Source: a virus | Lineage: Duplodnaviria; Caudoviricetes | Virus record (IMG/VR): IMGVR_UViG_3300018481_000008 | Location: 1 to 57,437 of that record | Direction: 5' to 3' (one strand) | DNA length: 57,437 nt | Part shown: in pieces, positions 1-57,437 of the stretch | Position numbering within the stretch: the first letter of the stretch is position 1 | Layout of the letters: every line of letters begins with the position of its first letter | The notes under the pieces: model-generated | Database searches by the model: none | The model's input: the letters and a program-made list of their open reading frames with translations, nothing else | Told to the model about the DNA's origin: nothing | Program-made: the position numbers and the translations under genes

Positions 1-123
1 AAAGGGAGGGAAGTAGCACTTTCAGTGGGCGCTACTTCCCTCCAACTAAATATGGAAGGAGCCACATCAAACGTAGCGGCGGTAACTTCCAGAGGTAGAG
101 GACTAAGCTACGCATGATCCTCT
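1..123. repeat. Terminal direct repeat, copy 1 (circular assembly overlap)
   Basis: 1-123 is identical to 57315-57437. Confidence 0.95.
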
Positions 124-238
124 GCACTGCTCCTTACCGTCTAGTCCCTCGAAAGACTAAACTGGTAAGGCTCAATGGGTGAGCTATTGCTTACAGCCGG
201 TGGGTAAACGCGATGCCGCGACCGGCTTACTAATTTAG

Positions 239-355
239 ATAGTTGAAGAGACTACACTAGTTTCATTAACTCCCTTCCCCGTAGCCCAAGCCGGGAGTTA
301 ATGTATCCTCACCGGCTAGTGTAGTCTCTTGAACTATGTAAGGATGCATAGTTCA
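239..355 (+). ncRNA. Long-stem-closed structured element plus overlapping linker hairpin
   Basis: atagttgaagagactacactagt (239-261) pairs with gctagtgtagtctcttgaactat (315-337); inner stem cattaactccc/gggagttaatg; alternative hairpin tgaactatg-taaggatg-catagttca (330-355). Confidence 0.5.
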
Positions 356-382
356 GTAGGGAATCCTAGATAGGAGAGACAT

Positions 383-1489
383 ATGGTGAGGAAGATCATT
401 CTCACACTAGTCTCGGTCGGCATTGTAGGTACATTTGCCGTTACCGCGACTAGCGCACCAACAGCAACACAGGATCAGGGGCGTAGGCTTGCTGGTCCTT
501 TCTGTATTGGTAAGAAGTTTCTTCGTCCTCTAACAAGGTCAGAAGAGAACCGCATTAAACAGGCTGAGAACATGAATGATGTTCGTCTTGGTCTTGCGGT
601 ACTTCGTGCAGGTGCAGTAAGGTCTGTTGCTAAGGGTGATAAGTGTCGTCCTTGGGAGAACCTTAAGCCAGGTGTAGCTGTTGCAGGTACACCCGGTCCT
701 AGGGGTCTTAAGGGTGAAGCAGGAGCAAGAGGTCCAGCCGGTGCTAATGGTGCCCAGGGTGCTAAGGGTGATACTGGTAGCGCAGGTGCAGTAGGAGCTA
801 CCGGAGCTACTGGCGCTACGGGTGCAACTGGTTCAACTGGAGCTACTGGCGCTACGGGTGCTAAGGGTGATACCGGAGCTACAGGTGCCCAGGGTGAGCA
901 GGGTCTTATGGGACTTACTGGCGCTCAGGGTATTCAGGGTGAACAGGGTGAACAGGGAATCCAGGGCATGATTGGTGCTACTGGTCCTATGGGTCCACAG
1001 GGGCTACAGGGTGTTCAGGGACTTATTGGTCCTCCCGGTGCTGATGGTGCTAAGGGTGAGACTGGTGCTACCGGCGCTCAGGGTCCAATTGGACCTGTTG
1101 GACCTGTTGGCCCAAAGGGCGATGATGGTGATGTTGGCCCTGCTGGTCCAAAGGGTGATACTGGTGATACCGGGCCTATTGGTCCTACAGGAGCTACGGG
1201 TGCTATTGGTCCTGCTGGTCCTACTGGTCCCGCTGGTCCAAAAGGTGATACCGGAGATATCGGTTCACTAGAGACTGTTATTGGTGGTACTGCTAGTGGA
1301 GATAAGCAGTTCACCGTTACGTGTCCTGCTGGTAAGCAGGCTATCTCTGGTGGGTTCGATATTCAGGGTAGTGTAACTGCTTCGTTTAGAAGTGATGCTA
1401 CTGGTGATCCAACTGGTACTAACGCTTGGACTATTATTCAGAGTTCAGGTGCCGATCTATCAGGCGTGGTATACGTCTACTGCGCGTAG
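383..1489 (+). CDS. Secreted collagen-like protein
   Basis: Signal-peptide-like N-terminus (MVRK, hydrophobic core, ATSA); long run of Gly-X-Y triplets; C-terminal beta domain with CPAGK...SGGF...YVYCA; RBS aggaga. Confidence 0.9.
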   Translation: MVRKIILTLVSVGIVGTFAVTATSAPTATQDQGRRLAGPFCIGKKFLRPLTRSEENRIKQAENMNDVRLGLAVLRAGAVRSVAKGDKCRPWENLKPGVAVAGTPGPRGLKGEAGARGPAGANGAQGAKGDTGSAGAVGATGATGATGATGSTGATGATGAKGDTGATGAQGEQGLMGLTGAQGIQGEQGEQGIQGMIGATGPMGPQGLQGVQGLIGPPGADGAKGETGATGAQGPIGPVGPVGPKGDDGDVGPAGPKGDTGDTGPIGPTGATGAIGPAGPTGPAGPKGDTGDIGSLETVIGGTASGDKQFTVTCPAGKQAISGGFDIQGSVTASFRSDATGDPTGTNAWTIIQSSGADLSGVVYVYCA

Positions 1490-1531
1490 CTAAATGAGAT
1501 AGGGGGTAAAAGCCCTATCTCGTTGAGCTAC
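1486..1531 (+). other. Long hairpin (processing site or terminator)
   Basis: gtagctaaatgagataggg pairs with ccctatctcgttgagctac, one mismatch and one U-G pair. Confidence 0.55.
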
Positions 1532-1553
1532 GTAACTACTAACAAGGACTACC

Positions 1554-1925
1554 ATGTTCGTAATCATTCTAGCAACACTACAACTAGGTGTTGATGTACG
1601 TTGTTATCAGAACAATGTAGAATGGGAAGCACAGAAAGCACTAGTGAATACTTATCCTACTGCTGTGGCGTATTTCAATCCCTATGAGGAAAAGCCACAT
1701 ATTGCAATTGGCCCAAAATACTGTAAAGCAATCAAGCGCCCTACGCTAATGGGCGCTTTTGTTTTAGGGCATGAATTGGCACACTACTATCAATGGCTTA
1801 ATCAAACACCCTTTGACGAAAAAGAGGCAGACGATATGGGCCGGCGATGGTCGCTAGGTTTGCTGCATAAATTGGAAAAGCTATTTAAGCGCAAATCACC
1901 CGCTCTCATCACGTTAGAGCCTTGA
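1554..1925 (+). CDS. Putative HExxH zinc metallopeptidase
   Basis: VLGHELAHYYQ followed by E..AD; hydrophobic N-terminus. Confidence 0.6.
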   Translation: MFVIILATLQLGVDVRCYQNNVEWEAQKALVNTYPTAVAYFNPYEEKPHIAIGPKYCKAIKRPTLMGAFVLGHELAHYYQWLNQTPFDEKEADDMGRRWSLGLLHKLEKLFKRKSPALITLEP

Positions 1926-1950
1926 CTTAAGGTTAAATTTCTGCTACCGT
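1922..1950 (+). promoter_or_regulatory. sigma70/sigmaA-type promoter
   Basis: TTGACT-17 bp-TACCGT with TGn extended -10. Confidence 0.5.
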
Positions 1951-2132
1951 GAATTGTGCGGGTTTCCAGACCTGCGCGCTCGTCGAAAGGGGCATTGAAG
2001 GAAGTTAGTACGGCTTCTTGTAAATGCTCCTTTCGGCTTTAAATTGGCAGAGTACCCCACTCGGCCAAAGGGGAGGGTTAGTCCAGACACAGCTAACCCT
2101 CCCCGTCTTTGTAAACTACGAAAGGAACTGGT

Positions 2133-2642
2133 TTGAGATTTGCCTTGGCACTAAGCATAGCAGCGATGTTAGGGCTGCTTGCGGCAAACACGGCACAATC
2201 ACATCTAGTTACGAAGTCGAATGCAAAACACGATACCGCAGAAAATATACTCGCTAAACAGACCAAGAACCTCGCACACGTTAGCTATGTGTGTCGAAGA
2301 GGCAAAGGTACTACTCGACGGTGGCATTGTTTGGCACGTCGGTGGCTCATACGAGAACGCAAGGAGTCACTACAGCGAGTTAATCCGTACCATTCCGCAG
2401 GATATTGGGCTAACGTACAGATACTATACGCCACTAAACTTGCGAGGGATTCAAGAGCCGACCCTTGGCCCAATTGTCCCGATCCTGGTCCTAGAGACAA
2501 CCAAGGAGCAGGACATAGCTGGCACGACACTGTAGCTTGTGAAAACGGTGGCAACTGGCTAGATAGTCCAGGGTACTATAGATGTGGTCTACAATTCGAC
2601 CCAGGATGGGAAACACACTATGGAGTTAGGTTCTGTCCATGA
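2133..2642 (+). CDS. Secreted protein with C-terminal Rpf-like transglycosylase motif
   Basis: Signal peptide; WHDTVACENGGNWLDSPGYYRCGLQFDPGW resembles the Rpf core WDxxAxCESGGNWxxxxxNGYxGGLQFxxxTW. Confidence 0.7.
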   Translation: MRFALALSIAAMLGLLAANTAQSHLVTKSNAKHDTAENILAKQTKNLAHVSYVCRRGKGTTRRWHCLARRWLIRERKESLQRVNPYHSAGYWANVQILYATKLARDSRADPWPNCPDPGPRDNQGAGHSWHDTVACENGGNWLDSPGYYRCGLQFDPGWETHYGVRFCP

Positions 2643-2833
2643 TTGAAGATACGTGTGAATGTGGCTTAGGTGGTAATGGTTTCCATCAGTCATATTGTTC
2701 TATGGGAGCTTCACTAGAAAAGGTATCAGAGTCAACCAAGCGTGATCCCGAACGTTGGATTGAAAGCTATACAGACCGTAGTACTGAAAAAGTACGTGCC
2801 GGTGTACTAGCCTACTCCAACGGACATAGGTAA
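2639..2833 (+). CDS. Hypothetical protein
   Basis: ATGA overlap with the upstream gene; CxC...H..YC. Confidence 0.55.
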   Translation: MIEDTCECGLGGNGFHQSYCSMGASLEKVSESTKRDPERWIESYTDRSTEKVRAGVLAYSNGHR

Positions 2834-3304
2834 ATGAGCGTAGGGCACCAACTTGAAGAAGAGATTGACTTTTGCCCCTCATGTGGTGAGAACGCAAGGT
2901 TAGTTGAATCAACAGGTTGGTGCCCTACATGTACTTTAGCAACAGAACCCAATCTCAGGCTTTGTTCATGTGGGCAGTTCTTTAGTCGAAAGGCCCACAG
3001 GAGCAAATGTTGGGATTGTAGAAGGGAGGAATGGTTAAGGAAACATGCAGATGAAATCGAGTCTTATCTGATTGTAGGGTTAACAGTCACCGCTGCAATC
3101 AAAGCAGTTAAGCGTGATATTCGTCCTACGTGCCACCGATGCAGGGAACCTATTAAAGGTGGTAAGCAGGGTGATCGCTTTTGCAGAAGAAATGACGAGT
3201 GCGAAAAATCATCAGATAACTATAGCGCACTACGTAAATCCGGGCTAGGACCGGACGTTGCTCTCGCCATTGCAATTGGCAGAGTAGCTGTTTTACACCC
3301 CTAG
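2834..3304 (+). CDS. Multi-zinc-finger protein
   Basis: CPSC, CPTC, CSCG, CWDC, CHRC motifs. Confidence 0.65.
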   Translation: MSVGHQLEEEIDFCPSCGENARLVESTGWCPTCTLATEPNLRLCSCGQFFSRKAHRSKCWDCRREEWLRKHADEIESYLIVGLTVTAAIKAVKRDIRPTCHRCREPIKGGKQGDRFCRRNDECEKSSDNYSALRKSGLGPDVALAIAIGRVAVLHP

Positions 3305-3326
3305 CAATTACAACTGAAAGGAAGTC

Positions 3327-5135
3327 ATGGAAGGCTTCTTTATTCCTGTTAAGGAAGAGGGTTACAACTCTACCGATTGGCAGGAAGAGGATCTAGCCAC
3401 ACATCTGGCTAAAGAGTTTGACGCCGTTGGTGGACATTATGCTGACTGGTCAGAAATGGGTTGCTACAAGACGACTAGCGGTATCTGGCTTGCAGAGCGC
3501 GTAATTGAAAAGCTTGGAGAGATTAACTTCACTCCGCGACTCTTGATCGTTACGTCACGTAACGGTAAGGGTACGTACTACGATGCTATTCCAAAGACCC
3601 TGGCTTTGAAGGGCTGGAAGTTCTTTGACATTAACGTGAATGGCGTCACTGAACGGTTGAATGATCTAATCATCAACAAATGGGAAATTTCGGACTGGTG
3701 TGATTACATTCAGGAAGAAAAGACTCCCCACGTAGTTCTTGCTCACTACCATTGCTTCACTAACAAGTCTCCGGTGCGTCAGTGGCTTTCTCGAATTAAC
3801 TACACGTTCTGCATCGTAGATGAGGCCCACAGGATCAAGAACAAGGATGGTCAGTGGACTCGACATATGAAGCGTTTGAACATTGTAGCGGGTAAGCACG
3901 TTATGACGGGTACTGGATTCGTTAACAGTCCTGATGAGATTTGGTCATTGCTTAACTTCCTAGATCCTAAGAAGTACGCAAGCTACGGAGCGTTCCGTCG
4001 GTACTTCTGCGATATTGTGGATATGGGCGGCTATACGCAGGTTACGGGAGTTAAGCGTGAAACCCGCGATGAATTCCGCGAGCTAGTTAGAAGCATCGGC
4101 CCACGTAGAGAAATGAGAGAGGTTCACAAGAACATCAAAGAACCAATCTTCTCCAATCGTGAGGTTGATCTTAACGCGATTCAGCGTTCAATGTACGAGC
4201 AGCTAAGAGCAGAGTTGTACATGTTGGATCAGAAGGGTGCGACTATTGCATCCCCCAACGTTCTTAGTCTGCTCAATCGTTTGAGGCAGATCAGTATTGC
4301 CACACCTGAGCTACAGTATGACTACTTCGACGATAACAAGCAGCGTCGTGTAGTTGGTGTTAAACTGGTTGAGCCTTCTTCCAAGCTAGACGAGCTAGAG
4401 GATCTACTGGATGAATTGCGATGGGACGATGAAGTTAAGCAGAAGGTTGTTGTCTTTAGTCAATTCAAAGATCCGCTTTTTCTCTTGGAAGCAAGATTGA
4501 AGGCAAGAAACGTTCCCTACCTCCACATGGAGGCTAAGCACAACGATGAGGAACGTTACAAGATGTGGCACGATGAGTGGGTGACTGACAAGCATCAGGT
4601 CTTTATGTCCACTCTTGATCTAGGCGGTGAGAGTATTAACTTGACGCCTGGACAGTATTGCGTATTTCTCGATAGGTCTTGGAGTCCTCGCGCTAATAAT
4701 CAGGCAATCGGTAGAGTGTACCGTCCTGGGCAGACTGAGGCAGCTGAGATTATCTACATCAATGCACGCAATACGACTGACCAGCGGCTCATCGCTACAG
4801 ATGCACGTAAGACAGGTTGGTTCCGTGAAATCTTCGGTGACGTAGATATGGAATCCGTTAGTCCTGTGGACGTTTTTAAGAATGCTCCGGTCTTTCACAC
4901 TACCGGACTTGCTCCACTCATTACGGCAAGACACTACAAGTACGAAGGCACCAATGTAGTTAAGTGTGGTGCTTGCTGGATGATGGACATTGTTAAGACT
5001 AATGCAGGGGATTACGTTGGCAATGAAGCCGTCAAACAGGAGAACCTAGAGCTACTCGACGACCATGAGCCGTGGCAATGCGATGAGTGCCTTACTCAGA
5101 ATGCAGCCTACGAACTTCTGGGAGAGGAAGCGTGA
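3327..5135 (+). CDS. SNF2-family (SF2) helicase
   Basis: SEMGCYKT (motif I), IVDEAH, MTGT, VVVFSQF, GESINL, QAIGRVYRPGQ; C-terminal CxxC...CxxC. Confidence 0.9.
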   Translation: MEGFFIPVKEEGYNSTDWQEEDLATHLAKEFDAVGGHYADWSEMGCYKTTSGIWLAERVIEKLGEINFTPRLLIVTSRNGKGTYYDAIPKTLALKGWKFFDINVNGVTERLNDLIINKWEISDWCDYIQEEKTPHVVLAHYHCFTNKSPVRQWLSRINYTFCIVDEAHRIKNKDGQWTRHMKRLNIVAGKHVMTGTGFVNSPDEIWSLLNFLDPKKYASYGAFRRYFCDIVDMGGYTQVTGVKRETRDEFRELVRSIGPRREMREVHKNIKEPIFSNREVDLNAIQRSMYEQLRAELYMLDQKGATIASPNVLSLLNRLRQISIATPELQYDYFDDNKQRRVVGVKLVEPSSKLDELEDLLDELRWDDEVKQKVVVFSQFKDPLFLLEARLKARNVPYLHMEAKHNDEERYKMWHDEWVTDKHQVFMSTLDLGGESINLTPGQYCVFLDRSWSPRANNQAIGRVYRPGQTEAAEIIYINARNTTDQRLIATDARKTGWFREIFGDVDMESVSPVDVFKNAPVFHTTGLAPLITARHYKYEGTNVVKCGACWMMDIVKTNAGDYVGNEAVKQENLELLDDHEPWQCDECLTQNAAYELLGEEA

Positions 5136-5587
5136 GTAGGGAACTAACAAGGGTTCGTAGAGAACTACAACAACTGCAATCAGTGAGTGACTTGCTACTG
5201 AATCACATCAGTAAGCTAAGGGAGTACGAAGCTATCCTACTAGAGGAATCTAATGGCTATCGACGAACAGTGAGTAACGAATGGGTACTCCGTTCGGAAG
5301 TTGAAAGCCGCGTTCGTATCTACATGGATCTTCATATGCGGCAGTACGGTAATGAAGGACGTACTAAGCTAATTGAAGCTGCGAAGATTTCTACTCCTAC
5401 GTTGCAGAACATTCTCCAAGAATCTCCACAAGGAGAAAAGCAGAGACTAGTACGGTTAGATACAGCGTACCGTTTGTTTGATGCTATGAACATGCAGCAC
5501 GCTATTCACGAAATCGACGTTCTAACAGGTAGGCCCGGTCACGTCCAAATCCCCGAACCGCCACCTACGCAGTTTTTTGAGGAATAA
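5132..5587 (+). CDS. Hypothetical protein, possible HTH DNA-binding
   Basis: GTG start at 5132 overlapping the helicase stop; coiled-coil N-terminus; LIEAAKISTPTLQNIL is HTH-like. Confidence 0.5.
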   Translation: MSRELTRVRRELQQLQSVSDLLLNHISKLREYEAILLEESNGYRRTVSNEWVLRSEVESRVRIYMDLHMRQYGNEGRTKLIEAAKISTPTLQNILQESPQGEKQRLVRLDTAYRLFDAMNMQHAIHEIDVLTGRPGHVQIPEPPPTQFFEE

Positions 5588-5598
5588 CACGTAGGGGG

Positions 5599-5627
5599 TT
5601 GACACAGGCGCGGATACCTGCTAGTGT
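5599..5627 (+). promoter_or_regulatory. sigma70/sigmaA-type promoter
   Basis: TTGACA-17 bp-TAGTGT with TGn, intergenic. Confidence 0.65.
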
Positions 5628-5682
5628 CCGTCGTTCCACGTACTCCTGCCGTTAGCTACGGCTTAGCGCAGGAAGGAGCCAT

Positions 5683-5811
5683 ATGAGCAATAAGAAGGAA
5701 GTAGTGGCAACGGCCAAGTGCGCCTGTTTCCATTGTTCTGCCCAAGTTGCGGCAGATGAGTGGACAGCGCCGTATTGTCCACAATGTTATGCTAGTCCCA
5801 GGTGCAAGTGA
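5683..5811 (+). CDS. Small zinc-finger protein (42 aa, not in ORF track)
   Basis: RBS aaggag; MSNKKEVVATAKCACFHC...YCPQC; TGATG coupling to the next gene. Confidence 0.55.
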   Translation: MSNKKEVVATAKCACFHCSAQVAADEWTAPYCPQCYASPRCK

Positions 5812-7037
5812 TGAGCAAAACCCCGGTAATGCCGGAGAGGGACATTCCCTCTAAATGGGACATTATGCCGGTTCACGCAAGCGACGTGGCTGCATTCAAA
5901 CGTTGCCGACGCTATTGGGATTGGTCAAGTCCTACACGTACCAACCTTAGACGCCGTACAGACATTCACGGCATCTACTTCCCTTTGTGGTTTGGTAGTG
6001 GAGCGCACTACGCACTACAATGTATGTACGATCCCGTTCTTCCACGCGACCCTGTGGAGGCTTTTATCACATGGTACGAGTATCAGTGGAACGGTGGTAT
6101 CGTTACGGAAGATTGGCTAGAGCATCTTCTAGACAATGAGCCTAGAGACTTGGGTGATGGAACCTTTAAGGTTAGAGGTTTGATTGAGCTACTGCCTGAT
6201 CCGATGCGTGAGAAGGAAGAGTTTGAGTACCATCGTGATCTAGGTATTGGCATGATGGAGTTCTACAAAGAGTACGCAGAGAAGAACGACGACTTTGTAG
6301 TAGTAGCTGCTGAGACTATGTTCTCAGTTCCTCTTGGCTTTGAGGTTATTGACAAGCGTGAAGATAGCCCCAACTACGGCAATAAGATTGAAGTCCACGC
6401 TAGAGGTAAGCGTGATGCCATTCTCTATAACCCTGATACTGAACGTTATGGGTTCATGGATCACAAGACCGCTGGTGAGATTGGTGACAGCTACTTCACG
6501 AAGCTAGAGCTTGACGAACAGGTACTCACATACTTTTGGGCTACGGAGTTTGAGGCAGAAGTGTACGATATGCCTTACAAGCGCATTGATCGTGTCATCT
6601 ACAATGTGCTGCGTAAGGCTTACCCCAAACCCCCCACAGTATTGAAGGATGGTTTTAGCCCTAGCATCAATCGTAAAGAGGAAATGACTACGGCTGCGTT
6701 GTTTGCCAAGCACATCAAAGACTATGGGATCGAAGTGCTGTACGAAAATGATGTTAAGTGGCAAGCATACTACAACTGGCTTAACGAGTTGGGTGACAGT
6801 AACTTCATTCAGCGTAAATCATTCCGATACAACCAGCATCAGGTTAACAACAGCCGAATGCATTATACGATGGTTGCTAAGGAAATGCTGTCTGAGGATT
6901 TGCAGATTTATCCGACTCCATCCGGTAACTGGCTTTGCACCAACTGTCAGTTTAGAGCGCCATGTATTGCTGTTGACGATGGAAGTGATTGGCTCTATAT
7001 GCTAAGTGACGGATATGAGGAGAATCGTGGCCGCTGA
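5811..7037 (+). CDS. Cas4/RecB-like PD-(D/E)XK exonuclease
   Basis: N-terminal FKRCRR; E...RGKRDAI...MDHKT; Q...Y; C-terminal CTNCQFRAPC (Fe-S type Cys pattern). Confidence 0.85.
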   Translation: MSKTPVMPERDIPSKWDIMPVHASDVAAFKRCRRYWDWSSPTRTNLRRRTDIHGIYFPLWFGSGAHYALQCMYDPVLPRDPVEAFITWYEYQWNGGIVTEDWLEHLLDNEPRDLGDGTFKVRGLIELLPDPMREKEEFEYHRDLGIGMMEFYKEYAEKNDDFVVVAAETMFSVPLGFEVIDKREDSPNYGNKIEVHARGKRDAILYNPDTERYGFMDHKTAGEIGDSYFTKLELDEQVLTYFWATEFEAEVYDMPYKRIDRVIYNVLRKAYPKPPTVLKDGFSPSINRKEEMTTAALFAKHIKDYGIEVLYENDVKWQAYYNWLNELGDSNFIQRKSFRYNQHQVNNSRMHYTMVAKEMLSEDLQIYPTPSGNWLCTNCQFRAPCIAVDDGSDWLYMLSDGYEENRGR

Positions 7038-7569
7038 GCCTGTACTGCATCAAATTCTAGTTAAGTCGAAGTCAGGAGTTTTTGAGACTCAGCGTAGGCT
7101 ACTTCACAATGGCATCCTAGATTGTGAAATCGTATGGAGTAAGGGACTATGGCCACATAGAGTTAAATTCTTAGCTCCTGCTGACTTTGACGTTGACTTC
7201 CTACGTCCCGACATTCTACCTCCAAAGGATTACGTTGGATAGCGTAACAGCACAGATCATCATGGACGGCTTTGCTGCTATCGAGAAAGCTATGGTGACA
7301 TTAAAGAATGAGGTACGGAGTATCGGTGTTGGGCATCATACTTGTCTCGCTGAGACTGACAAGGCATTTGAAGGTCTACGCTCTTACATGCATGATGGAC
7401 CGGAGCTAGATGATGCCGACGCATGAGCTACTATGCGGGCATTGGACGTTCTACGGGCCTGAGCTTAACTTGACAGCTAGATGTGATCTAGAACAAGATC
7501 ACGATGGTATGCACACATATTGGATTACGCCCAGCGATACGTTCTCATGGTCTACTGTATCGGAGAAGC

Positions 7570-7821
7570 ATGAGCGACCTCTTTCGGCCAGTTGAGGGAA
7601 TTGAACTTGACTCACTTGGAACAGTTATCTCAGAAGGATCTAGTGGTTATCCGGCACCGGAACAATTTGGGCCGCTTAGATGGGTTGATTCAACATTGCG
7701 TTGTGCGTCAAGAGGTTGTAGTAGTCCCACGCATTGTAAGCTTAAGGGCATACCCTACTGCTTCTCACATTGTCTACGTGAAATGAATCAGATGCTACTA
7801 GACCTAGGGATTGAGAAGTGA
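7570..7821 (+). CDS. Hypothetical Cys-rich protein
   Basis: CASRGC...C...YCFSHC; probable ATG at 7570. Confidence 0.45.
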   Translation: MSDLFRPVEGIELDSLGTVISEGSSGYPAPEQFGPLRWVDSTLRCASRGCSSPTHCKLKGIPYCFSHCLREMNQMLLDLGIEK

Positions 7822-8006
7822 CTGATCCGCTAACTAATATCGAAGATCACAAAGCGCAACTAGACATTGGAGTGTTCGGAGCGCGCATCTTTCAGGGTGC
7901 TAAGAGCGAAGGTGCCCACGACTACCAAGCTTTCCTCATTGTCTGCGGATTCTACGTAGGCATGTTCCATCCTAAACCACCGATAGAAGAGGAAGGGGGT
8001 GAATAG
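7818..8006 (+). CDS. Hypothetical protein
   Basis: GTGA overlap with the upstream gene; in operon. Confidence 0.5.
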   Translation: MTDPLTNIEDHKAQLDIGVFGARIFQGAKSEGAHDYQAFLIVCGFYVGMFHPKPPIEEEGGE

Positions 8007-8009
8007 CTA

Positions 8010-8774
8010 ATAGCCGGACTAACAGTAGAGGAACTCCGTGAGAAGCTTGGAGTTAAAGCACCTGATGAATCTATTAGGTGGATTAACATTATGCCTTACG
8101 GAGAGCCGGGTGTAGGTAAGACTGAGCTAGCTGGTACTGCGCTAGATCATAAAGCCCTACGCCCTGTCTTGTATCTTGACATTGATGGTGGTGTCAAGAC
8201 TCTTCGCAAACGAACCGATCTAGATGTTCGTCAGGTACGTTCAATGAACGAGGCTAGAGAAATCTACAATGAATGTTACAAAGCTGTAGATTGGGAGAGC
8301 AAGAATCCAGAGCTACCATTTAAGACGGTAGTATTCGATACGCTCTCTGAGCTAGCCAAGCTAGATATGCGTGAGATTGCGAGAGCAGCTAACAAAGCCA
8401 ATCCGAATCAGAATGAATATGTACCCTCGCCAAGAGAGTACCTAATCAGTGGTGAACGAGTAAGAGAGATTGTACGTTCGTTTCGTGACCTACCCTGTAA
8501 CGTGGTATTCAACTGCCACAGTGGGGATGGTAGGGATAACAGTAACGCCACAATCTTCTTTCCTCAGTTTACTGGCAAGCTGCGACACGAAATCGCAGGA
8601 TTCATTGACATTGTTGGCTACATGACGTCAGCACAGAAGGAGGGTGAATTCGTCAATTTCATGCAGACGATGAAAACCAAGAACGTAGCAGCAAAGGATC
8701 GTAGTAAGGCACTACCCAAGCTCATCGAAATGCCAACACTACCGATGATTTGGGACTTGATCCATGAGTCATAG
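8010..8774 (+). CDS. AAA_24/Sak4-like ATPase (recombinase); probable ATA start at 8010
   Basis: YGEPGVGKT Walker A, LYLDIDGG, VVFDTLSEL; lies between exonuclease and SSB. Confidence 0.8.
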   Translation: MAGLTVEELREKLGVKAPDESIRWINIMPYGEPGVGKTELAGTALDHKALRPVLYLDIDGGVKTLRKRTDLDVRQVRSMNEAREIYNECYKAVDWESKNPELPFKTVVFDTLSELAKLDMREIARAANKANPNQNEYVPSPREYLISGERVREIVRSFRDLPCNVVFNCHSGDGRDNSNATIFFPQFTGKLRHEIAGFIDIVGYMTSAQKEGEFVNFMQTMKTKNVAAKDRSKALPKLIEMPTLPMIWDLIHES

Positions 8775-8822
8775 TAAGCGAGTAGCGTGTATACCACATC
8801 ACTCAGATAGAAGGAGAATGCT

Positions 8823-9335
8823 TTGAGCGGTACGGAACTTGAAGGCTTTGGTGGAGCACTAGACCTTACTGGTGCTAACACAAAGGGTATGGAGCCGATG
8901 GACAGTGGCACATACGCCTTTGAACTGTTCGATTACAATTGGACAGAGACTAAGGGTGGCGAGGGTTCTAAGCTCCCTGCTGGTAGTCCTAGGCTGAACA
9001 TTCAGCTTAAGTGCATTGATGAGCCGTATGAGAATCGTAGAGCGTTTGACGGGTTTAACTTCCCGCCTGCTGACTACGATAAGGAGAAGCGTGAACAGGC
9101 GCTAGGTTTCTTCGCTCGGTTCCTCATCGCTATGGGACTTCCAGAAGATGAGGTTAAGAGCAAGAAGTTCAATGCTAACGAAGCGTTGGATGCTCTTGTT
9201 GGTGAGCCTGTTCTCGCTACTGTTGGTCTTAAGCAGTACACCCAGGGCGCGAGTGAAGGTGACTGGTACAACCCGGTTAAGGGCTACAAGCCTATTTCCC
9301 AGCGTGATGATAGTGCTGGCGGTGGCTTGCTCTAA
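8823..9335 (+). CDS. DUF669-like ssDNA-binding protein
   Basis: EPMDSGTY, LNIQLKC, LDALVGEPV...YNPVKGY; follows Sak4-like gene. Confidence 0.7.
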   Translation: MSGTELEGFGGALDLTGANTKGMEPMDSGTYAFELFDYNWTETKGGEGSKLPAGSPRLNIQLKCIDEPYENRRAFDGFNFPPADYDKEKREQALGFFARFLIAMGLPEDEVKSKKFNANEALDALVGEPVLATVGLKQYTQGASEGDWYNPVKGYKPISQRDDSAGGGLL

Positions 9336-9349
9336 GTAGCAACCAATCG

Positions 9350-9388
9350 TGTGAAAGGGAGGGTACTGCGGTGCCCTCCCTTTTGCAC
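9350..9388 (+). terminator. Intrinsic terminator-like hairpin
   Basis: aaagggagggtac-tgcg-gtgccctccctttt. Confidence 0.65.
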
Positions 9389-9405
9389 ATCTAAGGGGCA
9401 TTAGT

Positions 9406-9807
9406 ATGAACATTGACGAAGCGAAGAAAATAGCGGGTCGTAGTAGTATTGGAAAACACAAGACTGGTGCAGTTATTTCTATTGATGGAAGAATCATCAG
9501 TAATGGCTGGTCACATGTACCTCATTACAAACTACGCAGTAAGCGATCACTACATGCTGAGATTCATGCACTTGCTAGAGGACGTTACAAGGAACTCGAA
9601 CGTGGAGTAATTTGCATCGCTACGATTGCTAGACGTAGTGGAAACTACGTGAGCGCAAAGCCCTGTCTGGATTGTGCAATTGCACTACGAGCCGCTGGTA
9701 TCTATCAAGTATACTACACACTGAACAACGATTGGAATGATTTTCTCAATCTTCTTGATGAATCAGTGTTCGACGATTTGAAGATTTATGAGCGCAACGG
9801 CAACTAG
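9406..9807 (+). CDS. Cytidine/dCMP deaminase-family protein
   Basis: H.TGAVI, SLHAEIHAL and AKPCLDC zinc motifs. Confidence 0.85.
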   Translation: MNIDEAKKIAGRSSIGKHKTGAVISIDGRIISNGWSHVPHYKLRSKRSLHAEIHALARGRYKELERGVICIATIARRSGNYVSAKPCLDCAIALRAAGIYQVYYTLNNDWNDFLNLLDESVFDDLKIYERNGN

Positions 9808-11968
9808 CCTACGACTAGAGTTCTTCGACTATCTCTTTGAAGAGAGGGATGGTTTCCTGTGCATCGCTCATGCACCGAAGAACAACAAGAACAAGTTTGA
9901 GCAGAAGTTCTTTTCGTGGCCTGAACAACGCGAATTGATGGGACAGTACATTGATGAGAAAGTTACCGGAAACAATGTATGGTTCAGCGTCAACCTCTTT
10001 AGACGCCCCGAGCGCAAACGAGATTTTGCTCTGCCTACTCGACTTGTGTGGGCTGATCTTGATAACTGTGATCCAGCAGAGGTTGAACCGATACCACAAT
10101 GTCGTATCCAAACGTCTCCTAAGCGGTTCCAGGCATTTTGGAGATTAGATGAACTAATCGACCCGGAGTTGGCTCAGTCCTATTCTAAGCGTATTGCATA
10201 TCAGTATCGTGATAAAGGTGCTGATACGTCCGGTTGGGATATTGAGCAATTGCTACGGGTGCCTTTTACGTATAACTACAAGTACGATGATGGTGCTACT
10301 CACGTTCCAGAAGTAACTTTGATGAGTGCTTTTGAAGCTATGCTCCCTGTGGCGGTTTTCGATGTTGCAACAGTCCCCACAGTTGAGGAACAAGTAGCAG
10401 CCGATATGCCAATGCCAGACTTGGAAGGTCTGCCAGAGGTATCTACTATCGTCTACAAGTTTCAGTCTCATCTGCGTAAAACATCATTCGATGATCTATT
10501 CGCAACGGAGCCTAGCTCCGATTGGTCAGCAGCTATGTGGCACCTTATCAACATCTGCCTAGAAGCAGGTATGACGAATGAGGAAGCGTTCGTAGTCTGC
10601 ATGGAAGCTAAGTGCAATAAGTACGAGCGTGATAACAGACCAATCGGATACTTGTGGAAAGAAATTCTCAAAGCAGAGATTAAGCAGAAACAAATTGCTC
10701 TGATCGTTAGTGATGTTAAGCCGCTAGTCATCCCTGAACTGTACATAGGTGATCCGCCGGCGTCAATCATTGACGACTACAAAGCATGGGCAGTTAAGGC
10801 TACAGATGCGGTAGAAGAGTATCACGAACTAGCAAGTACGATGATGCTTTCATCAATTCTCAGTGGCGGTTTGTATTGTGATACTTCATGGGGTAAGGTC
10901 ATTCCTAACCTGTGGGGTCTTATCCTTGGTGACAGTACGTTGACTCGTAAGACTACTGCTATGAAAATGGCAATGGAATTTGTTAGTGAGATTGATCGTG
11001 AAATTGTAGTAGCCACAGATGGTTCAGTAGAGGGTCTACTGTCAGGTATTGCTACTAGACCTGGTGAAGTTTCAGTTTTCTACAAGGATGAAGTCAGTGG
11101 ATTCATCGACAGCATCAATAGAAAAGATTATCTCGCAGGAATGCCGGAAACGCTCACTCAGTTGTATGACGTGCCACCGTTCCTTACACGACGGTTACGT
11201 AAAGAAACTATCACTATTACAAACCCGGTATTCATCTTTTTTGGTGGAGGAATTCGAGATAAAATGTACGCATTGCTTAACGACGAACACATTTTGTCCG
11301 GCTTTCTCCCCAGGTTCCTTATCGTCGGTGGTGACGCAGACCTTAGTAAGATGCGTCCTACCGGCCCGTTGGCACCAAGCATCGATTCCAAAAGAAGAGA
11401 GTTAAGAGAACGGTTTGTTCATCTACATACCATCTATAGTGGTATGTCTGAAATGGAGATTCCAGAAGCAGATACCGTTCTAAAAATTCCAACGCAGACG
11501 GAGGTTGTGCTAACTAATGAAGCGTGGCAATTCTTCCAAGACACAGAAATGCTGCTTGCCAAAGCAGCGAGTGAGAGTACCGCAAGTATGGTCGCCCAAC
11601 CTACATTCGGTAGGCTTGCCTGGTCTGCATTCAAAATGGCGATGCTTTTCGCAGCATGTAGGCAGGAACCAAAGAAGGGCAAGATCACAGCAGAACTAGT
11701 TGATCTTCAAGCTGCTGTCTACTACGTACAGAAATGGGGTATTCATACAGTTGATCTGATTCTGAACGTAGGACGTACTACGAACCAACGTATCATCAGC
11801 AAAGTGTACGAGCACGTTAGGCGTAGGCCAGGATGCACTCGTAGCGAAATTTCACGTGTACATCATCTGAGCAAGAAAGAGCTAGACGTGATTCTTGACA
11901 CTCTAATCGACAGAGGACAAGTTAGAGTCCAGAAGGTAGGAAATGGGTACACAGTCCATCCCATCTAA
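9788..11968 (+). CDS. Primase-helicase (RepB-like primase + DUF3987-like domain + C-terminal wHTH)
   Basis: WADLD, IQTSPKRFQAFW, D.SGWD..QLLRVP.TYNYKY; GDSTLTRKTT, YKDE, SGFLPRF. Confidence 0.8.
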   Translation: MSATATSLRLEFFDYLFEERDGFLCIAHAPKNNKNKFEQKFFSWPEQRELMGQYIDEKVTGNNVWFSVNLFRRPERKRDFALPTRLVWADLDNCDPAEVEPIPQCRIQTSPKRFQAFWRLDELIDPELAQSYSKRIAYQYRDKGADTSGWDIEQLLRVPFTYNYKYDDGATHVPEVTLMSAFEAMLPVAVFDVATVPTVEEQVAADMPMPDLEGLPEVSTIVYKFQSHLRKTSFDDLFATEPSSDWSAAMWHLINICLEAGMTNEEAFVVCMEAKCNKYERDNRPIGYLWKEILKAEIKQKQIALIVSDVKPLVIPELYIGDPPASIIDDYKAWAVKATDAVEEYHELASTMMLSSILSGGLYCDTSWGKVIPNLWGLILGDSTLTRKTTAMKMAMEFVSEIDREIVVATDGSVEGLLSGIATRPGEVSVFYKDEVSGFIDSINRKDYLAGMPETLTQLYDVPPFLTRRLRKETITITNPVFIFFGGGIRDKMYALLNDEHILSGFLPRFLIVGGDADLSKMRPTGPLAPSIDSKRRELRERFVHLHTIYSGMSEMEIPEADTVLKIPTQTEVVLTNEAWQFFQDTEMLLAKAASESTASMVAQPTFGRLAWSAFKMAMLFAACRQEPKKGKITAELVDLQAAVYYVQKWGIHTVDLILNVGRTTNQRIISKVYEHVRRRPGCTRSEISRVHHLSKKELDVILDTLIDRGQVRVQKVGNGYTVHPI

Positions 11969-12115
11969 TGGTTCAGTGTGCCCTAAAAGTCCATTGTCTC
12001 CAAAAGGGCCACATCTGTATCAGATTGATAAGGGAGATAGGAACTTCAAAATCTGTTCGTGGTGTGATACAACAGCCTATCGAACCGACGATGATCTTAC
12101 GGAAGGGAAGGTGTA

Positions 12116-12433
12116 ATGGGAACTAATGGTGGGGAGCCTACAGAGCTAGAGATTCTCCAAGCTAGGCTTAGGAAGGAAATGGAGAAGTGGGATCAGCTAG
12201 GTATTGATACCGGCGATATTACTTCCGGTGGTGGTCAGGTGCGGCTTAGTTTGCGGATTGACGCTCTTACGCAGATGATGGTAGAGAAGGGCGTTTTTAC
12301 CGAAGATGAAGTCAACACGAAGTTCTGCCAGATCGCACTAGAGTTCTATCCTGAGCTTAGAAAAGAAATGGAGCCGATGATTGTAGAGGCTCGTTTGGCA
12401 GCATTGAAGCGCGGCGAGATTAGGAAGCACTAA
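12116..12433 (+). CDS. Hypothetical protein
   Basis: TAATG coupling; helical, in operon. Confidence 0.6.
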   Translation: MGTNGGEPTELEILQARLRKEMEKWDQLGIDTGDITSGGGQVRLSLRIDALTQMMVEKGVFTEDEVNTKFCQIALEFYPELRKEMEPMIVEARLAALKRGEIRKH

Positions 12434-12780
12434 TGGAGCTACCTGAATATCTGGACTACGTAGAAGCCGTACTAGACGACGAGCTACGTGAGTACGTCTA
12501 CAAGAAGTTCGATACTCTACAGGAGGATAAGGTTAGAGAGTTTGGGCAGCGCAAGGTTCCCTATGCTAACTCCTATTGGGAGAATCAGCTAGGTATGTAT
12601 CTATATCGAGCATGGACGCTTGGACTAGATACTCCCGCTGGCAGACAGGCACTAATGAAGTACGTTGCTACGGCAGTTGGTATGCTAGCTCAGAGCGTGG
12701 CTCTCTATGGAGAGCTTCCAGAGCCAGGAGTTACTAGTGGAGAGAATCTAGACAAGCTGAGGCCATTTGGAGACTATTAA
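12433..12780 (+). CDS. Hypothetical protein
   Basis: TAATG coupling. Confidence 0.6.
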   Translation: MELPEYLDYVEAVLDDELREYVYKKFDTLQEDKVREFGQRKVPYANSYWENQLGMYLYRAWTLGLDTPAGRQALMKYVATAVGMLAQSVALYGELPEPGVTSGENLDKLRPFGDY

Positions 12781-12985
12781 CCACCCATCACATTACGGCG
12801 GTGATACTACATACGAAGCTATCAAGGTCATTGAAGCATGGGAACTAAGCTTCACTCTTGGTAATGCTGTCAAGTATATCTGTCGTGCAGGAAAGAAGCG
12901 TAGGGATCGTAGACTAGAAGATTTGAAGAAGGCTAGATGGTATATCGACCGTGAGATTACTAAATTGGAGAGCAATGAAAACTGA
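12767..12985 (+). CDS. DUF3310-family phage protein
   Basis: INHPSHY...GNAVKYICRAGKK...EDLKKARWYIDR. Confidence 0.85.
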   Translation: METINHPSHYGGDTTYEAIKVIEAWELSFTLGNAVKYICRAGKKRRDRRLEDLKKARWYIDREITKLESNEN

Positions 12986-13463
12986 ACTCCGTTACGGTGA
13001 TGCTGTTGGTGAGATTTGTCCAGTGTGTAAATCCCTAGTTGGTACGTCACAAACAGTTGAGGAAGCACTCGTAGAGTTTCATGAAACGTATGGACTGGTC
13101 ATTAATGAAAGCCCAATCGGATTCACCTTTGAGGAAGATGAAGATAAGACTGAGCTATTCCAGCTACGTTCCAATCTAGTGATGGAAGAGTATAGTGAAT
13201 GGCAGGCCGCACATGAAGGTGAGGATCTAGTAGAGCTTGCTGACGCTATCTGTGATCTAGTCTACGTCCTAGTAGGTACTGCTGTAAGTTACGGTATTCC
13301 GTTTGATCGCTGCTTTGCAGAAGTGCAGCGTAGTAACATGAGCAAGCTAGGTGAAGATGGTAAGCCAATCGTTCGTGAGACTGACGGCAAGATTCTAAAG
13401 GGACCAAACTTCTCGCCGCCCGATCTACACAGCATCATCTATGGAGGAAACAATGAGAGTTGA
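12975..13463 (+). CDS. MazG-like/PRA-PH nucleotide pyrophosphohydrolase
   Basis: EFHETYG, LVMEEYSE, LADAICDLVYV, EVQRSNMSK, DGKILKGPNF. Confidence 0.85.
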   Translation: MKTELRYGDAVGEICPVCKSLVGTSQTVEEALVEFHETYGLVINESPIGFTFEEDEDKTELFQLRSNLVMEEYSEWQAAHEGEDLVELADAICDLVYVLVGTAVSYGIPFDRCFAEVQRSNMSKLGEDGKPIVRETDGKILKGPNFSPPDLHSIIYGGNNES

Positions 13464-13647
13464 AATTCGCAATCGTAGAGTGTACTTGATTGCTAAGAAT
13501 CGCAAAACCCTTAACATGAGTGAGCAGTACGCAACTAACTGGAATGCTAAACGAGCAGCTAAAAGAATGTTCCCTGCTATTCCTGCGGAGGTAGCAAATG
13601 ACAACGACGGAGCAAGTCGTAGTCAGCCGGAAACACCCGCTAGCTGA
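13441..13647 (+). CDS. Hypothetical protein
   Basis: YLIAKNRKTL..SEQY...NAKRAA. Confidence 0.5.
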   Translation: MEETMRVEIRNRRVYLIAKNRKTLNMSEQYATNWNAKRAAKRMFPAIPAEVANDNDGASRSQPETPAS

Positions 13648-16156
13648 CTGTGAAAAGTGTCCACTCTATAAGCGGAACATGGCTGCTTCACAATTCCCCA
13701 TAGGGGGTAAAGCTAGAGCCGCCATTGTCTCACGTAGTCCTGGCTTCCATGATGGTATGGCTGGTAGGCCGTTTGCTGGACCTAGTGGTCAGGTACTAGA
13801 TCATCTACTTCATCGCAATGGAGTAAAACGAGAGGATTGTCTTGTTACGAATGTCGTCCTATGTGAACCGCTACAGGGTGCGAAGGTTCCAAAGGAAGCA
13901 GTTGAAGCATGTTCTAAGAGACTTAAGCATGAAATTGACAAATCAGGTACAAGACTTGTCATTGCAGCAGGATCTGAGGCCGTCAATGCTATTGTCGGTA
14001 AGGGGTCGGTTGACAGTTATCGAGGTTACAGGCTTGAACGAGAAGGGCGAACAGTTGTTGCAACCAACAACCCTGCACTCGTACTCCGTGACGATTCTAC
14101 CTTCCCCAATCTCGTAAAGGATTTCAAACGGGCATTCAACCCAATGCCCGAACCAACAATGCCCAAGGTGGTATTGATCGAAGGAGTAGAAGATGCAAAG
14201 CAAGCCTTCAAGAGGCTACAGTCAGTACGCGGAACAGTTAGCGCCGATATTGAGTCTAGAGGAGGACTTACGCATAGAGCGCATATCGTTTCTCTCCAAC
14301 TTAGTCATGAAGGATCTTCTGCGATTGTGTTCGGAGAACGGGGTGGACTATTTAAAGACCGGGATTTCATTGATAATTACATGCGACCATTCTTTGAATC
14401 CACCACTCGTAGTTTTCTCTGGCATAACGGAATCTTTGACACTAAAATCCTCAGACACGGATACGGAATCGAAGCCAGAGTAGATGAAGATACTCTACTA
14501 CTGAGCTATGCACTAGATGAGCGCGGAGGAAAAGAGAACGAAGGTGGCTACCACACTCTAGAGTATCTAATGATGGAAGAGTTTGGTTGGCCGCACTATA
14601 CACCACCAGCGGTAAGCGCATTCAAAAAGACTGGCGAGATTGTACCATTGACGGTGCAGGCTAAACTAAAGAAGCAGTACGGGGAAGATTATAAGTCATC
14701 CGATGAGTATAAGAGAATCGAGAACGAGAATTATCTTGCTCTATACAAGTATGCGGGTTACGATGCCGCAGGAACTTTCCAGTTGTTTGCGGTCCAGTCC
14801 GAACGAGCTAAAGAAGATGGAGTCTTTGATAAGCCGTATAGGGAAACACTCCTAGCAGCAGAAGATGTACTACGTAGTATGGAAACTTGTGGTATGCCTT
14901 ACGACTACCATCGTGCTGCTGAAATGTTGGAGAAAGAAGTTGACCCGGAACTAGCAACTATCACGAAAGACCTACAGAAGCTAACCAAGAAGAATCTACT
15001 TAACCCTGCGTCCACCAAGCAAATGGCAGTAGTGTACTACGATGACTTCAAGGTCAACCATGAAATGCGTTCACGGCCAGACAAGGATCGTAGTACAGAT
15101 GATAGTGCTAGAAAGGAAATGACGGATGGACGCTTCGTATTTGTGGGAGAGCATACGGCAGTTATGGAAGAGGGTAGGATGGTTAAAAGACCTGCCCAAG
15201 ATGCCCAAAAGACCCGCAACCTAATTCAGCAGATTGCCAAGCAACATGATAGATTCCAGAAGCTAAACAAGCAAGCTGGTACTTACCTGCATGGCCTCAT
15301 TAAGGAGGCAGAGGATGATCCCGAGTCAAGAATCTATACGTCCCTACCTCGTCATGCAACGTCAACAGGGCGTCTTGCCTCACGAGGACCGAATCTACAA
15401 AATGTTACTAGAACCAAAGAAGGCTTGCCTGACATTCGCGGATTGTTCTTTGCTCTCCCAGGTACATTACTGGTACAGGCAGACTACTCGCAAGCCGAGC
15501 TTAGAACAATTGCTGCACTTTCTGGCGATAGACTCCTAAGCGGTTACTATGAACGTGGTGAGGATCTACACAACGCCACAGCCAGTAGGTTCTACGGTCC
15601 TGAGTTTACCAAAGAACAAAGAGCTAACTCTAAGAACATGAACTTCGGTGTGTTCTATCGACAATCAGCAGATACCTTTCAGGAGAAGCATGAAATCCCT
15701 GCCGAGGAAGCACAGAAGTACATTGATTGGGTATGGTCTACTTTCACTACTGTGGGTGAGTGGGAGAAAGACATTGAAAAGCAATGTCACGCCAACAAAC
15801 ATCGAGACTACACTTTCGTGGTTTCGCCATTCGGCCACAGAAGGCGATTTTATCTTATCACGAAGGAAAATCGGAACGCGGTGTATCGGGAAGCAATCAA
15901 CTTTCTTCCTCAAAACATTGCAGCCAACTTCACGCTTCACGCTTGCATTCATTTGCACAAAGAAGTGGACTACACTAAAGCAAAACTATGTCTCACGGTA
16001 CACGATTCAATACTCGCTCAAGTCGAAGAAGAATACGTTGAAGAATACCAAGGTATCTGTAAACAAGTGATGGAGTCTCTACCACACGATATGCTAGGTT
16101 GGACTCTTCCTTTCGTGGCTGATGTTGGTCACGGTAAAACATGGGCGGTGGCATAA
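13598..16156 (+). CDS. polA: Family A DNA polymerase with N-terminal UDG-like domain
   Basis: UDG4-like CEKCPL/GRPFAGPSG/TNVVLC; exonuclease ADIES, HNGIFD, YAGYD; TGRLAS.GPNLQN, ADYSQAELR, RANSKNMNFGVFY, TVHDS. Confidence 0.92.
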   Translation: MTTTEQVVVSRKHPLADCEKCPLYKRNMAASQFPIGGKARAAIVSRSPGFHDGMAGRPFAGPSGQVLDHLLHRNGVKREDCLVTNVVLCEPLQGAKVPKEAVEACSKRLKHEIDKSGTRLVIAAGSEAVNAIVGKGSVDSYRGYRLEREGRTVVATNNPALVLRDDSTFPNLVKDFKRAFNPMPEPTMPKVVLIEGVEDAKQAFKRLQSVRGTVSADIESRGGLTHRAHIVSLQLSHEGSSAIVFGERGGLFKDRDFIDNYMRPFFESTTRSFLWHNGIFDTKILRHGYGIEARVDEDTLLLSYALDERGGKENEGGYHTLEYLMMEEFGWPHYTPPAVSAFKKTGEIVPLTVQAKLKKQYGEDYKSSDEYKRIENENYLALYKYAGYDAAGTFQLFAVQSERAKEDGVFDKPYRETLLAAEDVLRSMETCGMPYDYHRAAEMLEKEVDPELATITKDLQKLTKKNLLNPASTKQMAVVYYDDFKVNHEMRSRPDKDRSTDDSARKEMTDGRFVFVGEHTAVMEEGRMVKRPAQDAQKTRNLIQQIAKQHDRFQKLNKQAGTYLHGLIKEAEDDPESRIYTSLPRHATSTGRLASRGPNLQNVTRTKEGLPDIRGLFFALPGTLLVQADYSQAELRTIAALSGDRLLSGYYERGEDLHNATASRFYGPEFTKEQRANSKNMNFGVFYRQSADTFQEKHEIPAEEAQKYIDWVWSTFTTVGEWEKDIEKQCHANKHRDYTFVVSPFGHRRRFYLITKENRNAVYREAINFLPQNIAANFTLHACIHLHKEVDYTKAKLCLTVHDSILAQVEEEYVEEYQGICKQVMESLPHDMLGWTLPFVADVGHGKTWAVA

Positions 16157-16314
16157 TGGACACACTACTAGACGTAATTCTCTGCTTTGTGGCACTAATC
16201 GTAATCACCACGTTTCTGATCGCCGCTTGTGGCGCAGGGGCGACCGGCCGATCCCCAAATCCGAATGCTGGAATTGAATCCTACGGGGCAGCGAGGGGTC
16301 TGCCGGTGGTCTAG
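16156..16314 (+). CDS. Small membrane or lipoprotein-like peptide (52 aa, not in ORF track)
   Basis: TAATG coupling; MDTLLDVILCFVALIVITTFLIAAC. Confidence 0.45.
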   Translation: MDTLLDVILCFVALIVITTFLIAACGAGATGRSPNPNAGIESYGAARGLPVV

Positions 16315-16361
16315 GGTCGGCGCTCAGGAGCCGTCAGAGACAGCCTCAAACTAGGAGCATA

Positions 16362-16814
16362 GTGAAGATACTCACGATAGACCCAGGAGATACAACAGGC
16401 TTCGTAGAGGCAAAGATCGACACAACCCTGCTAAGACTAAAGCCGTTTCAAGGAAGATACACAGCTAATCAGTTCTACAACGTACTGATTAAGTGCAATC
16501 CCGAACAGGTACTATGTGAGAAGTTTGAATGTCGTCAGCACAACACGTTAGGTATGAGCATGACTAGTGCACATCTAATTGGTGTAACGATGTTGTACTG
16601 TGAAGAGTACGATATTCCACTTAGAATGCAAGATCCATCTTTTGGTGAAGGTGGCTTCTTTAAAGGTATGAACAATCTAAAGAAAGCCGGTGTGTATATC
16701 GGCGGTGAGCCATACCATCATGCTATGGAAGCTATGCGCGGCTTCATGCAATGGTTTACATTCGGCCCTGGCTACAAGTACCACAACAAGCAGCAGATTG
16801 AGCTAATCAAATGA
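16362..16814 (+). CDS. RuvC-like Holliday junction resolvase
   Basis: ILTIDPGDTTG, VLCE, HAMEA (RNase H fold pattern). Confidence 0.7.
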   Translation: MKILTIDPGDTTGFVEAKIDTTLLRLKPFQGRYTANQFYNVLIKCNPEQVLCEKFECRQHNTLGMSMTSAHLIGVTMLYCEEYDIPLRMQDPSFGEGGFFKGMNNLKKAGVYIGGEPYHHAMEAMRGFMQWFTFGPGYKYHNKQQIELIK

Positions 16815-16881
16815 GATACGATTTTGTGATCGTGATTCCATACTCGCAGCAGACAGAAGTGAAAGATCGTCTTGCAAAGGG

Positions 16882-17310
16882 TTGGGAACCATTCGCAATG
16901 TATGTGGACGATGGTACGCTCTGGATTGCGCTGAGACTACCATCGTGATTAGACGTGAAGTTATGGAAGCGCACTTCCCCGACTTCGTAAAGAAGGTCGA
17001 TAAGCTAGTTAGAGAGGCCGATGATTTCTGCCGTGAAGTTTGTCCACCACCACAGAGTAAACATATCTCTAAGAAGAAAACGCCGCGCTCTAAAAAGCAC
17101 AATGATCCCCGTCAATCAAAGATCCGTATTGAGATACTAGCCACTCTTGATATATATGGACTAATGAGACTTAAGGATATTGCGAGGTTATCGAATTATG
17201 GGTACGAAAGTGTAGCTGCTAAGATTCGTGATATGAAGGCCGAAGGGGAAGTTGTTAGTCCTGAACGTGGGTTCTACAAAAAAGGAGCACCTAGGCAGGA
17301 GAGAACCTAG
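16882..17310 (+). CDS. wHTH DNA-binding protein (true start probably downstream)
   Basis: C-terminal MRLKDIARLSNYGYESVAAKIRDMKAEGEV...RGFY. Confidence 0.55.
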   Translation: MGTIRNVCGRWYALDCAETTIVIRREVMEAHFPDFVKKVDKLVREADDFCREVCPPPQSKHISKKKTPRSKKHNDPRQSKIRIEILATLDIYGLMRLKDIARLSNYGYESVAAKIRDMKAEGEVVSPERGFYKKGAPRQERT

Positions 17311-17317
17311 GTGCCCC
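17284..17317. terminator. Hairpin at the convergence of the two transcription units
   Basis: gcacctagg-caggagagaa-cctaggtgc. Confidence 0.5.
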
Positions 17318-17347
17318 ATATCGCCGCGTCGCGCAGCGAACTTTAAG

Positions 17348-17641
17348 TTAAGGCTTAGGAGCTAGAGTCGTAGGAGCAATGACCGGAGGGGATTCAGCAT
17401 TAACGTAAGCTGACTCTACGCCAGGTAGTCCCTGAGCAGTACCACTATTACCGACTTTACTAGCAATAACTCCCTTGATTACTGCAATGATACCGGCGAT
17501 TGCAGCAACCTTTGCTTTAGTCCAAAAGTCGGCATCCACACTCTCTGTCGCACCGTCAACAAAGAGCAGAGCGCCAAATGTCTGTAGGAACGTCCAAATA
17601 GAACGTTCCGCCAGATCAAGTAGAAATGCCTTGTTAAACAC
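17348..17641 (-). CDS. Holin (r1t-like)
   Basis: LDLAERSIWTFLQT; two TM segments; next to endolysin. Confidence 0.8.
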   Translation of the reverse strand: MFNKAFLLDLAERSIWTFLQTFGALLFVDGATESVDADFWTKAKVAAIAGIIAVIKGVIASKVGNSGTAQGLPGVESAYVNAESPPVIAPTTLAPKP

Positions 17642-17743
17642 GTTTCTCCTTAGAATGCATTAGTTCCAGCAAATACGACAATCACCATACAAACAGCAAT
17701 GATGATGAGACATACATCAGCTACGGTGAGATTCATTACTCTC

Positions 17744-18526
17744 CTAGGGTGTTACATCGAAGTGCAAGTAACAGTTGATAGAACGATAGTTATGCGGATA
17801 GTGCCCCATAGGATAACCTCCCATCGAGTACACATGCATACCGCTATCACCTTCCCAACCTGCTACGTGAGTAGGACTACCTCTAGAGAACGCAGGGGAA
17901 TTAAAAGCGGTGAAACCATACATCACCATATCTCCTGGTTCCATATCTAGACGCCTACACTTTATGCCTCCGGCCATTAGCGTACCTGTGTACCCTAGAC
18001 CGTTGTAGGACATTCGTGATCCACCGACAACATTAGGATTCTTCGCATTAGCAGCGTCGTATCCTAGGATCATGGTGCCGGAACAGTCAATAGCTCTAGG
18101 TACTCGAAAGTCCATATCTACTCCATGCATAAATGGTCTGGACTGTGAGTAGCGAATAGAGCCTCTGCTTGCGTACATGCGTCGCCATGCAGCTACGATG
18201 TTCCCACGAATAACATCTTCTGGCGATACGTGATAACGTTCGTATTCAGCCTCCATGATCTTTACTGCGACAGGATCAAAAGCCATACCGGGCTTGCCCT
18301 TGGCTTTCGTATCCTCTAGATTGTTATGTGCCCTAGGACCATAGCCTGCTGGCTTACGGCCATGCTTCTTGTGCAGCGCATATACGGCATTTCTCATACC
18401 GACGCCATAGACGTTAGTAAAGTTTCCCCATTCCATAAAGCCCGCACGACTTAGTGCGCGTTTCACCGCAATCACGTCCGGCCCTCTCGTGCCAAAGACT
18501 AGACTACGGGGAAGTGGTACTTCCAT
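17744..18526 (-). CDS. Endolysin: PG-binding domain + NlpC/P60 peptidase
   Basis: GTRGPDVIAVKRAL; IDCSG, EPGDMVMYG, THVA. Confidence 0.8.
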   Translation of the reverse strand: MEVPLPRSLVFGTRGPDVIAVKRALSRAGFMEWGNFTNVYGVGMRNAVYALHKKHGRKPAGYGPRAHNNLEDTKAKGKPGMAFDPVAVKIMEAEYERYHVSPEDVIRGNIVAAWRRMYASRGSIRYSQSRPFMHGVDMDFRVPRAIDCSGTMILGYDAANAKNPNVVGGSRMSYNGLGYTGTLMAGGIKCRRLDMEPGDMVMYGFTAFNSPAFSRGSPTHVAGWEGDSGMHVYSMGGYPMGHYPHNYRSINCYLHFDVTP

Positions 18527-18645
18527 TATTTTTCTGCTCCTTCTGCTGCTTCTTCAGTTTCCTCTTCATCCTCTTCCTGTGGAGTATCTGAGGGATCACT
18601 AGGATCGTCCGGTGCGGGTAGTTCTTCCTCAGTTACTTCATGCAT
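18526..18645 (-). CDS. 39-aa highly acidic peptide (not in ORF track)
   Basis: RBS aaggagg; MHEVTEEELPAPDDPSDPSDTPQEEDEEETEEAAEGAEK; TAATG coupling to endolysin. Confidence 0.6.
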   Translation of the reverse strand: MHEVTEEELPAPDDPSDPSDTPQEEDEEETEEAAEGAEK

Positions 18646-18654
18646 GATTCCTCC

Positions 18655-18786
18655 TTAACGCCAGAATACTTCTAGGACAATTGAAGCCAATCCTACTACT
18701 GTGAAAAATAGTAGTGTAGTAGGATTCTTAAGAGCTATTTGTTTAGACTTATTGTGTATCGCTGCTACTGTTTTGTCAGAAATCAT
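18655..18786 (-). CDS. 43-aa single-TM membrane peptide (not in ORF track)
   Basis: MISDKTV...TLLFFTVVGLASIVLEVFWR. Confidence 0.5.
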   Translation of the reverse strand: MISDKTVAAIHNKSKQIALKNPTTLLFFTVVGLASIVLEVFWR

Positions 18787-18985
18787 CTTTGATTTCCGAA
18801 GTGTCAATGTAACGAGTAATTGGGAAGCCCATCATTAATAATGCTGCCATTACGATGCTCCGATCAGTTACTTCCGACCAAAACGCTTCGTACAGTATAA
18901 TGCATAATCCACACAAAGAAACTAATGTTCTCCATAGCATGTATCCTTTAAATAACGTTCCTTTCTTTTTTCCTTCGTTTTGCAT
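18776..18985 (-). CDS. Small two-TM membrane protein (lysis region)
   Basis: Two hydrophobic segments. Confidence 0.55.
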   Translation of the reverse strand: MQNEGKKKGTLFKGYMLWRTLVSLCGLCIILYEAFWSEVTDRSIVMAALLMMGFPITRYIDTSEIKDDF

Positions 18986-19456
18986 TTAGAGTTCCGCCGG
19001 GAATTGGACCGGGGCCAAATCAAACCAAGTAGAACTGCCTACTTCTGGAACAATCAACCCATTGGCGTCTAGACGACAACTCCCAAAAAGACCATTTGAC
19101 ACACAAGCAAATCTAATATAGCCAAGTGAGAAACCGGGGCTAACATTAGGTCTAAACCCTATGGGTAGTGTAAAAGCTGCCGTACCTATTGTACCAGTTT
19201 TGATTAAGCCTCTTAGATGAACAATACCTGCTGCATCACGCATAAAAGCAGCGCGATGGTTCCCGTCTGAACCTGAGCTAAAATTAATCCAACTGTTTTG
19301 AAATGCAGGTGCTCCGGTAGTACCAACCTCGATCCACTTAGTAGAACGATCGTATTGACGTACATTGCCAATTTCTTCCCGCAGCTTTCCCTGTTCACTA
19401 TGAATATCAGGGAGGATGCCTCTACGCTTATATGCTCGTCTATCGTGAATACTCAT
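18986..19456 (-). CDS. Minor tail / receptor-binding protein
   Basis: FQNSW, GIVHLRGLIK.G, AFTLPIGFRP motif typical of siphophage tail-tip proteins. Confidence 0.7.
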   Translation of the reverse strand: MSIHDRRAYKRRGILPDIHSEQGKLREEIGNVRQYDRSTKWIEVGTTGAPAFQNSWINFSSGSDGNHRAAFMRDAAGIVHLRGLIKTGTIGTAAFTLPIGFRPNVSPGFSLGYIRFACVSNGLFGSCRLDANGLIVPEVGSSTWFDLAPVQFPAEL

Positions 19457-20589
19457 GTGGAGGAAAGTGGTAGATTGAGGGTTGCGGTATATTCTGTAAC
19501 ACCATCATTCTCTACAGAACATTCAAGTGCCATTACAGTAAAGGTGTCGTTTATATCAATCCATCCAAGATCAGCTTTCAATCCAACTCGCACACCCGGC
19601 CAGAAATATTCTCTAAACCAGGGAGAGAATTTTTCAGGTTCTTCTACCCATTTTACCTGAATTTCAATATCAGGAATAAGTGCTTCTTCAAGACTAGATG
19701 CGACCAATGTAGAAAGATTAGTGTAGGCATTGGGGCCAGTAAATTCTTCGGAAATATCCCATCTACGATAAGCTGACATACCGTTATTACCAAGAACTGC
19801 TTTCTTAGCACTTGGTCCTGATGCAAGACCGAAAAACCAAGTTCCTCTAATACCTCCATGTCTAAAAGATACTAACTCACAATTGCCACCCCGCGGGTTA
19901 GCATCGAAATCGTAAGCCGGAGTATCAATAGTAGAATAACGAGGTAGTAAGTTACTAGGAAAGTCATAGTTCCCATACTGATCTAATCGCAGGTAATAAT
20001 TTTCGGTGGAATCTCCAAGAGAAAACAAATCAGTAATATGCTGCCAGAGAGTTCTTGTATCCCCCGGTTCAACTCTATATCGAAACCCCGATCCAGTAGG
20101 ACTGGGGGCACCTGTGAACGAGGGAACAAAACTGTAATTGACATAACCTGTAGCTTCGCTGATTAATTTATAGACTAGGTAGTCGATGGTATCAGTATAA
20201 TCAAAGACAGTACCATTTGTACTATCCAAGAAAGTTGAAGTTCTGTAATTTGAATTCGGATCTCTAGGCCACATGATTCGTTCTAGATAATGTAGATAGT
20301 CTTTACCTGCTACCTTCATCATACGGGTGTTAAAGTAATCATCAATTGTAACTTCCGTATGAAATCCTCGCGTGATCCACTGACCACCATTACGATTCAA
20401 CAACTGCCAATCTGTACGATAAGGTTTTGTTCGTAATTGGTGCGCTAGGTGATTGTTAGCAATTGGCATATCGTAGGTAATGTAACCAGGGCCGTCAACA
20501 GTTACGCCCCAACGGAGATTTAAAGGAGTTACTTCTCCAATAATTCCTCCCGAAGTTTCGTAATGATATACTAGCCAGTCAGTAGCCAT
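19453..20589 (-). CDS. Baseplate hub/Tal-like minor tail protein
   Basis: Second gene after tape measure; beta-rich. Confidence 0.65.
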   Translation of the reverse strand: MATDWLVYHYETSGGIIGEVTPLNLRWGVTVDGPGYITYDMPIANNHLAHQLRTKPYRTDWQLLNRNGGQWITRGFHTEVTIDDYFNTRMMKVAGKDYLHYLERIMWPRDPNSNYRTSTFLDSTNGTVFDYTDTIDYLVYKLISEATGYVNYSFVPSFTGAPSPTGSGFRYRVEPGDTRTLWQHITDLFSLGDSTENYYLRLDQYGNYDFPSNLLPRYSTIDTPAYDFDANPRGGNCELVSFRHGGIRGTWFFGLASGPSAKKAVLGNNGMSAYRRWDISEEFTGPNAYTNLSTLVASSLEEALIPDIEIQVKWVEEPEKFSPWFREYFWPGVRVGLKADLGWIDINDTFTVMALECSVENDGVTEYTATLNLPLSST

Positions 20590-21420
20590 TTAAATTGTGT
20601 AGGAGTTGTGCCAGTAGGTATAAAGTTGGGTTGCACCGCTAGTTCCTGTTCCATTGAGTCTTACATTCTTACCAAGAGCGCCCACAGTTCGGGGATCAAA
20701 CGGTGTCCAACCAAAAATAGCGTCTATGAAGGGATACAGATTACTTCCCGCGCCTGAGTAGATATAACGGTATCTTGGCTTTATCGAAACGGTGACGCCC
20801 GAACTAACCGTAAAGGAGGACATACTAAGAATAGTATTACCCTGCCAAAGAATCTGCGGATTAGTAATCGGCCCGACAATGAGGAACTCGGGCCAAGATG
20901 GTGCATTGCCAATACCAAAGTTACCTAGTGACAAGTTCGTATTTGGATTACCTTGTACAGTCTGTTGGTTCTGCCCACGGAACCAAGGATCATTACCGCC
21001 TAATACAAGACGCCAGTTACTAATTGTTGCTCCTGCTAGACCAATGGGAATTTGTGATGGTCCAATTAGCGAAGCATCTAGTACCCATACTTCGCTCTGG
21101 CCCGTCATTTGGATCTTTAACTCACCTAGAGTCAAGACAGGGACTATTGAAGTGAACTGCTGAGCAAACGCTAAACGCTCAGTCCAATACCCTGTAGGAG
21201 TATTGTGCATAACGTCACCTTCCATCTGCACAACAAGCCTACCAAGAGTGGTTGGTGTGGGAATTAGTCCTGGGCTATAAGGAACATCTTGTTGGTTATG
21301 GCGCACACTCTCAATACTAGCTTCAAAACCTTTAAGCGCGCAGCCAACGCCATTGACTACATTGTTGAGATTGTAGTCTGTAGACATTGAGGCATTACGG
21401 AATAAGATTGAGTCAATCAT
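20590..21420 (-). CDS. Distal tail protein (Dit)
   Basis: Immediately after TMP; DPWF, N.G.APSWP...GPITNP. Confidence 0.75.
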   Translation of the reverse strand: MIDSILFRNASMSTDYNLNNVVNGVGCALKGFEASIESVRHNQQDVPYSPGLIPTPTTLGRLVVQMEGDVMHNTPTGYWTERLAFAQQFTSIVPVLTLGELKIQMTGQSEVWVLDASLIGPSQIPIGLAGATISNWRLVLGGNDPWFRGQNQQTVQGNPNTNLSLGNFGIGNAPSWPEFLIVGPITNPQILWQGNTILSMSSFTVSSGVTVSIKPRYRYIYSGAGSNLYPFIDAIFGWTPFDPRTVGALGKNVRLNGTGTSGATQLYTYWHNSYTI

Positions 21421-24400
21421 TCTGCAAACGTATTCCTCACATTGAAGGCAGCGCGACTAAGCACCTGTTCTAGTGACTCACTCTGAACTGCGTGTACTGG
21501 ACCAATCTGAATTGTGGTCGTAGAAGCAGGTACAGATGCAGCCGTGGTACTAGTCATTGCCATAGGTTGAGACGCAGCACCACCACCGCTACCGCCAGTA
21601 CCGGAACTGATTACCTTACCGTTACTATCAATGATAGTACCGTCTGGAAGTCTATAGAACTGACCACCGCCTGCACCACCCATACCTCCAATTGGTACTG
21701 CGCCCGAAGGTAATGGGCTACCGGGGGTAACACCAGGCATGTTAGGCATCTTGCCCTCTAGGAGATTCTGGAAGAGATTGCCAAAGAAGTTAAGTAGTGC
21801 CTGCTGTTCACTTGCTACGCCAGCGATAATTGCAGAAGCAACGTTCGCTCCGTGTCGATACCAAATATCTAGCTGATCCTGCATTAGCTTGTTGGTTGCG
21901 GTGTTCACTTTCTCCTGCGCAGTTTTCCATAGTGACACGTACTGGTTTAGTTCAGTTTGAGTCATGCTATTGAGCGCATTCATATAGGGCAGACCTTCTG
22001 GCCCCATCTGTGCAAGCTGCTTAATGATTTCTTCCGGCAAACCACGCTTACGAAGATCATCTAGCACTTTCTCAAACGTATCAAAGCCTGCAATTTGTGT
22101 CCGTAGACCACTGATAACATCAGCACCCGTAAGTGCTTTAGGTGCCTGATTCAAGAGATTGTTTAGCACGTCGGTTAAGCTTACGATATTTGCAGCTAGT
22201 TCCTTAGTAGCATTGAGAGTTGCCTGTCCTACAGCATCTTGACCTTCTCGCCACAGCTTGACGTATTCTGCAATCTGTTCAGCAGTTGCATTGTCTAGAA
22301 TCTTTAGTGAGTCAAGTGCTTCCGGGCCTAGCTCTTTCAATTGCGCTGCTAGATCAGCCGGTAGCTTACCAGCTAGAGAGGTAAGCGTACTCTGCCAATC
22401 CTTAAAGCGACCTACCTGCCCCTTTAGGTCTTGGAATAGATCATCGAAACCTAGTGCTACGCCCCACTCCTTCTTACTAGCTACGCCAGGATCGTTCTGT
22501 AGGAATTCACCAGCAAATAGCTGTCCTAGTGCTTGCTGCATAGAATCGTGAACTTCTCTAATCTGGCCCTGCAAGTCCTCAATCTGGCTACGGTAGTCAT
22601 CTACCTGAGTCTGCCATTCCTCTGTGGCGCTCTTAAAGCCTTCGCCGATCTTGTTCTCTAGACCCTGGAATAGCGGTCCCATGTTGTTCTCTGCAATGTC
22701 GTGTAGCTCGTTCCATGTATCAAGCAGCTTGTTAGCTGCGGTTTCTTTAAAGTCCTTTAGCTGATCTAGTGTGTTCTGCTTCCAGTTCTTGATATCTTCT
22801 AGCGATTCGATCTGTGAGCGTCTAATCTGACCCTGCATCTGATTCCACGCTCTAATGTACTTCTTAAACTCAGCAGGGCTAGCTGTCGCAAGCAGCTTGA
22901 TGTACTTCAAGCCGTCAATACCTAGCTCACGTAGATCATCAAGTAGACCGCGTGGAGCACCCTTGCGCTTAAGTTGATCTAGCGACTTATTGAACGCAAG
23001 CATATCTCTTACCTGACCCTTAGCATCCTTTAGTAGATCGCCAAAGGAAAGTCCCTTGCGTAAGCGCATCTTTGCTGCTTTCTCGCCAAACTCGTCAGCG
23101 CGAATCTTGTCGATTTGCTTCTTCGACTTCTTGAACTTAGCGAGAGCATCCTTCTGCTGCTGTAGATACTTGTCCAGCTTAAGCTGTGAGAACACTCCGG
23201 TATCACCAATAGCTTCAATCTTCTGATTCTTCTTTTGTAGGAATGCACCATTGAATAGGTCCATTACTAACGAAGCTGTCTTTTCGATCTTCTCCTTTTG
23301 GAGCAGACCTTTAATGATACCGTCGATCATGCTCTGACCAAGTGGAATGAAGAGTTTAGCGGGAGAACCTTCTCCTGCTGCTTCACCGCCGGCTGCTCTT
23401 GCTCTTGCTACAATTGCTGCCATAGCATTCGACACGGCATCGCTGCTATAGATTCCTGCTGCAACGCCCGAAGCAATACTAGCACCTAGAGAAGCTAGAA
23501 TACCCATATTGGGAATGCTTACGGTAATACTTTGCTTGATAGGACTCTTGAATGCGTTTTCGATTGTAGTACGAGCAGGTCCAGGCTTTGCCTTTGGAAT
23601 GATTGGAGGAATCTTTAGACCACCCATCCAACCCGGAGCTAGCTTAGGCTTACTTAGCTTAGTTGGAATGTTGAGGACACCCTTCTTAAGCGGCCCTTTG
23701 CCCTGAGATAGAATCTCTGCATTAGTTAGCTGATTAGCTTTGCCTGCTGCAATCTTAATATCCGCACTAAGCTTGATCTTCTCGGCGCGCCACTTACCAA
23801 TGAACGTTCTCATCTTCGTGTTGGCTGCGCCAGTATCTAGATTTAGTGCGATCTTAAAGAACTTGTTGAGTTGGTCAGGCGTCATTAACTTGCCAGTCTG
23901 ACGCTGGAAGTCCATAGCCATACGCCGCATATCTGCCGTGATGTTCTTAGGCAGCATGTTCATGTTCTGTAAGACAGTGATTACCTTATTGAAGCTCGTC
24001 TGAGCAGTTAGAGAGCCACGATTAACTTCCGTAGCCCAACTCTTAATCTGACGCTCTGAGGCTGCGATCTTCTGATTCAGTCTATCTAGCTCGGCCGCAA
24101 CTAGTCCCCGACCTCTGGGGGGAGTGGCAGCTAATTGCTGTTCTAGTACCTTACGGCGCTGTAGTAGTTCTGCGTGCTTTAGCTGTGCAGTACCTAACTG
24201 CGCTAGTGCAATTCGCTGTCGTGCAAGGTAATCACTAAAGCCGCCAGTTGCTACACGTAGGTTGTTGTAGGTCGTAGTGAGATTAGCTAGGACTCTAGCG
24301 CGATCAATGAATGCTTGATTAAGCTGCAACTGAATTTCACTACGCTCACCACCCTTTGCTGTCTTTAGCTGTCGCTGTAGATCAGCGATGGTTTTCTTCA

Positions 24401-27092
24401 CGCGCTGTGCATCTAACTGTGCCTGCTTAAAGTCGATGAGTGCAGCGCCAGTACCTCCAAACCTTGCAGCCGCCCTTTGTGGCGCTTCCATCTGTAGTGT
24501 GATGTTCTTGGTTTCCTGTGCTGCTTTCTTAACACCGTCCATATGACGCTTCCATAGATAAGCACCACCAGCAGCAGCGGCAATTGCAGCACCAGCTACC
24601 CACAGTGGCCCAGGAATTGCTAATGCCGCACTACTAGCAAGGAACAGTGTTTTCTGTAGTTTAGATGCACCGGCTGTAGCAGGGCCAATAGCCTTTAACG
24701 TCTTAGTTGCGCCCTGTCCTCTAGCGAACATACCTGCTAGACCACCTAACCCTGCTGCGCCTGTACCTGCTGCTTGTGCCACGGACGCCATTACATACGC
24801 ATTGCGTACTGCGAGGATCGCTCTAGATAGCTTTAGCGCACCAGCAGTAGCAATAGCGAACATCGCAATCCATCCCCACTTACCCTGATCGGTAAGACCA
24901 AAGAATGCTTCGATAATCGTGTTGAGTCCATCCCATTCACCAGTGAGCATAGCGATTGCTGCGCTAACTGCAAAGAACCCTACTCCTAGAGCAACAAAGA
25001 GTAGTCGTGCTTTAGCTAGTGCCGCTGCAATACGGATAAGTGGACCGAGTAGGAACATAGCGGCCGATGCTAGTCCTACGATCCCCACAGTGATTGCAGC
25101 GATATGTACGATGTTTGCCCTTAGTGCGGGATCAAGGTCTTGGAACCAGTCTACTAGCTTCTGAATGTGCGGAGCCAGTTTAAGAATTTCCGGTAGTACG
25201 TTGGCACCGATCATTAGAGCAATAGCTCTTAGCTGATTGATGAACTTCTCCCACCGGACTCCTGTGGTTTCCTCCATCGTCTTAAGCGAACGCTTGAACT
25301 CGTTATTGTCCGTAGTGACCTTACGAAGAATGCGCTGATAGCCGGTAAGGTTACGAGCAAGGAACACGAATGCGCGACGTGCCATTACTGTACCTTCTGC
25401 ATTCCCCACAGTCTTGAAGAACTGCATTAGAGCTAGGTCGCTCTTAGTAATGTCCGGTCGCTTACGAACGATGTTGCCGATGATCTTATCTAGCTGGAAC
25501 ATTCTACCACTAGAGTCGGCAACTTCAATTCCTAGCTTCTTTAGTCCCTCTACCATCTTAGGCCGTGTTAGGACTTCCATGAGTCGCGGAATACCAACAC
25601 GCGCTTTCGCTACGCCTAGTGGCTTAGAGAGAAATGCGAACGTACCTAGTGTAGTATCTAGGGTCTGTCCTGCTGCTTTTGCCGCAGGCGTCAATGTTGT
25701 CAGGGACTCATTTAGTTCTGCGAATGACATACGACCGAAACGAACCGCAGCGAACATGCGGTTTAGGATACGCTCTACGTTAGCCGCTGTAGGAGCGATG
25801 TTATCGAATGCAGAGAGTACGCCGATAACGCCTTCTGCTACGTCAGTAATTGGAGTCGATCCAGCGATAGCTGCATCACTGAATAGACGTAGCATCTTAG
25901 TGCCCTGCCCTAGTCCCTTACGACTATCTCCTAGCTGGTCAATCGTAGAGAACAGGTTGTAGGCTGCTGCATTGATATCATCCATGCTAGACGTACCACT
26001 AGCCTGAATATCAATGAATGCGCGCTGTAGGTACTTACTGTTGCTTACGATGGTCTTGGTAGTACGACCAAAGTTCTCATCTACCTTACCAGTCTGTGTA
26101 GCAACGAGCGTTACGTTCTTCTCAAACATTGCTGCTTGATGTGCAGCGTAAGCTAGTCCACCGCCGAATACGAGGAAGGCGTACTGTCCAACACGACCTA
26201 GATGCTGAACAGTACGACCTAGCGTACTAATAGGCTCAAACCGCGCAGCACGAATTTCCTTACTAAGTGCCCTCTGCTGCTGTTGGGCCATTGCGTACTG
26301 AGTAGCTACACCTGCTAGCTCAGAACGAAGGATATGCGCGCGGTTAGCAAGTTTGATGTGATCGGAAGCTAGCCCCTGTTGCGCCTTAGCTAGCTTTGCT
26401 GCTTCTAGGTTGGTGGAACGATACTTCTCACCTAGAGCGCCACCAGCCGCAATCTGTTGATTAATAGCTCGGTTCGTATTCTTAGCGTTTGCTGCCAATT
26501 CTTCCTGGCGCATACTATTCGCCGTGAGCATCCTGTCTAGGAGCGTCAAACGAGCGCGAGCATCTGCAATGCCAGCCTTAGAGCCTAAGTCGGCTTCACT
26601 TCCCTTCATCTTAGCTAGCCCGCCACCTTCTCTAAGCATAGTACGGCGGGACTTAACTAGAGCCTCTTCTGCTTTCATAGCTCTAGCTTGTCTAGCGTAC
26701 AGACGTAGCCTCTGCGTTTCTCTACGGAATTGATCGTTACTGATCTTGTTCAAACGATCCTGTTGTAGACCGATCTGTCTACTGATGTTGCCCCAATTGC
26801 GTAGAGCCGTACTACGCTTGCGTTCAATATCCGCAGCTTGCTTCTGTAGTTGTAGTGCTCTACGTTCTAGAGCAATACGACGTGAGCCTGACGTAATATC
26901 GGCAAGCTCATTACGGGCACGTAGCCCCTGACGCATTAGAGTCTGCTGCTTTAGCAGCATTTTCTGCTGTTGGATCTGCAAGTTACGATGCTTGCCCAAA
27001 GCAGACAAGTCTTTGCCGACTCGTCTTAATGCGCCAGAGGCTTGGTTCTGCGCCCTGACAATAAGCAGCATTTCTGATAAATGCCTTGCCAT
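21417..27092 (-). CDS. Tape measure protein
   Basis: 1891 aa; helical and Ala-rich; TP901-type core; central hydrophobic segments; follows chaperones. Confidence 0.92.
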   Translation of the reverse strand: MARHLSEMLLIVRAQNQASGALRRVGKDLSALGKHRNLQIQQQKMLLKQQTLMRQGLRARNELADITSGSRRIALERRALQLQKQAADIERKRSTALRNWGNISRQIGLQQDRLNKISNDQFRRETQRLRLYARQARAMKAEEALVKSRRTMLREGGGLAKMKGSEADLGSKAGIADARARLTLLDRMLTANSMRQEELAANAKNTNRAINQQIAAGGALGEKYRSTNLEAAKLAKAQQGLASDHIKLANRAHILRSELAGVATQYAMAQQQQRALSKEIRAARFEPISTLGRTVQHLGRVGQYAFLVFGGGLAYAAHQAAMFEKNVTLVATQTGKVDENFGRTTKTIVSNSKYLQRAFIDIQASGTSSMDDINAAAYNLFSTIDQLGDSRKGLGQGTKMLRLFSDAAIAGSTPITDVAEGVIGVLSAFDNIAPTAANVERILNRMFAAVRFGRMSFAELNESLTTLTPAAKAAGQTLDTTLGTFAFLSKPLGVAKARVGIPRLMEVLTRPKMVEGLKKLGIEVADSSGRMFQLDKIIGNIVRKRPDITKSDLALMQFFKTVGNAEGTVMARRAFVFLARNLTGYQRILRKVTTDNNEFKRSLKTMEETTGVRWEKFINQLRAIALMIGANVLPEILKLAPHIQKLVDWFQDLDPALRANIVHIAAITVGIVGLASAAMFLLGPLIRIAAALAKARLLFVALGVGFFAVSAAIAMLTGEWDGLNTIIEAFFGLTDQGKWGWIAMFAIATAGALKLSRAILAVRNAYVMASVAQAAGTGAAGLGGLAGMFARGQGATKTLKAIGPATAGASKLQKTLFLASSAALAIPGPLWVAGAAIAAAAGGAYLWKRHMDGVKKAAQETKNITLQMEAPQRAAARFGGTGAALIDFKQAQLDAQRVKKTIADLQRQLKTAKGGERSEIQLQLNQAFIDRARVLANLTTTYNNLRVATGGFSDYLARQRIALAQLGTAQLKHAELLQRRKVLEQQLAATPPRGRGLVAAELDRLNQKIAASERQIKSWATEVNRGSLTAQTSFNKVITVLQNMNMLPKNITADMRRMAMDFQRQTGKLMTPDQLNKFFKIALNLDTGAANTKMRTFIGKWRAEKIKLSADIKIAAGKANQLTNAEILSQGKGPLKKGVLNIPTKLSKPKLAPGWMGGLKIPPIIPKAKPGPARTTIENAFKSPIKQSITVSIPNMGILASLGASIASGVAAGIYSSDAVSNAMAAIVARARAAGGEAAGEGSPAKLFIPLGQSMIDGIIKGLLQKEKIEKTASLVMDLFNGAFLQKKNQKIEAIGDTGVFSQLKLDKYLQQQKDALAKFKKSKKQIDKIRADEFGEKAAKMRLRKGLSFGDLLKDAKGQVRDMLAFNKSLDQLKRKGAPRGLLDDLRELGIDGLKYIKLLATASPAEFKKYIRAWNQMQGQIRRSQIESLEDIKNWKQNTLDQLKDFKETAANKLLDTWNELHDIAENNMGPLFQGLENKIGEGFKSATEEWQTQVDDYRSQIEDLQGQIREVHDSMQQALGQLFAGEFLQNDPGVASKKEWGVALGFDDLFQDLKGQVGRFKDWQSTLTSLAGKLPADLAAQLKELGPEALDSLKILDNATAEQIAEYVKLWREGQDAVGQATLNATKELAANIVSLTDVLNNLLNQAPKALTGADVISGLRTQIAGFDTFEKVLDDLRKRGLPEEIIKQLAQMGPEGLPYMNALNSMTQTELNQYVSLWKTAQEKVNTATNKLMQDQLDIWYRHGANVASAIIAGVASEQQALLNFFGNLFQNLLEGKMPNMPGVTPGSPLPSGAVPIGGMGGAGGGQFYRLPDGTIIDSNGKVISSGTGGSGGGAASQPMAMTSTTAASVPASTTTIQIGPVHAVQSESLEQVLSRAAFNVRNTFAE

Positions 27093-27098
27093 TACCTA

Positions 27099-27350
27099 CT
27101 AACTGTTACCCTTCGGATTACGTTGTTTGTGTTCATGGTACGCATTACGTGCTCTTAGGACTGTTTGCATCTTTGTCATGTGGGATGGTAGCTGTTGGAA
27201 CACTCCACCAGGATTAGGCAAACAACCCATCGTTTCGCAGAAGAACGTAATGTTCACCCAATACGCTACGTGAGCTATGAAACTTCCGTCGGCTCCGCTT
27301 CTTTCAAGTGTGGACTTCCGTCCTGCGATGAGTAAGAGTGCAATGTCGTA
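27099..27350 (-). CDS. Tail assembly chaperone, -1 frame extension (gpGT-like)
   Basis: Open -1 frame YDIALLL...CLPNPGGVFQQ...KGNS* starting at slippery G-GAT-TTT. Confidence 0.7.
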   Translation of the reverse strand, partial: YDIALLLIAGRKSTLERSGADGSFIAHVAYWVNITFFCETMGCLPNPGGVFQQLPSHMTKMQTVLRARNAYHEHKQRNPKGNS

Positions 27351-27781
27351 AAATCCTCTTCATCCTCATCTTCCTCCGGCTCGTTAAGCTCAGTAAGAAT
27401 GCGGTCGATTTCAATACCGACTTTAGGATCGAGGTTCTTTACGTGAATGGGATTAGTGAAATCTAGCTTCTGCCCATCCTTAGTAGCAAGGTTGTGATCT
27501 ACGATGCAGTAGGCAAAGTCGTGATTAGCCATCCAAGCAGAAAGTGTCTTTAACTCAATCTTCTGAGTCTCAGGTTCATCCTGCCTAATTGACTTCTTTC
27601 GCTTATTACCACGCTGTACCTCTAGCTCCATGCCCATTTCTGTACCCTTGTCTCTACGGTCTAGAACCATACCGTAAGGAAGTGGACGGGCTACAATGAA
27701 GCCTGCTTCTAGATCATCTTCTGCCGGAAGGCTCCTTAGCTCAAACCGCTGTGGTTCAGTAGTAACTGTTGCGACGCGCAT
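27275..27781 (-). CDS. Tail assembly chaperone (gpG-like)
   Basis: Between tail tube and TMP; RBS ggaga before ATG 27781. Confidence 0.75.
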   Translation of the reverse strand: MRVATVTTEPQRFELRSLPAEDDLEAGFIVARPLPYGMVLDRRDKGTEMGMELEVQRGNKRKKSIRQDEPETQKIELKTLSAWMANHDFAYCIVDHNLATKDGQKLDFTNPIHVKNLDPKVGIEIDRILTELNEPEEDEDEEDFTTLHSYSSQDGSPHLKEAEPTEVS

Positions 27782-27810
27782 ATCGTTCTCTCCTGTTCTC
27801 TCCTGTAGTT

Positions 27811-27845
27811 GTGCCCCCACCCACAAGCGGCGCGGTGGGGGCACA
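27811..27845 (-). terminator. Hairpin after the major tail gene
   Basis: gtgcccccacc / ggtgggggcac. Confidence 0.5.
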
Positions 27846-27858
27846 CTTGATAAACCAA

Positions 27859-28869
27859 TTAGACGATTGTTGTAACCTGTGTCTTGACCGTAACTGAGTA
27901 GGCATCGCCACCTGCAATACCAAGCATACGACCTTCTGTGTCTGCGGCTACTAGATCACCCATCCCTTCTAGCGGAATGCTATACGTGTTGAAGAAGTAG
28001 TTGTTAGCCTGTAGCTCTACTCCGTGTGTTGCAGCAGCTAGTGTTGCACCACCTGTAAGCGATGAGATACGAATAGCACGCTTGTTGGTAGCCTTGAAGA
28101 AGTCGTAATCAGCGCGGGTTAGGAAGTCAATCTCTGCACTTACTGTACCCTCAGTGATTCCAAAGCTGATGTACGATGCACTTCTGTCCTGACGAATACG
28201 ATTCTGTGCTTCTGCATTGAAGTTAACTCCGAACGTGATACCGTTATGGTTAACGTCAGCAGCGGCAGCGAACGCCGGTGCAGCACCAGCAGTATCAAGC
28301 TTAAGCACATGAGAGTCGGCACCATATAGCTTAGGTGCGACCCATGCCTCAGTAGGATCAGCCGCTACTGCTTCACTCAAACCAAAGATATTGAGCGTAG
28401 CCATTAGAATACCGCTATCGGTATCAATGCTGAATTCAAAACCGCCCAAAGCGCATCCGGTATAACCGAACACTTCACCGTTACGTACAACAGTGATGGA
28501 AGCAGTTTTCTGCGTTGACGGACCGGCTGCTGTAGACGCCGTACCTGCTGAGTTAGGTGTGAACTTGTATGTCCACGGAGTTGCTGCACCAGTCTTAACG
28601 ACTGTGTGCCTACCAAGATAGAGGAAGTAGACGATAAGCTCGGGGTCCACTTCCATTTCGATATCGCCCTCTACATGGTAGTAGGAAGGCTTTGCTTCTG
28701 TATGAATACTCTGCTGACGAATCTGCTCACTGAGGTACTTTTCCTCAGTATACTCTAGAGACTCTGAAATGATGGGAATGTAGATAGTTGGAGGTACATA
28801 CGTTCCCATTGTAGTCTCAAAAGCAATGCCGACAGAACCGCCACCACCTAGTCCTGGTGTTAGTGCCAT
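27859..28869 (-). CDS. Major tail (tube) protein
   Basis: VGIAFETT.GTYV.P, VEGDIEME; position. Confidence 0.85.
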   Translation of the reverse strand: MALTPGLGGGGSVGIAFETTMGTYVPPTIYIPIISESLEYTEEKYLSEQIRQQSIHTEAKPSYYHVEGDIEMEVDPELIVYFLYLGRHTVVKTGAATPWTYKFTPNSAGTASTAAGPSTQKTASITVVRNGEVFGYTGCALGGFEFSIDTDSGILMATLNIFGLSEAVAADPTEAWVAPKLYGADSHVLKLDTAGAAPAFAAAADVNHNGITFGVNFNAEAQNRIRQDRSASYISFGITEGTVSAEIDFLTRADYDFFKATNKRAIRISSLTGGATLAAATHGVELQANNYFFNTYSIPLEGMGDLVAADTEGRMLGIAGGDAYSVTVKTQVTTIV

Positions 28870-29198
28870 TAGCTGCTGCTCCCTTCACTTGCTGCGGGTT
28901 CTGCGGGTGGTGCTGACTCTAACTCTTCTGCTAGTTCCTCGTTAGCCGTAAAATGGAATGAGGGCGCAGGGAACATATCCTCTACTGCCTTAGTACCATG
29001 TTTCGGATTACCACTGATCTTCACGTATGGGCTATCACCAGCCCAATCCTTTACTGACTTGTGATGCCTACCGACGAATGCAAGCTCCTGTTCGTCGTCT
29101 AACTCTACACTTCCACCATTCTCAACAAGCACACCACCGATATCTAGTTCAGTGCCCTTGTCCATATTAGGGAAGTCTGCTGCGATCTTAACTCCCAT
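28869..29198 (-). CDS. Hypothetical virion-associated protein
   Basis: RBS aggagg before ATG 29198; structural operon. Confidence 0.6.
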   Translation of the reverse strand: MGVKIAADFPNMDKGTELDIGGVLVENGGSVELDDEQELAFVGRHHKSVKDWAGDSPYVKISGNPKHGTKAVEDMFPAPSFHFTANEELAEELESAPPAEPAASEGSSS

Positions 29199-29206
29199 TG
29201 TTCCTC

Positions 29207-29644
29207 CTAGTATGGCGCACGACTCTCTCCGTTCCAAATCAACATCGTTGCTACATTAGCAACACCCTTAGCGTCTGCAATAGTACCTGGGCGTTCCGAT
29301 AGGACGTGACCAAAGATTACGCCACCACCGAGCGTATAATCCTCATGTAGCTTGTTTCGGATTCCCGCTGCTAGCTGCATATCCTCCTTTGTTCGTGTCC
29401 TATGGCTTGCTGTCATCCTTGCGTGATAGACTTCTAGCTGTACGATGAATTCCAGTTTATATGTCCGTGTGGTGTGCAACGACCGCGTGATGGGCACATT
29501 GTATGAAACCACCACAGCGGGGTAGTGAGGCAGTAACCGCTCGTCAGCATATCCTACAAACTTGATGCCTAGAGTCCCCTTGTTACTGTCTATCAACGTA
29601 TAGATATGATCTAGCAATTCCTCCGGTTCAGTAAAGTATGGCAT
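29207..29644 (-). CDS. Tail terminator / neck protein
   Basis: YPAVVV...DYTLGG.V; position. Confidence 0.6.
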   Translation of the reverse strand: MPYFTEPEELLDHIYTLIDSNKGTLGIKFVGYADERLLPHYPAVVVSYNVPITRSLHTTRTYKLEFIVQLEVYHARMTASHRTRTKEDMQLAAGIRNKLHEDYTLGGGVIFGHVLSERPGTIADAKGVANVATMLIWNGESRAPY

Positions 29645-30291
29645 TAGTCGTCGAGTGGAGCAAATTTACCAATGTGCCGCTTTGCATGACGGAAGTATGG
29701 CTTTCCTAGTGTTGAAACAGCGAATGCTACCTCTCCATCGAACCAAGCATAAAATGCTGCATCCATCCTAAACTGTGCCGAGGTACTAATACCGAGGAAC
29801 GTTCTTGGCGGTAGAACGTTCTCTCCTGGCAACGATCCAAATTCATCATCTTCAAGCAATTCAAAGTCTAGTCTAAATTGCTTGTTAGCTGCTTTGTTCT
29901 CTTCCCCCTGGGTACGTTTAGCACCAAAGTTGTTCCACATACCCCATTCAGGAATCCCACTAGTGTCAATGAACAGACCTTGATTAGTAGGAACGTAGGC
30001 TGATCTTTGACTAATTGCTTCTAGCGTATCTCCTGATCTTACCAACATACCGCCGATGTTGTTCGCTAGTGCGTCTGCAATGTAGCTTACTCTCCATGCA
30101 GGCCAAGGTTCTCCATCGGGGCTTGTTTTTGTAGCGAATCTTTCCTGAATATCTACGCGAGCTAATTCTCCTGCTACCGCCATAGGCTCAACCATTTCTT
30201 CTAGTTCATCAGCAAGCCTGATTAATGCACGCCTAACCTCTGTTGGTGTGGGCTTTGCCCAAACGTAATCCCACGTAGTGAATATGGACAC
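29644..30291 (-). CDS. Virion morphogenesis / tail completion protein (Mu gpG-like)
   Basis: ERF...SPDG.PW, L..SG.L, NFG, LPPRTFLGIS. Confidence 0.75.
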   Translation of the reverse strand: MSIFTTWDYVWAKPTPTEVRRALIRLADELEEMVEPMAVAGELARVDIQERFATKTSPDGEPWPAWRVSYIADALANNIGGMLVRSGDTLEAISQRSAYVPTNQGLFIDTSGIPEWGMWNNFGAKRTQGEENKAANKQFRLDFELLEDDEFGSLPGENVLPPRTFLGISTSAQFRMDAAFYAWFDGEVAFAVSTLGKPYFRHAKRHIGKFAPLDD

Positions 30292-30294
30292 AAC

Positions 30295-30735
30295 CTAAAA
30301 CTCCATATCCATTGTAAACTTAGGAGCAGGCAACTGAACGTAGTTAGCTTCTGTTAGCCTAGCACCCGTATCTACTGTTTCGTCTACCTCGGGCAAAGTC
30401 AATTCACCAGTTACGATCATTTCAAGCATCTGCATTGCTTCCAGATACTTCAAGCGAGCGTAATCAGCATCTTCTGGCCAATCCTGCGCTAGCCTATTGC
30501 GGTACATCAATGCCGCTACTAAGCGACCACCGATAGCTCTAATGGTTTCAGGTGTAGAAGTAGGGCTGTTCCAACCGGCTAGGGTTAGGGGAGAGAACGT
30601 TCCACTCAAACGACCCTTAATGATGCGTTCAGAATCTAGCTTAGCTTTCGCTACGTCCTGTGGGTAATCGGCCAGTAGAAACTTGTCTACCGGAAGATGT
30701 ACCTGCACATCATCGTCGTGAATGAAAGATGCCAT
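30295..30735 (-). CDS. Head-tail adaptor (Mu gp36/DUF1320-like)
   Basis: P..IR.I...L.A..MY; YLEAMQML..I..G...L. Confidence 0.65.
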   Translation of the reverse strand: MASFIHDDDVQVHLPVDKFLLADYPQDVAKAKLDSERIIKGRLSGTFSPLTLAGWNSPTSTPETIRAIGGRLVAALMYRNRLAQDWPEDADYARLKYLEAMQMLEMIVTGELTLPEVDETVDTGARLTEANYVQLPAPKFTMDMEF

Positions 30736-30751
30736 TCTCTCCCCTACCTAG

Positions 30752-31141
30752 TTACTTCTTCTCTTCTGCCTTAGCAGGCTTAGTTTCTGCGGCCTTCTCA
30801 ACTAGAGATTCCTCAGAATCCATTGCACCTGCTACCTGTGCCGTAAGTAGTTCCTCCTGTGAAGAGGCTGCTTCTGCTAGCTTCTTCTGTAGATGGACTA
30901 CCGGGCTATCCGTTGATCCAGCAGGCATATCAGGATACGGATACGGACGTGCAACACCCGCTTCTACCCATGCTTCCCATTCTTCCTCTGAGGAAGCATC
31001 GGACTCGCTAATCTCTTCACCGACAGTCTTGATGTTACGGCTGCTAATCACGTTACGCTCTCCACCGTTCGGAGTACGTACCGTAGCCGATTCACCACCA
31101 TCGTAGAGATTGGACCAAAGATAGTGCTGTCCCTTTGCCAT
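30752..31141 (-). CDS. Hypothetical protein after major capsid
   Basis: Strong RBS; head operon. Confidence 0.65.
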   Translation of the reverse strand: MAKGQHYLWSNLYDGGESATVRTPNGGERNVISSRNIKTVGEEISESDASSEEEWEAWVEAGVARPYPYPDMPAGSTDSPVVHLQKKLAEAASSQEELLTAQVAGAMDSEESLVEKAAETKPAKAEEKK

Positions 31142-31158
31142 TTCCGATTACCTCCCTT

Positions 31159-32157
31159 CTACCATGCCGAGGCGCTAAACGCCGTCTTGATGATGTAACC
31201 TGCCATACCTGAAACAACCTTTGCATCGTAGCGCATGGACTTACGTACTAGGTCTGACTTACGACCTTCCTCACGCCACCTATCGACAGGGCCGATAGTA
31301 CCATCGGGGTAGCGAACCGCAAACGTCTTACCGAACGTAAGAGTATTGAGGTTTGGTTCCGGCTCGACATAACCGATAAACACGTCCTTACCCCACAGTG
31401 AGGTAATAGACTCGGCTGCGTCGATATTATCTGCCGCATTGTACTTTGAATCGACTGTAAGCACAGTACCCTCAAAGCCCACTAGCTTCCGCCACGCTTC
31501 ATCATCCATTAGCGAGAAGTTGATGAAGCGAGCAACAATGTCCGGGTGTGACTCTAGCCACGGAACACCCTCAGTTGGAATTGCCATGAGGTTAGGCGGA
31601 CGACCAATGAGATTAGTCACCTTCTGCACAGCAGCCCGGATAATGTCAATCGGATTGCTTGTTGCACCTGCGTAGTTATCCCACTGATCTGCTGCTGCTA
31701 GCGTGATGGTTGAACCACCAGGGTAGTTAGCAGTATTGCGTACTGTGTCAGCTACTAGCTTCTCGTGCCTAAGCAGGATTGCTGTAGTAACTGCCTCAGT
31801 AGCATCCTCCATCGGATCAATCTGTAGAGGCCCACCGAATGCATCATTAGCAAGACCACCGGACGAATTGAGGAACTGATCTTCTTCATCGTGTACGGGA
31901 GACTGTAGTGAGTGCTCCTGTGTGCGATAAACGTCCTCACTCCACTTACGACCGGCGATTTCGTTTGCAACCGTACCAGGCTCTCTACGATCAGGATGCA
32001 TCAACCAGTGTGAACGGTCGAATACCCTGTATCGTCCAGAGGGTGAAGTTACTTCAACGAACGGCATAATCCGCTGACCGTAGAGGTTCTGCGGTGCGTA
32101 CCCTAACGAGAAGTTAGTGAGTAGCGGATCACTGTATAGTGTACCGGGATCGTACAT
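31159..32157 (-). CDS. Major capsid protein
   Basis: DPLLTNFSLGY, R.PG, PN.MAI; 332 aa, downstream of protease and decoration genes. Confidence 0.88.
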   Translation of the reverse strand: MYDPGTLYSDPLLTNFSLGYAPQNLYGQRIMPFVEVTSPSGRYRVFDRSHWLMHPDRREPGTVANEIAGRKWSEDVYRTQEHSLQSPVHDEEDQFLNSSGGLANDAFGGPLQIDPMEDATEAVTTAILLRHEKLVADTVRNTANYPGGSTITLAAADQWDNYAGATSNPIDIIRAAVQKVTNLIGRPPNLMAIPTEGVPWLESHPDIVARFINFSLMDDEAWRKLVGFEGTVLTVDSKYNAADNIDAAESITSLWGKDVFIGYVEPEPNLNTLTFGKTFAVRYPDGTIGPVDRWREEGRKSDLVRKSMRYDAKVVSGMAGYIIKTAFSASAW

Positions 32158-32178
32158 TTAATCAATTCACCCCCTCTA

Positions 32179-32562
32179 TTACGGATGCAGGAAGCCAGGA
32201 ATAACAAGCTGAACTCTAGCTCGCTCACCGGCATTTGATGTAGGTTCAACACACATACCAACTACACGCTCACCAGCAGCGCCAGTCTTACAGCGACCAT
32301 CAGAAGCCATTGTGACTAGTGCTCCTACAGCGATAGCGGCAGAGCATTCCCATTCGGTAGCACCCATGACTCTTACGGATGCACCCTTACCCTTAGTAAT
32401 TTCACCAGCGGATACAGCTACCTGCGTTACACCGGCGATCTGATCGGTTGCGGCTGTTACGGGAGTAACAGTTTCTTCTGCGGAGAACTTAACGCCACGG
32501 AACTTCGCTAGTGCTGCCGCAACGTTATAGCCCTTGTCCATTACATAGTTGCCAGTTGCCAT
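32179..32562 (-). CDS. Capsid decoration/cement protein (DUF2190-like)
   Basis: AAIAVGALV...DGR...VVG; just before MCP. Confidence 0.7.
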   Translation of the reverse strand: MATGNYVMDKGYNVAAALAKFRGVKFSAEETVTPVTAATDQIAGVTQVAVSAGEITKGKGASVRVMGATEWECSAAIAVGALVTMASDGRCKTGAAGERVVGMCVEPTSNAGERARVQLVIPGFLHP

Positions 32563-32580
32563 TTGCTTCTGTCACCCCCT

Positions 32581-34266
32581 CTAGTTTGTAGCGTAGGCTT
32601 CGGCTAGTTCAGGATAACGCTTTGCAGCTTCAAGCATTGCATCCTTCTGATTAAGGTTATCTTCCGTCATTAGCTGACTAACCTTATCCGCAAATGCCTT
32701 ACGATCCTTCACACGATTACCTGTAGCCTGAACAACGTCCACAGTCTCATCTACACGTGAGCTACCAATCTCACCCAACTGGACTCCACCAGTAGCTACT
32801 GTTTCGACTAGCTGCTTTAGATCATCAGGAACAAGATTACCCATACCAAGCTTCATATGAGTCTGCTTAACTACGTCTTGCGCCCTGACCGATAGACGAT
32901 ACTTGGTCTTTTCTCCTTCTCCTTCACCTGCAACTTCAAAGTCTGCAAGAGAGTTGGCAAAAGATACAGCCTCATTTTCTCTATTCGTCCTTTCAAGCTT
33001 GGCAAGCCTTTCAGCCTGCTCTGGATACGCCTGTGCAAACGCAACCTGCTCAGACGCAACCTGTGTAGCTTCTCTTAGCTCAGAAACCAGTTCAACCTGT
33101 GAATCTAGAGCTTCCGTAACCTTGGTGGCAAGGTCCGCATCCTCTAGATCAGCAGCATTACTGATACCGAGCCTTTCTGCATACTGCAACAGTAGTTCAC
33201 GGTTCATTAGAGATTCCTCCAACTCTGGAAGGTTCGGCGGTCGATGTAACCTACCTCCATTTGCTTTCCAATCGTCGATATGCTCATCTTCCGGTGCTTC
33301 TCTAGGCTGTGGTTCTCCACCTAGACCACTACCGGGTTCTGAGTGTTCTTTCTCCTTATCAAAGCTAGCGCGAAGGCTAAATCCTAATCCTTCACTACTA
33401 CCATTATTAGCTACTTGTACCGCTGTGCCACCACCATTTAGCATTGCACCTAGAACCTCATCGTAGGTGCGAATACCATCTACCATGCCTGAATCAAGAG
33501 CCTTCTTTGCGCTAACAATGCCTCCTTCTCCATAGTTCTGCCTTACGTTTTCCTCAGTCGTGTTACGTCCTGCTGCTACCGACTGAATGAACAGATCGTT
33601 CGCATCTTTTACTACGCTCTGTAGATACTCATGGCTGTCATCATTAAGTGGAAGAATCTCCGCTGCCTTGAAGCGACCTTCCTTAATGACGGTCTGCTTA
33701 ACACCAATGTTCTCTGCTAGCTGGCTCTCATCAGTATGTACCATGAAAGTACCGATGCTGCCTACCATGCCACTGTCAGACACGTACATTTCACTTGCCT
33801 GACTTGCTAGATAGTAGGCGGCGCTAGCAGCCATTGTGTTTGCAACAGAGTAAATTGGCTTAATGTCTCTAGCCTCTCTAATCTCCTGGGCCATTTCTTC
33901 CAACATGAACGAAGAACCACCGGGACTATCTACATCAAGCAGAATACTCTCTACACGATCGTTCTGTAGTAGCTCACGGAAGTCCTGAGTGAACTGTTCC
34001 ATTGACGTAGCACCTGATAGTTCTGTCATCAGGTTAGCCTTTGGAAAGATTGGGCCATGCAAGGGTAGAATACCAACACTACCATGCTGTGAAGGTAGGC
34101 TACCACGATCACGCTTTGAATCCCTTGCTTCCTGCTTAAGTTGCTCAATGTCAATCTTACCATCAAGATGGGCATTGACAACTTGTAGGATCTGCCGTAG
34201 ACCACCCTCGGTAATCAACCAAGGAGTATCTTGGATCATTGAGATTACTCTTGCGTAATTCTTCAT
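32581..34266 (-). CDS. S49-family prohead protease fused to scaffold
   Basis: LDVDSPGG, AASAAYYLAS, VGSIG, GMVDGI; coiled-coil C-terminal half. Confidence 0.88.
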   Translation of the reverse strand: MKNYARVISMIQDTPWLITEGGLRQILQVVNAHLDGKIDIEQLKQEARDSKRDRGSLPSQHGSVGILPLHGPIFPKANLMTELSGATSMEQFTQDFRELLQNDRVESILLDVDSPGGSSFMLEEMAQEIREARDIKPIYSVANTMAASAAYYLASQASEMYVSDSGMVGSIGTFMVHTDESQLAENIGVKQTVIKEGRFKAAEILPLNDDSHEYLQSVVKDANDLFIQSVAAGRNTTEENVRQNYGEGGIVSAKKALDSGMVDGIRTYDEVLGAMLNGGGTAVQVANNGSSEGLGFSLRASFDKEKEHSEPGSGLGGEPQPREAPEDEHIDDWKANGGRLHRPPNLPELEESLMNRELLLQYAERLGISNAADLEDADLATKVTEALDSQVELVSELREATQVASEQVAFAQAYPEQAERLAKLERTNRENEAVSFANSLADFEVAGEGEGEKTKYRLSVRAQDVVKQTHMKLGMGNLVPDDLKQLVETVATGGVQLGEIGSSRVDETVDVVQATGNRVKDRKAFADKVSQLMTEDNLNQKDAMLEAAKRYPELAEAYATN

Positions 34267-35778
34267 TTAGCTCCCCGCATTATCTGTTGGAGCATCGGTA
34301 TTACCACTTGAACCACCACGATCTTTACCCTTACCATTTGAACCATCAAAGGCGCCTGATTCAGTACCGTCACTAACCTTCTGTGGGGGAACGTTAGCTT
34401 CCGGTGTCTGTGAACCTCCAAGCTTAAGTGGCATATCACACCGAGAGCGCACCCAATTCTCAGTCTCTAGATCAAGAGTAATGAGATTTCGTGCAGCTAG
34501 GTTAGCTAGTGCTGATGCCCACTGTTGTAGATCCCTTGTTTCACCAATGTTCCGCACCTTCATCTGTGGGAAGCTATCGGTTTCAAAGTTGTATGCTACA
34601 AGCTGCGGGATAACGTACAGGTTGAACATATCACAAACGAGGTTAGCAAGATATCGCTGGCTCTTAGTGAACATATCCTGATGTGAACCAGCGGTTGCTC
34701 TACCTCCACCTTCTGCGATACCCATTAGGAGGAACTGCACCATCACGTTCAACATAATCATGCCGTTATGATGGTCGATTGACTTCATAACGTCCACAGG
34801 TTGTCCAGGCATATCTGCGAAACGTAGAATCCAACCAGTAGGTAATACCGCCCCCGCACGTTCATTAGTACGGATATTGCTAATTAGGTCTAGACCAACG
34901 CGAATATCGTTGTCATTAGCTGTGGGCGGTAGCTCTAGGATCGGGAAACCCATACCGTGACGTTCTTTCTGAATGCCGTCAATCTTGTATAGGTTTTCTT
35001 TGTAGACCCAATTCTTGTAGGACGTGCGAAGTAGCGATTTACCGTCTAGGTTGCCACCCTTCTTATTGTGCGTAAGAATGAGTAGCTTGCTAATAGGGAT
35101 GGTTACGTCCTGTGGTCGGTTGTCCTTGCGAATAGCAGAATGAACAACTGACTCGGGGCCACCGTTGTCGTCATAAATGAACTCTTTGATGGTAGGAGCC
35201 AAGCGTGGAGCAATCTTACGTAGCATTGTATATTTACGTCGATTGGCACCGTCGCGCGTTGGACTCCACTCGCGTTCTTCAAAGACTTTCTCCCCAATGC
35301 TGAAACCATGTTCCATCATCCTCAGCATATCGTTAAGTACATTGAGGAATGGACTTGTCTGTGACTGTAGAAGATTGTACTCTACAAATTGGGCGATTTC
35401 CAGATTGATGCCCTTATCTGTCCAAGGCTCAATAAAGAAGTCAGCACCGACAATGGGCATCTTGCCTGCACGTAGGGAAACGTCAATAGCTGCATCGTTA
35501 GTGGACATTCGCTCGTAGACACTGATAGCTTGCCCACGTGTAGCTAGCTCAGGTACAATGTCACGAATAGGTGCAACACGGCCGGAACCCTGGTCTACCA
35601 TCGCGCCGGCGTCTACTGGAATACTGCCCTTAGCGTTGTAACTTGTGCCAGTAGAGCGTCTACGAGGATCAGGGTCAGCCATAGCAATGCCGAGTCCATC
35701 AGCAAGAACGGCTAATGCCTCGTAGTTAGCAAATGGGTCTTGTTTCTTACTTAGACCCAGGGATTGTGCTAAACCCAA
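34267..35778 (-). CDS. Portal protein (DUF935/Mu gp29-like)
   Basis: HGFSIGEK, G.SLLR, ERHGMGFP, IPQLVAYNF; follows TerL. Confidence 0.85.
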   Translation of the reverse strand: MGLAQSLGLSKKQDPFANYEALAVLADGLGIAMADPDPRRRSTGTSYNAKGSIPVDAGAMVDQGSGRVAPIRDIVPELATRGQAISVYERMSTNDAAIDVSLRAGKMPIVGADFFIEPWTDKGINLEIAQFVEYNLLQSQTSPFLNVLNDMLRMMEHGFSIGEKVFEEREWSPTRDGANRRKYTMLRKIAPRLAPTIKEFIYDDNGGPESVVHSAIRKDNRPQDVTIPISKLLILTHNKKGGNLDGKSLLRTSYKNWVYKENLYKIDGIQKERHGMGFPILELPPTANDNDIRVGLDLISNIRTNERAGAVLPTGWILRFADMPGQPVDVMKSIDHHNGMIMLNVMVQFLLMGIAEGGGRATAGSHQDMFTKSQRYLANLVCDMFNLYVIPQLVAYNFETDSFPQMKVRNIGETRDLQQWASALANLAARNLITLDLETENWVRSRCDMPLKLGGSQTPEANVPPQKVSDGTESGAFDGSNGKGKDRGGSSGNTDAPTDNAGS

Positions 35779-37163
35779 CTTTTATTCTCTTCTCTGGTAA
35801 TGGTCGCTTCTTGCGTGAAGAACTGCATAGCTTCGCTACCTGAATGGGCGGCAGTATAAATGTCGGACAGGCGTGGCCCCACGCCAAGAACGTACATATG
35901 ATTAAAGAAGTACCTAAGTGCATCAGGACCATGATCGTCAAAGTCATGCTGCATTTCCTTATGGTTCTTACCATCTTTAACTTCAACGAAATGCAGACGT
36001 TCCATCTGCCTAATGATATTCTCTTGCCTATAATCAAACCATAGCTTAGGACTACCATCAGGCTGTAGTTTAAGATGTGACTTAACTGCTTCAATTCCTA
36101 GTTTCCATCCCACAGGCTCACTTAACACTGGCCCTAGAATCATTGCTAGAGTTGCTGCTTCATCTGCTCCACGAGGATCACCAAACATACCATCAATGTG
36201 GTAGCCGGGAGGGTTCTTCCTATTACGGATGATCTGCCCATGCTCCCACGTACTCATAGAAGTAACCTGATACTCACGCCAAACGTACACATTATCACTA
36301 GGATCGACCATGATATCAAGACACACGAATGGGTCAGCAAATCCATAGTCGAACACTAGATAGTTACGCCATGCAGGATTGTAGTTGATTTCCTTAACGT
36401 GAATTTTCGGGATAAACTCGGTGTAGATTTTACCCTGGTACGCAACAAAGTCAGCAGCATACTCCTGTAGCCAAGTAACCTCAGGAGTAATCCGCTTAAG
36501 CTCGATCATTTCCTCTTCTTCCATACCCTTTGGATAACGAGCTTTGTTAGTCCACGTAGGTAGACGCCAAGACTCGTATTCAGGGAAGTCAGGCAATTGG
36601 CCCATCATCCACATACCCTGATACCAGTTGTACCCACGTGGGGTACTAGGAAAGATAGCCCATCCTCTACGATCACTCAATGCAGGTCTAACGTACATAT
36701 CCCACGTATCCTTATCGTGGGATGCTGCTTCTGCCATTACTACACCATCAAGCCCCTCACCGACAAGTCCATCTTTCCGGTCAGCGGATTTAACTTCAAT
36801 GACAGTTCCCCAGGGCATTTCAATACGCATTTGGCCTTGGTTGACATTGTACTGCTTCTTAATCCTACTACCAAGTCCGAGTTTCTTGACGAGGTTGCTG
36901 TAAAGTACACGGAACTCCTTTTCTCCTAGTGAGTAGTTTGGGCCTACGATCCAATACACCGGAGGATTGCTAGTGTCGATGTTTTCAGTCTCTAGTGCTG
37001 CGGCTGTAAGCTCATTACCACCGAACGTAGTCTTACCCCAACGGCGTCCACAGCAGGGGATCTTGAACCTTGCACCACTTAAATGGCATTCCCACTGTTC
37101 CTCACTGTGGGGTTCGTACTTAAGGGTCTTAAACAGACTACGCTTGGCAGTTTCGTTGAGCAC
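35769..37163 (-). CDS. terL: Terminase large subunit
   Basis: CGRRWGKT, VVMAEAA, STPRG.NW, FDYGFADP, DDHGPDALRY. Confidence 0.93.
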   Translation of the reverse strand: MLNETAKRSLFKTLKYEPHSEEQWECHLSGARFKIPCCGRRWGKTTFGGNELTAAALETENIDTSNPPVYWIVGPNYSLGEKEFRVLYSNLVKKLGLGSRIKKQYNVNQGQMRIEMPWGTVIEVKSADRKDGLVGEGLDGVVMAEAASHDKDTWDMYVRPALSDRRGWAIFPSTPRGYNWYQGMWMMGQLPDFPEYESWRLPTWTNKARYPKGMEEEEMIELKRITPEVTWLQEYAADFVAYQGKIYTEFIPKIHVKEINYNPAWRNYLVFDYGFADPFVCLDIMVDPSDNVYVWREYQVTSMSTWEHGQIIRNRKNPPGYHIDGMFGDPRGADEAATLAMILGPVLSEPVGWKLGIEAVKSHLKLQPDGSPKLWFDYRQENIIRQMERLHFVEVKDGKNHKEMQHDFDDHGPDALRYFFNHMYVLGVGPRLSDIYTAAHSGSEAMQFFTQEATITREENKSWV

Positions 37164-37471
37164 TAGATACCTACAACGTCGAATTCATACGGTCCGAGCC
37201 ACGGTAGCTCAGGAGAGGTAGTAAAGCGTAACTGCAAACGATACGTACCAGGGTCCCACCCGCCACCCGTACTAGTGTCTACTAGGCACTTTACCTTCAT
37301 TAGTGAAACTACCAGCCCTGTGTTAGTCCATGTGACTTTATCTGTATCTAGAGGATCAGGATTGATTACCCTAAACTCAGGAGTGTGGCTTGAAAGATCA
37401 GCAATAGCACCTAGTTCATCTTCCACATCAATTACTAGGTACTCTTTGGTATTTTGTGGCAACTCAGGCAT
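37163..37471 (-). CDS. Small Ig-like (BppU-N-like) virion protein
   Basis: DLS...F...W.PGTYRLQLRF beta-sandwich pattern. Confidence 0.5.
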   Translation of the reverse strand: MPELPQNTKEYLVIDVEDELGAIADLSSHTPEFRVINPDPLDTDKVTWTNTGLVVSLMKVKCLVDTSTGGGWDPGTYRLQLRFTTSPELPWLGPYEFDVVGI

Positions 37472-39160
37472 TTACTTCCTTCCTAGAATAGCTGACCAAC
37501 GTTTACTTAATGCAGCACTGAACCGATTGCCCATTAAACCGCCACTCCACCGGCGTTCACCGAGCGTAGCAGAAAATCTATTGCCTGACAAGGTAGCTGA
37601 GTAGTTCGTGCTCAAACGTCCTACAAGTAGAGAATCGTAGGGTAGATATACTTCTTGAAATAGCCCAGGCGTAATGCGGAAGTAGACCGTTGCCGCATCT
37701 ACCATACTTGCGCTGAAATAATCTTCTACAGCACTTGGCGTAATAGTCAGCGTCGCGGTACTTGAATCTACTGCCTCGAACACCTGTGTCGAACTAGGAC
37801 TAATTGTGTATGTAACTGTGGCTGTATCTTCGTAGCCACTAGTAAGCGTATCTACGCCAGATGGAGTAAGGTCTAGATAGACCTCATTACTATCTGTAGA
37901 TGTTCGTTCTTCTGCCGCGCTAGGCGTAAGAGCAAATCGTACCTCAACTGAGTCAGTACTCTCTCTTGACTCAGTTGCGCTTGGCCCAATAACCAGGGAT
38001 ACTGTGGAGGCATCTGTACTCTCTCTCGATTCAGTTCCACTAGGAGTTAGGATGATAGATACAGTACTGCTGTCTACAACCTCTAGCGCGTCACTAGACG
38101 ATGGAGTGATCGCTAATGGAATAGTCCCGGCATCAGTAGTAGTACCACTCTGAAATTCGACGCCGCTAGGAGTGATCGCTACTGGAATAGTTGTGGCATC
38201 TGTTATCTCACGGCTTTCGATACCACTTGGAGTTAATATAACTGTTATGGTATTAGCGTCGGTATATTCCTTTGCAGGGAATTCGATCGCGCTAGGTGTT
38301 ACATCTACGTAGACAGTAGCAGCGTCAGTTACCTCACGTAGTTCACTACCACTAGGCGTAATCTTTAATACGGCCGTATTCGTATCTGTGTACTCTTTGG
38401 CTTTGAACTCTACTGCACTTACCGTAAGAGTTACGAGCACCGTAGCGGCATCAATACCCTCACGAATTTCGGTAGCACTGGTTTGCAGATCAACTAGTAC
38501 CGTATTGCTATCAGTCGATTCACGATTCTCTGTGCTGCTAGGAGTAATATCAACGTAGATCGTTCCAGTATCCGTATATTCTGTACCGCTTGCTACAACA
38601 GCACCATAGCCCATATCATCTAGGTGTGATGTAGCTCCTGCCTGATAAAGATCAAAGCCAGGAGCGCCGGCTGCGTTGTAGTTAGAATCGGTAGTAGAAA
38701 TTCGTTGTGTCCATACACCACTAGTACGTGTATAACACTTAATAGTTGTACCAATACATTCTAGTCCGACAGCATCGCCTGGAGCTTTATTGAAACTAAC
38801 AGATGAACCGATCTGAGTTTGTAGGCCGTTATCAAGACGCTGTAGCGTGAGGTTGTTTGAGCCAGTTGCCCACGATGCTTGGAATCCATCGTAAGCTCCA
38901 CCACCTGTTGTAAGTCTGCAAAAGACACCACAGTAGTCAGGATTGTCTACATTCGTTATAAAGCATTCCTGATCTGCAGCAAAACTAGCTGGTGTGTCAA
39001 GATAAGCACCAACATAAGGCTCGATAGTATTTGCGACCATGTTACTTTCGATGCCAGCAGTATTTGCACCACCAAGAGTGCTAAAATCGGGATCGCGAAT
39101 ATGCAGCAGCCCGTTCGCGAATGTGAATGTCTTAACTACGCTTGTAGTTGGGAAAGCCAT
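37472..39160 (-). CDS. Repeat-rich fibre protein 2 (lectin-like N-domain, ~15 x 20-aa repeats)
   Basis: Repeat consensus TD.xT(I/V)x(V/L)x(I/L)TPSxxExRE; C-terminal RWS/RFS repeats. Confidence 0.65.
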   Translation of the reverse strand: MAFPTTSVVKTFTFANGLLHIRDPDFSTLGGANTAGIESNMVANTIEPYVGAYLDTPASFAADQECFITNVDNPDYCGVFCRLTTGGGAYDGFQASWATGSNNLTLQRLDNGLQTQIGSSVSFNKAPGDAVGLECIGTTIKCYTRTSGVWTQRISTTDSNYNAAGAPGFDLYQAGATSHLDDMGYGAVVASGTEYTDTGTIYVDITPSSTENRESTDSNTVLVDLQTSATEIREGIDAATVLVTLTVSAVEFKAKEYTDTNTAVLKITPSGSELREVTDAATVYVDVTPSAIEFPAKEYTDANTITVILTPSGIESREITDATTIPVAITPSGVEFQSGTTTDAGTIPLAITPSSSDALEVVDSSTVSIILTPSGTESRESTDASTVSLVIGPSATESRESTDSVEVRFALTPSAAEERTSTDSNEVYLDLTPSGVDTLTSGYEDTATVTYTISPSSTQVFEAVDSSTATLTITPSAVEDYFSASMVDAATVYFRITPGLFQEVYLPYDSLLVGRLSTNYSATLSGNRFSATLGERRWSGGLMGNRFSAALSKRWSAILGRK

Positions 39161-39675
39161 TATTCAGTAATCCTGACATCTACATCGGTATAAGGCTTAA
39201 CAGGAACTTGCTCAGTAGTAAAAACATAGTCGTTACCCGAACGTGCTGGCTTAAATCGCTTTGAGCATAGTAGTCCCAACAGATCATCCAGTGTACGAGC
39301 GCGCCAGCTAGTTAGATTAGAACCCATTACGGCTGTAATTTCTTGTGTTGTGTATCCTAGTGATTGCAACTTGTTATTGATTTGGTTTCGTTCACCATTG
39401 GTCATGTTCGCAAACGACGATGTTAAATCTACCCATCTGCGTGGAATAGCTATAAAGTTAGGTGCTGCATCAATTGTGCTCAGTAGAGCATTAGATGCAC
39501 GAACCTTAACTACCGCACTGTCTCCTAATACCTCAATTTCTTCCCACGTACCGCCCTCAGCGAAAATCTGCTCACTAAAGTCGTCCATAGCACAGTATCT
39601 ACCGGGACGAATGAGAAAACCGTCTAGAATTAGATCACGGCGCTTGTATGGTGTAATGAACCAACCTAGTGGCAT
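39160..39675 (-). CDS. Hypothetical protein in fibre module
   Basis: TAATG-coupled on both sides. Confidence 0.65.
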   Translation of the reverse strand: MPLGWFITPYKRRDLILDGFLIRPGRYCAMDDFSEQIFAEGGTWEEIEVLGDSAVVKVRASNALLSTIDAAPNFIAIPRRWVDLTSSFANMTNGERNQINNKLQSLGYTTQEITAVMGSNLTSWRARTLDDLLGLLCSKRFKPARSGNDYVFTTEQVPVKPYTDVDVRITE

Positions 39676-42212
39676 TATTTACGTCCTATCACGCCGGCCC
39701 ATCGCTTACTAAGCGAAGCAGCCCATCTATTACCAGCTAGTGCAGCAGAGAAACGCACATTTCCGATCTTGGCTGACCAGTGACTAGTGAAAGTAGCACT
39801 CCAACGTCTATCTCCCATACTACCGGAGAAGCGAGTACCAGCTATCGTACCTGACCAGTGCCTAGATAATGTTCCTACCAGTAATGCATCAAAGTAACTA
39901 ATGAATTCACTTAGTGTACCCGGTGTGATTCTTACGTAGACTAAGCCTTCATCTTCGTTACCAAAGCCAACACGGAATTCATCGGCGCTTACTGTTAAAA
40001 CCACCACAGTTGTGGCGGAATCTATGCTCTGTAGTGTAGAGGTGGAAGATGGAGTGATTACTAGAGGAACAGTGCCGGAATCAACGTAACCAGAAGCAAG
40101 AGTATGATCGTCAACGCCACTAGGCTGCAAATCATAGTAAATGGTGTTGGAGTCTGAAACCTCTCTACTCTCAGTACCATTCGGAGTAAGCGTAACCGGG
40201 ATCGTAGACGCATCAGTTACTTCTCTCTGTTCAGTACCGCTTGGAGTAACGTCAACGTAGATTGTAGCGGCATCCGAAACTTCTCTAGTATCAGTAGAGC
40301 TAGGAGTGATCGTTAGAGTTGCGGTTGCGCTATCAGTGCTTTCCCGTAGATCAGTTGCGGAAGGGGTAAGAACAAAGTTGATGGTGCCTGCGTCCGTAAA
40401 GCCACTAGCACTAGTGTGGTCATCTACCCCACTAGGCGTGATTGAATAGGCAATGGTCGCGGCGTCGGTAGATTCCCGAGCTTCGGTACTAGAAGGCGTT
40501 AGTGCAAGCGTAATTGTTGCTGCGTCAGTAGTCTCTCTAAATTCGATACCGCTAGGAGTGATACTAAGAGGGACTGTTGCGGTATCAACTGTGCTAAGTA
40601 GATCAGTTCCACTCGCGTTGAGGTCAACGTATACTGTTCCTGAGTCACTGATTTCCCTGATTTCGGTTGCGGATGGAGTTAGTACGACATTTACGGTAGC
40701 TGCATCAACTCTCTCCGCAACATCAGTAGAGCTAACTGTAAGAGCAAGGCTGACAGTAGTAGCATCTGTGCTTTCACGTGCTTCCACTCCACTTGGCTGT
40801 AGGTCAACATAGATGGTTCCGCTATCTGTAAGTTCTCTGCCATGTACTTCAACTCCACTCGGAGTTAGAACAACCGTAACTGTGTTAGCATCAGTTGACT
40901 CTCTAGCTTCCGTTGCTGAAAGCGTAATAGTAAGTCGTACTGTGTTTGTGTCAACATAATCTGCGGCATCCGTGGAGGAAGGTTGAATGTCGAGATAAGC
41001 TGTAGCTGCATCAGTGGATTCTCGATTTTCTGTAGATGAGAGTTGAAGGTCAACATAGATGGTATTAGCGTCTGTAATCTCGCGGAACTCAGTTGCGCTG
41101 GCCGTTAGAACGAGTGGAACTGTATTGCTATCGACACCTTCAAAGACTTCAACACTACTAGGTGTGATATCTACATAAATGGTTCCTGAGTCGGTAAACT
41201 CAGTACCACCACCAGTAGGTGCTTCATCGGGAAGATTAAGCCGTAACTGGTCAATTTCAAAGGTAGCGGTTGAACCGTCCGCACAATATCCATACCATCT
41301 AATCTCTAGGTCAGAGTAATCCGTAATGAGTTCAGCATTGGCATCAGCAATTGGTATGTCGTAATCTACTAATGTGCCCGATAACAGTCCACTCGCACGA
41401 TTACCCGATCGGTTGTTAGCGCCCTCATAAAGAGCAATGATGAGTTCTCCTGCTCCACCTGTTACTCTAGCCCTAAGCTTAAATGAATGCGCTATTTGAG
41501 CAGCAGGTGTTGAAGGGTGCGCTGCGAGACTCATACGCCCTACTGATGTTTGCTTAGGAACAACAGGATGAATAACAAGCGTATTTGCGCGCCAACCACG
41601 TGAAGCGTTCTGTGTAAACGTACCGGGATTTTCTGATGAGGTAGCACTAACTTGTCGTGCTGCTGCACCAAGACCACCGGATAGGTTAGTACCGCCTGTA
41701 CCGCCTGTCTTTTCTACCTGACCACTCGTATAGTTAGATGGGAAGGTGGTAACAAGTACGTCGGTGTCTGCTACTTCTACAGCACCAGTCATAGAGAAAA
41801 AGGCTAATGCTAGAATATCCTTTGGTCCACCCGTTACTGCTCTAGACGGTGGATCAGGTGTAGTAGACGTTCCAGTAGCGGTAGTGCCAATTTCAGGAGT
41901 GATTGATTTATCGGCTCCTGTAATCCGATAGGCACACCATACTGAACGAGAGGCTACTGACTGAACAAACGTCGGATTAGAGGGAACGCCGGTTCCTGTA
42001 TAGCGAATAACCGCTAACCCGGAAGCTACTGCTTCATCTAGAATCTCAGTCCAGTTAGCTAACGCATTGATAGTACAGGAGACAGAACCTTTAGCAATGA
42101 TGACGATGTACTCATCGGTTGCTGCACCACCACCCGGTAGTGTAACTGCTAGGTTAGTACCGTTAGCAGTAAGACCACCTTCGACTACGGCAGCTACAGC
42201 AGGAGAAGCCAC
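39675..42212 (-). CDS. Repeat-rich fibre protein 1 (two N-terminal domains, ~21 x 20-aa repeats)
   Basis: Same repeat and C-terminus as 37472-39160. Confidence 0.65.
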   Translation of the reverse strand: MASPAVAAVVEGGLTANGTNLAVTLPGGGAATDEYIVIIAKGSVSCTINALANWTEILDEAVASGLAVIRYTGTGVPSNPTFVQSVASRSVWCAYRITGADKSITPEIGTTATGTSTTPDPPSRAVTGGPKDILALAFFSMTGAVEVADTDVLVTTFPSNYTSGQVEKTGGTGGTNLSGGLGAAARQVSATSSENPGTFTQNASRGWRANTLVIHPVVPKQTSVGRMSLAAHPSTPAAQIAHSFKLRARVTGGAGELIIALYEGANNRSGNRASGLLSGTLVDYDIPIADANAELITDYSDLEIRWYGYCADGSTATFEIDQLRLNLPDEAPTGGGTEFTDSGTIYVDITPSSVEVFEGVDSNTVPLVLTASATEFREITDANTIYVDLQLSSTENRESTDAATAYLDIQPSSTDAADYVDTNTVRLTITLSATEARESTDANTVTVVLTPSGVEVHGRELTDSGTIYVDLQPSGVEARESTDATTVSLALTVSSTDVAERVDAATVNVVLTPSATEIREISDSGTVYVDLNASGTDLLSTVDTATVPLSITPSGIEFRETTDAATITLALTPSSTEARESTDAATIAYSITPSGVDDHTSASGFTDAGTINFVLTPSATDLRESTDSATATLTITPSSTDTREVSDAATIYVDVTPSGTEQREVTDASTIPVTLTPNGTESREVSDSNTIYYDLQPSGVDDHTLASGYVDSGTVPLVITPSSTSTLQSIDSATTVVVLTVSADEFRVGFGNEDEGLVYVRITPGTLSEFISYFDALLVGTLSRHWSGTIAGTRFSGSMGDRRWSATFTSHWSAKIGNVRFSAALAGNRWAASLSKRWAGVIGRK

Positions 42213-42829
42213 TAGCTAGCCGTTCCTGTGATAACCGTACCGTCAGCAGAGAGTTCGTCAACCTTAGACCATAGTGGAGCAGGAGCCCATCCTGTAGTTA
42301 CGATATCACCATCTGGTACTAGATCAATCATTGCAGCATCGGGAATTTCGAATGCTACATAATCTATACGACTCTCATTGAATGTTATACCACCATCGTC
42401 TGCTTGATAGACTCGTACACCGATATTACTGTAGTCGATGATCGCAGCGATTTCGCCACTAGACAGTACGTAGTCTTGATCTGTGTAGGCATCAATACCA
42501 GTAGGCACCATACCAAACATTGCGATAGTAGAACTATCGGAAATATTATATAGTTCAATGTCACCGTCAATTGCGGTATCCTGACGTACATAGATTGTAT
42601 GAGTACCTGCGGTAGGGGGTAGAAGAGGCTGCATCGTACAAAAAATGTTAGCGAATACTGTTCCCGATGCGGTAAAGTTGAGAATCGCTGCGGCACCACC
42701 AATTGTAGATAAAGCCTCAGCAAATGAACTAGCTGATCCAAATGGTGCCCAACTCCAGCCTGTATTGAAGGTATCGCTACCGTCAAGATCGGTAGTAATA
42801 TCGGTACTTGGAAATGAGATTTGCGCCAT
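42212..42829 (-). CDS. Acidic beta-rich virion-like protein
   Basis: IIDYSNIGVR resembles ITDYSDLEIR of the downstream protein. Confidence 0.55.
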   Translation of the reverse strand: MAQISFPSTDITTDLDGSDTFNTGWSWAPFGSASSFAEALSTIGGAAAILNFTASGTVFANIFCTMQPLLPPTAGTHTIYVRQDTAIDGDIELYNISDSSTIAMFGMVPTGIDAYTDQDYVLSSGEIAAIIDYSNIGVRVYQADDGGITFNESRIDYVAFEIPDAAMIDLVPDGDIVTTGWAPAPLWSKVDELSADGTVITGTAS

Positions 42830-42837
42830 TGTGTATT

Positions 42838-42877
42838 AAAAAAGCCCTGCCCCGCTATACTGCCAGGACAGGGCTTT
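42838..42877 (-). terminator. Intrinsic terminator-like hairpin inside the late operon
   Basis: aaaagccctg(c/t)cc stem with T-run on both strands. Confidence 0.6.
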
Positions 42878-42932
42878 TGTTGGCTTGGGGTCGAAAAGCC
42901 AACCCGTTAGTTACTTAGGAACCATCCCATCT

Positions 42933-43178
42933 TTATGGGTGAACGTGGAATAGATGCCACGTAGCCGTATTAGGGCTACACCAGTATCCATCTGTCGGAT
43001 ACCTAATCCATACGATCTGATTAGGTGATCCACCATTGAAACACGACCAGCCAGTATTCGTAACGTGCTGTGGTGCATCAATAGTAGCTCCCCCACGCGG
43101 AGGCGCGTACTGTGCTGCTGTAGTACCTGCAAATGCTAGTGCTACAAGGACAACTAGTAGTGTCAGTCCCTTACGCAT
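42933..43178 (-). CDS. Small secreted protein
   Basis: MRKGLTLLVVLVALAFAGTTAA signal peptide; two Cys. Confidence 0.65.
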   Translation of the reverse strand: MRKGLTLLVVLVALAFAGTTAAQYAPPRGGATIDAPQHVTNTGWSCFNGGSPNQIVWIRYPTDGYWCSPNTATWHLFHVHP

Positions 43179-43183
43179 TCTTA

Positions 43184-43732
43184 CTAGCCTGCCTTCACTG
43201 TGATTGTCACCTTCTCGGTATCACCAACTGCAAACGTTCGTTCAGCCGCCGTATCACCAGCGCAATGCAAGTTTCCTGCGTTAAGGGTAGCACCTTCCGC
43301 AATGAACCATGAATCAGCACCGTTTGGCGACGGAGCACCTGCAAATGCGCCGAACGTAACTTGATCTGCTGCTGTTGACTGACCACCCGTAGAGGGTGTG
43401 TTGTCGAAGGTTGAAGTTCCCCAGTCAATTGAGCCAGTGTTGATAGACTTGGCGATTGTCTGTCGTGCATAACCGTTAGCAGTACCGGAACCTAGCTCGT
43501 TCACGTTCGTACCTGAGACTGTAACGCTCAGGACGGAGTTACGAGCCATAGTGCTTACTGCTTGAGTAGCTAGTCCTACACGCCAATCAGACGGAGGCGT
43601 AATAGAACCTGAAGCTCCTAGTACGTAGTCTGTGAATAGCTGTGAAAACCGCTGGAACACGATAACCGCGTTGTGTTCTTTAAAAGTCTCCACAGGGGGT
43701 TCGGAATGGTGAAGGTGAAGTCCTGGCTCCAT
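43184..43732 (-). CDS. Putative filament/fibre subunit
   Basis: NEL...NGYARQTI...VTF...GNL...RTFAVGDTEKVT, a pattern I recognise from phage virion proteins. Confidence 0.55.
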   Translation of the reverse strand: MEPGLHLHHSEPPVETFKEHNAVIVFQRFSQLFTDYVLGASGSITPPSDWRVGLATQAVSTMARNSVLSVTVSGTNVNELGSGTANGYARQTIAKSINTGSIDWGTSTFDNTPSTGGQSTAADQVTFGAFAGAPSPNGADSWFIAEGATLNAGNLHCAGDTAAERTFAVGDTEKVTITVKAG

Positions 43733-44145
43733 TATGACTTACCTCCCTTAGACTCTAGATCGGCGATAGCGAACTCCTTACTCTCTTTCATCTTGTAGTT
43801 TGAATCGTGAGGTCCGCTCTGAACTGTACTAGAGCGAACATTAGCCACGATAGCGTGGAGTACCGGAAGATGGATGACGCCGTTCTCGTCTGCGGCTTCA
43901 TCAACTGCGGCTGAAAGCTGTGCCTTTACTTCATCGGCACTAAGAGCGTCACTAATCTCGCCAGGATCGCTGTCGTACTTAAAGACCTTAACTGCTCGTA
44001 CTGCCATTGAACCCGCCGGCCCACCCTGCTCACCGTTCTTAGCTCTGTTATGCTGTGCTAGAACTGCCGTTTCCATCTGTTCATCGTTATCGTAGTTTGC
44101 GAGAGAGTGTTCACCGCTCTCCCAAATGATTTCGTATGTCGCCAT
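43732..44145 (-). CDS. Hypothetical protein
   Basis: TAATG coupling, late operon. Confidence 0.6.
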   Translation of the reverse strand: MATYEIIWESGEHSLANYDNDEQMETAVLAQHNRAKNGEQGGPAGSMAVRAVKVFKYDSDPGEISDALSADEVKAQLSAAVDEAADENGVIHLPVLHAIVANVRSSTVQSGPHDSNYKMKESKEFAIADLESKGGKS

Positions 44146-44147
44146 TA

Positions 44148-44567
44148 CTACCCTTCTGCGTCGTCGGTAGGGATTGGAGAACTTTCATATAGAGCATCGG
44201 AGTGCTCTTGACTCGTTGCTCCATCGCTCATATCAATTACGCCGAATGCTACGAGTCGCTGTGCAGCTTCGGGAGTGGCCCAATTACCACTAAGGGCTAG
44301 TGCTTGATGTTCGGCTTCACTATGCGTCTTAGCGTGTTTGTGTGACCACTCCTTCCGCATACCAAGAGCGTACAAGTCAACGTTAGTAGGCTTAAAGTCG
44401 AATTCACGCGGATTAGCTTCAAATACGTCAGCCGGAAACCGATCTGCCTCGGACTGAAATACTGCTCCGCAAATCTTACAACCACAAAAAGGGCGATGGG
44501 GCAGGAACCTTAACCCGGTAAGGGTTTCTAGTCCTACTGCCCCACCTGTAAGAATTACGTGCTCCAC
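44148..44567 (-). CDS. Hypothetical protein with CxxC...H...H
   Basis: CKICG; HAKTH. Confidence 0.6.
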   Translation of the reverse strand: MEHVILTGGAVGLETLTGLRFLPHRPFCGCKICGAVFQSEADRFPADVFEANPREFDFKPTNVDLYALGMRKEWSHKHAKTHSEAEHQALALSGNWATPEAAQRLVAFGVIDMSDGATSQEHSDALYESSPIPTDDAEG

Positions 44568-44938
44568 TACCCGTTTTTCTCATTCATACTAGCTAGGAGT
44601 GCTTCTAGTGGATCGCCGACTAGAGCGCCAATCTCCTTACCAACGGCCTTATCAATGATGTACTGAGCAGCCCTAAGACGATTAGACTCGTTGGCACCAT
44701 GTTGAGCGATATGAAGCATAACTGCTACTGCTTTAGGAACAGCACCAGTTAGTAGTTCTTTCGTCTTTTCTCTAATCTGGACGGGAGTTAACTTTCCATC
44801 TGTGTACTGTTGATTCGTTTCCCACTCTTCCTGCATAGCCTGATGGTAGCCCTTAAGTGTTTCCTGTAGAGCACGTTCGTTAGCTTCCTTATCAGGCCCG
44901 TTAGGAGTAGGGTCAACTGTGAACTCGTCATTGTCCAT
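44567..44938 (-). CDS. Putative terminase small subunit
   Basis: First late gene; helical, RLRAAQYIIDKAVGK; RBS ggagg. Confidence 0.5.
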   Translation of the reverse strand: MDNDEFTVDPTPNGPDKEANERALQETLKGYHQAMQEEWETNQQYTDGKLTPVQIREKTKELLTGAVPKAVAVMLHIAQHGANESNRLRAAQYIIDKAVGKEIGALVGDPLEALLASMNEKNG

Positions 44939-45055
44939 TTAGTACGTACCTCCCTTCTGCAAATTGGAGTGTATATGATGGTGAGGTATGGTGCTACAAG
45001 TCACTACTACATAGTAACAATACGCACAAGTCCATTTGGAGCATTGGAGATACTT

Positions 45056-45744
45056 GGGGCTGATCGCCACTTCGCTACGCTCGCCGTATGTAGAGTCCCT
45101 CCCACGCCAAAGGAACCACGTGGGAACAGGGGTGCTGCTCCTCTCTCACAAAACAGAGGCTACGCGCAGGGTAGGGCGTAGGGCGAGACTTGGAAGCGAA
45201 GGATTGCGCGCAAGGGCTAGCAGTAGACAGCGCGGGTCTGGAAGCGGCACGTTCGAGAGGATGCCGTCGAGTCAGGGTAGAGCACCTATCCGGTAGTGAT
45301 TGCGCCTCACGCCTCTACGGGTGAGAACGCGCGGCGAGCAGTAGGGACTACTCAAACCCCTAGCCGCGCAACGCTAGCTACTGAACGCGCACGAAGGGAC
45401 GTAGCGCCGGTTTACGGCTCACGCGGTCTAGAGTGTACGAAGCATGGTAGCGGGACGGCTCACGCCTAACCCGCCACTAGCCGAGTACCGCATACATAGA
45501 CGCCCATACAGGGACGGTGAGAGTAAGACGGTAGCGCTGACAAAGAACGTGCGTAGAGCGTAGACCCCTTGCAAGGTCTACGCTAAGTCTTGGCAGGGTA
45601 CGCGCTACCGTAGGCGTACCTTGCACTAGGCCGTAGGGCAGAGAACAGGGACATACCGCAGGGCACACTAGCCACATACCCGCTAGACCCCTAGCAACCC
45701 GCCCGTAAGGGCTATCCCGTACCCTCTACGGCCTAGTGCAGGGT
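45056..45744 (+). other. GC-rich, highly structured non-coding region at the late/early divergence (possible packaging start and/or ncRNA)
   Basis: No credible ORF; nested inverted repeats including a 21-bp stem 45618-45638/45724-45744. Confidence 0.5.
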
Positions 45745-45768
45745 TTCCTGCTACGGAAGGGACACACA

Positions 45769-45978
45769 ATGGCACGCGCAACACTAAGCAATAAGGGTGA
45801 ACGCGCATTGCGGAAGTACCGCGGCGCCGATCGTAGCGTTACGCTAGGCGGTGTGATTAACCCGCCGACGAAGAATGCAGCCAAGTCTGCATTCAGGGCG
45901 CAGAAACCGCGTCTAGCTACGAATACGCCAGTGAAGGGTACAGGGCACGTTGTAAAGGTTCCAGGGATCTACGGCTAG
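45769..45978 (+). CDS. Small basic early protein
   Basis: RBS gaaggga; K/R-rich. Confidence 0.55.
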   Translation: MARATLSNKGERALRKYRGADRSVTLGGVINPPTKNAAKSAFRAQKPRLATNTPVKGTGHVVKVPGIYG

Positions 45979-46210
45979 GTTCGTAGAAAGCAGGGCTAGT
46001 TAAGTCCCCACTCGGCTAGCCCTGCTTTATGCAAACCGCCACAGGGAAGGATGCTATGTACGAAGTGATTATTCGCCGGAAACACTGGCATGGTAATTGG
46101 CGCATCATTGACCGCGCCGAATTCCCTATCGGTCAGTGGAAAGAGATTGGCTACTGGCTGGACGATTGTGGGTATATCGAAACCGATACGAAAGTCGAGG
46201 TTACTGTCAA

Positions 46211-46402
46211 GTGAGAACAGCACTAGCACTAGCGGTGTTCTTCCTTGCATTCGGCATTGCCGGGTGCATGGATAAGCAAGATGCCGAACGAGCGGAGAAA
46301 GTAACGGAAGATATGCTATTTTGGGATTGCACGAGTAGCGGCAACTTCAAGTGTGGCGAACCAATCACCAATTACCCTGTTCCAGGGGCACTGACGCCAT
46401 AA
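46211..46402 (+). CDS. Putative lipoprotein
   Basis: GTG start; RTALALAVFFLAFG-IAGC lipobox. Confidence 0.6.
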   Translation: MRTALALAVFFLAFGIAGCMDKQDAERAEKVTEDMLFWDCTSSGNFKCGEPITNYPVPGALTP

Positions 46403-46410
46403 TCGGATTC

Positions 46411-46603
46411 TATCCTACTGAGTAACAGTCGGGAAGTGTGCAAATCGAACGTATGTTTTCTACCACTGCCCCTAGTAGCACACTGTTACTCAGTAGGATA
46501 CAATCGGACTGACGTAAGTATCAATCTATCCTACTAAGTAACTATGTGTGACTTACTACTAGGGAATACATACACAAATAGCACACTGTTACTCAATAGG
46601 GGA
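46411..46603. repeat. Tandem pair of related inverted-repeat units
   Basis: Perfect 19-bp IR 46411-46429/46482-46500; degenerate second copy 46525-46603; tagcacactgttactca repeated. Confidence 0.8.
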
Positions 46604-46805
46604 GAATGTGCCTACGTAACTCCTTGCTTGTATCGAATTTGCCCCTTTTGCCCATATCTAAATTCCGGGAGGTGTTCTGCTTACGGAAACTCTAGAGCAA
46701 TACAAAGCACGTACCGCACCATTGATTCAATCGTTTCACGATTCAAGTACGGCAATGCAAGCTAGCGCAATAAAGCGCGAACGTCTATACAAGGAGCTAA
46801 GGAAA

Positions 46806-47123
46806 ATGTTTGATAGCAATAGTTTTATCGTTCTTGACGCCGATGAGGCGCAGGAGGTTCTTGATTCAGCGTCCATGAAGGGTATCTACAAGGATATGCT
46901 CAATAGCCTTACCACGGCTTATGAGGCATGGCGCGCAGAGAATCCCGAGGGTAGGTTCGTGGTTCCGATCACTGGCGATGGTACGGCATTCGGTGGAAAG
47001 AATACCGATACCGTTTACCAGGGAGTCACTAACGCTCTTAAGGCCGATGCCTTTAAGGGTGAGTGGCGGCTCATCCGTAAGACGAAGGATGAGGTTACTA
47101 CCATCCTGATCGCTAAGCTCTAA
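46806..47123 (+). CDS. Hypothetical protein, paralog of 56765-57058
   Basis: RBS aagga; shared G.YK, VP(I/L)T, F.GK...TV..G..NA. Confidence 0.7.
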   Translation: MFDSNSFIVLDADEAQEVLDSASMKGIYKDMLNSLTTAYEAWRAENPEGRFVVPITGDGTAFGGKNTDTVYQGVTNALKADAFKGEWRLIRKTKDEVTTILIAKL

Positions 47124-47129
47124 GCAACA

Positions 47130-47310
47130 ACTAGCCCTGTAAGCTAGGGGCTAGTGAAGTACCGGGAAGAGACTAACGTAACCTTCGATCCCAATTCACT
47201 CCACTAAGACTTCTCTATCTTAGTGCCCGGAAGGTAGCCCACTATTATATTATCAGGGCGAGAGTGTTAACGGCGGGATTACGTTAGCCCGGTACTTCAC
47301 TAACCCCTAG
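47130..47310 (+). ncRNA. Long-stem-closed multibranch structured element
   Basis: ctaggggctagtgaagtaccggg pairs with cccggtacttcactaacccctag; inner stems; overlapping upstream hairpin actagccc/gggctagt. Confidence 0.55.
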
Positions 47311-47429
47311 TGAAAGGAGAAATAAATGAGGGTGAAGGATAAGAACGGCATCATCTTTCACGTTTCGGACGTTAACCGCGAATGGATCATTAAGATGATC
47401 CTGAGCCAGACTAGATTGGTGGTCTGGCC

Positions 47430-48257
47430 GTGACACTAGAAACTCTAGATCGTGCCATTAAGGATCTTGAAAGTGAAATCCGATACGGCATTGAGCATCC
47501 TTACGCAGGATACTGCGGCGAGGATGATGCTAGGCAAGATAGATTGGATTCGCTAAAGCTTGAAAGAGAATACCATCTAAGGAGTGTGGCAAATGAATTG
47601 CGGAACTTGGACTTGGGGTAAGCCTACGAATCAGCTTTCGATTCAGATGCCCGACGTAGTTAGCATCAAAAAGGAACTTTCGGAAATGATTACGGGTAAC
47701 TTTAGCGTTAGCTATTCGATTCGGTTTATCGTAGCTAAGCATTCGCTACGTAACTTCCGGCATCGTGGTAACGCATGGATTGATGATATCTGCATCGTCC
47801 ACGCTCAACTCTAAGGAGGAATGATGCTAAAGAAGGAAGTAAGGGTTGGAGCGCACTATGCTATTCGGCATCATGGTGACCGTAATCTAAGTGTGGTTCG
47901 GATTGATTCCGAATCACGTTTCGGAGGATACAACGCTACGAAGCTTAAGACGAATCGAAGTATCCGTATCAAGTCCGCAGCGAAGTTGAGGTTTGAAGTT
48001 GAGCGCAACCCTGACAACCAAAAGTGGAGGGAGGTTAAGTAATGCATACCATCGGAAATGAGACTACTGAGTTTGTGAACATTCGGGATCTAATCATGGA
48101 TTCCGTCCGAGCACTTTGTAGGTACGGCATTCTTCCTGAGAATGCAAGCAAGGAGATTGTAGTGCAGGAAGTTTGTGAGTCAACCGGATTGCCCTTGTCA
48201 AACAACTCGATCGGTGCTAGTATTGCCTACGGTGCATACGAACACTATCAGCACTAA
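47430..48257 (+). CDS. Cluster of small early hypothetical ORFs (47430-47621, 47821-48042, 48042-48257 and others)
   Basis: RBSs and stop/start coupling. Confidence 0.55.
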
Positions 48258-48389
48258 GGAGATATAGCTATGAAGATTCGGATGGGAGTCGGAGTCTGGA
48301 ACGTTACTGCAATTTGGTTTGGTGCTGAGCGCGTGGTTTACTCTCATCCTGATATCTTCGCTTGTTTCAAGTGGGTTAGGGATAACGAG

Positions 48390-49380
48390 TAAGTAAGTTC
48401 GTCTTAGGAGTCATATCGGGACACTTGGGCAATGGGCCAAGTCACGAACTTTGAGTCGGACTGTAGTAGCCTAAGAATCTACAGTCTGCATCTTAGAGGG
48501 AATGTAGAATCCGGAGGGAAATACGCTGTATTCAGGTAGGAGCTTACAGCATGGTTGGTATGGTTAATAAGCGGGGAGACTTCCCTCAGTGAAAGGCAAT
48601 TAGGTTAGCGGTACAAGCCTACCAAGGTAGTTGGCCCGGTTCTAACTGAAAGCATACTCACTGGTATAGTCGGCCTCTCCCCGCTCATTAACTCTATTGA
48701 CTATAGAGTTAGGTAGGACAAGATAAGGTAAATGTAATGACCATGCCCCGGAAGCATAAGGGTATATGCGCCCGAAAGCATTGTGACTAGTCATCACTAG
48801 TAAGTCTTTCCACTAACTAGACTGGTTAGTGTACCGTGTGTAGGGAGATAGCGGGTTTGAATCCCGTCCGGGGCTGCTTATCTTAGCAAGTAACGAGGCG
48901 TCGTTCCACGCCTACCTACCAAAGAAGTAGTGTTAATGAGATACAAAGGTTGCCTGTTGCTAGGTATCCGTGAGAGGTTGACTGTCCCCAGGCCGACGGG
49001 CTATGCCACAGTCTGTTCTACTCTCAATGCCAATCGGAGCATCTTTGTATCTCATTAACTCTACTAAGGTAGAGTTAGTAAGGCAGTAGGTTTGCCTCTG
49101 ATAGTGTAAGACCTAGAATGGAGGAAGTTCGCAACTTGCGTCCATATAAGGCTACAGCAGAGGGTAAAACTAAGAACACGATACCGTAGGTAGGCGTGAG
49201 TCTTAGGGTGATCTAGGATGCCTAGGATACTTCCTAGTGAGCTAACGATACCAAGAAGGATCGCTAGGATAAACAATTCCAACAGTGACCTACTGATCTA
49301 TTGTTAGGGTGATGTTGGTATTGCGAGGTCGGTGTTCGTGCCTTGCCTAGCCAAACTTACTGTCTTACTAACTTTACTAA
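48390..49380 (+). ncRNA. Candidate ~1 kb structured ncRNA or array of structured RNAs
   Basis: ORF-free; four tandem stem-closed units, G-U pairs, palindromic linkers, embedded tRNA-like element. Confidence 0.65.
48745..48875 (+). tRNA. tRNA-like element with ~70-nt expanded anticodon arm (no assignable anticodon, no encoded CCA)
   Basis: Acceptor GCCCCGG/CCGGGGC; D arm GCATA-AGGGTA-TATGC; T arm GCGGG-TTTGAAT-CCCGT. Confidence 0.6.
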
Positions 49381-49391
49381 GGAAAGGAGGA

Positions 49392-49680
49392 ATGATGATC
49401 GGTACTAAGGTTGTAGCAACAGTGCCATACACTACTCGTCAGAAACACGGCGAGGTAATCGCTATGAAGGATGGTTTGGCTGTCATCAAGTGGAACGGCT
49501 GTCATCATACGCAGATGGTCATTCCTCGTTTCCTGCACCGATTGGAGGTTCGTAATGACTAGGCTCGATCAGCTTAAGGATAATCCCGGCGTGATTAGCA
49601 TTACGATCTATCCGGGTCTTGCAAAGGGTTACAACAGGAATCTTCCTACTAAGCTTCCTGCGGCGGTGAAGGTTAAGTGA
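49392..49680 (+). CDS. Two small early hypothetical ORFs
   Basis: RBS aaggagg before ATG 49392; coupled ORFs. Confidence 0.5.
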
Positions 49681-50171
49681 ACTTCACTCCGCTAGATGAG
49701 AATGATCCGATTGCTCAGGAACTTAGCAGGGAAGATGAAATCACCCAAGTCGCTAAGATGTTCATGTACCACGAGGGACTCGACGATTGGAAGTTTGAGC
49801 TATCGAATGGTATTAACACTGTGGGATGGTGTGACTATCGCAGTAAGACCATTTCATATTCCAAGCGATACCTTCATGTAGGATGGAATGAGATTGAGGA
49901 TACCATTCTGCATGAGATTGCTCACGCTCTAGTTGGGCCAGACGTTAAGAGTCATGGCTACGAATGGAAAGCTATGGCACGTAAGGTAGGAGCACGTCCT
50001 GAAAGATGTGCTCCACCTAACGTTAGGCCAATTGAGCCTCCTAAGATGTTCTACTTTGAGTGTCCCGATTGTAAGCAGCGATGGTATCGGCACAGAATTA
50101 AGTCTAACATGATCGGTAGACTTTCTAGATGCTGCCGTAAGCCACTAAAAGCTTACAAGGAGAAGAAATGA
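49677..50171 (+). CDS. SprT-like zinc metalloprotease
   Basis: G.C.Y..K.I, TILHEIAHAL, HGYEWK..A..VGA.P, CPDC. Confidence 0.85.
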   Translation: MNFTPLDENDPIAQELSREDEITQVAKMFMYHEGLDDWKFELSNGINTVGWCDYRSKTISYSKRYLHVGWNEIEDTILHEIAHALVGPDVKSHGYEWKAMARKVGARPERCAPPNVRPIEPPKMFYFECPDCKQRWYRHRIKSNMIGRLSRCCRKPLKAYKEKK

Positions 50172-53100
50172 ACACACTTGTTCTAACGGATGATGAGTAC
50201 GCCCACGTTCTAGCTTGTTTGGGCAGAGTAGATGATCCATATACTTTTCCCAATAGCATGGAATTCTATGCTAGACTTCATCGTAGTGCCAATGCTAAGG
50301 TTCTTGAACGGTTTGAGCCTTACTACGACAATATGACGTTTAGCCCTTCCCGGATGGAAAAGATTAGGAGGAATCGTGCGAAATCGCTATACGATTCAAA
50401 GCATTGAAGAAAAGATTAATGAGCATCCGCCGCCTAGTGAGGATTACGATATTGCCTACGATGTTCATATCCCCACCTGTGGGGACGTTGAAGATGCATA
50501 TGCCGCGCTTAAATCGAACTATTGGGATAGTCTGGATATTAGGGCAGATGAGGTAATCTGCTATCCTGCTGACAGTAACATTGACTATCGTACCGGGGAG
50601 CGCAGTAGAACGCAGATCATCATTAAGGGTAAGGAAAACGCTATCGAGCATCTAATGGACTACTACTTTCGTAAGGAGGATGGAAAGCGTGGTATTTCAC
50701 ATTCTACTAAAGGATCGTAATAGCGAGAATCGTCGTACTGTCGAAGTGAGAACGTGTGAGAGTTTTAAAGAGGCAGAGACTAAGCTGCTTCATGATGAGC
50801 GTTACCACTTTGATCCTAAGTTTGAGGAAATGATTGCGATTGTGAAAGATGACTACGTGGTATGAAGGATTACGTAGTCATCACTGAGATTGCAGTTCAG
50901 GTCTATGCAGTAGATGAGAAGGATGCAATTAAGCAAGTGTCCCGCTCAACTACGAATTGGGACGATTGGAACATTACCTCAGCTACCCCACAGGTTAAGG
51001 AGGGTGATCTTAATGACCATGCTAACTAAGCCAGATGAGATTGAGGCATTTAGACTACTCAGCATTAAGGGTAGGCTGTCTCTAGAGCTTAAAGGACTGC
51101 GGTTTAGGATCAATACGTTCGCTGCTGTCAAGCGCGAGTTTGGATTCAAGGGTAATAATCAGAAGGTGTACGATCAGTACATCGCTATGCTTAAGGAAAG
51201 GGGCATTCTTGCCGATACTGAAAATTGAGATTGATTCGGACAATGCAGCATTCGGCACAGTAAGTGATTTCGCTGAGTGTGTTGAAGCAGTAGCAAGGAG
51301 AATCCGTGATGGAGAAACGAGTCATGGAATCTATGATTCCAATGGAAACTACGTCGGTCAATACTACATTACCGGAGTGGAGAGTTTCGCAGATTCAGAG
51401 TCTTTGGAAAACTAGAGCCGATTCATTCTCCCGTCATCAGCTTAGAGTAATCATCAAGATGGAGCAAGCAAAACGAGCGGAGGCTTGGTAATGTATAGCA
51501 TTGCAGGCATCATCAATGGTAAGAATTCGGAGGATGCAGTTACAGTACATCGTACTGCTTCTCATCCTGAGCAGATGTTCAAGATTCTAGAGGCACTTAC
51601 AACTTTGGGTGCTGTCAGTATTTCGGTGGTGAGGAACTAATGTGGGAAGTTACGGGAGTAGATGTTAATGGTAAGCGATTCAAGATCGTAACAAATAACT
51701 ATCTCTACGCTAAAGGAATCAATCTCTATCGTGGTTCAGTTTGGCAAAGGTATTCGGACGGTACTCGTCGTCTACTTTGGAGGGTATGGAACTAATGTAC
51801 GCAAGAAACATAACTGAGCGCAATCTCAAAGACATTGCACACTCGCTAAAGTTTGAAGTAGAGTGTGATAAGCGCGGTAACAAGATCAAGTTCAAGTTGC
51901 GTAACAACTCTGGACGGTACTGGAAGATTAGTCGTAACCTTTGGGGTAATGATAGGGTTCGTTCCGATCTAGTATGCTATCACGGTGTTTATGCCTTTCT
52001 CCATGTTCTATTCGATATCTTTCCTGATGCAATCGTAGAGGCATCGTGGTACGGTTACGTTAAGTACACAAAGGATACCTATATTGAGTTGGCCGATGCA
52101 ATTGGCGATAGAGTGATTCGTCAGTACGATCAGCTTACTCCTAGAGATCAGTGTAACTGCGAAGATCAGGATTGGTACAACTTGGAAAGGAGTTGTTAGA
52201 ATGAAGCTTCAAAAAGGTGACGAGGTTAAGTTCTTCCATCCCGGCATGATGGGAGTGATTAAGGAGGGTACGGTCGAAAAGATTGGCAGCAAGTATATCT
52301 ATGTCAATTGGATGGAATCCACTGTTAAGATTCGTCCTAGTGATTTGGTAGTGATCTGATGAACTTCTCAGAACTGCTGATGTTTCTTGCAATGCACTAC
52401 AGACTTAGTGCTCAGAAGGATGATCCACAGGTGATGTTTTACGATACAAACGGGCATCGTTACATCTTCACAGACACAGTGTATACCGATGACGATATTC
52501 TGTGTTTTGATATGGAAAGGGTCACGGCATGAGTTTGCCTAACATCACTAAGATCGACATTAACTGGAATCATGGTTGGGCAAATGCCCCACAGGTTGAG
52601 ATTACAGTTGATGGTAAGATGCCCGAGCCTAGTGAATGGATCTATCAGGCTACTACGGATTGGGAAAACGATCCTACGATGCTGATTAGTAGGAACTTTG
52701 ATCCCTGGGTGAGATTCGTCTATATTTCTAAGCGCGATGGTCAGGCACAATTTGATGGTGCGCTAGGTGGGGATTATCGCTTGACAAATGGCGAGGTACT
52801 TAAGAGCAGAACGGGATGGTCTAGTCGTGCTAGCGTAATCAACGTTAAATACTCCACATTCATTCCCGATGATATTCTAGAGCCTACGCTCATCATTCCA
52901 TCTAAGTATGGGGCAATGAAATGGGCAGGATACGCAGTCACGGCTAAGTACATTCGTGAGCATGAGTTGTGGCCCAAGGATATCTACCTAGTGATTGATA
53001 ACCGTCGTAATGATGAGGTTCACTACGCACCCTCCATTGATCCTACGGAAGTGAGGAAGCCGAATGGTTGATAAAGAGCGCATGGAGGAAATGCTCCTAG

Positions 53101-53814
53101 AAGCAGACTACTGGAAACAGATGATCGCTCTAGGTACAGAGATTAATGAGGCACTGGATAAGATGAATCAGATTTTGCCAGACTGTGTTACCAATCCGCA
53201 ACTGATCCTAACTGCACAGGAGCACCTAATTGATTCACTTAAGCCGCTGGAAACGATGATGGGGATTATCGCCGGCCGGGGTAGATACCTGAAAGGAATC
53301 ATCAATGACAGTAACGTGTGAGGATTATCCCTGTTGTGGTCATGAATGGGGAGATTGTGATGGTAGCAAGTACGGTAGTGATGAGGACATTAAGCAGGCT
53401 GTCTACGATCGGATGCGTGATGGTGATGATGACCACCCGCAGGATGGAGAAGAGTAATGTGTAGCGTTGACGAAGAGTGGAGTCACTACTGTAAGCATGG
53501 TTACTATCACGGACGAGATTGTCCCGACTGTGATACTTCGCACCCTGTGGGGGTTTTTATTGAAAACAACGATCCGGGAGACGAGACAGATGCAGAGGAT
53601 TGAACTGAACATTGATACCTACGACAAGCACTACGGACGTATGGATCTTGCTCCAAGGGTTCTAGGATTGGAAGCATTCGAAGGAAATACAGGCTATCTA
53701 CTCGCATACCTCCCAGAAACTGCGGTTTTCGTGATTCAGTGGGATGGAGCACTTGGAGAGGTTACGGACGTTAGGGTGGAGGAATTCAAAGTAATCGCAG
53801 GAGTGACGTTCTAA
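50168..53814 (+). CDS. Run of small early hypothetical ORFs (e.g. 50376-50720, 51741-52199, 52529-53071, 53064-53321)
   Basis: Tightly packed + strand ORFs; no recognisable motifs. Confidence 0.55.
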
Positions 53815-53899
53815 TGCCAACCATTAGTCGTATGGGATTCATCGAATTTAGCCTTGGAGCATTTTGGGGTCATTTCTTCATTGACCTGCTCTTTTAGGG

Positions 53900-53928
53900 T
53901 TGACAACTAGGAAAGAGTGTGATAGAAT
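53900..53928 (+). promoter_or_regulatory. sigma70/sigmaA-type promoter
   Basis: TTGACA-17 bp-TAGAAT with TGn. Confidence 0.75.
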
Positions 53929-53955
53929 CTCGCTACCTACTGATCGGAGGATTGT

Positions 53956-56268
53956 GTGGAGACTTGGCTTATCGGTGTTACCGTAGGCTCAGGTGTAGTC
54001 TTTCAGGGTGATAGAGAACAGGCACAGGAACACCTGAATGCCTACGTTGCTCATCTTGAAGGGATTTTCAAGGAGAATGGTCTAGCTTTCGTTCGTAAGG
54101 AACATACCATTCGTCAAAAAGGGGTAGCTGTTGCCGAGGATGAGTCCATTGACGTTAATGCATCTACAAACGGCACAGGACTCCTTAGCGATTGATATAG
54201 AGAAAAGCGATCCTGAAAGTTTAGAGCGCGTACAGCTATCGGTTGATCTGGAAATTCTAAAAGAGATTGTTAGGAGAAATAGTGATTGACACTATCGACA
54301 CGGCAGAAATTGACGTAGATAGTATTGATGCCGATGGAGAGATTCCACAGCGTACCATCGTCACACTGCACTTGCATGGTGACTTTCAACTTACCGCAGA
54401 ATGCTATCTAGGCATTGATGGTCCCGATGGTAGTGGTAAAGAAGGTAAAGCATTGGTGTTCCAGTTGCACGACGATGTTGCTAAGGAACTTCACACCCAA
54501 CTAACGAGGTTGCTGTATGGCTAAGGGAGCACGTAATCGTAAGATTCGTAAGGATGCGCTGCTAGTTAAGGAAGGTGGCGATCCTCGTCCGATTAAGTCC
54601 ATTGCACGTTGGCTACGGAGGAATAAGAATGTTCGTATTGCGTAAGAGTTTCGGTGCATACAGCGCAGGAACTAGAATTACAAGTCAGTACGAGCCAGGT
54701 CGTGAGTTTCTTGGTATTGATGGGATTAAGATTCCAGCCGAGCTAATCGTACAGCGCCGTAATATGACTGTGATGCGTCCTAACGTTCTTAACAGTCGTG
54801 AGCGTCGTGCAATCAAGCGTAGTGAACGTAAGAGACTGTTGGAGGTACAGAATGCCAATCAGTAAGCAGGGTAGCGGATACTTTCTTCCACTACCGCCTA
54901 ATAAGGCAATTGAGAATTATGAGTTCCAGCACGCTCATAAGGCTGCTATGGGTGCATTCACTGATAAAGCGCGTGATGCACTTGCTAAGGCAGTTGAGAA
55001 GAACAAGCCCACAGTGGTTATGGATGATCGTACAATGGACATTAAGTATTACGAAGAGTATGTCCATGTTAGCGCACAGCGCGTAGGACTTCCGTGTGGT
55101 AACTTCGACCGCAAGGTACTTGCTAGCCGATTGGAGCCTAGTCTATGAACGCACAGAGCATTTGGGCTGGTGAAGAGTATGCCTATATGGAGTACAAGCC
55201 TAAGAGTCGCTTTGTAACCAATGCAAAGCGTATTCGGGCTACGAAGGTTGAAAAGAAAGTAGAGTGGGGTAAGGAGCGCGCAACAGCTTTTGTAGTTGGT
55301 GATCGGCTTAACGATGATGGAGAAGTCATTGTTTCAAACATCACCATTCGTGTAAGAGATTGTATCGACTTCTGGGATAGCTACGTTGCAGAGCGTGAGT
55401 CACTTGAAACAGAGCGCCAGCAGCGAGCTAGAGAAGCAGAGGCAGAGCGCGAAAGGTGGCGTCAAGAGCGCGAAGAGAGAATTCGTCTAGAACAGGAAGC
55501 TAGGGAGGCAAAGCAGCGTCAGGATGCAGAACGCCGTGAGAAGCTGATTAAGGCGTTTGTTGAGCGTACTAGCATTCCAGAGGTTGCTATTGCTCAGATC
55601 AGTGAGACTCATGTTACGCTAGATCGCGTTAGTCTGGAATTGTGGCTGAGTGTTAATGGTAACAATTGACAGGAACACAACTGGCGCAATGTGGATTCGT
55701 GCAATCTTCCGTTACTACTGCAAGTTGTACGATTGCACAGTAATTAAGGTTAGCGAATCCACATACGCTGCCGAGGGTGAAGAGGAAAATAGAAAGGAAG
55801 CAGAGTTTCACTACGAGCGAGCAATGGCTACTTTGCTCATCCAGATCATTAACGCCAGAGCTAAAAGTCCTAAGCGTCCTAGTAAGACTGTGACGCTTGA
55901 AGTCATACGACGCTTTACAAAGGAGCTATGGAGTGTTTAAGGAAGTCGATGCCGGTTTGGAAAGTTCAATCCTAGCAAGTAGTGAACGAAAGAAAAGAGG
56001 TCCAGACTTTTCTATCCGTACTGTTGTACATTGGCTTACACTTCCGCACAAGCTTAGTTTCTGTTCTGTGCCTAGTCACTATGACAATGTTCCCGATACT
56101 GATATGAATGGACAACCATATGACAAGTACCCTACTCGTCTTTGCATTGAGCTTGATGAGTTTATGGTCTGTCGCTGGTGTTTTATTGCTTCTGCTGATA
56201 TTGCAGCACATGAAGCGGGTTTGAAGCCTGTTCCAGCCGGAGAGGATGCTAATGCCAGCAGTAAGTAA
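53956..56268 (+). CDS. Run of hypothetical ORFs (53956-54195, 54267-54524, 54852-55148, 55145-55669 coiled-coil, 55650-55940, 55897-56268)
   Basis: Coupled + strand ORFs downstream of the promoter. Confidence 0.55.
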
Positions 56269-56695
56269 TGAAACTCTTTTGCGTTACTGTCATCAGTTGT
56301 ATGACATTCTTGCAAAAGATGCTAAACGTAAGAAGATTGACGGCAAGTTCGTACAGCTATGGGAAGGTAAGATCGTAGAGACTTTCAGTGGAAGTGGAGT
56401 TAGCAATGCTTTCTATGGTAAGGTGCTGAATACTCTCTATGAAACTGGCTCTCTTATGCTTGTGCGGCGTGGAGCGCGCGGGACGCCTACACAAATCATT
56501 GTGCTGCGTCGTCCAGAGGCAGAGGATTTGGAGCGCGTACACGGACTCACAGGGCACTTGACAAGTCCGAGCGCGTATGATACGCTCTCGCAGAGAGTAA
56601 GCACACTGGAAAGGAGGTTCGACGGCATAGACGTAGCAAAACTCATTGCCTCGCACGAAGCTAGGATTAGAGAGCTAGAGGCTAAGGGAAGTTAA
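56246..56695 (+). CDS. Hypothetical protein, possible winged helix + coiled coil
   Basis: VSNAFYGKVLNTLYETGSL..VRRG; C-terminal heptads. Confidence 0.5.
   Translation: MLMPAVSNETLLRYCHQLYDILAKDAKRKKIDGKFVQLWEGKIVETFSGSGVSNAFYGKVLNTLYETGSLMLVRRGARGTPTQIIVLRRPEAEDLERVHGLTGHLTSPSAYDTLSQRVSTLERRFDGIDVAKLIASHEARIRELEAKGS
56558..56586 (+). promoter_or_regulatory. Intragenic sigma70/sigmaA-type promoter
   Basis: TTGACA-17 bp-TACGCT with TGn, upstream of the 56765 gene. Confidence 0.55.
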
Positions 56696-56764
56696 GGAGA
56701 GCGCATGGCACGTCCTAGAAGTAACAAGACAAACGAAAGCACTACAATTAAGGAGAATACTGTT

Positions 56765-57058
56765 ATGTCCGATATGTTTACCCCGATTGAGGATACCGAC
56801 CTTCTCGCCGATATCCTTTCAGGAGCGCGTGGTCGTGGTGACTACAAGACCGTGATTAAGGCATTCATTGATTCCGGTTATCGTCTTGTTGAGGTTCCTC
56901 TCACTTCCGGTCTGTTTGAGGGTAAGAAGGCTCAGACGGTTAAGACTGGTTTTGAGAATGCCAAGAACGCTAAGGAGCCGGCTGAGGGTTCTGACAAGGT
57001 TAAGGTCGTTAAGAAGGGCGATCAGATTTACCTCGTCAATCAGGCAGTTTCGGCGTAG
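56765..57058 (+). CDS. Hypothetical protein, paralog of 46806-47123 (alternative start 56705)
   Basis: RBS aaggag; shared motifs with paralog. Confidence 0.7.
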   Translation: MSDMFTPIEDTDLLADILSGARGRGDYKTVIKAFIDSGYRLVEVPLTSGLFEGKKAQTVKTGFENAKNAKEPAEGSDKVKVVKKGDQIYLVNQAVSA

Positions 57059-57062
57059 GGTA

Positions 57063-57130
57063 GTTAGTATCGGGGGGTTAGTAGCCCCCCATACTAAACC
57101 TCCCTACAACTCGAAGGGAGGTTTAGTATG
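57063..57130 (+). other. Two overlapping, mutually exclusive hairpins
   Basis: ttagtat-c-gggggg/cccccc-atactaa, then ccatactaaacctccct/agggaggtttagtatgg. Confidence 0.55.
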
Positions 57131-57314
57131 GAACGGTACTGTCCATATTGTGAGTTTTCTACTCTAGAGTATTCAGTAGCGCATAACTGCTTCTACTGTC
57201 TAGAGTGTGAGTTCGTGTGTGTAGTGCCTAGGGGCGACCATACTAGAGGTATAAGGTATGGCGTCAAGACTACAAGGCTACCATCAAGACGAACGCTAGG
57301 CAGGGTAGTCATTT

Positions 57315-57437
57315 AAAGGGAGGGAAGTAGCACTTTCAGTGGGCGCTACTTCCCTCCAACTAAATATGGAAGGAGCCACATCAAACGTAGCGGCGGTAAC
57401 TTCCAGAGGTAGAGGACTAAGCTACGCATGATCCTCT
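57315..57437. repeat. Terminal direct repeat, copy 2
   Basis: Identical to 1-123. Confidence 0.95.

Follow-up and report, generated by a model that had tools for sequence, protein, structure and literature searches.

The rightward early region of an uncultured soil siphophage carries an excess of long-stem hairpins whose stem bases are conserved in related phages, whose pairing is maintained by compensatory changes, and which show a strand bias and recurrent positions close to ribosome-binding sites. With a probability of roughly 45%, it is tentatively proposed that they are plus-strand RNA hairpins that punctuate polycistronic early transcripts and are cut by an RNase III-type host nuclease specific for double strands, which would free small RNAs and define mRNA ends; transcription as one RNA, cleavage and the enzyme are what we infer from these observations. 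The window, i.e. the whole stretch of DNA analyzed (57,437 nt), is the complete 57.4-kb genome of this phage (W), and it was compared with four relatives (G001, L025, L026 and L027).

Long stems of the early region

In a strand-symmetric scan of the window, 15 stems had 15 or more Watson-Crick pairs; in 100 dinucleotide shuffles of it, the mean number was 1.43 and the maximum 6. At least 40 nt were enclosed by 11 of the 15 (1.2 in shuffles), and eight stems had at least 18 Watson-Crick pairs (0.2 in shuffles); the stems are non-random. A reading made from the letters of the window only (hereafter the sequence-only reading) had described long stems with overlapping linkers and shared motifs, dispersed across the early region and taken as a genome-wide signal. 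Structures are present at every place it named and their excess is borne out by the scan, but the genome-wide extent is not, as 12 of the 15 stems fall in two clusters, one at 45.6-49.6 kb and one running from 57.06 kb across the junction to 1.55 kb. A third large unit at 49069-49374 had been missed. Motif sharing exceeds chance: the word CATTAACTC occurs four times (264, 295 on the minus strand, 48686 and 49053) with 0.49 expected and none of 100 shuffles reaching four, and the class A pair table given below adds to this.

The window set is a mixture of simple hairpins (45978, 1484 and 57089) and cargo-bearing stems (Table 1). Among 36 stems from the early regions of the five phages, the median stem length is 20 bp (range 16-29) under a strict rule; with G.U pairs allowed, stems are mostly 19-27 bp. 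At 45618-45744, the 21 bp reported earlier resolve into 19 Watson-Crick and two G.U pairs around 85 nt of cargo, and the upstream hairpin does share bases of the 5' arm. Most units end 0-33 nt from a ribosome-binding site, in agreement with the sequence-only reading, and where a class B unit stands ahead of an ORF, in five cases (W 47311, W 49377, G001 18374, L026 3357 and L027 1275), it always ends 0-8 nt before the Shine-Dalgarno sequence. At most units the long stem and an upstream or junction hairpin are mutually exclusive pairings, the long stem being far more stable than the 7-8 bp competitor. The linker hairpins exist as claimed, but their TAAG "loop" is a few bases between abutting complementary arms (49057-49076); as the arms within a class have one sequence in common, such hairpins form where a 3' arm adjoins a 5' arm. 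No U-tract lies 3' of the stems, no plus-strand terminator-like site occurs in 44800-50000 or 1-2300, and no excess of promoters or terminators was found. Default ARAGORN and Rfam searches gave no tRNA or Rfam match in the window, which encodes no integrase, RNase III or Ro protein. A different feature occupies 46401-46610, where a word of ~24 nt is present in four copies of alternating orientation.

Table 1. Hairpin units and adjoining features of the window (RBS, ribosome-binding site)
Position	Strand	Feature	Stem and top	Fold z-score	Neighbourhood and remarks
~45598-45621	+	Small hairpin upstream of unit 45616-45746			Shares bases with the unit's 5' arm
45616-45746	+	First long-stem unit past the late/early strand switch	21-23 bp, 2-3 G.U; 85-nt branched top	-4.4	9 nt before the RBS of ORF 45769-45978
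45978-46037	+	Simple hairpin	22 bp; 16-nt loop		Between ORF 45769-45978 and the RBS of ORF 46056-46214
46806-47123	+	Small protein, 105 aa, paralog of the 56705-57058 product			Followed by at least one class B stem in W, G001, L026 and L027
47130-47311	+	Class B unit	23-24 bp at 47143-47311, arms GCTAGGGGCTAGTGAAG.../...CTTCACTAACCCCTAGT; 121-nt top	-6.8 (47143-47311)	Starts 20 nt past the stop of 46806-47123; ends 3 nt before the RBS of ORF 47326-47433; a short hairpin before it competes for the start of its 5' arm
48562-48693	+	Main-array unit	17-18 bp, GGTTAATAAGCGGGGAGA / TCTCCCCGCTCATTAACT; 96-nt top		Homologous stem in L026 (3159-3249)
48745-48875	+	tRNA-like cloverleaf between two units (MFE fold)	7-8 bp acceptor-like stem, D-like arm, T-arm GCGGG-TTTGAAT-CCCGT, expanded central domain		No call by default ARAGORN or Rfam; called only at lowered threshold ps80
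48926-49065	+	Class B unit	25 bp, AGTAGTGTTAATGAGATACAAAGGT / ATCTTTGTATCTCATTAACTCTACT; 90-nt top		5' arm can pair (13 nt) with the 3' arm of 48562-48693, enclosing the tRNA-like element
49057-49076	+	Junction ("linker") hairpin	AACTCTAC-TAAG-GTAGAGTT		End of one unit's 3' arm plus start of the next unit's 5' arm; same build at 48690-48715 and 325-360
49069-49377	+	Third class B unit	26-29 bp, 3 G.U, no A.C; branched top of ~250 nt		Ends just before the RBS of ORF 49392-49562
56705-57058	+	Small protein, 117 aa, "A1 family"			Class A stems downstream in four of five phages (W, G001, L025, L026)
57063-57131	+	G5/C5 hairpin and 19-bp hairpin (57089-57131)			Directly after the stop of 56705-57058; 57089-57131 holds the RBS and ATG of zinc-ribbon ORF 57128-57316
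239-360	+	Class A unit with overlapping junction hairpin 325-360	24 bp at 239-337, position 6 mismatched (G.G); top of 51 nt, in which an inner 11-bp hairpin carries CATTAACTC	-6.4	Junction hairpin overlaps the 3' arm of 239-337; unit upstream of collagen-like ORF 383-1489
1484-1533	+	Class A hairpin	21 bp, conserved base GTAGCTA-A.G mismatch-.../...TTGAGCTAC; 8-nt loop		Overlaps the stop of the collagen-like ORF; homologous to L026 11358-11461, where the top is 58 nt

Conservation in related phages and strand preference

The same hairpin architecture occurs at syntenic places in the four relatives; their coding DNA aligns at 71-84%, but no alignment is obtained for the hairpin regions. Sequence comparison shows conserved stem bases of two classes or more, with the consensus TAG-Y-U-[purine.G mismatch]-A / U-[G]-AGCUA for class A and AGUAGGGUUAGUGAAG / CUUCACUAACCCUACU for class B. 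The conserved part comprises the first 7-16 base pairs, and the distal stem covaries freely. Across eight class A units from four phages, no variation is seen at positions 1-3, 5 and 7, seven of the eight have a purine.G mismatch at position 6, and at positions 8-21 pairing is kept with two to five pair types per column. Compensatory changes were detected by RNAalifold in 5 of 20 pairs of one three-sequence set and in 7 of 28 pairs of another, the structure at 57063-57131 across three phages. The enclosed tops range from 8 to ~250 nt and are unalignable between phages, even between the closest relatives; the stem is the conserved and probably functional part, and the enclosed cargo the least conserved. 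The "structured cargo" of the sequence-only reading is present as long folded tops, but the recognisable small RNAs, tmRNA and tRNA-like, sit between hairpins and not inside them. In G001, a tmRNA called by both ARAGORN and Rfam (85 bits) is wedged between two class A hairpins; the first stops 6 nt short of the tmRNA 5' end, and the second begins immediately past the discriminator base.

The 36 stems of the five early regions contain 27 G.U and 10 A.C pairs under a strand-symmetric rule (binomial p = 0.008), a test weaker than its p value since the bias is partly inherited among homologous units and the plus strand is G-rich. Of 31 units, 21 fold more stably as the plus strand (Wilcoxon p = 0.013; the mean difference is -3.2 kcal/mol) and the other 10 as the minus strand. 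Flipped orientation is seen in the stems at G001 16253 and G001 26885 and in the inner hairpin 264-303, which suits a symmetric reader of the duplex, although a DNA site would show the same. Under the processing explanation, the hairpins would act in the plus-strand early RNA and not as DNA elements or terminators.

Candidate roles of the hairpins

In the proposed processing, a host endonuclease of the RNase III type would cut the conserved lower stem, separating neighbouring cistrons and freeing the small RNAs between hairpins (tmRNA in G001, tRNA-like RNA in W) with short leaders and trailers. Only a few bases would then precede the ribosome-binding site on the downstream mRNA, and the upstream mRNA would end in a protective half-stem. 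The stem spans about two helical turns, and the top is free to be anything between a loop of 8 nt and a branched domain of 250 nt; through recombination at the shared repeats, units and the genes between them would be gained and lost. In bacterial rRNA operons, long-range stems form around the 16S and 23S rRNAs and are cut by RNase III. The present hairpins resemble these processing stalks (PMC10250234) in that sequences flanking an enclosed RNA form a long-range duplex, which would likewise be used to excise RNAs from a long precursor; unlike in rRNA, where the enclosed RNA is the conserved product, the enclosed part is here the least conserved and the recognisable RNAs lie between the stems.

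The early precursor of phage T7, of ~7000 nt, carries five RNase III signals according to passages of PMC3867540. The same passages give the idealised E. coli RNase III substrate as 22 bp, or two helical turns, and state that mismatches or internal loops lead to single-strand cleavage, leaving 3' hairpins as stability determinants. As at these T7 sites, the stems are intercistronic hairpins of about two turns in a presumably polycistronic early RNA, with an internal mismatch and no U-tract; many lie just upstream of a ribosome-binding site, and a single genome has similar sequences at several of its sites. Unlike the T7 sites, they mostly close tops of 50-250 nt, form sequence classes with a conserved purine.G mismatch and have small RNAs (tmRNA, tRNA-like) between them. 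Against the processing explanation, the conserved stem base and the purine.G mismatch exceed the known needs of RNase III, and a sequence-specific binding protein would fit them better; 50-250 nt of well-folded RNA per unit as mere waste would also be a surprising load for a 57-kb phage.

An unlikely but substantive alternative holds that the stems are operators of phage RNA-binding proteins, each of two paralogs (46806-47123 and 56705-57058) binding one stem-base class and thereby controlling translation of the following gene or coupling across the hairpin, whether or not the RNA is also cut. The two products are related by BLASTP (E = 0.002) and by whole-length alignment with relatives, and class B stems follow the first gene and class A stems the second (Table 1). 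This adjacency, however, is perhaps just synteny inherited among five related genomes, and class B units in W also lie 1.4-2.2 kb away from the paralog gene. The stem bases do carry two-fold symmetric non-canonical elements fit for a dimeric reader (U-G-A over A-G-U with a G.G mismatch; CAAG over GAAC in L025, L026 and G001), and the covarying hairpin 57089-57131 buries a ribosome-binding site and ATG directly. Neither protein matched Pfam, PHROG or PDB sequence families, the mediocre model of the 56705-57058 product (pLDDT 68.5) had no significant fold match (best E 0.085, TM <0.36, scattered winged-helix proteins), and a protein atlas search with it returned hypothetical phage proteins only. 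Repeated imperfect inverted repeats with a per-genome consensus, kept across related phages and immediately preceding the start codons of various genes that are not related to each other, are likewise described for the ESAS of Cluster K mycobacteriophages in passages of PMC3203893, where their function is given as not known. ESAS have arms of 17 bp, spacers that are mostly 4-13 bp and an associated 13-bp start-associated sequence, whereas here arms measure 17-29 bp and spacers 8-250 nt, and what comes next is just an ordinary Shine-Dalgarno sequence.

It is rather improbable that the enclosed tops are the products, i.e. small, stable RNAs that serve as decoys, tRNA mimics or anti-defence RNAs, for instance, with the long stems as scaffolds that close and stabilise them in the manner of modular Y RNA-like RNAs. 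The tops are well folded and of considerable length, the arrays include tRNA-like cloverleaves and a tmRNA, and an arms race would give fast turnover of tops inside conserved scaffolds; yet the same stem base can carry just an 8-nt loop, the tops are unconserved even between closest relatives, and their complementarity to the phage's own genome is not beyond chance. Bacterial YrlA RNAs share a long closing stem and a tRNA-like module with a T-arm, and the G001 class B unit at 18247-18374, which encloses a perfect T-arm (CTAGG-TTCGATT-CCTAG), comes closest to them. Most tops, unlike YrlA, have no T-arm, and no Ro/TROVE gene is present in the window. The units matched no Rfam family, YrlA and Y RNA included; the only YrlA hit was sub-threshold (19 bits, gathering score 69) and overlapped the tmRNA 3' end.

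Still less probable is an origin of the hairpins as by-products of DNA-level elements, either miniature inverted repeats or cassette boundaries of the MITE/Correia, PeSL or integron attC kind, that move or recombine. Conserved termini with variable interiors would fit, as would a ~200-nt indel between L025 and W that has a class A 3' arm at each of its two ends, a collagen-like gene between class A units that is present in W and L025 and absent from G001 and L026, and ncRNA arrays at different places in W and G001. Recombination between repeats can, however, be a consequence of the stems and not their function. Past the conserved terminus the stem always pairs although its sequence differs per copy, which a transposase or recombinase site would not need; G.U is favoured over A.C, and the window lacks a tyrosine recombinase. 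Copies of Correia elements share their interior and insert with target duplication. Interiors here are unrelated, unlike those of MITE families, no target-site duplications were seen in the flanks inspected, and the distal stems covary. In other respects the Correia repeat-enclosed elements (Neisseria MITEs; PMC2649163) are similar: they measure ~100-150 nt, have inverted repeats of ~26 bp at their ends, form hairpins that are bound or cleaved by RNase III, and are co-transcribed with neighbouring genes, as the present units would be. The promoter-early stem-loop (PeSL) cassettes of T4-like phages, which the present stems resemble, are repeated short regulatory stem-loops at gene boundaries in variable early regions and fall where related phages differ by indels or replacements; PeSLs mediate modular shuffling (PMC4122927). 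A PeSL combines promoter and terminator; the stems of W, where neither is in excess, greatly exceed it in length and enclose cargo.

Factor-independent terminators or attenuators of a host needing no U-tract, with the small competing hairpins as anti-terminators, would account for the mutually exclusive pairings but are scarcely credible, given the missing U-tracts and plus-strand terminator-like sites in both clusters, stems of 20-29 bp enclosing up to 250 nt, the much greater stability of the long stem, and the silencing of downstream replication genes that at least 10 of them in one early operon would cause.

The suggestion of the sequence-only reading, that the stems signal RNA processing or act on translation much as the RNase III sites of the T7 early region do, fits, without the genome-wide extent, because the stems are non-random, share motifs, carry compensatory changes, favour G.U over A.C, lack U-tracts and lie near ribosome-binding sites. 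If early transcripts are indeed processed in this way, the hairpins would set the ends and the stability of early mRNAs and release the small RNAs embedded among them.

Long hairpins of the early region

More than 2 kb of structured non-coding RNA is found in this phage, and it is arranged by one rule: long hairpins in which the base is conserved and the top is free. A strand-symmetric stem scan with a seed of 8 nt, tolerance of single mismatches, a minimum of 15 Watson-Crick pairs and loops between 3 and 220 nt detected 15 stems in the window, against a mean of 1.43 and a maximum of 6 in 100 dinucleotide shuffles of the same DNA. Eleven stems enclose at least 40 nt (shuffle mean 1.2), and eight have at least 18 Watson-Crick pairs (shuffle mean 0.2). 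Two clusters in the rightward early region, at 45.6-49.6 kb and from 57.06 kb over the junction to 1.55 kb, account for 12 of the 15. Single folds gave z-scores of -6.8 for 47120-47330, -4.4 for 45560-45770 and -6.4 for 1-382. Dispersed long stems with overlapping linkers had been proposed in a sequence-only reading, and every place listed there bears the stem described; the repeated word that it pointed out, CATTAACTC, was found four times, compared with 0.49 expected.

At 57,437 bp, the window comprises a complete phage record of IMG/VR; it has a terminal repeat of 123 bp, and its rightward early and replication block runs from near 45.6 kb, over the junction, to about 17 kb. Judged by its DNA polymerase, for which the best match in any deposited phage is 30% identical, it belongs to a lineage without a cultured relative. 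Neither a DNA search of the window against the phage collection nor tblastn of the 117-aa protein of 56705-57058 against phages gave a match, no relatives were found in a profile search of genome contigs with the alignment of this protein family, and close-relative scans from ORFs 49677-50171 and 46806-47123 returned nothing. Window sequence is contained in four DNA sequencing runs, at small shares, and no RNA run was found. Relatives were retrieved using the polymerase and the small protein adjoining the junction cluster: G001, a collinear 57.7-kb IMG/VR phage with a polymerase 72% identical to that of the window; a second IMG/VR fragment (L023), identical to part of G001; and four metagenome loci (L025, L026, L027 and L028). 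Protein comparison showed full synteny between the window and G001, and the same stem scan recovered the same architecture at corresponding places in the relatives. Coding DNA aligns at 71-84% between window and relatives, and the hairpin regions give no alignment; what is kept between these phages is the hairpin design together with the stem bases.

Several further features were noted. The terminal repeat (1-123 = 57315-57437), which may be a physical genome end or an assembly overlap, carries a 17-bp hairpin at 5-43 that is also present in L025 (3585-3626). Two large late-region proteins of 562 and 845 aa (37472-39160 and 39675-42212, - strand) have no PHROG match and both resemble a single 1029-aa protein of G001, whose gene may be split or duplicated in the window. 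A small ORF at 46211-46402, with a GTGA overlap with the preceding stop and a lipoprotein-type signal (…LAFGIAGC…), is kept in G001 and L026, and the PHROGs it matches are of unknown function. Just after it, at 46401-46610, a 24-29 nt word (GCACACTGTTACTCAGTAGGATA and its complement) occurs in four copies of alternating orientation; since the mismatches are A.C and not G.U, this block looks like an operator or origin region and not an RNA stem. A syntenic block of the same kind is located at 16576-16776 of G001 (g1rc coordinates). An 18-bp inverted repeat with a 57-nt spacer (2838-2930) lies in the start of the double-zinc-ribbon ORF 2834-3304, pairing the ATG region with codons about 30 downstream, and is retained in L025 (5884-5982) with one pair changed. 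A pairing of 16-21 bp is possible at 49380-49534, between the 3' end of the small ORF 49392-49562 and the RBS and start of that ORF.

Stems, units, linkers and gene blocks in the window and its relatives
Genome or locus	Position	Feature	Remarks
Window	239-337	class A unit	
Window	1484-1533	class A unit	
L025	3743; 3972; 5124	class A units	
L026	11079; 11358	class A units	
G001	27538	class A unit	
Window	47143-47311	class B unit	
Window	48926-49065	class B unit	
Window	49069-49377	class B unit	26-29 bp stem, three G.U pairs, about 250 nt enclosed; missed by the sequence-only reading
Window	48562-48693	class B variant	
G001	18247	class B unit	
L026	3027; 3159; 3255	class B units	
L027	1048; 1151	class B units	
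Window	49057-49076	linker hairpin	AACTCTAC-TAAG-GTAGAGTT
Window	48690-48715	linker hairpin	same arm-to-arm pairing
Window	325-360	linker hairpin	same arm-to-arm pairing
Window	2840-2928	stem outside the clusters	within ORF
Window	9085-9221	stem outside the clusters	
Window	18066-18262	stem outside the clusters	
Window	17.7-45 kb	tape-measure protein, portal, protease, terminase	- strand
Window		helicase, exonuclease, primase, DNA polymerase I	+ strand

Conserved stem bases, free tops and linkers

At least two sequence classes can be told apart among the stem bases. In class A, the 5' arm starts with (C)GTAG-Y-T-R-A and the 3' arm ends with T-N-G-AGCTAC(G). Among eight units from four phages, the pairs at positions 1-3, 5 and 7 are invariant, position 6 is a purine.G mismatch in seven (G.G in six, A.G in one), and pairing is always kept at positions 8-21, with 2-5 pair types per column. 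Class B arms read AGTAGGGTTAGTGAAG... and ...CTTCACTAACCCTACT, and their distal parts are unrelated yet complementary; when IMG/VR was scanned for a pattern of both class B arms, only G001 was returned. RNAalifold, run on two sets of three sequences, detected compensatory double changes at 5 of 20 pairs in one and 7 of 28 in the other. On one and the same stem base, the top may be as small as an 8-nt loop or as large as about 250 nt, and tops are unrelated even among the closest relatives. Class A units of L025, L026 and G001 have a second symmetric element in common, CAAG opposite CAAG above the lower stem. Stems of flipped orientation occur at G001 16253 and 26885 and in the inner hairpin of window 239-337, and pairing is possible across 292 nt between the outer arms of three tandem units of L026.

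The distal stems, complementary but unrelated in sequence, argue more strongly for a folded single strand than do the tests of strand. In 36 stems picked out by the strand-symmetric rule in the early regions of five phages, G.U pairs outnumber A.C oppositions by 27 to 10 (p 0.008), and in 21 of 31 units the + strand gives the more stable fold, both results being weakened by the shared ancestry of the units and a G-rich + strand.

Because all arms of a class share one sequence, the 3' arm of one unit can pair with the 5' arm of the next where the two are close, which accounts for the short hairpins at unit junctions. In the same manner, a pairing that spans the intervening element is possible between 48562-48693 (3' arm) and 48926-49065 (5' arm). 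Additionally, a short copy of the 3'-arm end precedes the class B units in the window, G001, L026 and L027 and can pair with the 5'-arm start. These linker and cross-unit pairings are far weaker than the long stems.

Small RNAs and genes around the hairpins

In G001, a tmRNA is called by ARAGORN and Rfam (85 bits; 10362-10694 in L021 coordinates, - strand). Between the end of one class A hairpin and the tmRNA 5' end there are 6 nt, and another hairpin of this class starts directly after the discriminator base. The predicted tag is unusually long, ending in LVAV, and CCA is not encoded. For the window, ARAGORN found no tmRNA or tRNA genes, and Rfam gave no match at the gathering threshold for the whole sequence or at E values up to 10 for 45000-50000 and 1-2200; the sub-threshold rows are microRNA-precursor and similar models that favour hairpins generally. 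The minimum free energy fold of the 1-kb array contains a cloverleaf at 48745-48875, with an acceptor-like stem, a D-like arm, a T-arm and an expanded centre. It is called neither by default ARAGORN nor by Rfam, and appears, as does an element of G001 (g1rc 26779-26889), only at a lowered ARAGORN threshold (ps80 for the window; introns allowed), where many false and implausible calls arise, so that these calls lend weak support only. Both elements have acceptor, D and T arms and a centre expanded by 30-60 nt, are missed by standard tRNA finders, and are preceded by a conserved word, TTGAC(A/T)..TAGAGT..AGGTAGGA. The bracketed tmRNA and the cloverleaf between window units place the recognisable small RNAs between the hairpins and not inside them.

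Other RNA identities were considered. The Y RNA (YrlA) model of Rfam has no match in the window, its sole match in G001 scores 19.3 bits against a gathering score of 69 and covers the tmRNA 3' end, and the Ro (TROVE, PF05731) partner is absent from the window. Tops of eight window and five G001 units, searched as antisense RNAs against their own genomes, gave only chance-level matches of 10-14 nt.

The units are often followed closely by translation signals. The distance from unit end to Shine-Dalgarno sequence is 0-8 nt at window 47311 and 49377, G001 18374, L026 3357 and L027 1275, 9-12 nt at window 45746, 46037 and 1533, and 33 nt at window 337. The hairpin at 57089-57131, which covaries, includes the RBS and ATG of a conserved zinc-ribbon ORF. 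Promoter-like sites, at 7 where 5.9 were expected and 1 where 2.0 were expected, show no excess. Within the replication block, an 18-bp hairpin after the DUF669 gene (9349-9388; three G.U pairs, a 4-nt loop and a TTTT run in the 3' arm) is kept in G001 (g1rc 36734-36769) and may be a terminator.

Just upstream of each stem cluster lies a gene for one of two paralogous proteins, of 105 aa (46806-47123) and 117 aa (56705-57058), which are conserved in all relatives. Class B stems follow the 105-aa type in the window, G001, L026 and L027; the 117-aa type is followed by the zinc-ribbon ORF and then class A stems in the window, G001, L025 and L026, and in L027 by stems that are not clearly class A. 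Searches of Pfam, PHROGs and PDB sequences with the paralogs returned nothing, and the protein atlas listed only hypothetical proteins. An AlphaFold model of weak confidence (pLDDT 68.5) had no Foldseek match in the PDB at an E value of 0.001 or better, its non-significant neighbours being mostly winged-helix proteins.

Turnover is visible at the same places. L025 and the window are distinguished by about 200 nt with a class A 3' arm at each border. A collagen-like gene with Gly-X-Y repeats (383-1489), located in the early region between class A units, is shared by the window and L025, and G001 and L026 lack it at this place. The large non-coding arrays lie at 48.4-49.4 kb in the window, and in G001 at the place matching the window's junction. 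Taken together, the repeated arms coincide with gain and loss of units.

Proposed processing signals and other readings

It is proposed, with a probability of about 0.45, that a double-strand-specific endonuclease recognises the hairpins as processing signals. This reading draws on the two-turn stem, the conserved lower-stem mismatch, the lack of a U-tract, the placement between cistrons and just ahead of an RBS, the tight bracketing of the tmRNA and the indifference to what the top contains. The endonuclease would act on the stems in the manner of the RNase III signals of the T7 early precursor, five in number (PMC3867540), and of rRNA processing stalks. For bacterial RNase III substrates, the value for comparison, from the same source, is a mostly regular RNA duplex of some 20-22 bp, or two helical turns; the stems have a median length of 20 bp (range 16-29, n=36), or 17-27 bp with G.U allowed. 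Searches of the window for RNase III, tyrosine recombinase and Ro/TROVE proteins, each with working positive controls, found none encoded.

Binding of the stem bases by small proteins, as operators, would fit the strong conservation of the base sequence and the paralog genes adjoining the stems, and is regarded as unlikely. That the tops are themselves functional RNAs, as their size and well-folded state might suggest, is less probable still. A purely DNA-level mobile or recombination element is improbable, given that distal stems covary and a recombinase is absent. Terminators, finally, can hardly be meant: U-tracts (T runs) are absent after the stems in the inspected flanks, no terminator-like + strand site was found in 44800-50000 or 1-2300, and there are too many stems within one operon.

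Among known systems, the nearest phage features are the T7 RNase III sites, the ESAS of Cluster K mycobacteriophages (PMC3203893) and the PeSL cassettes of T4-like phages (PMC4122927), and the nearest bacterial analogue is the Correia element (PMC2649163). In ESAS (PMC3203893), imperfect inverted repeats of 17 bp are separated by a 4-13 bp spacer and directly precede a 13-bp start-associated sequence, whereas the spacers here are mostly 50-250 nt and only Shine-Dalgarno sequences follow. Conserved terminal inverted repeats, with class A and B bases kept within and between genomes, resemble Correia-like MITEs, but the interiors are unrelated and, by inspection, no direct repeats flank the stems. 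Integron attC sites were also rejected, as PF00589 has no match in the whole phage (controls positive in 14 of 14 genomes). None of the T7 sites, ESAS, PeSL cassettes and Correia elements combines, as here, a purine.G mismatch in class-specific conserved stem bases, tops free to reach 250 nt and small RNAs located between hairpins. This combination was not found described in the literature covered, and parts of it may be listed in the supplements of the IMG/VR structured-RNA catalogue (PMC10690425).

A more speculative extension, which we consider a long shot, is an RNA "cassette scaffold". Each paralog would read one two-fold-symmetric class of stem base (G.G mismatch, tandem A.A loop), and the RNA-protein units so formed would display or set free rapidly diversifying tops, tRNA mimics included, that act on host translation or defence. 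Recombination between conserved arms would swap RNA and gene cassettes. If true, a lytic phage would have the counterpart of an integron at the RNA level.

Almost nothing is known about early-transcript organisation in uncultured soil phages. If the hairpins are processing signals, the punctuation principle of T7 extends to embedded small RNAs (tmRNA, tRNA-like), and a defined, sequence-conserved duplex motif with a G.G mismatch would become available for identifying its reader. Should the tops be functional, they constitute a pool of rapidly evolving phage RNAs. In either case, the repeated arms would explain the shuffling of genes and RNAs in the early region.
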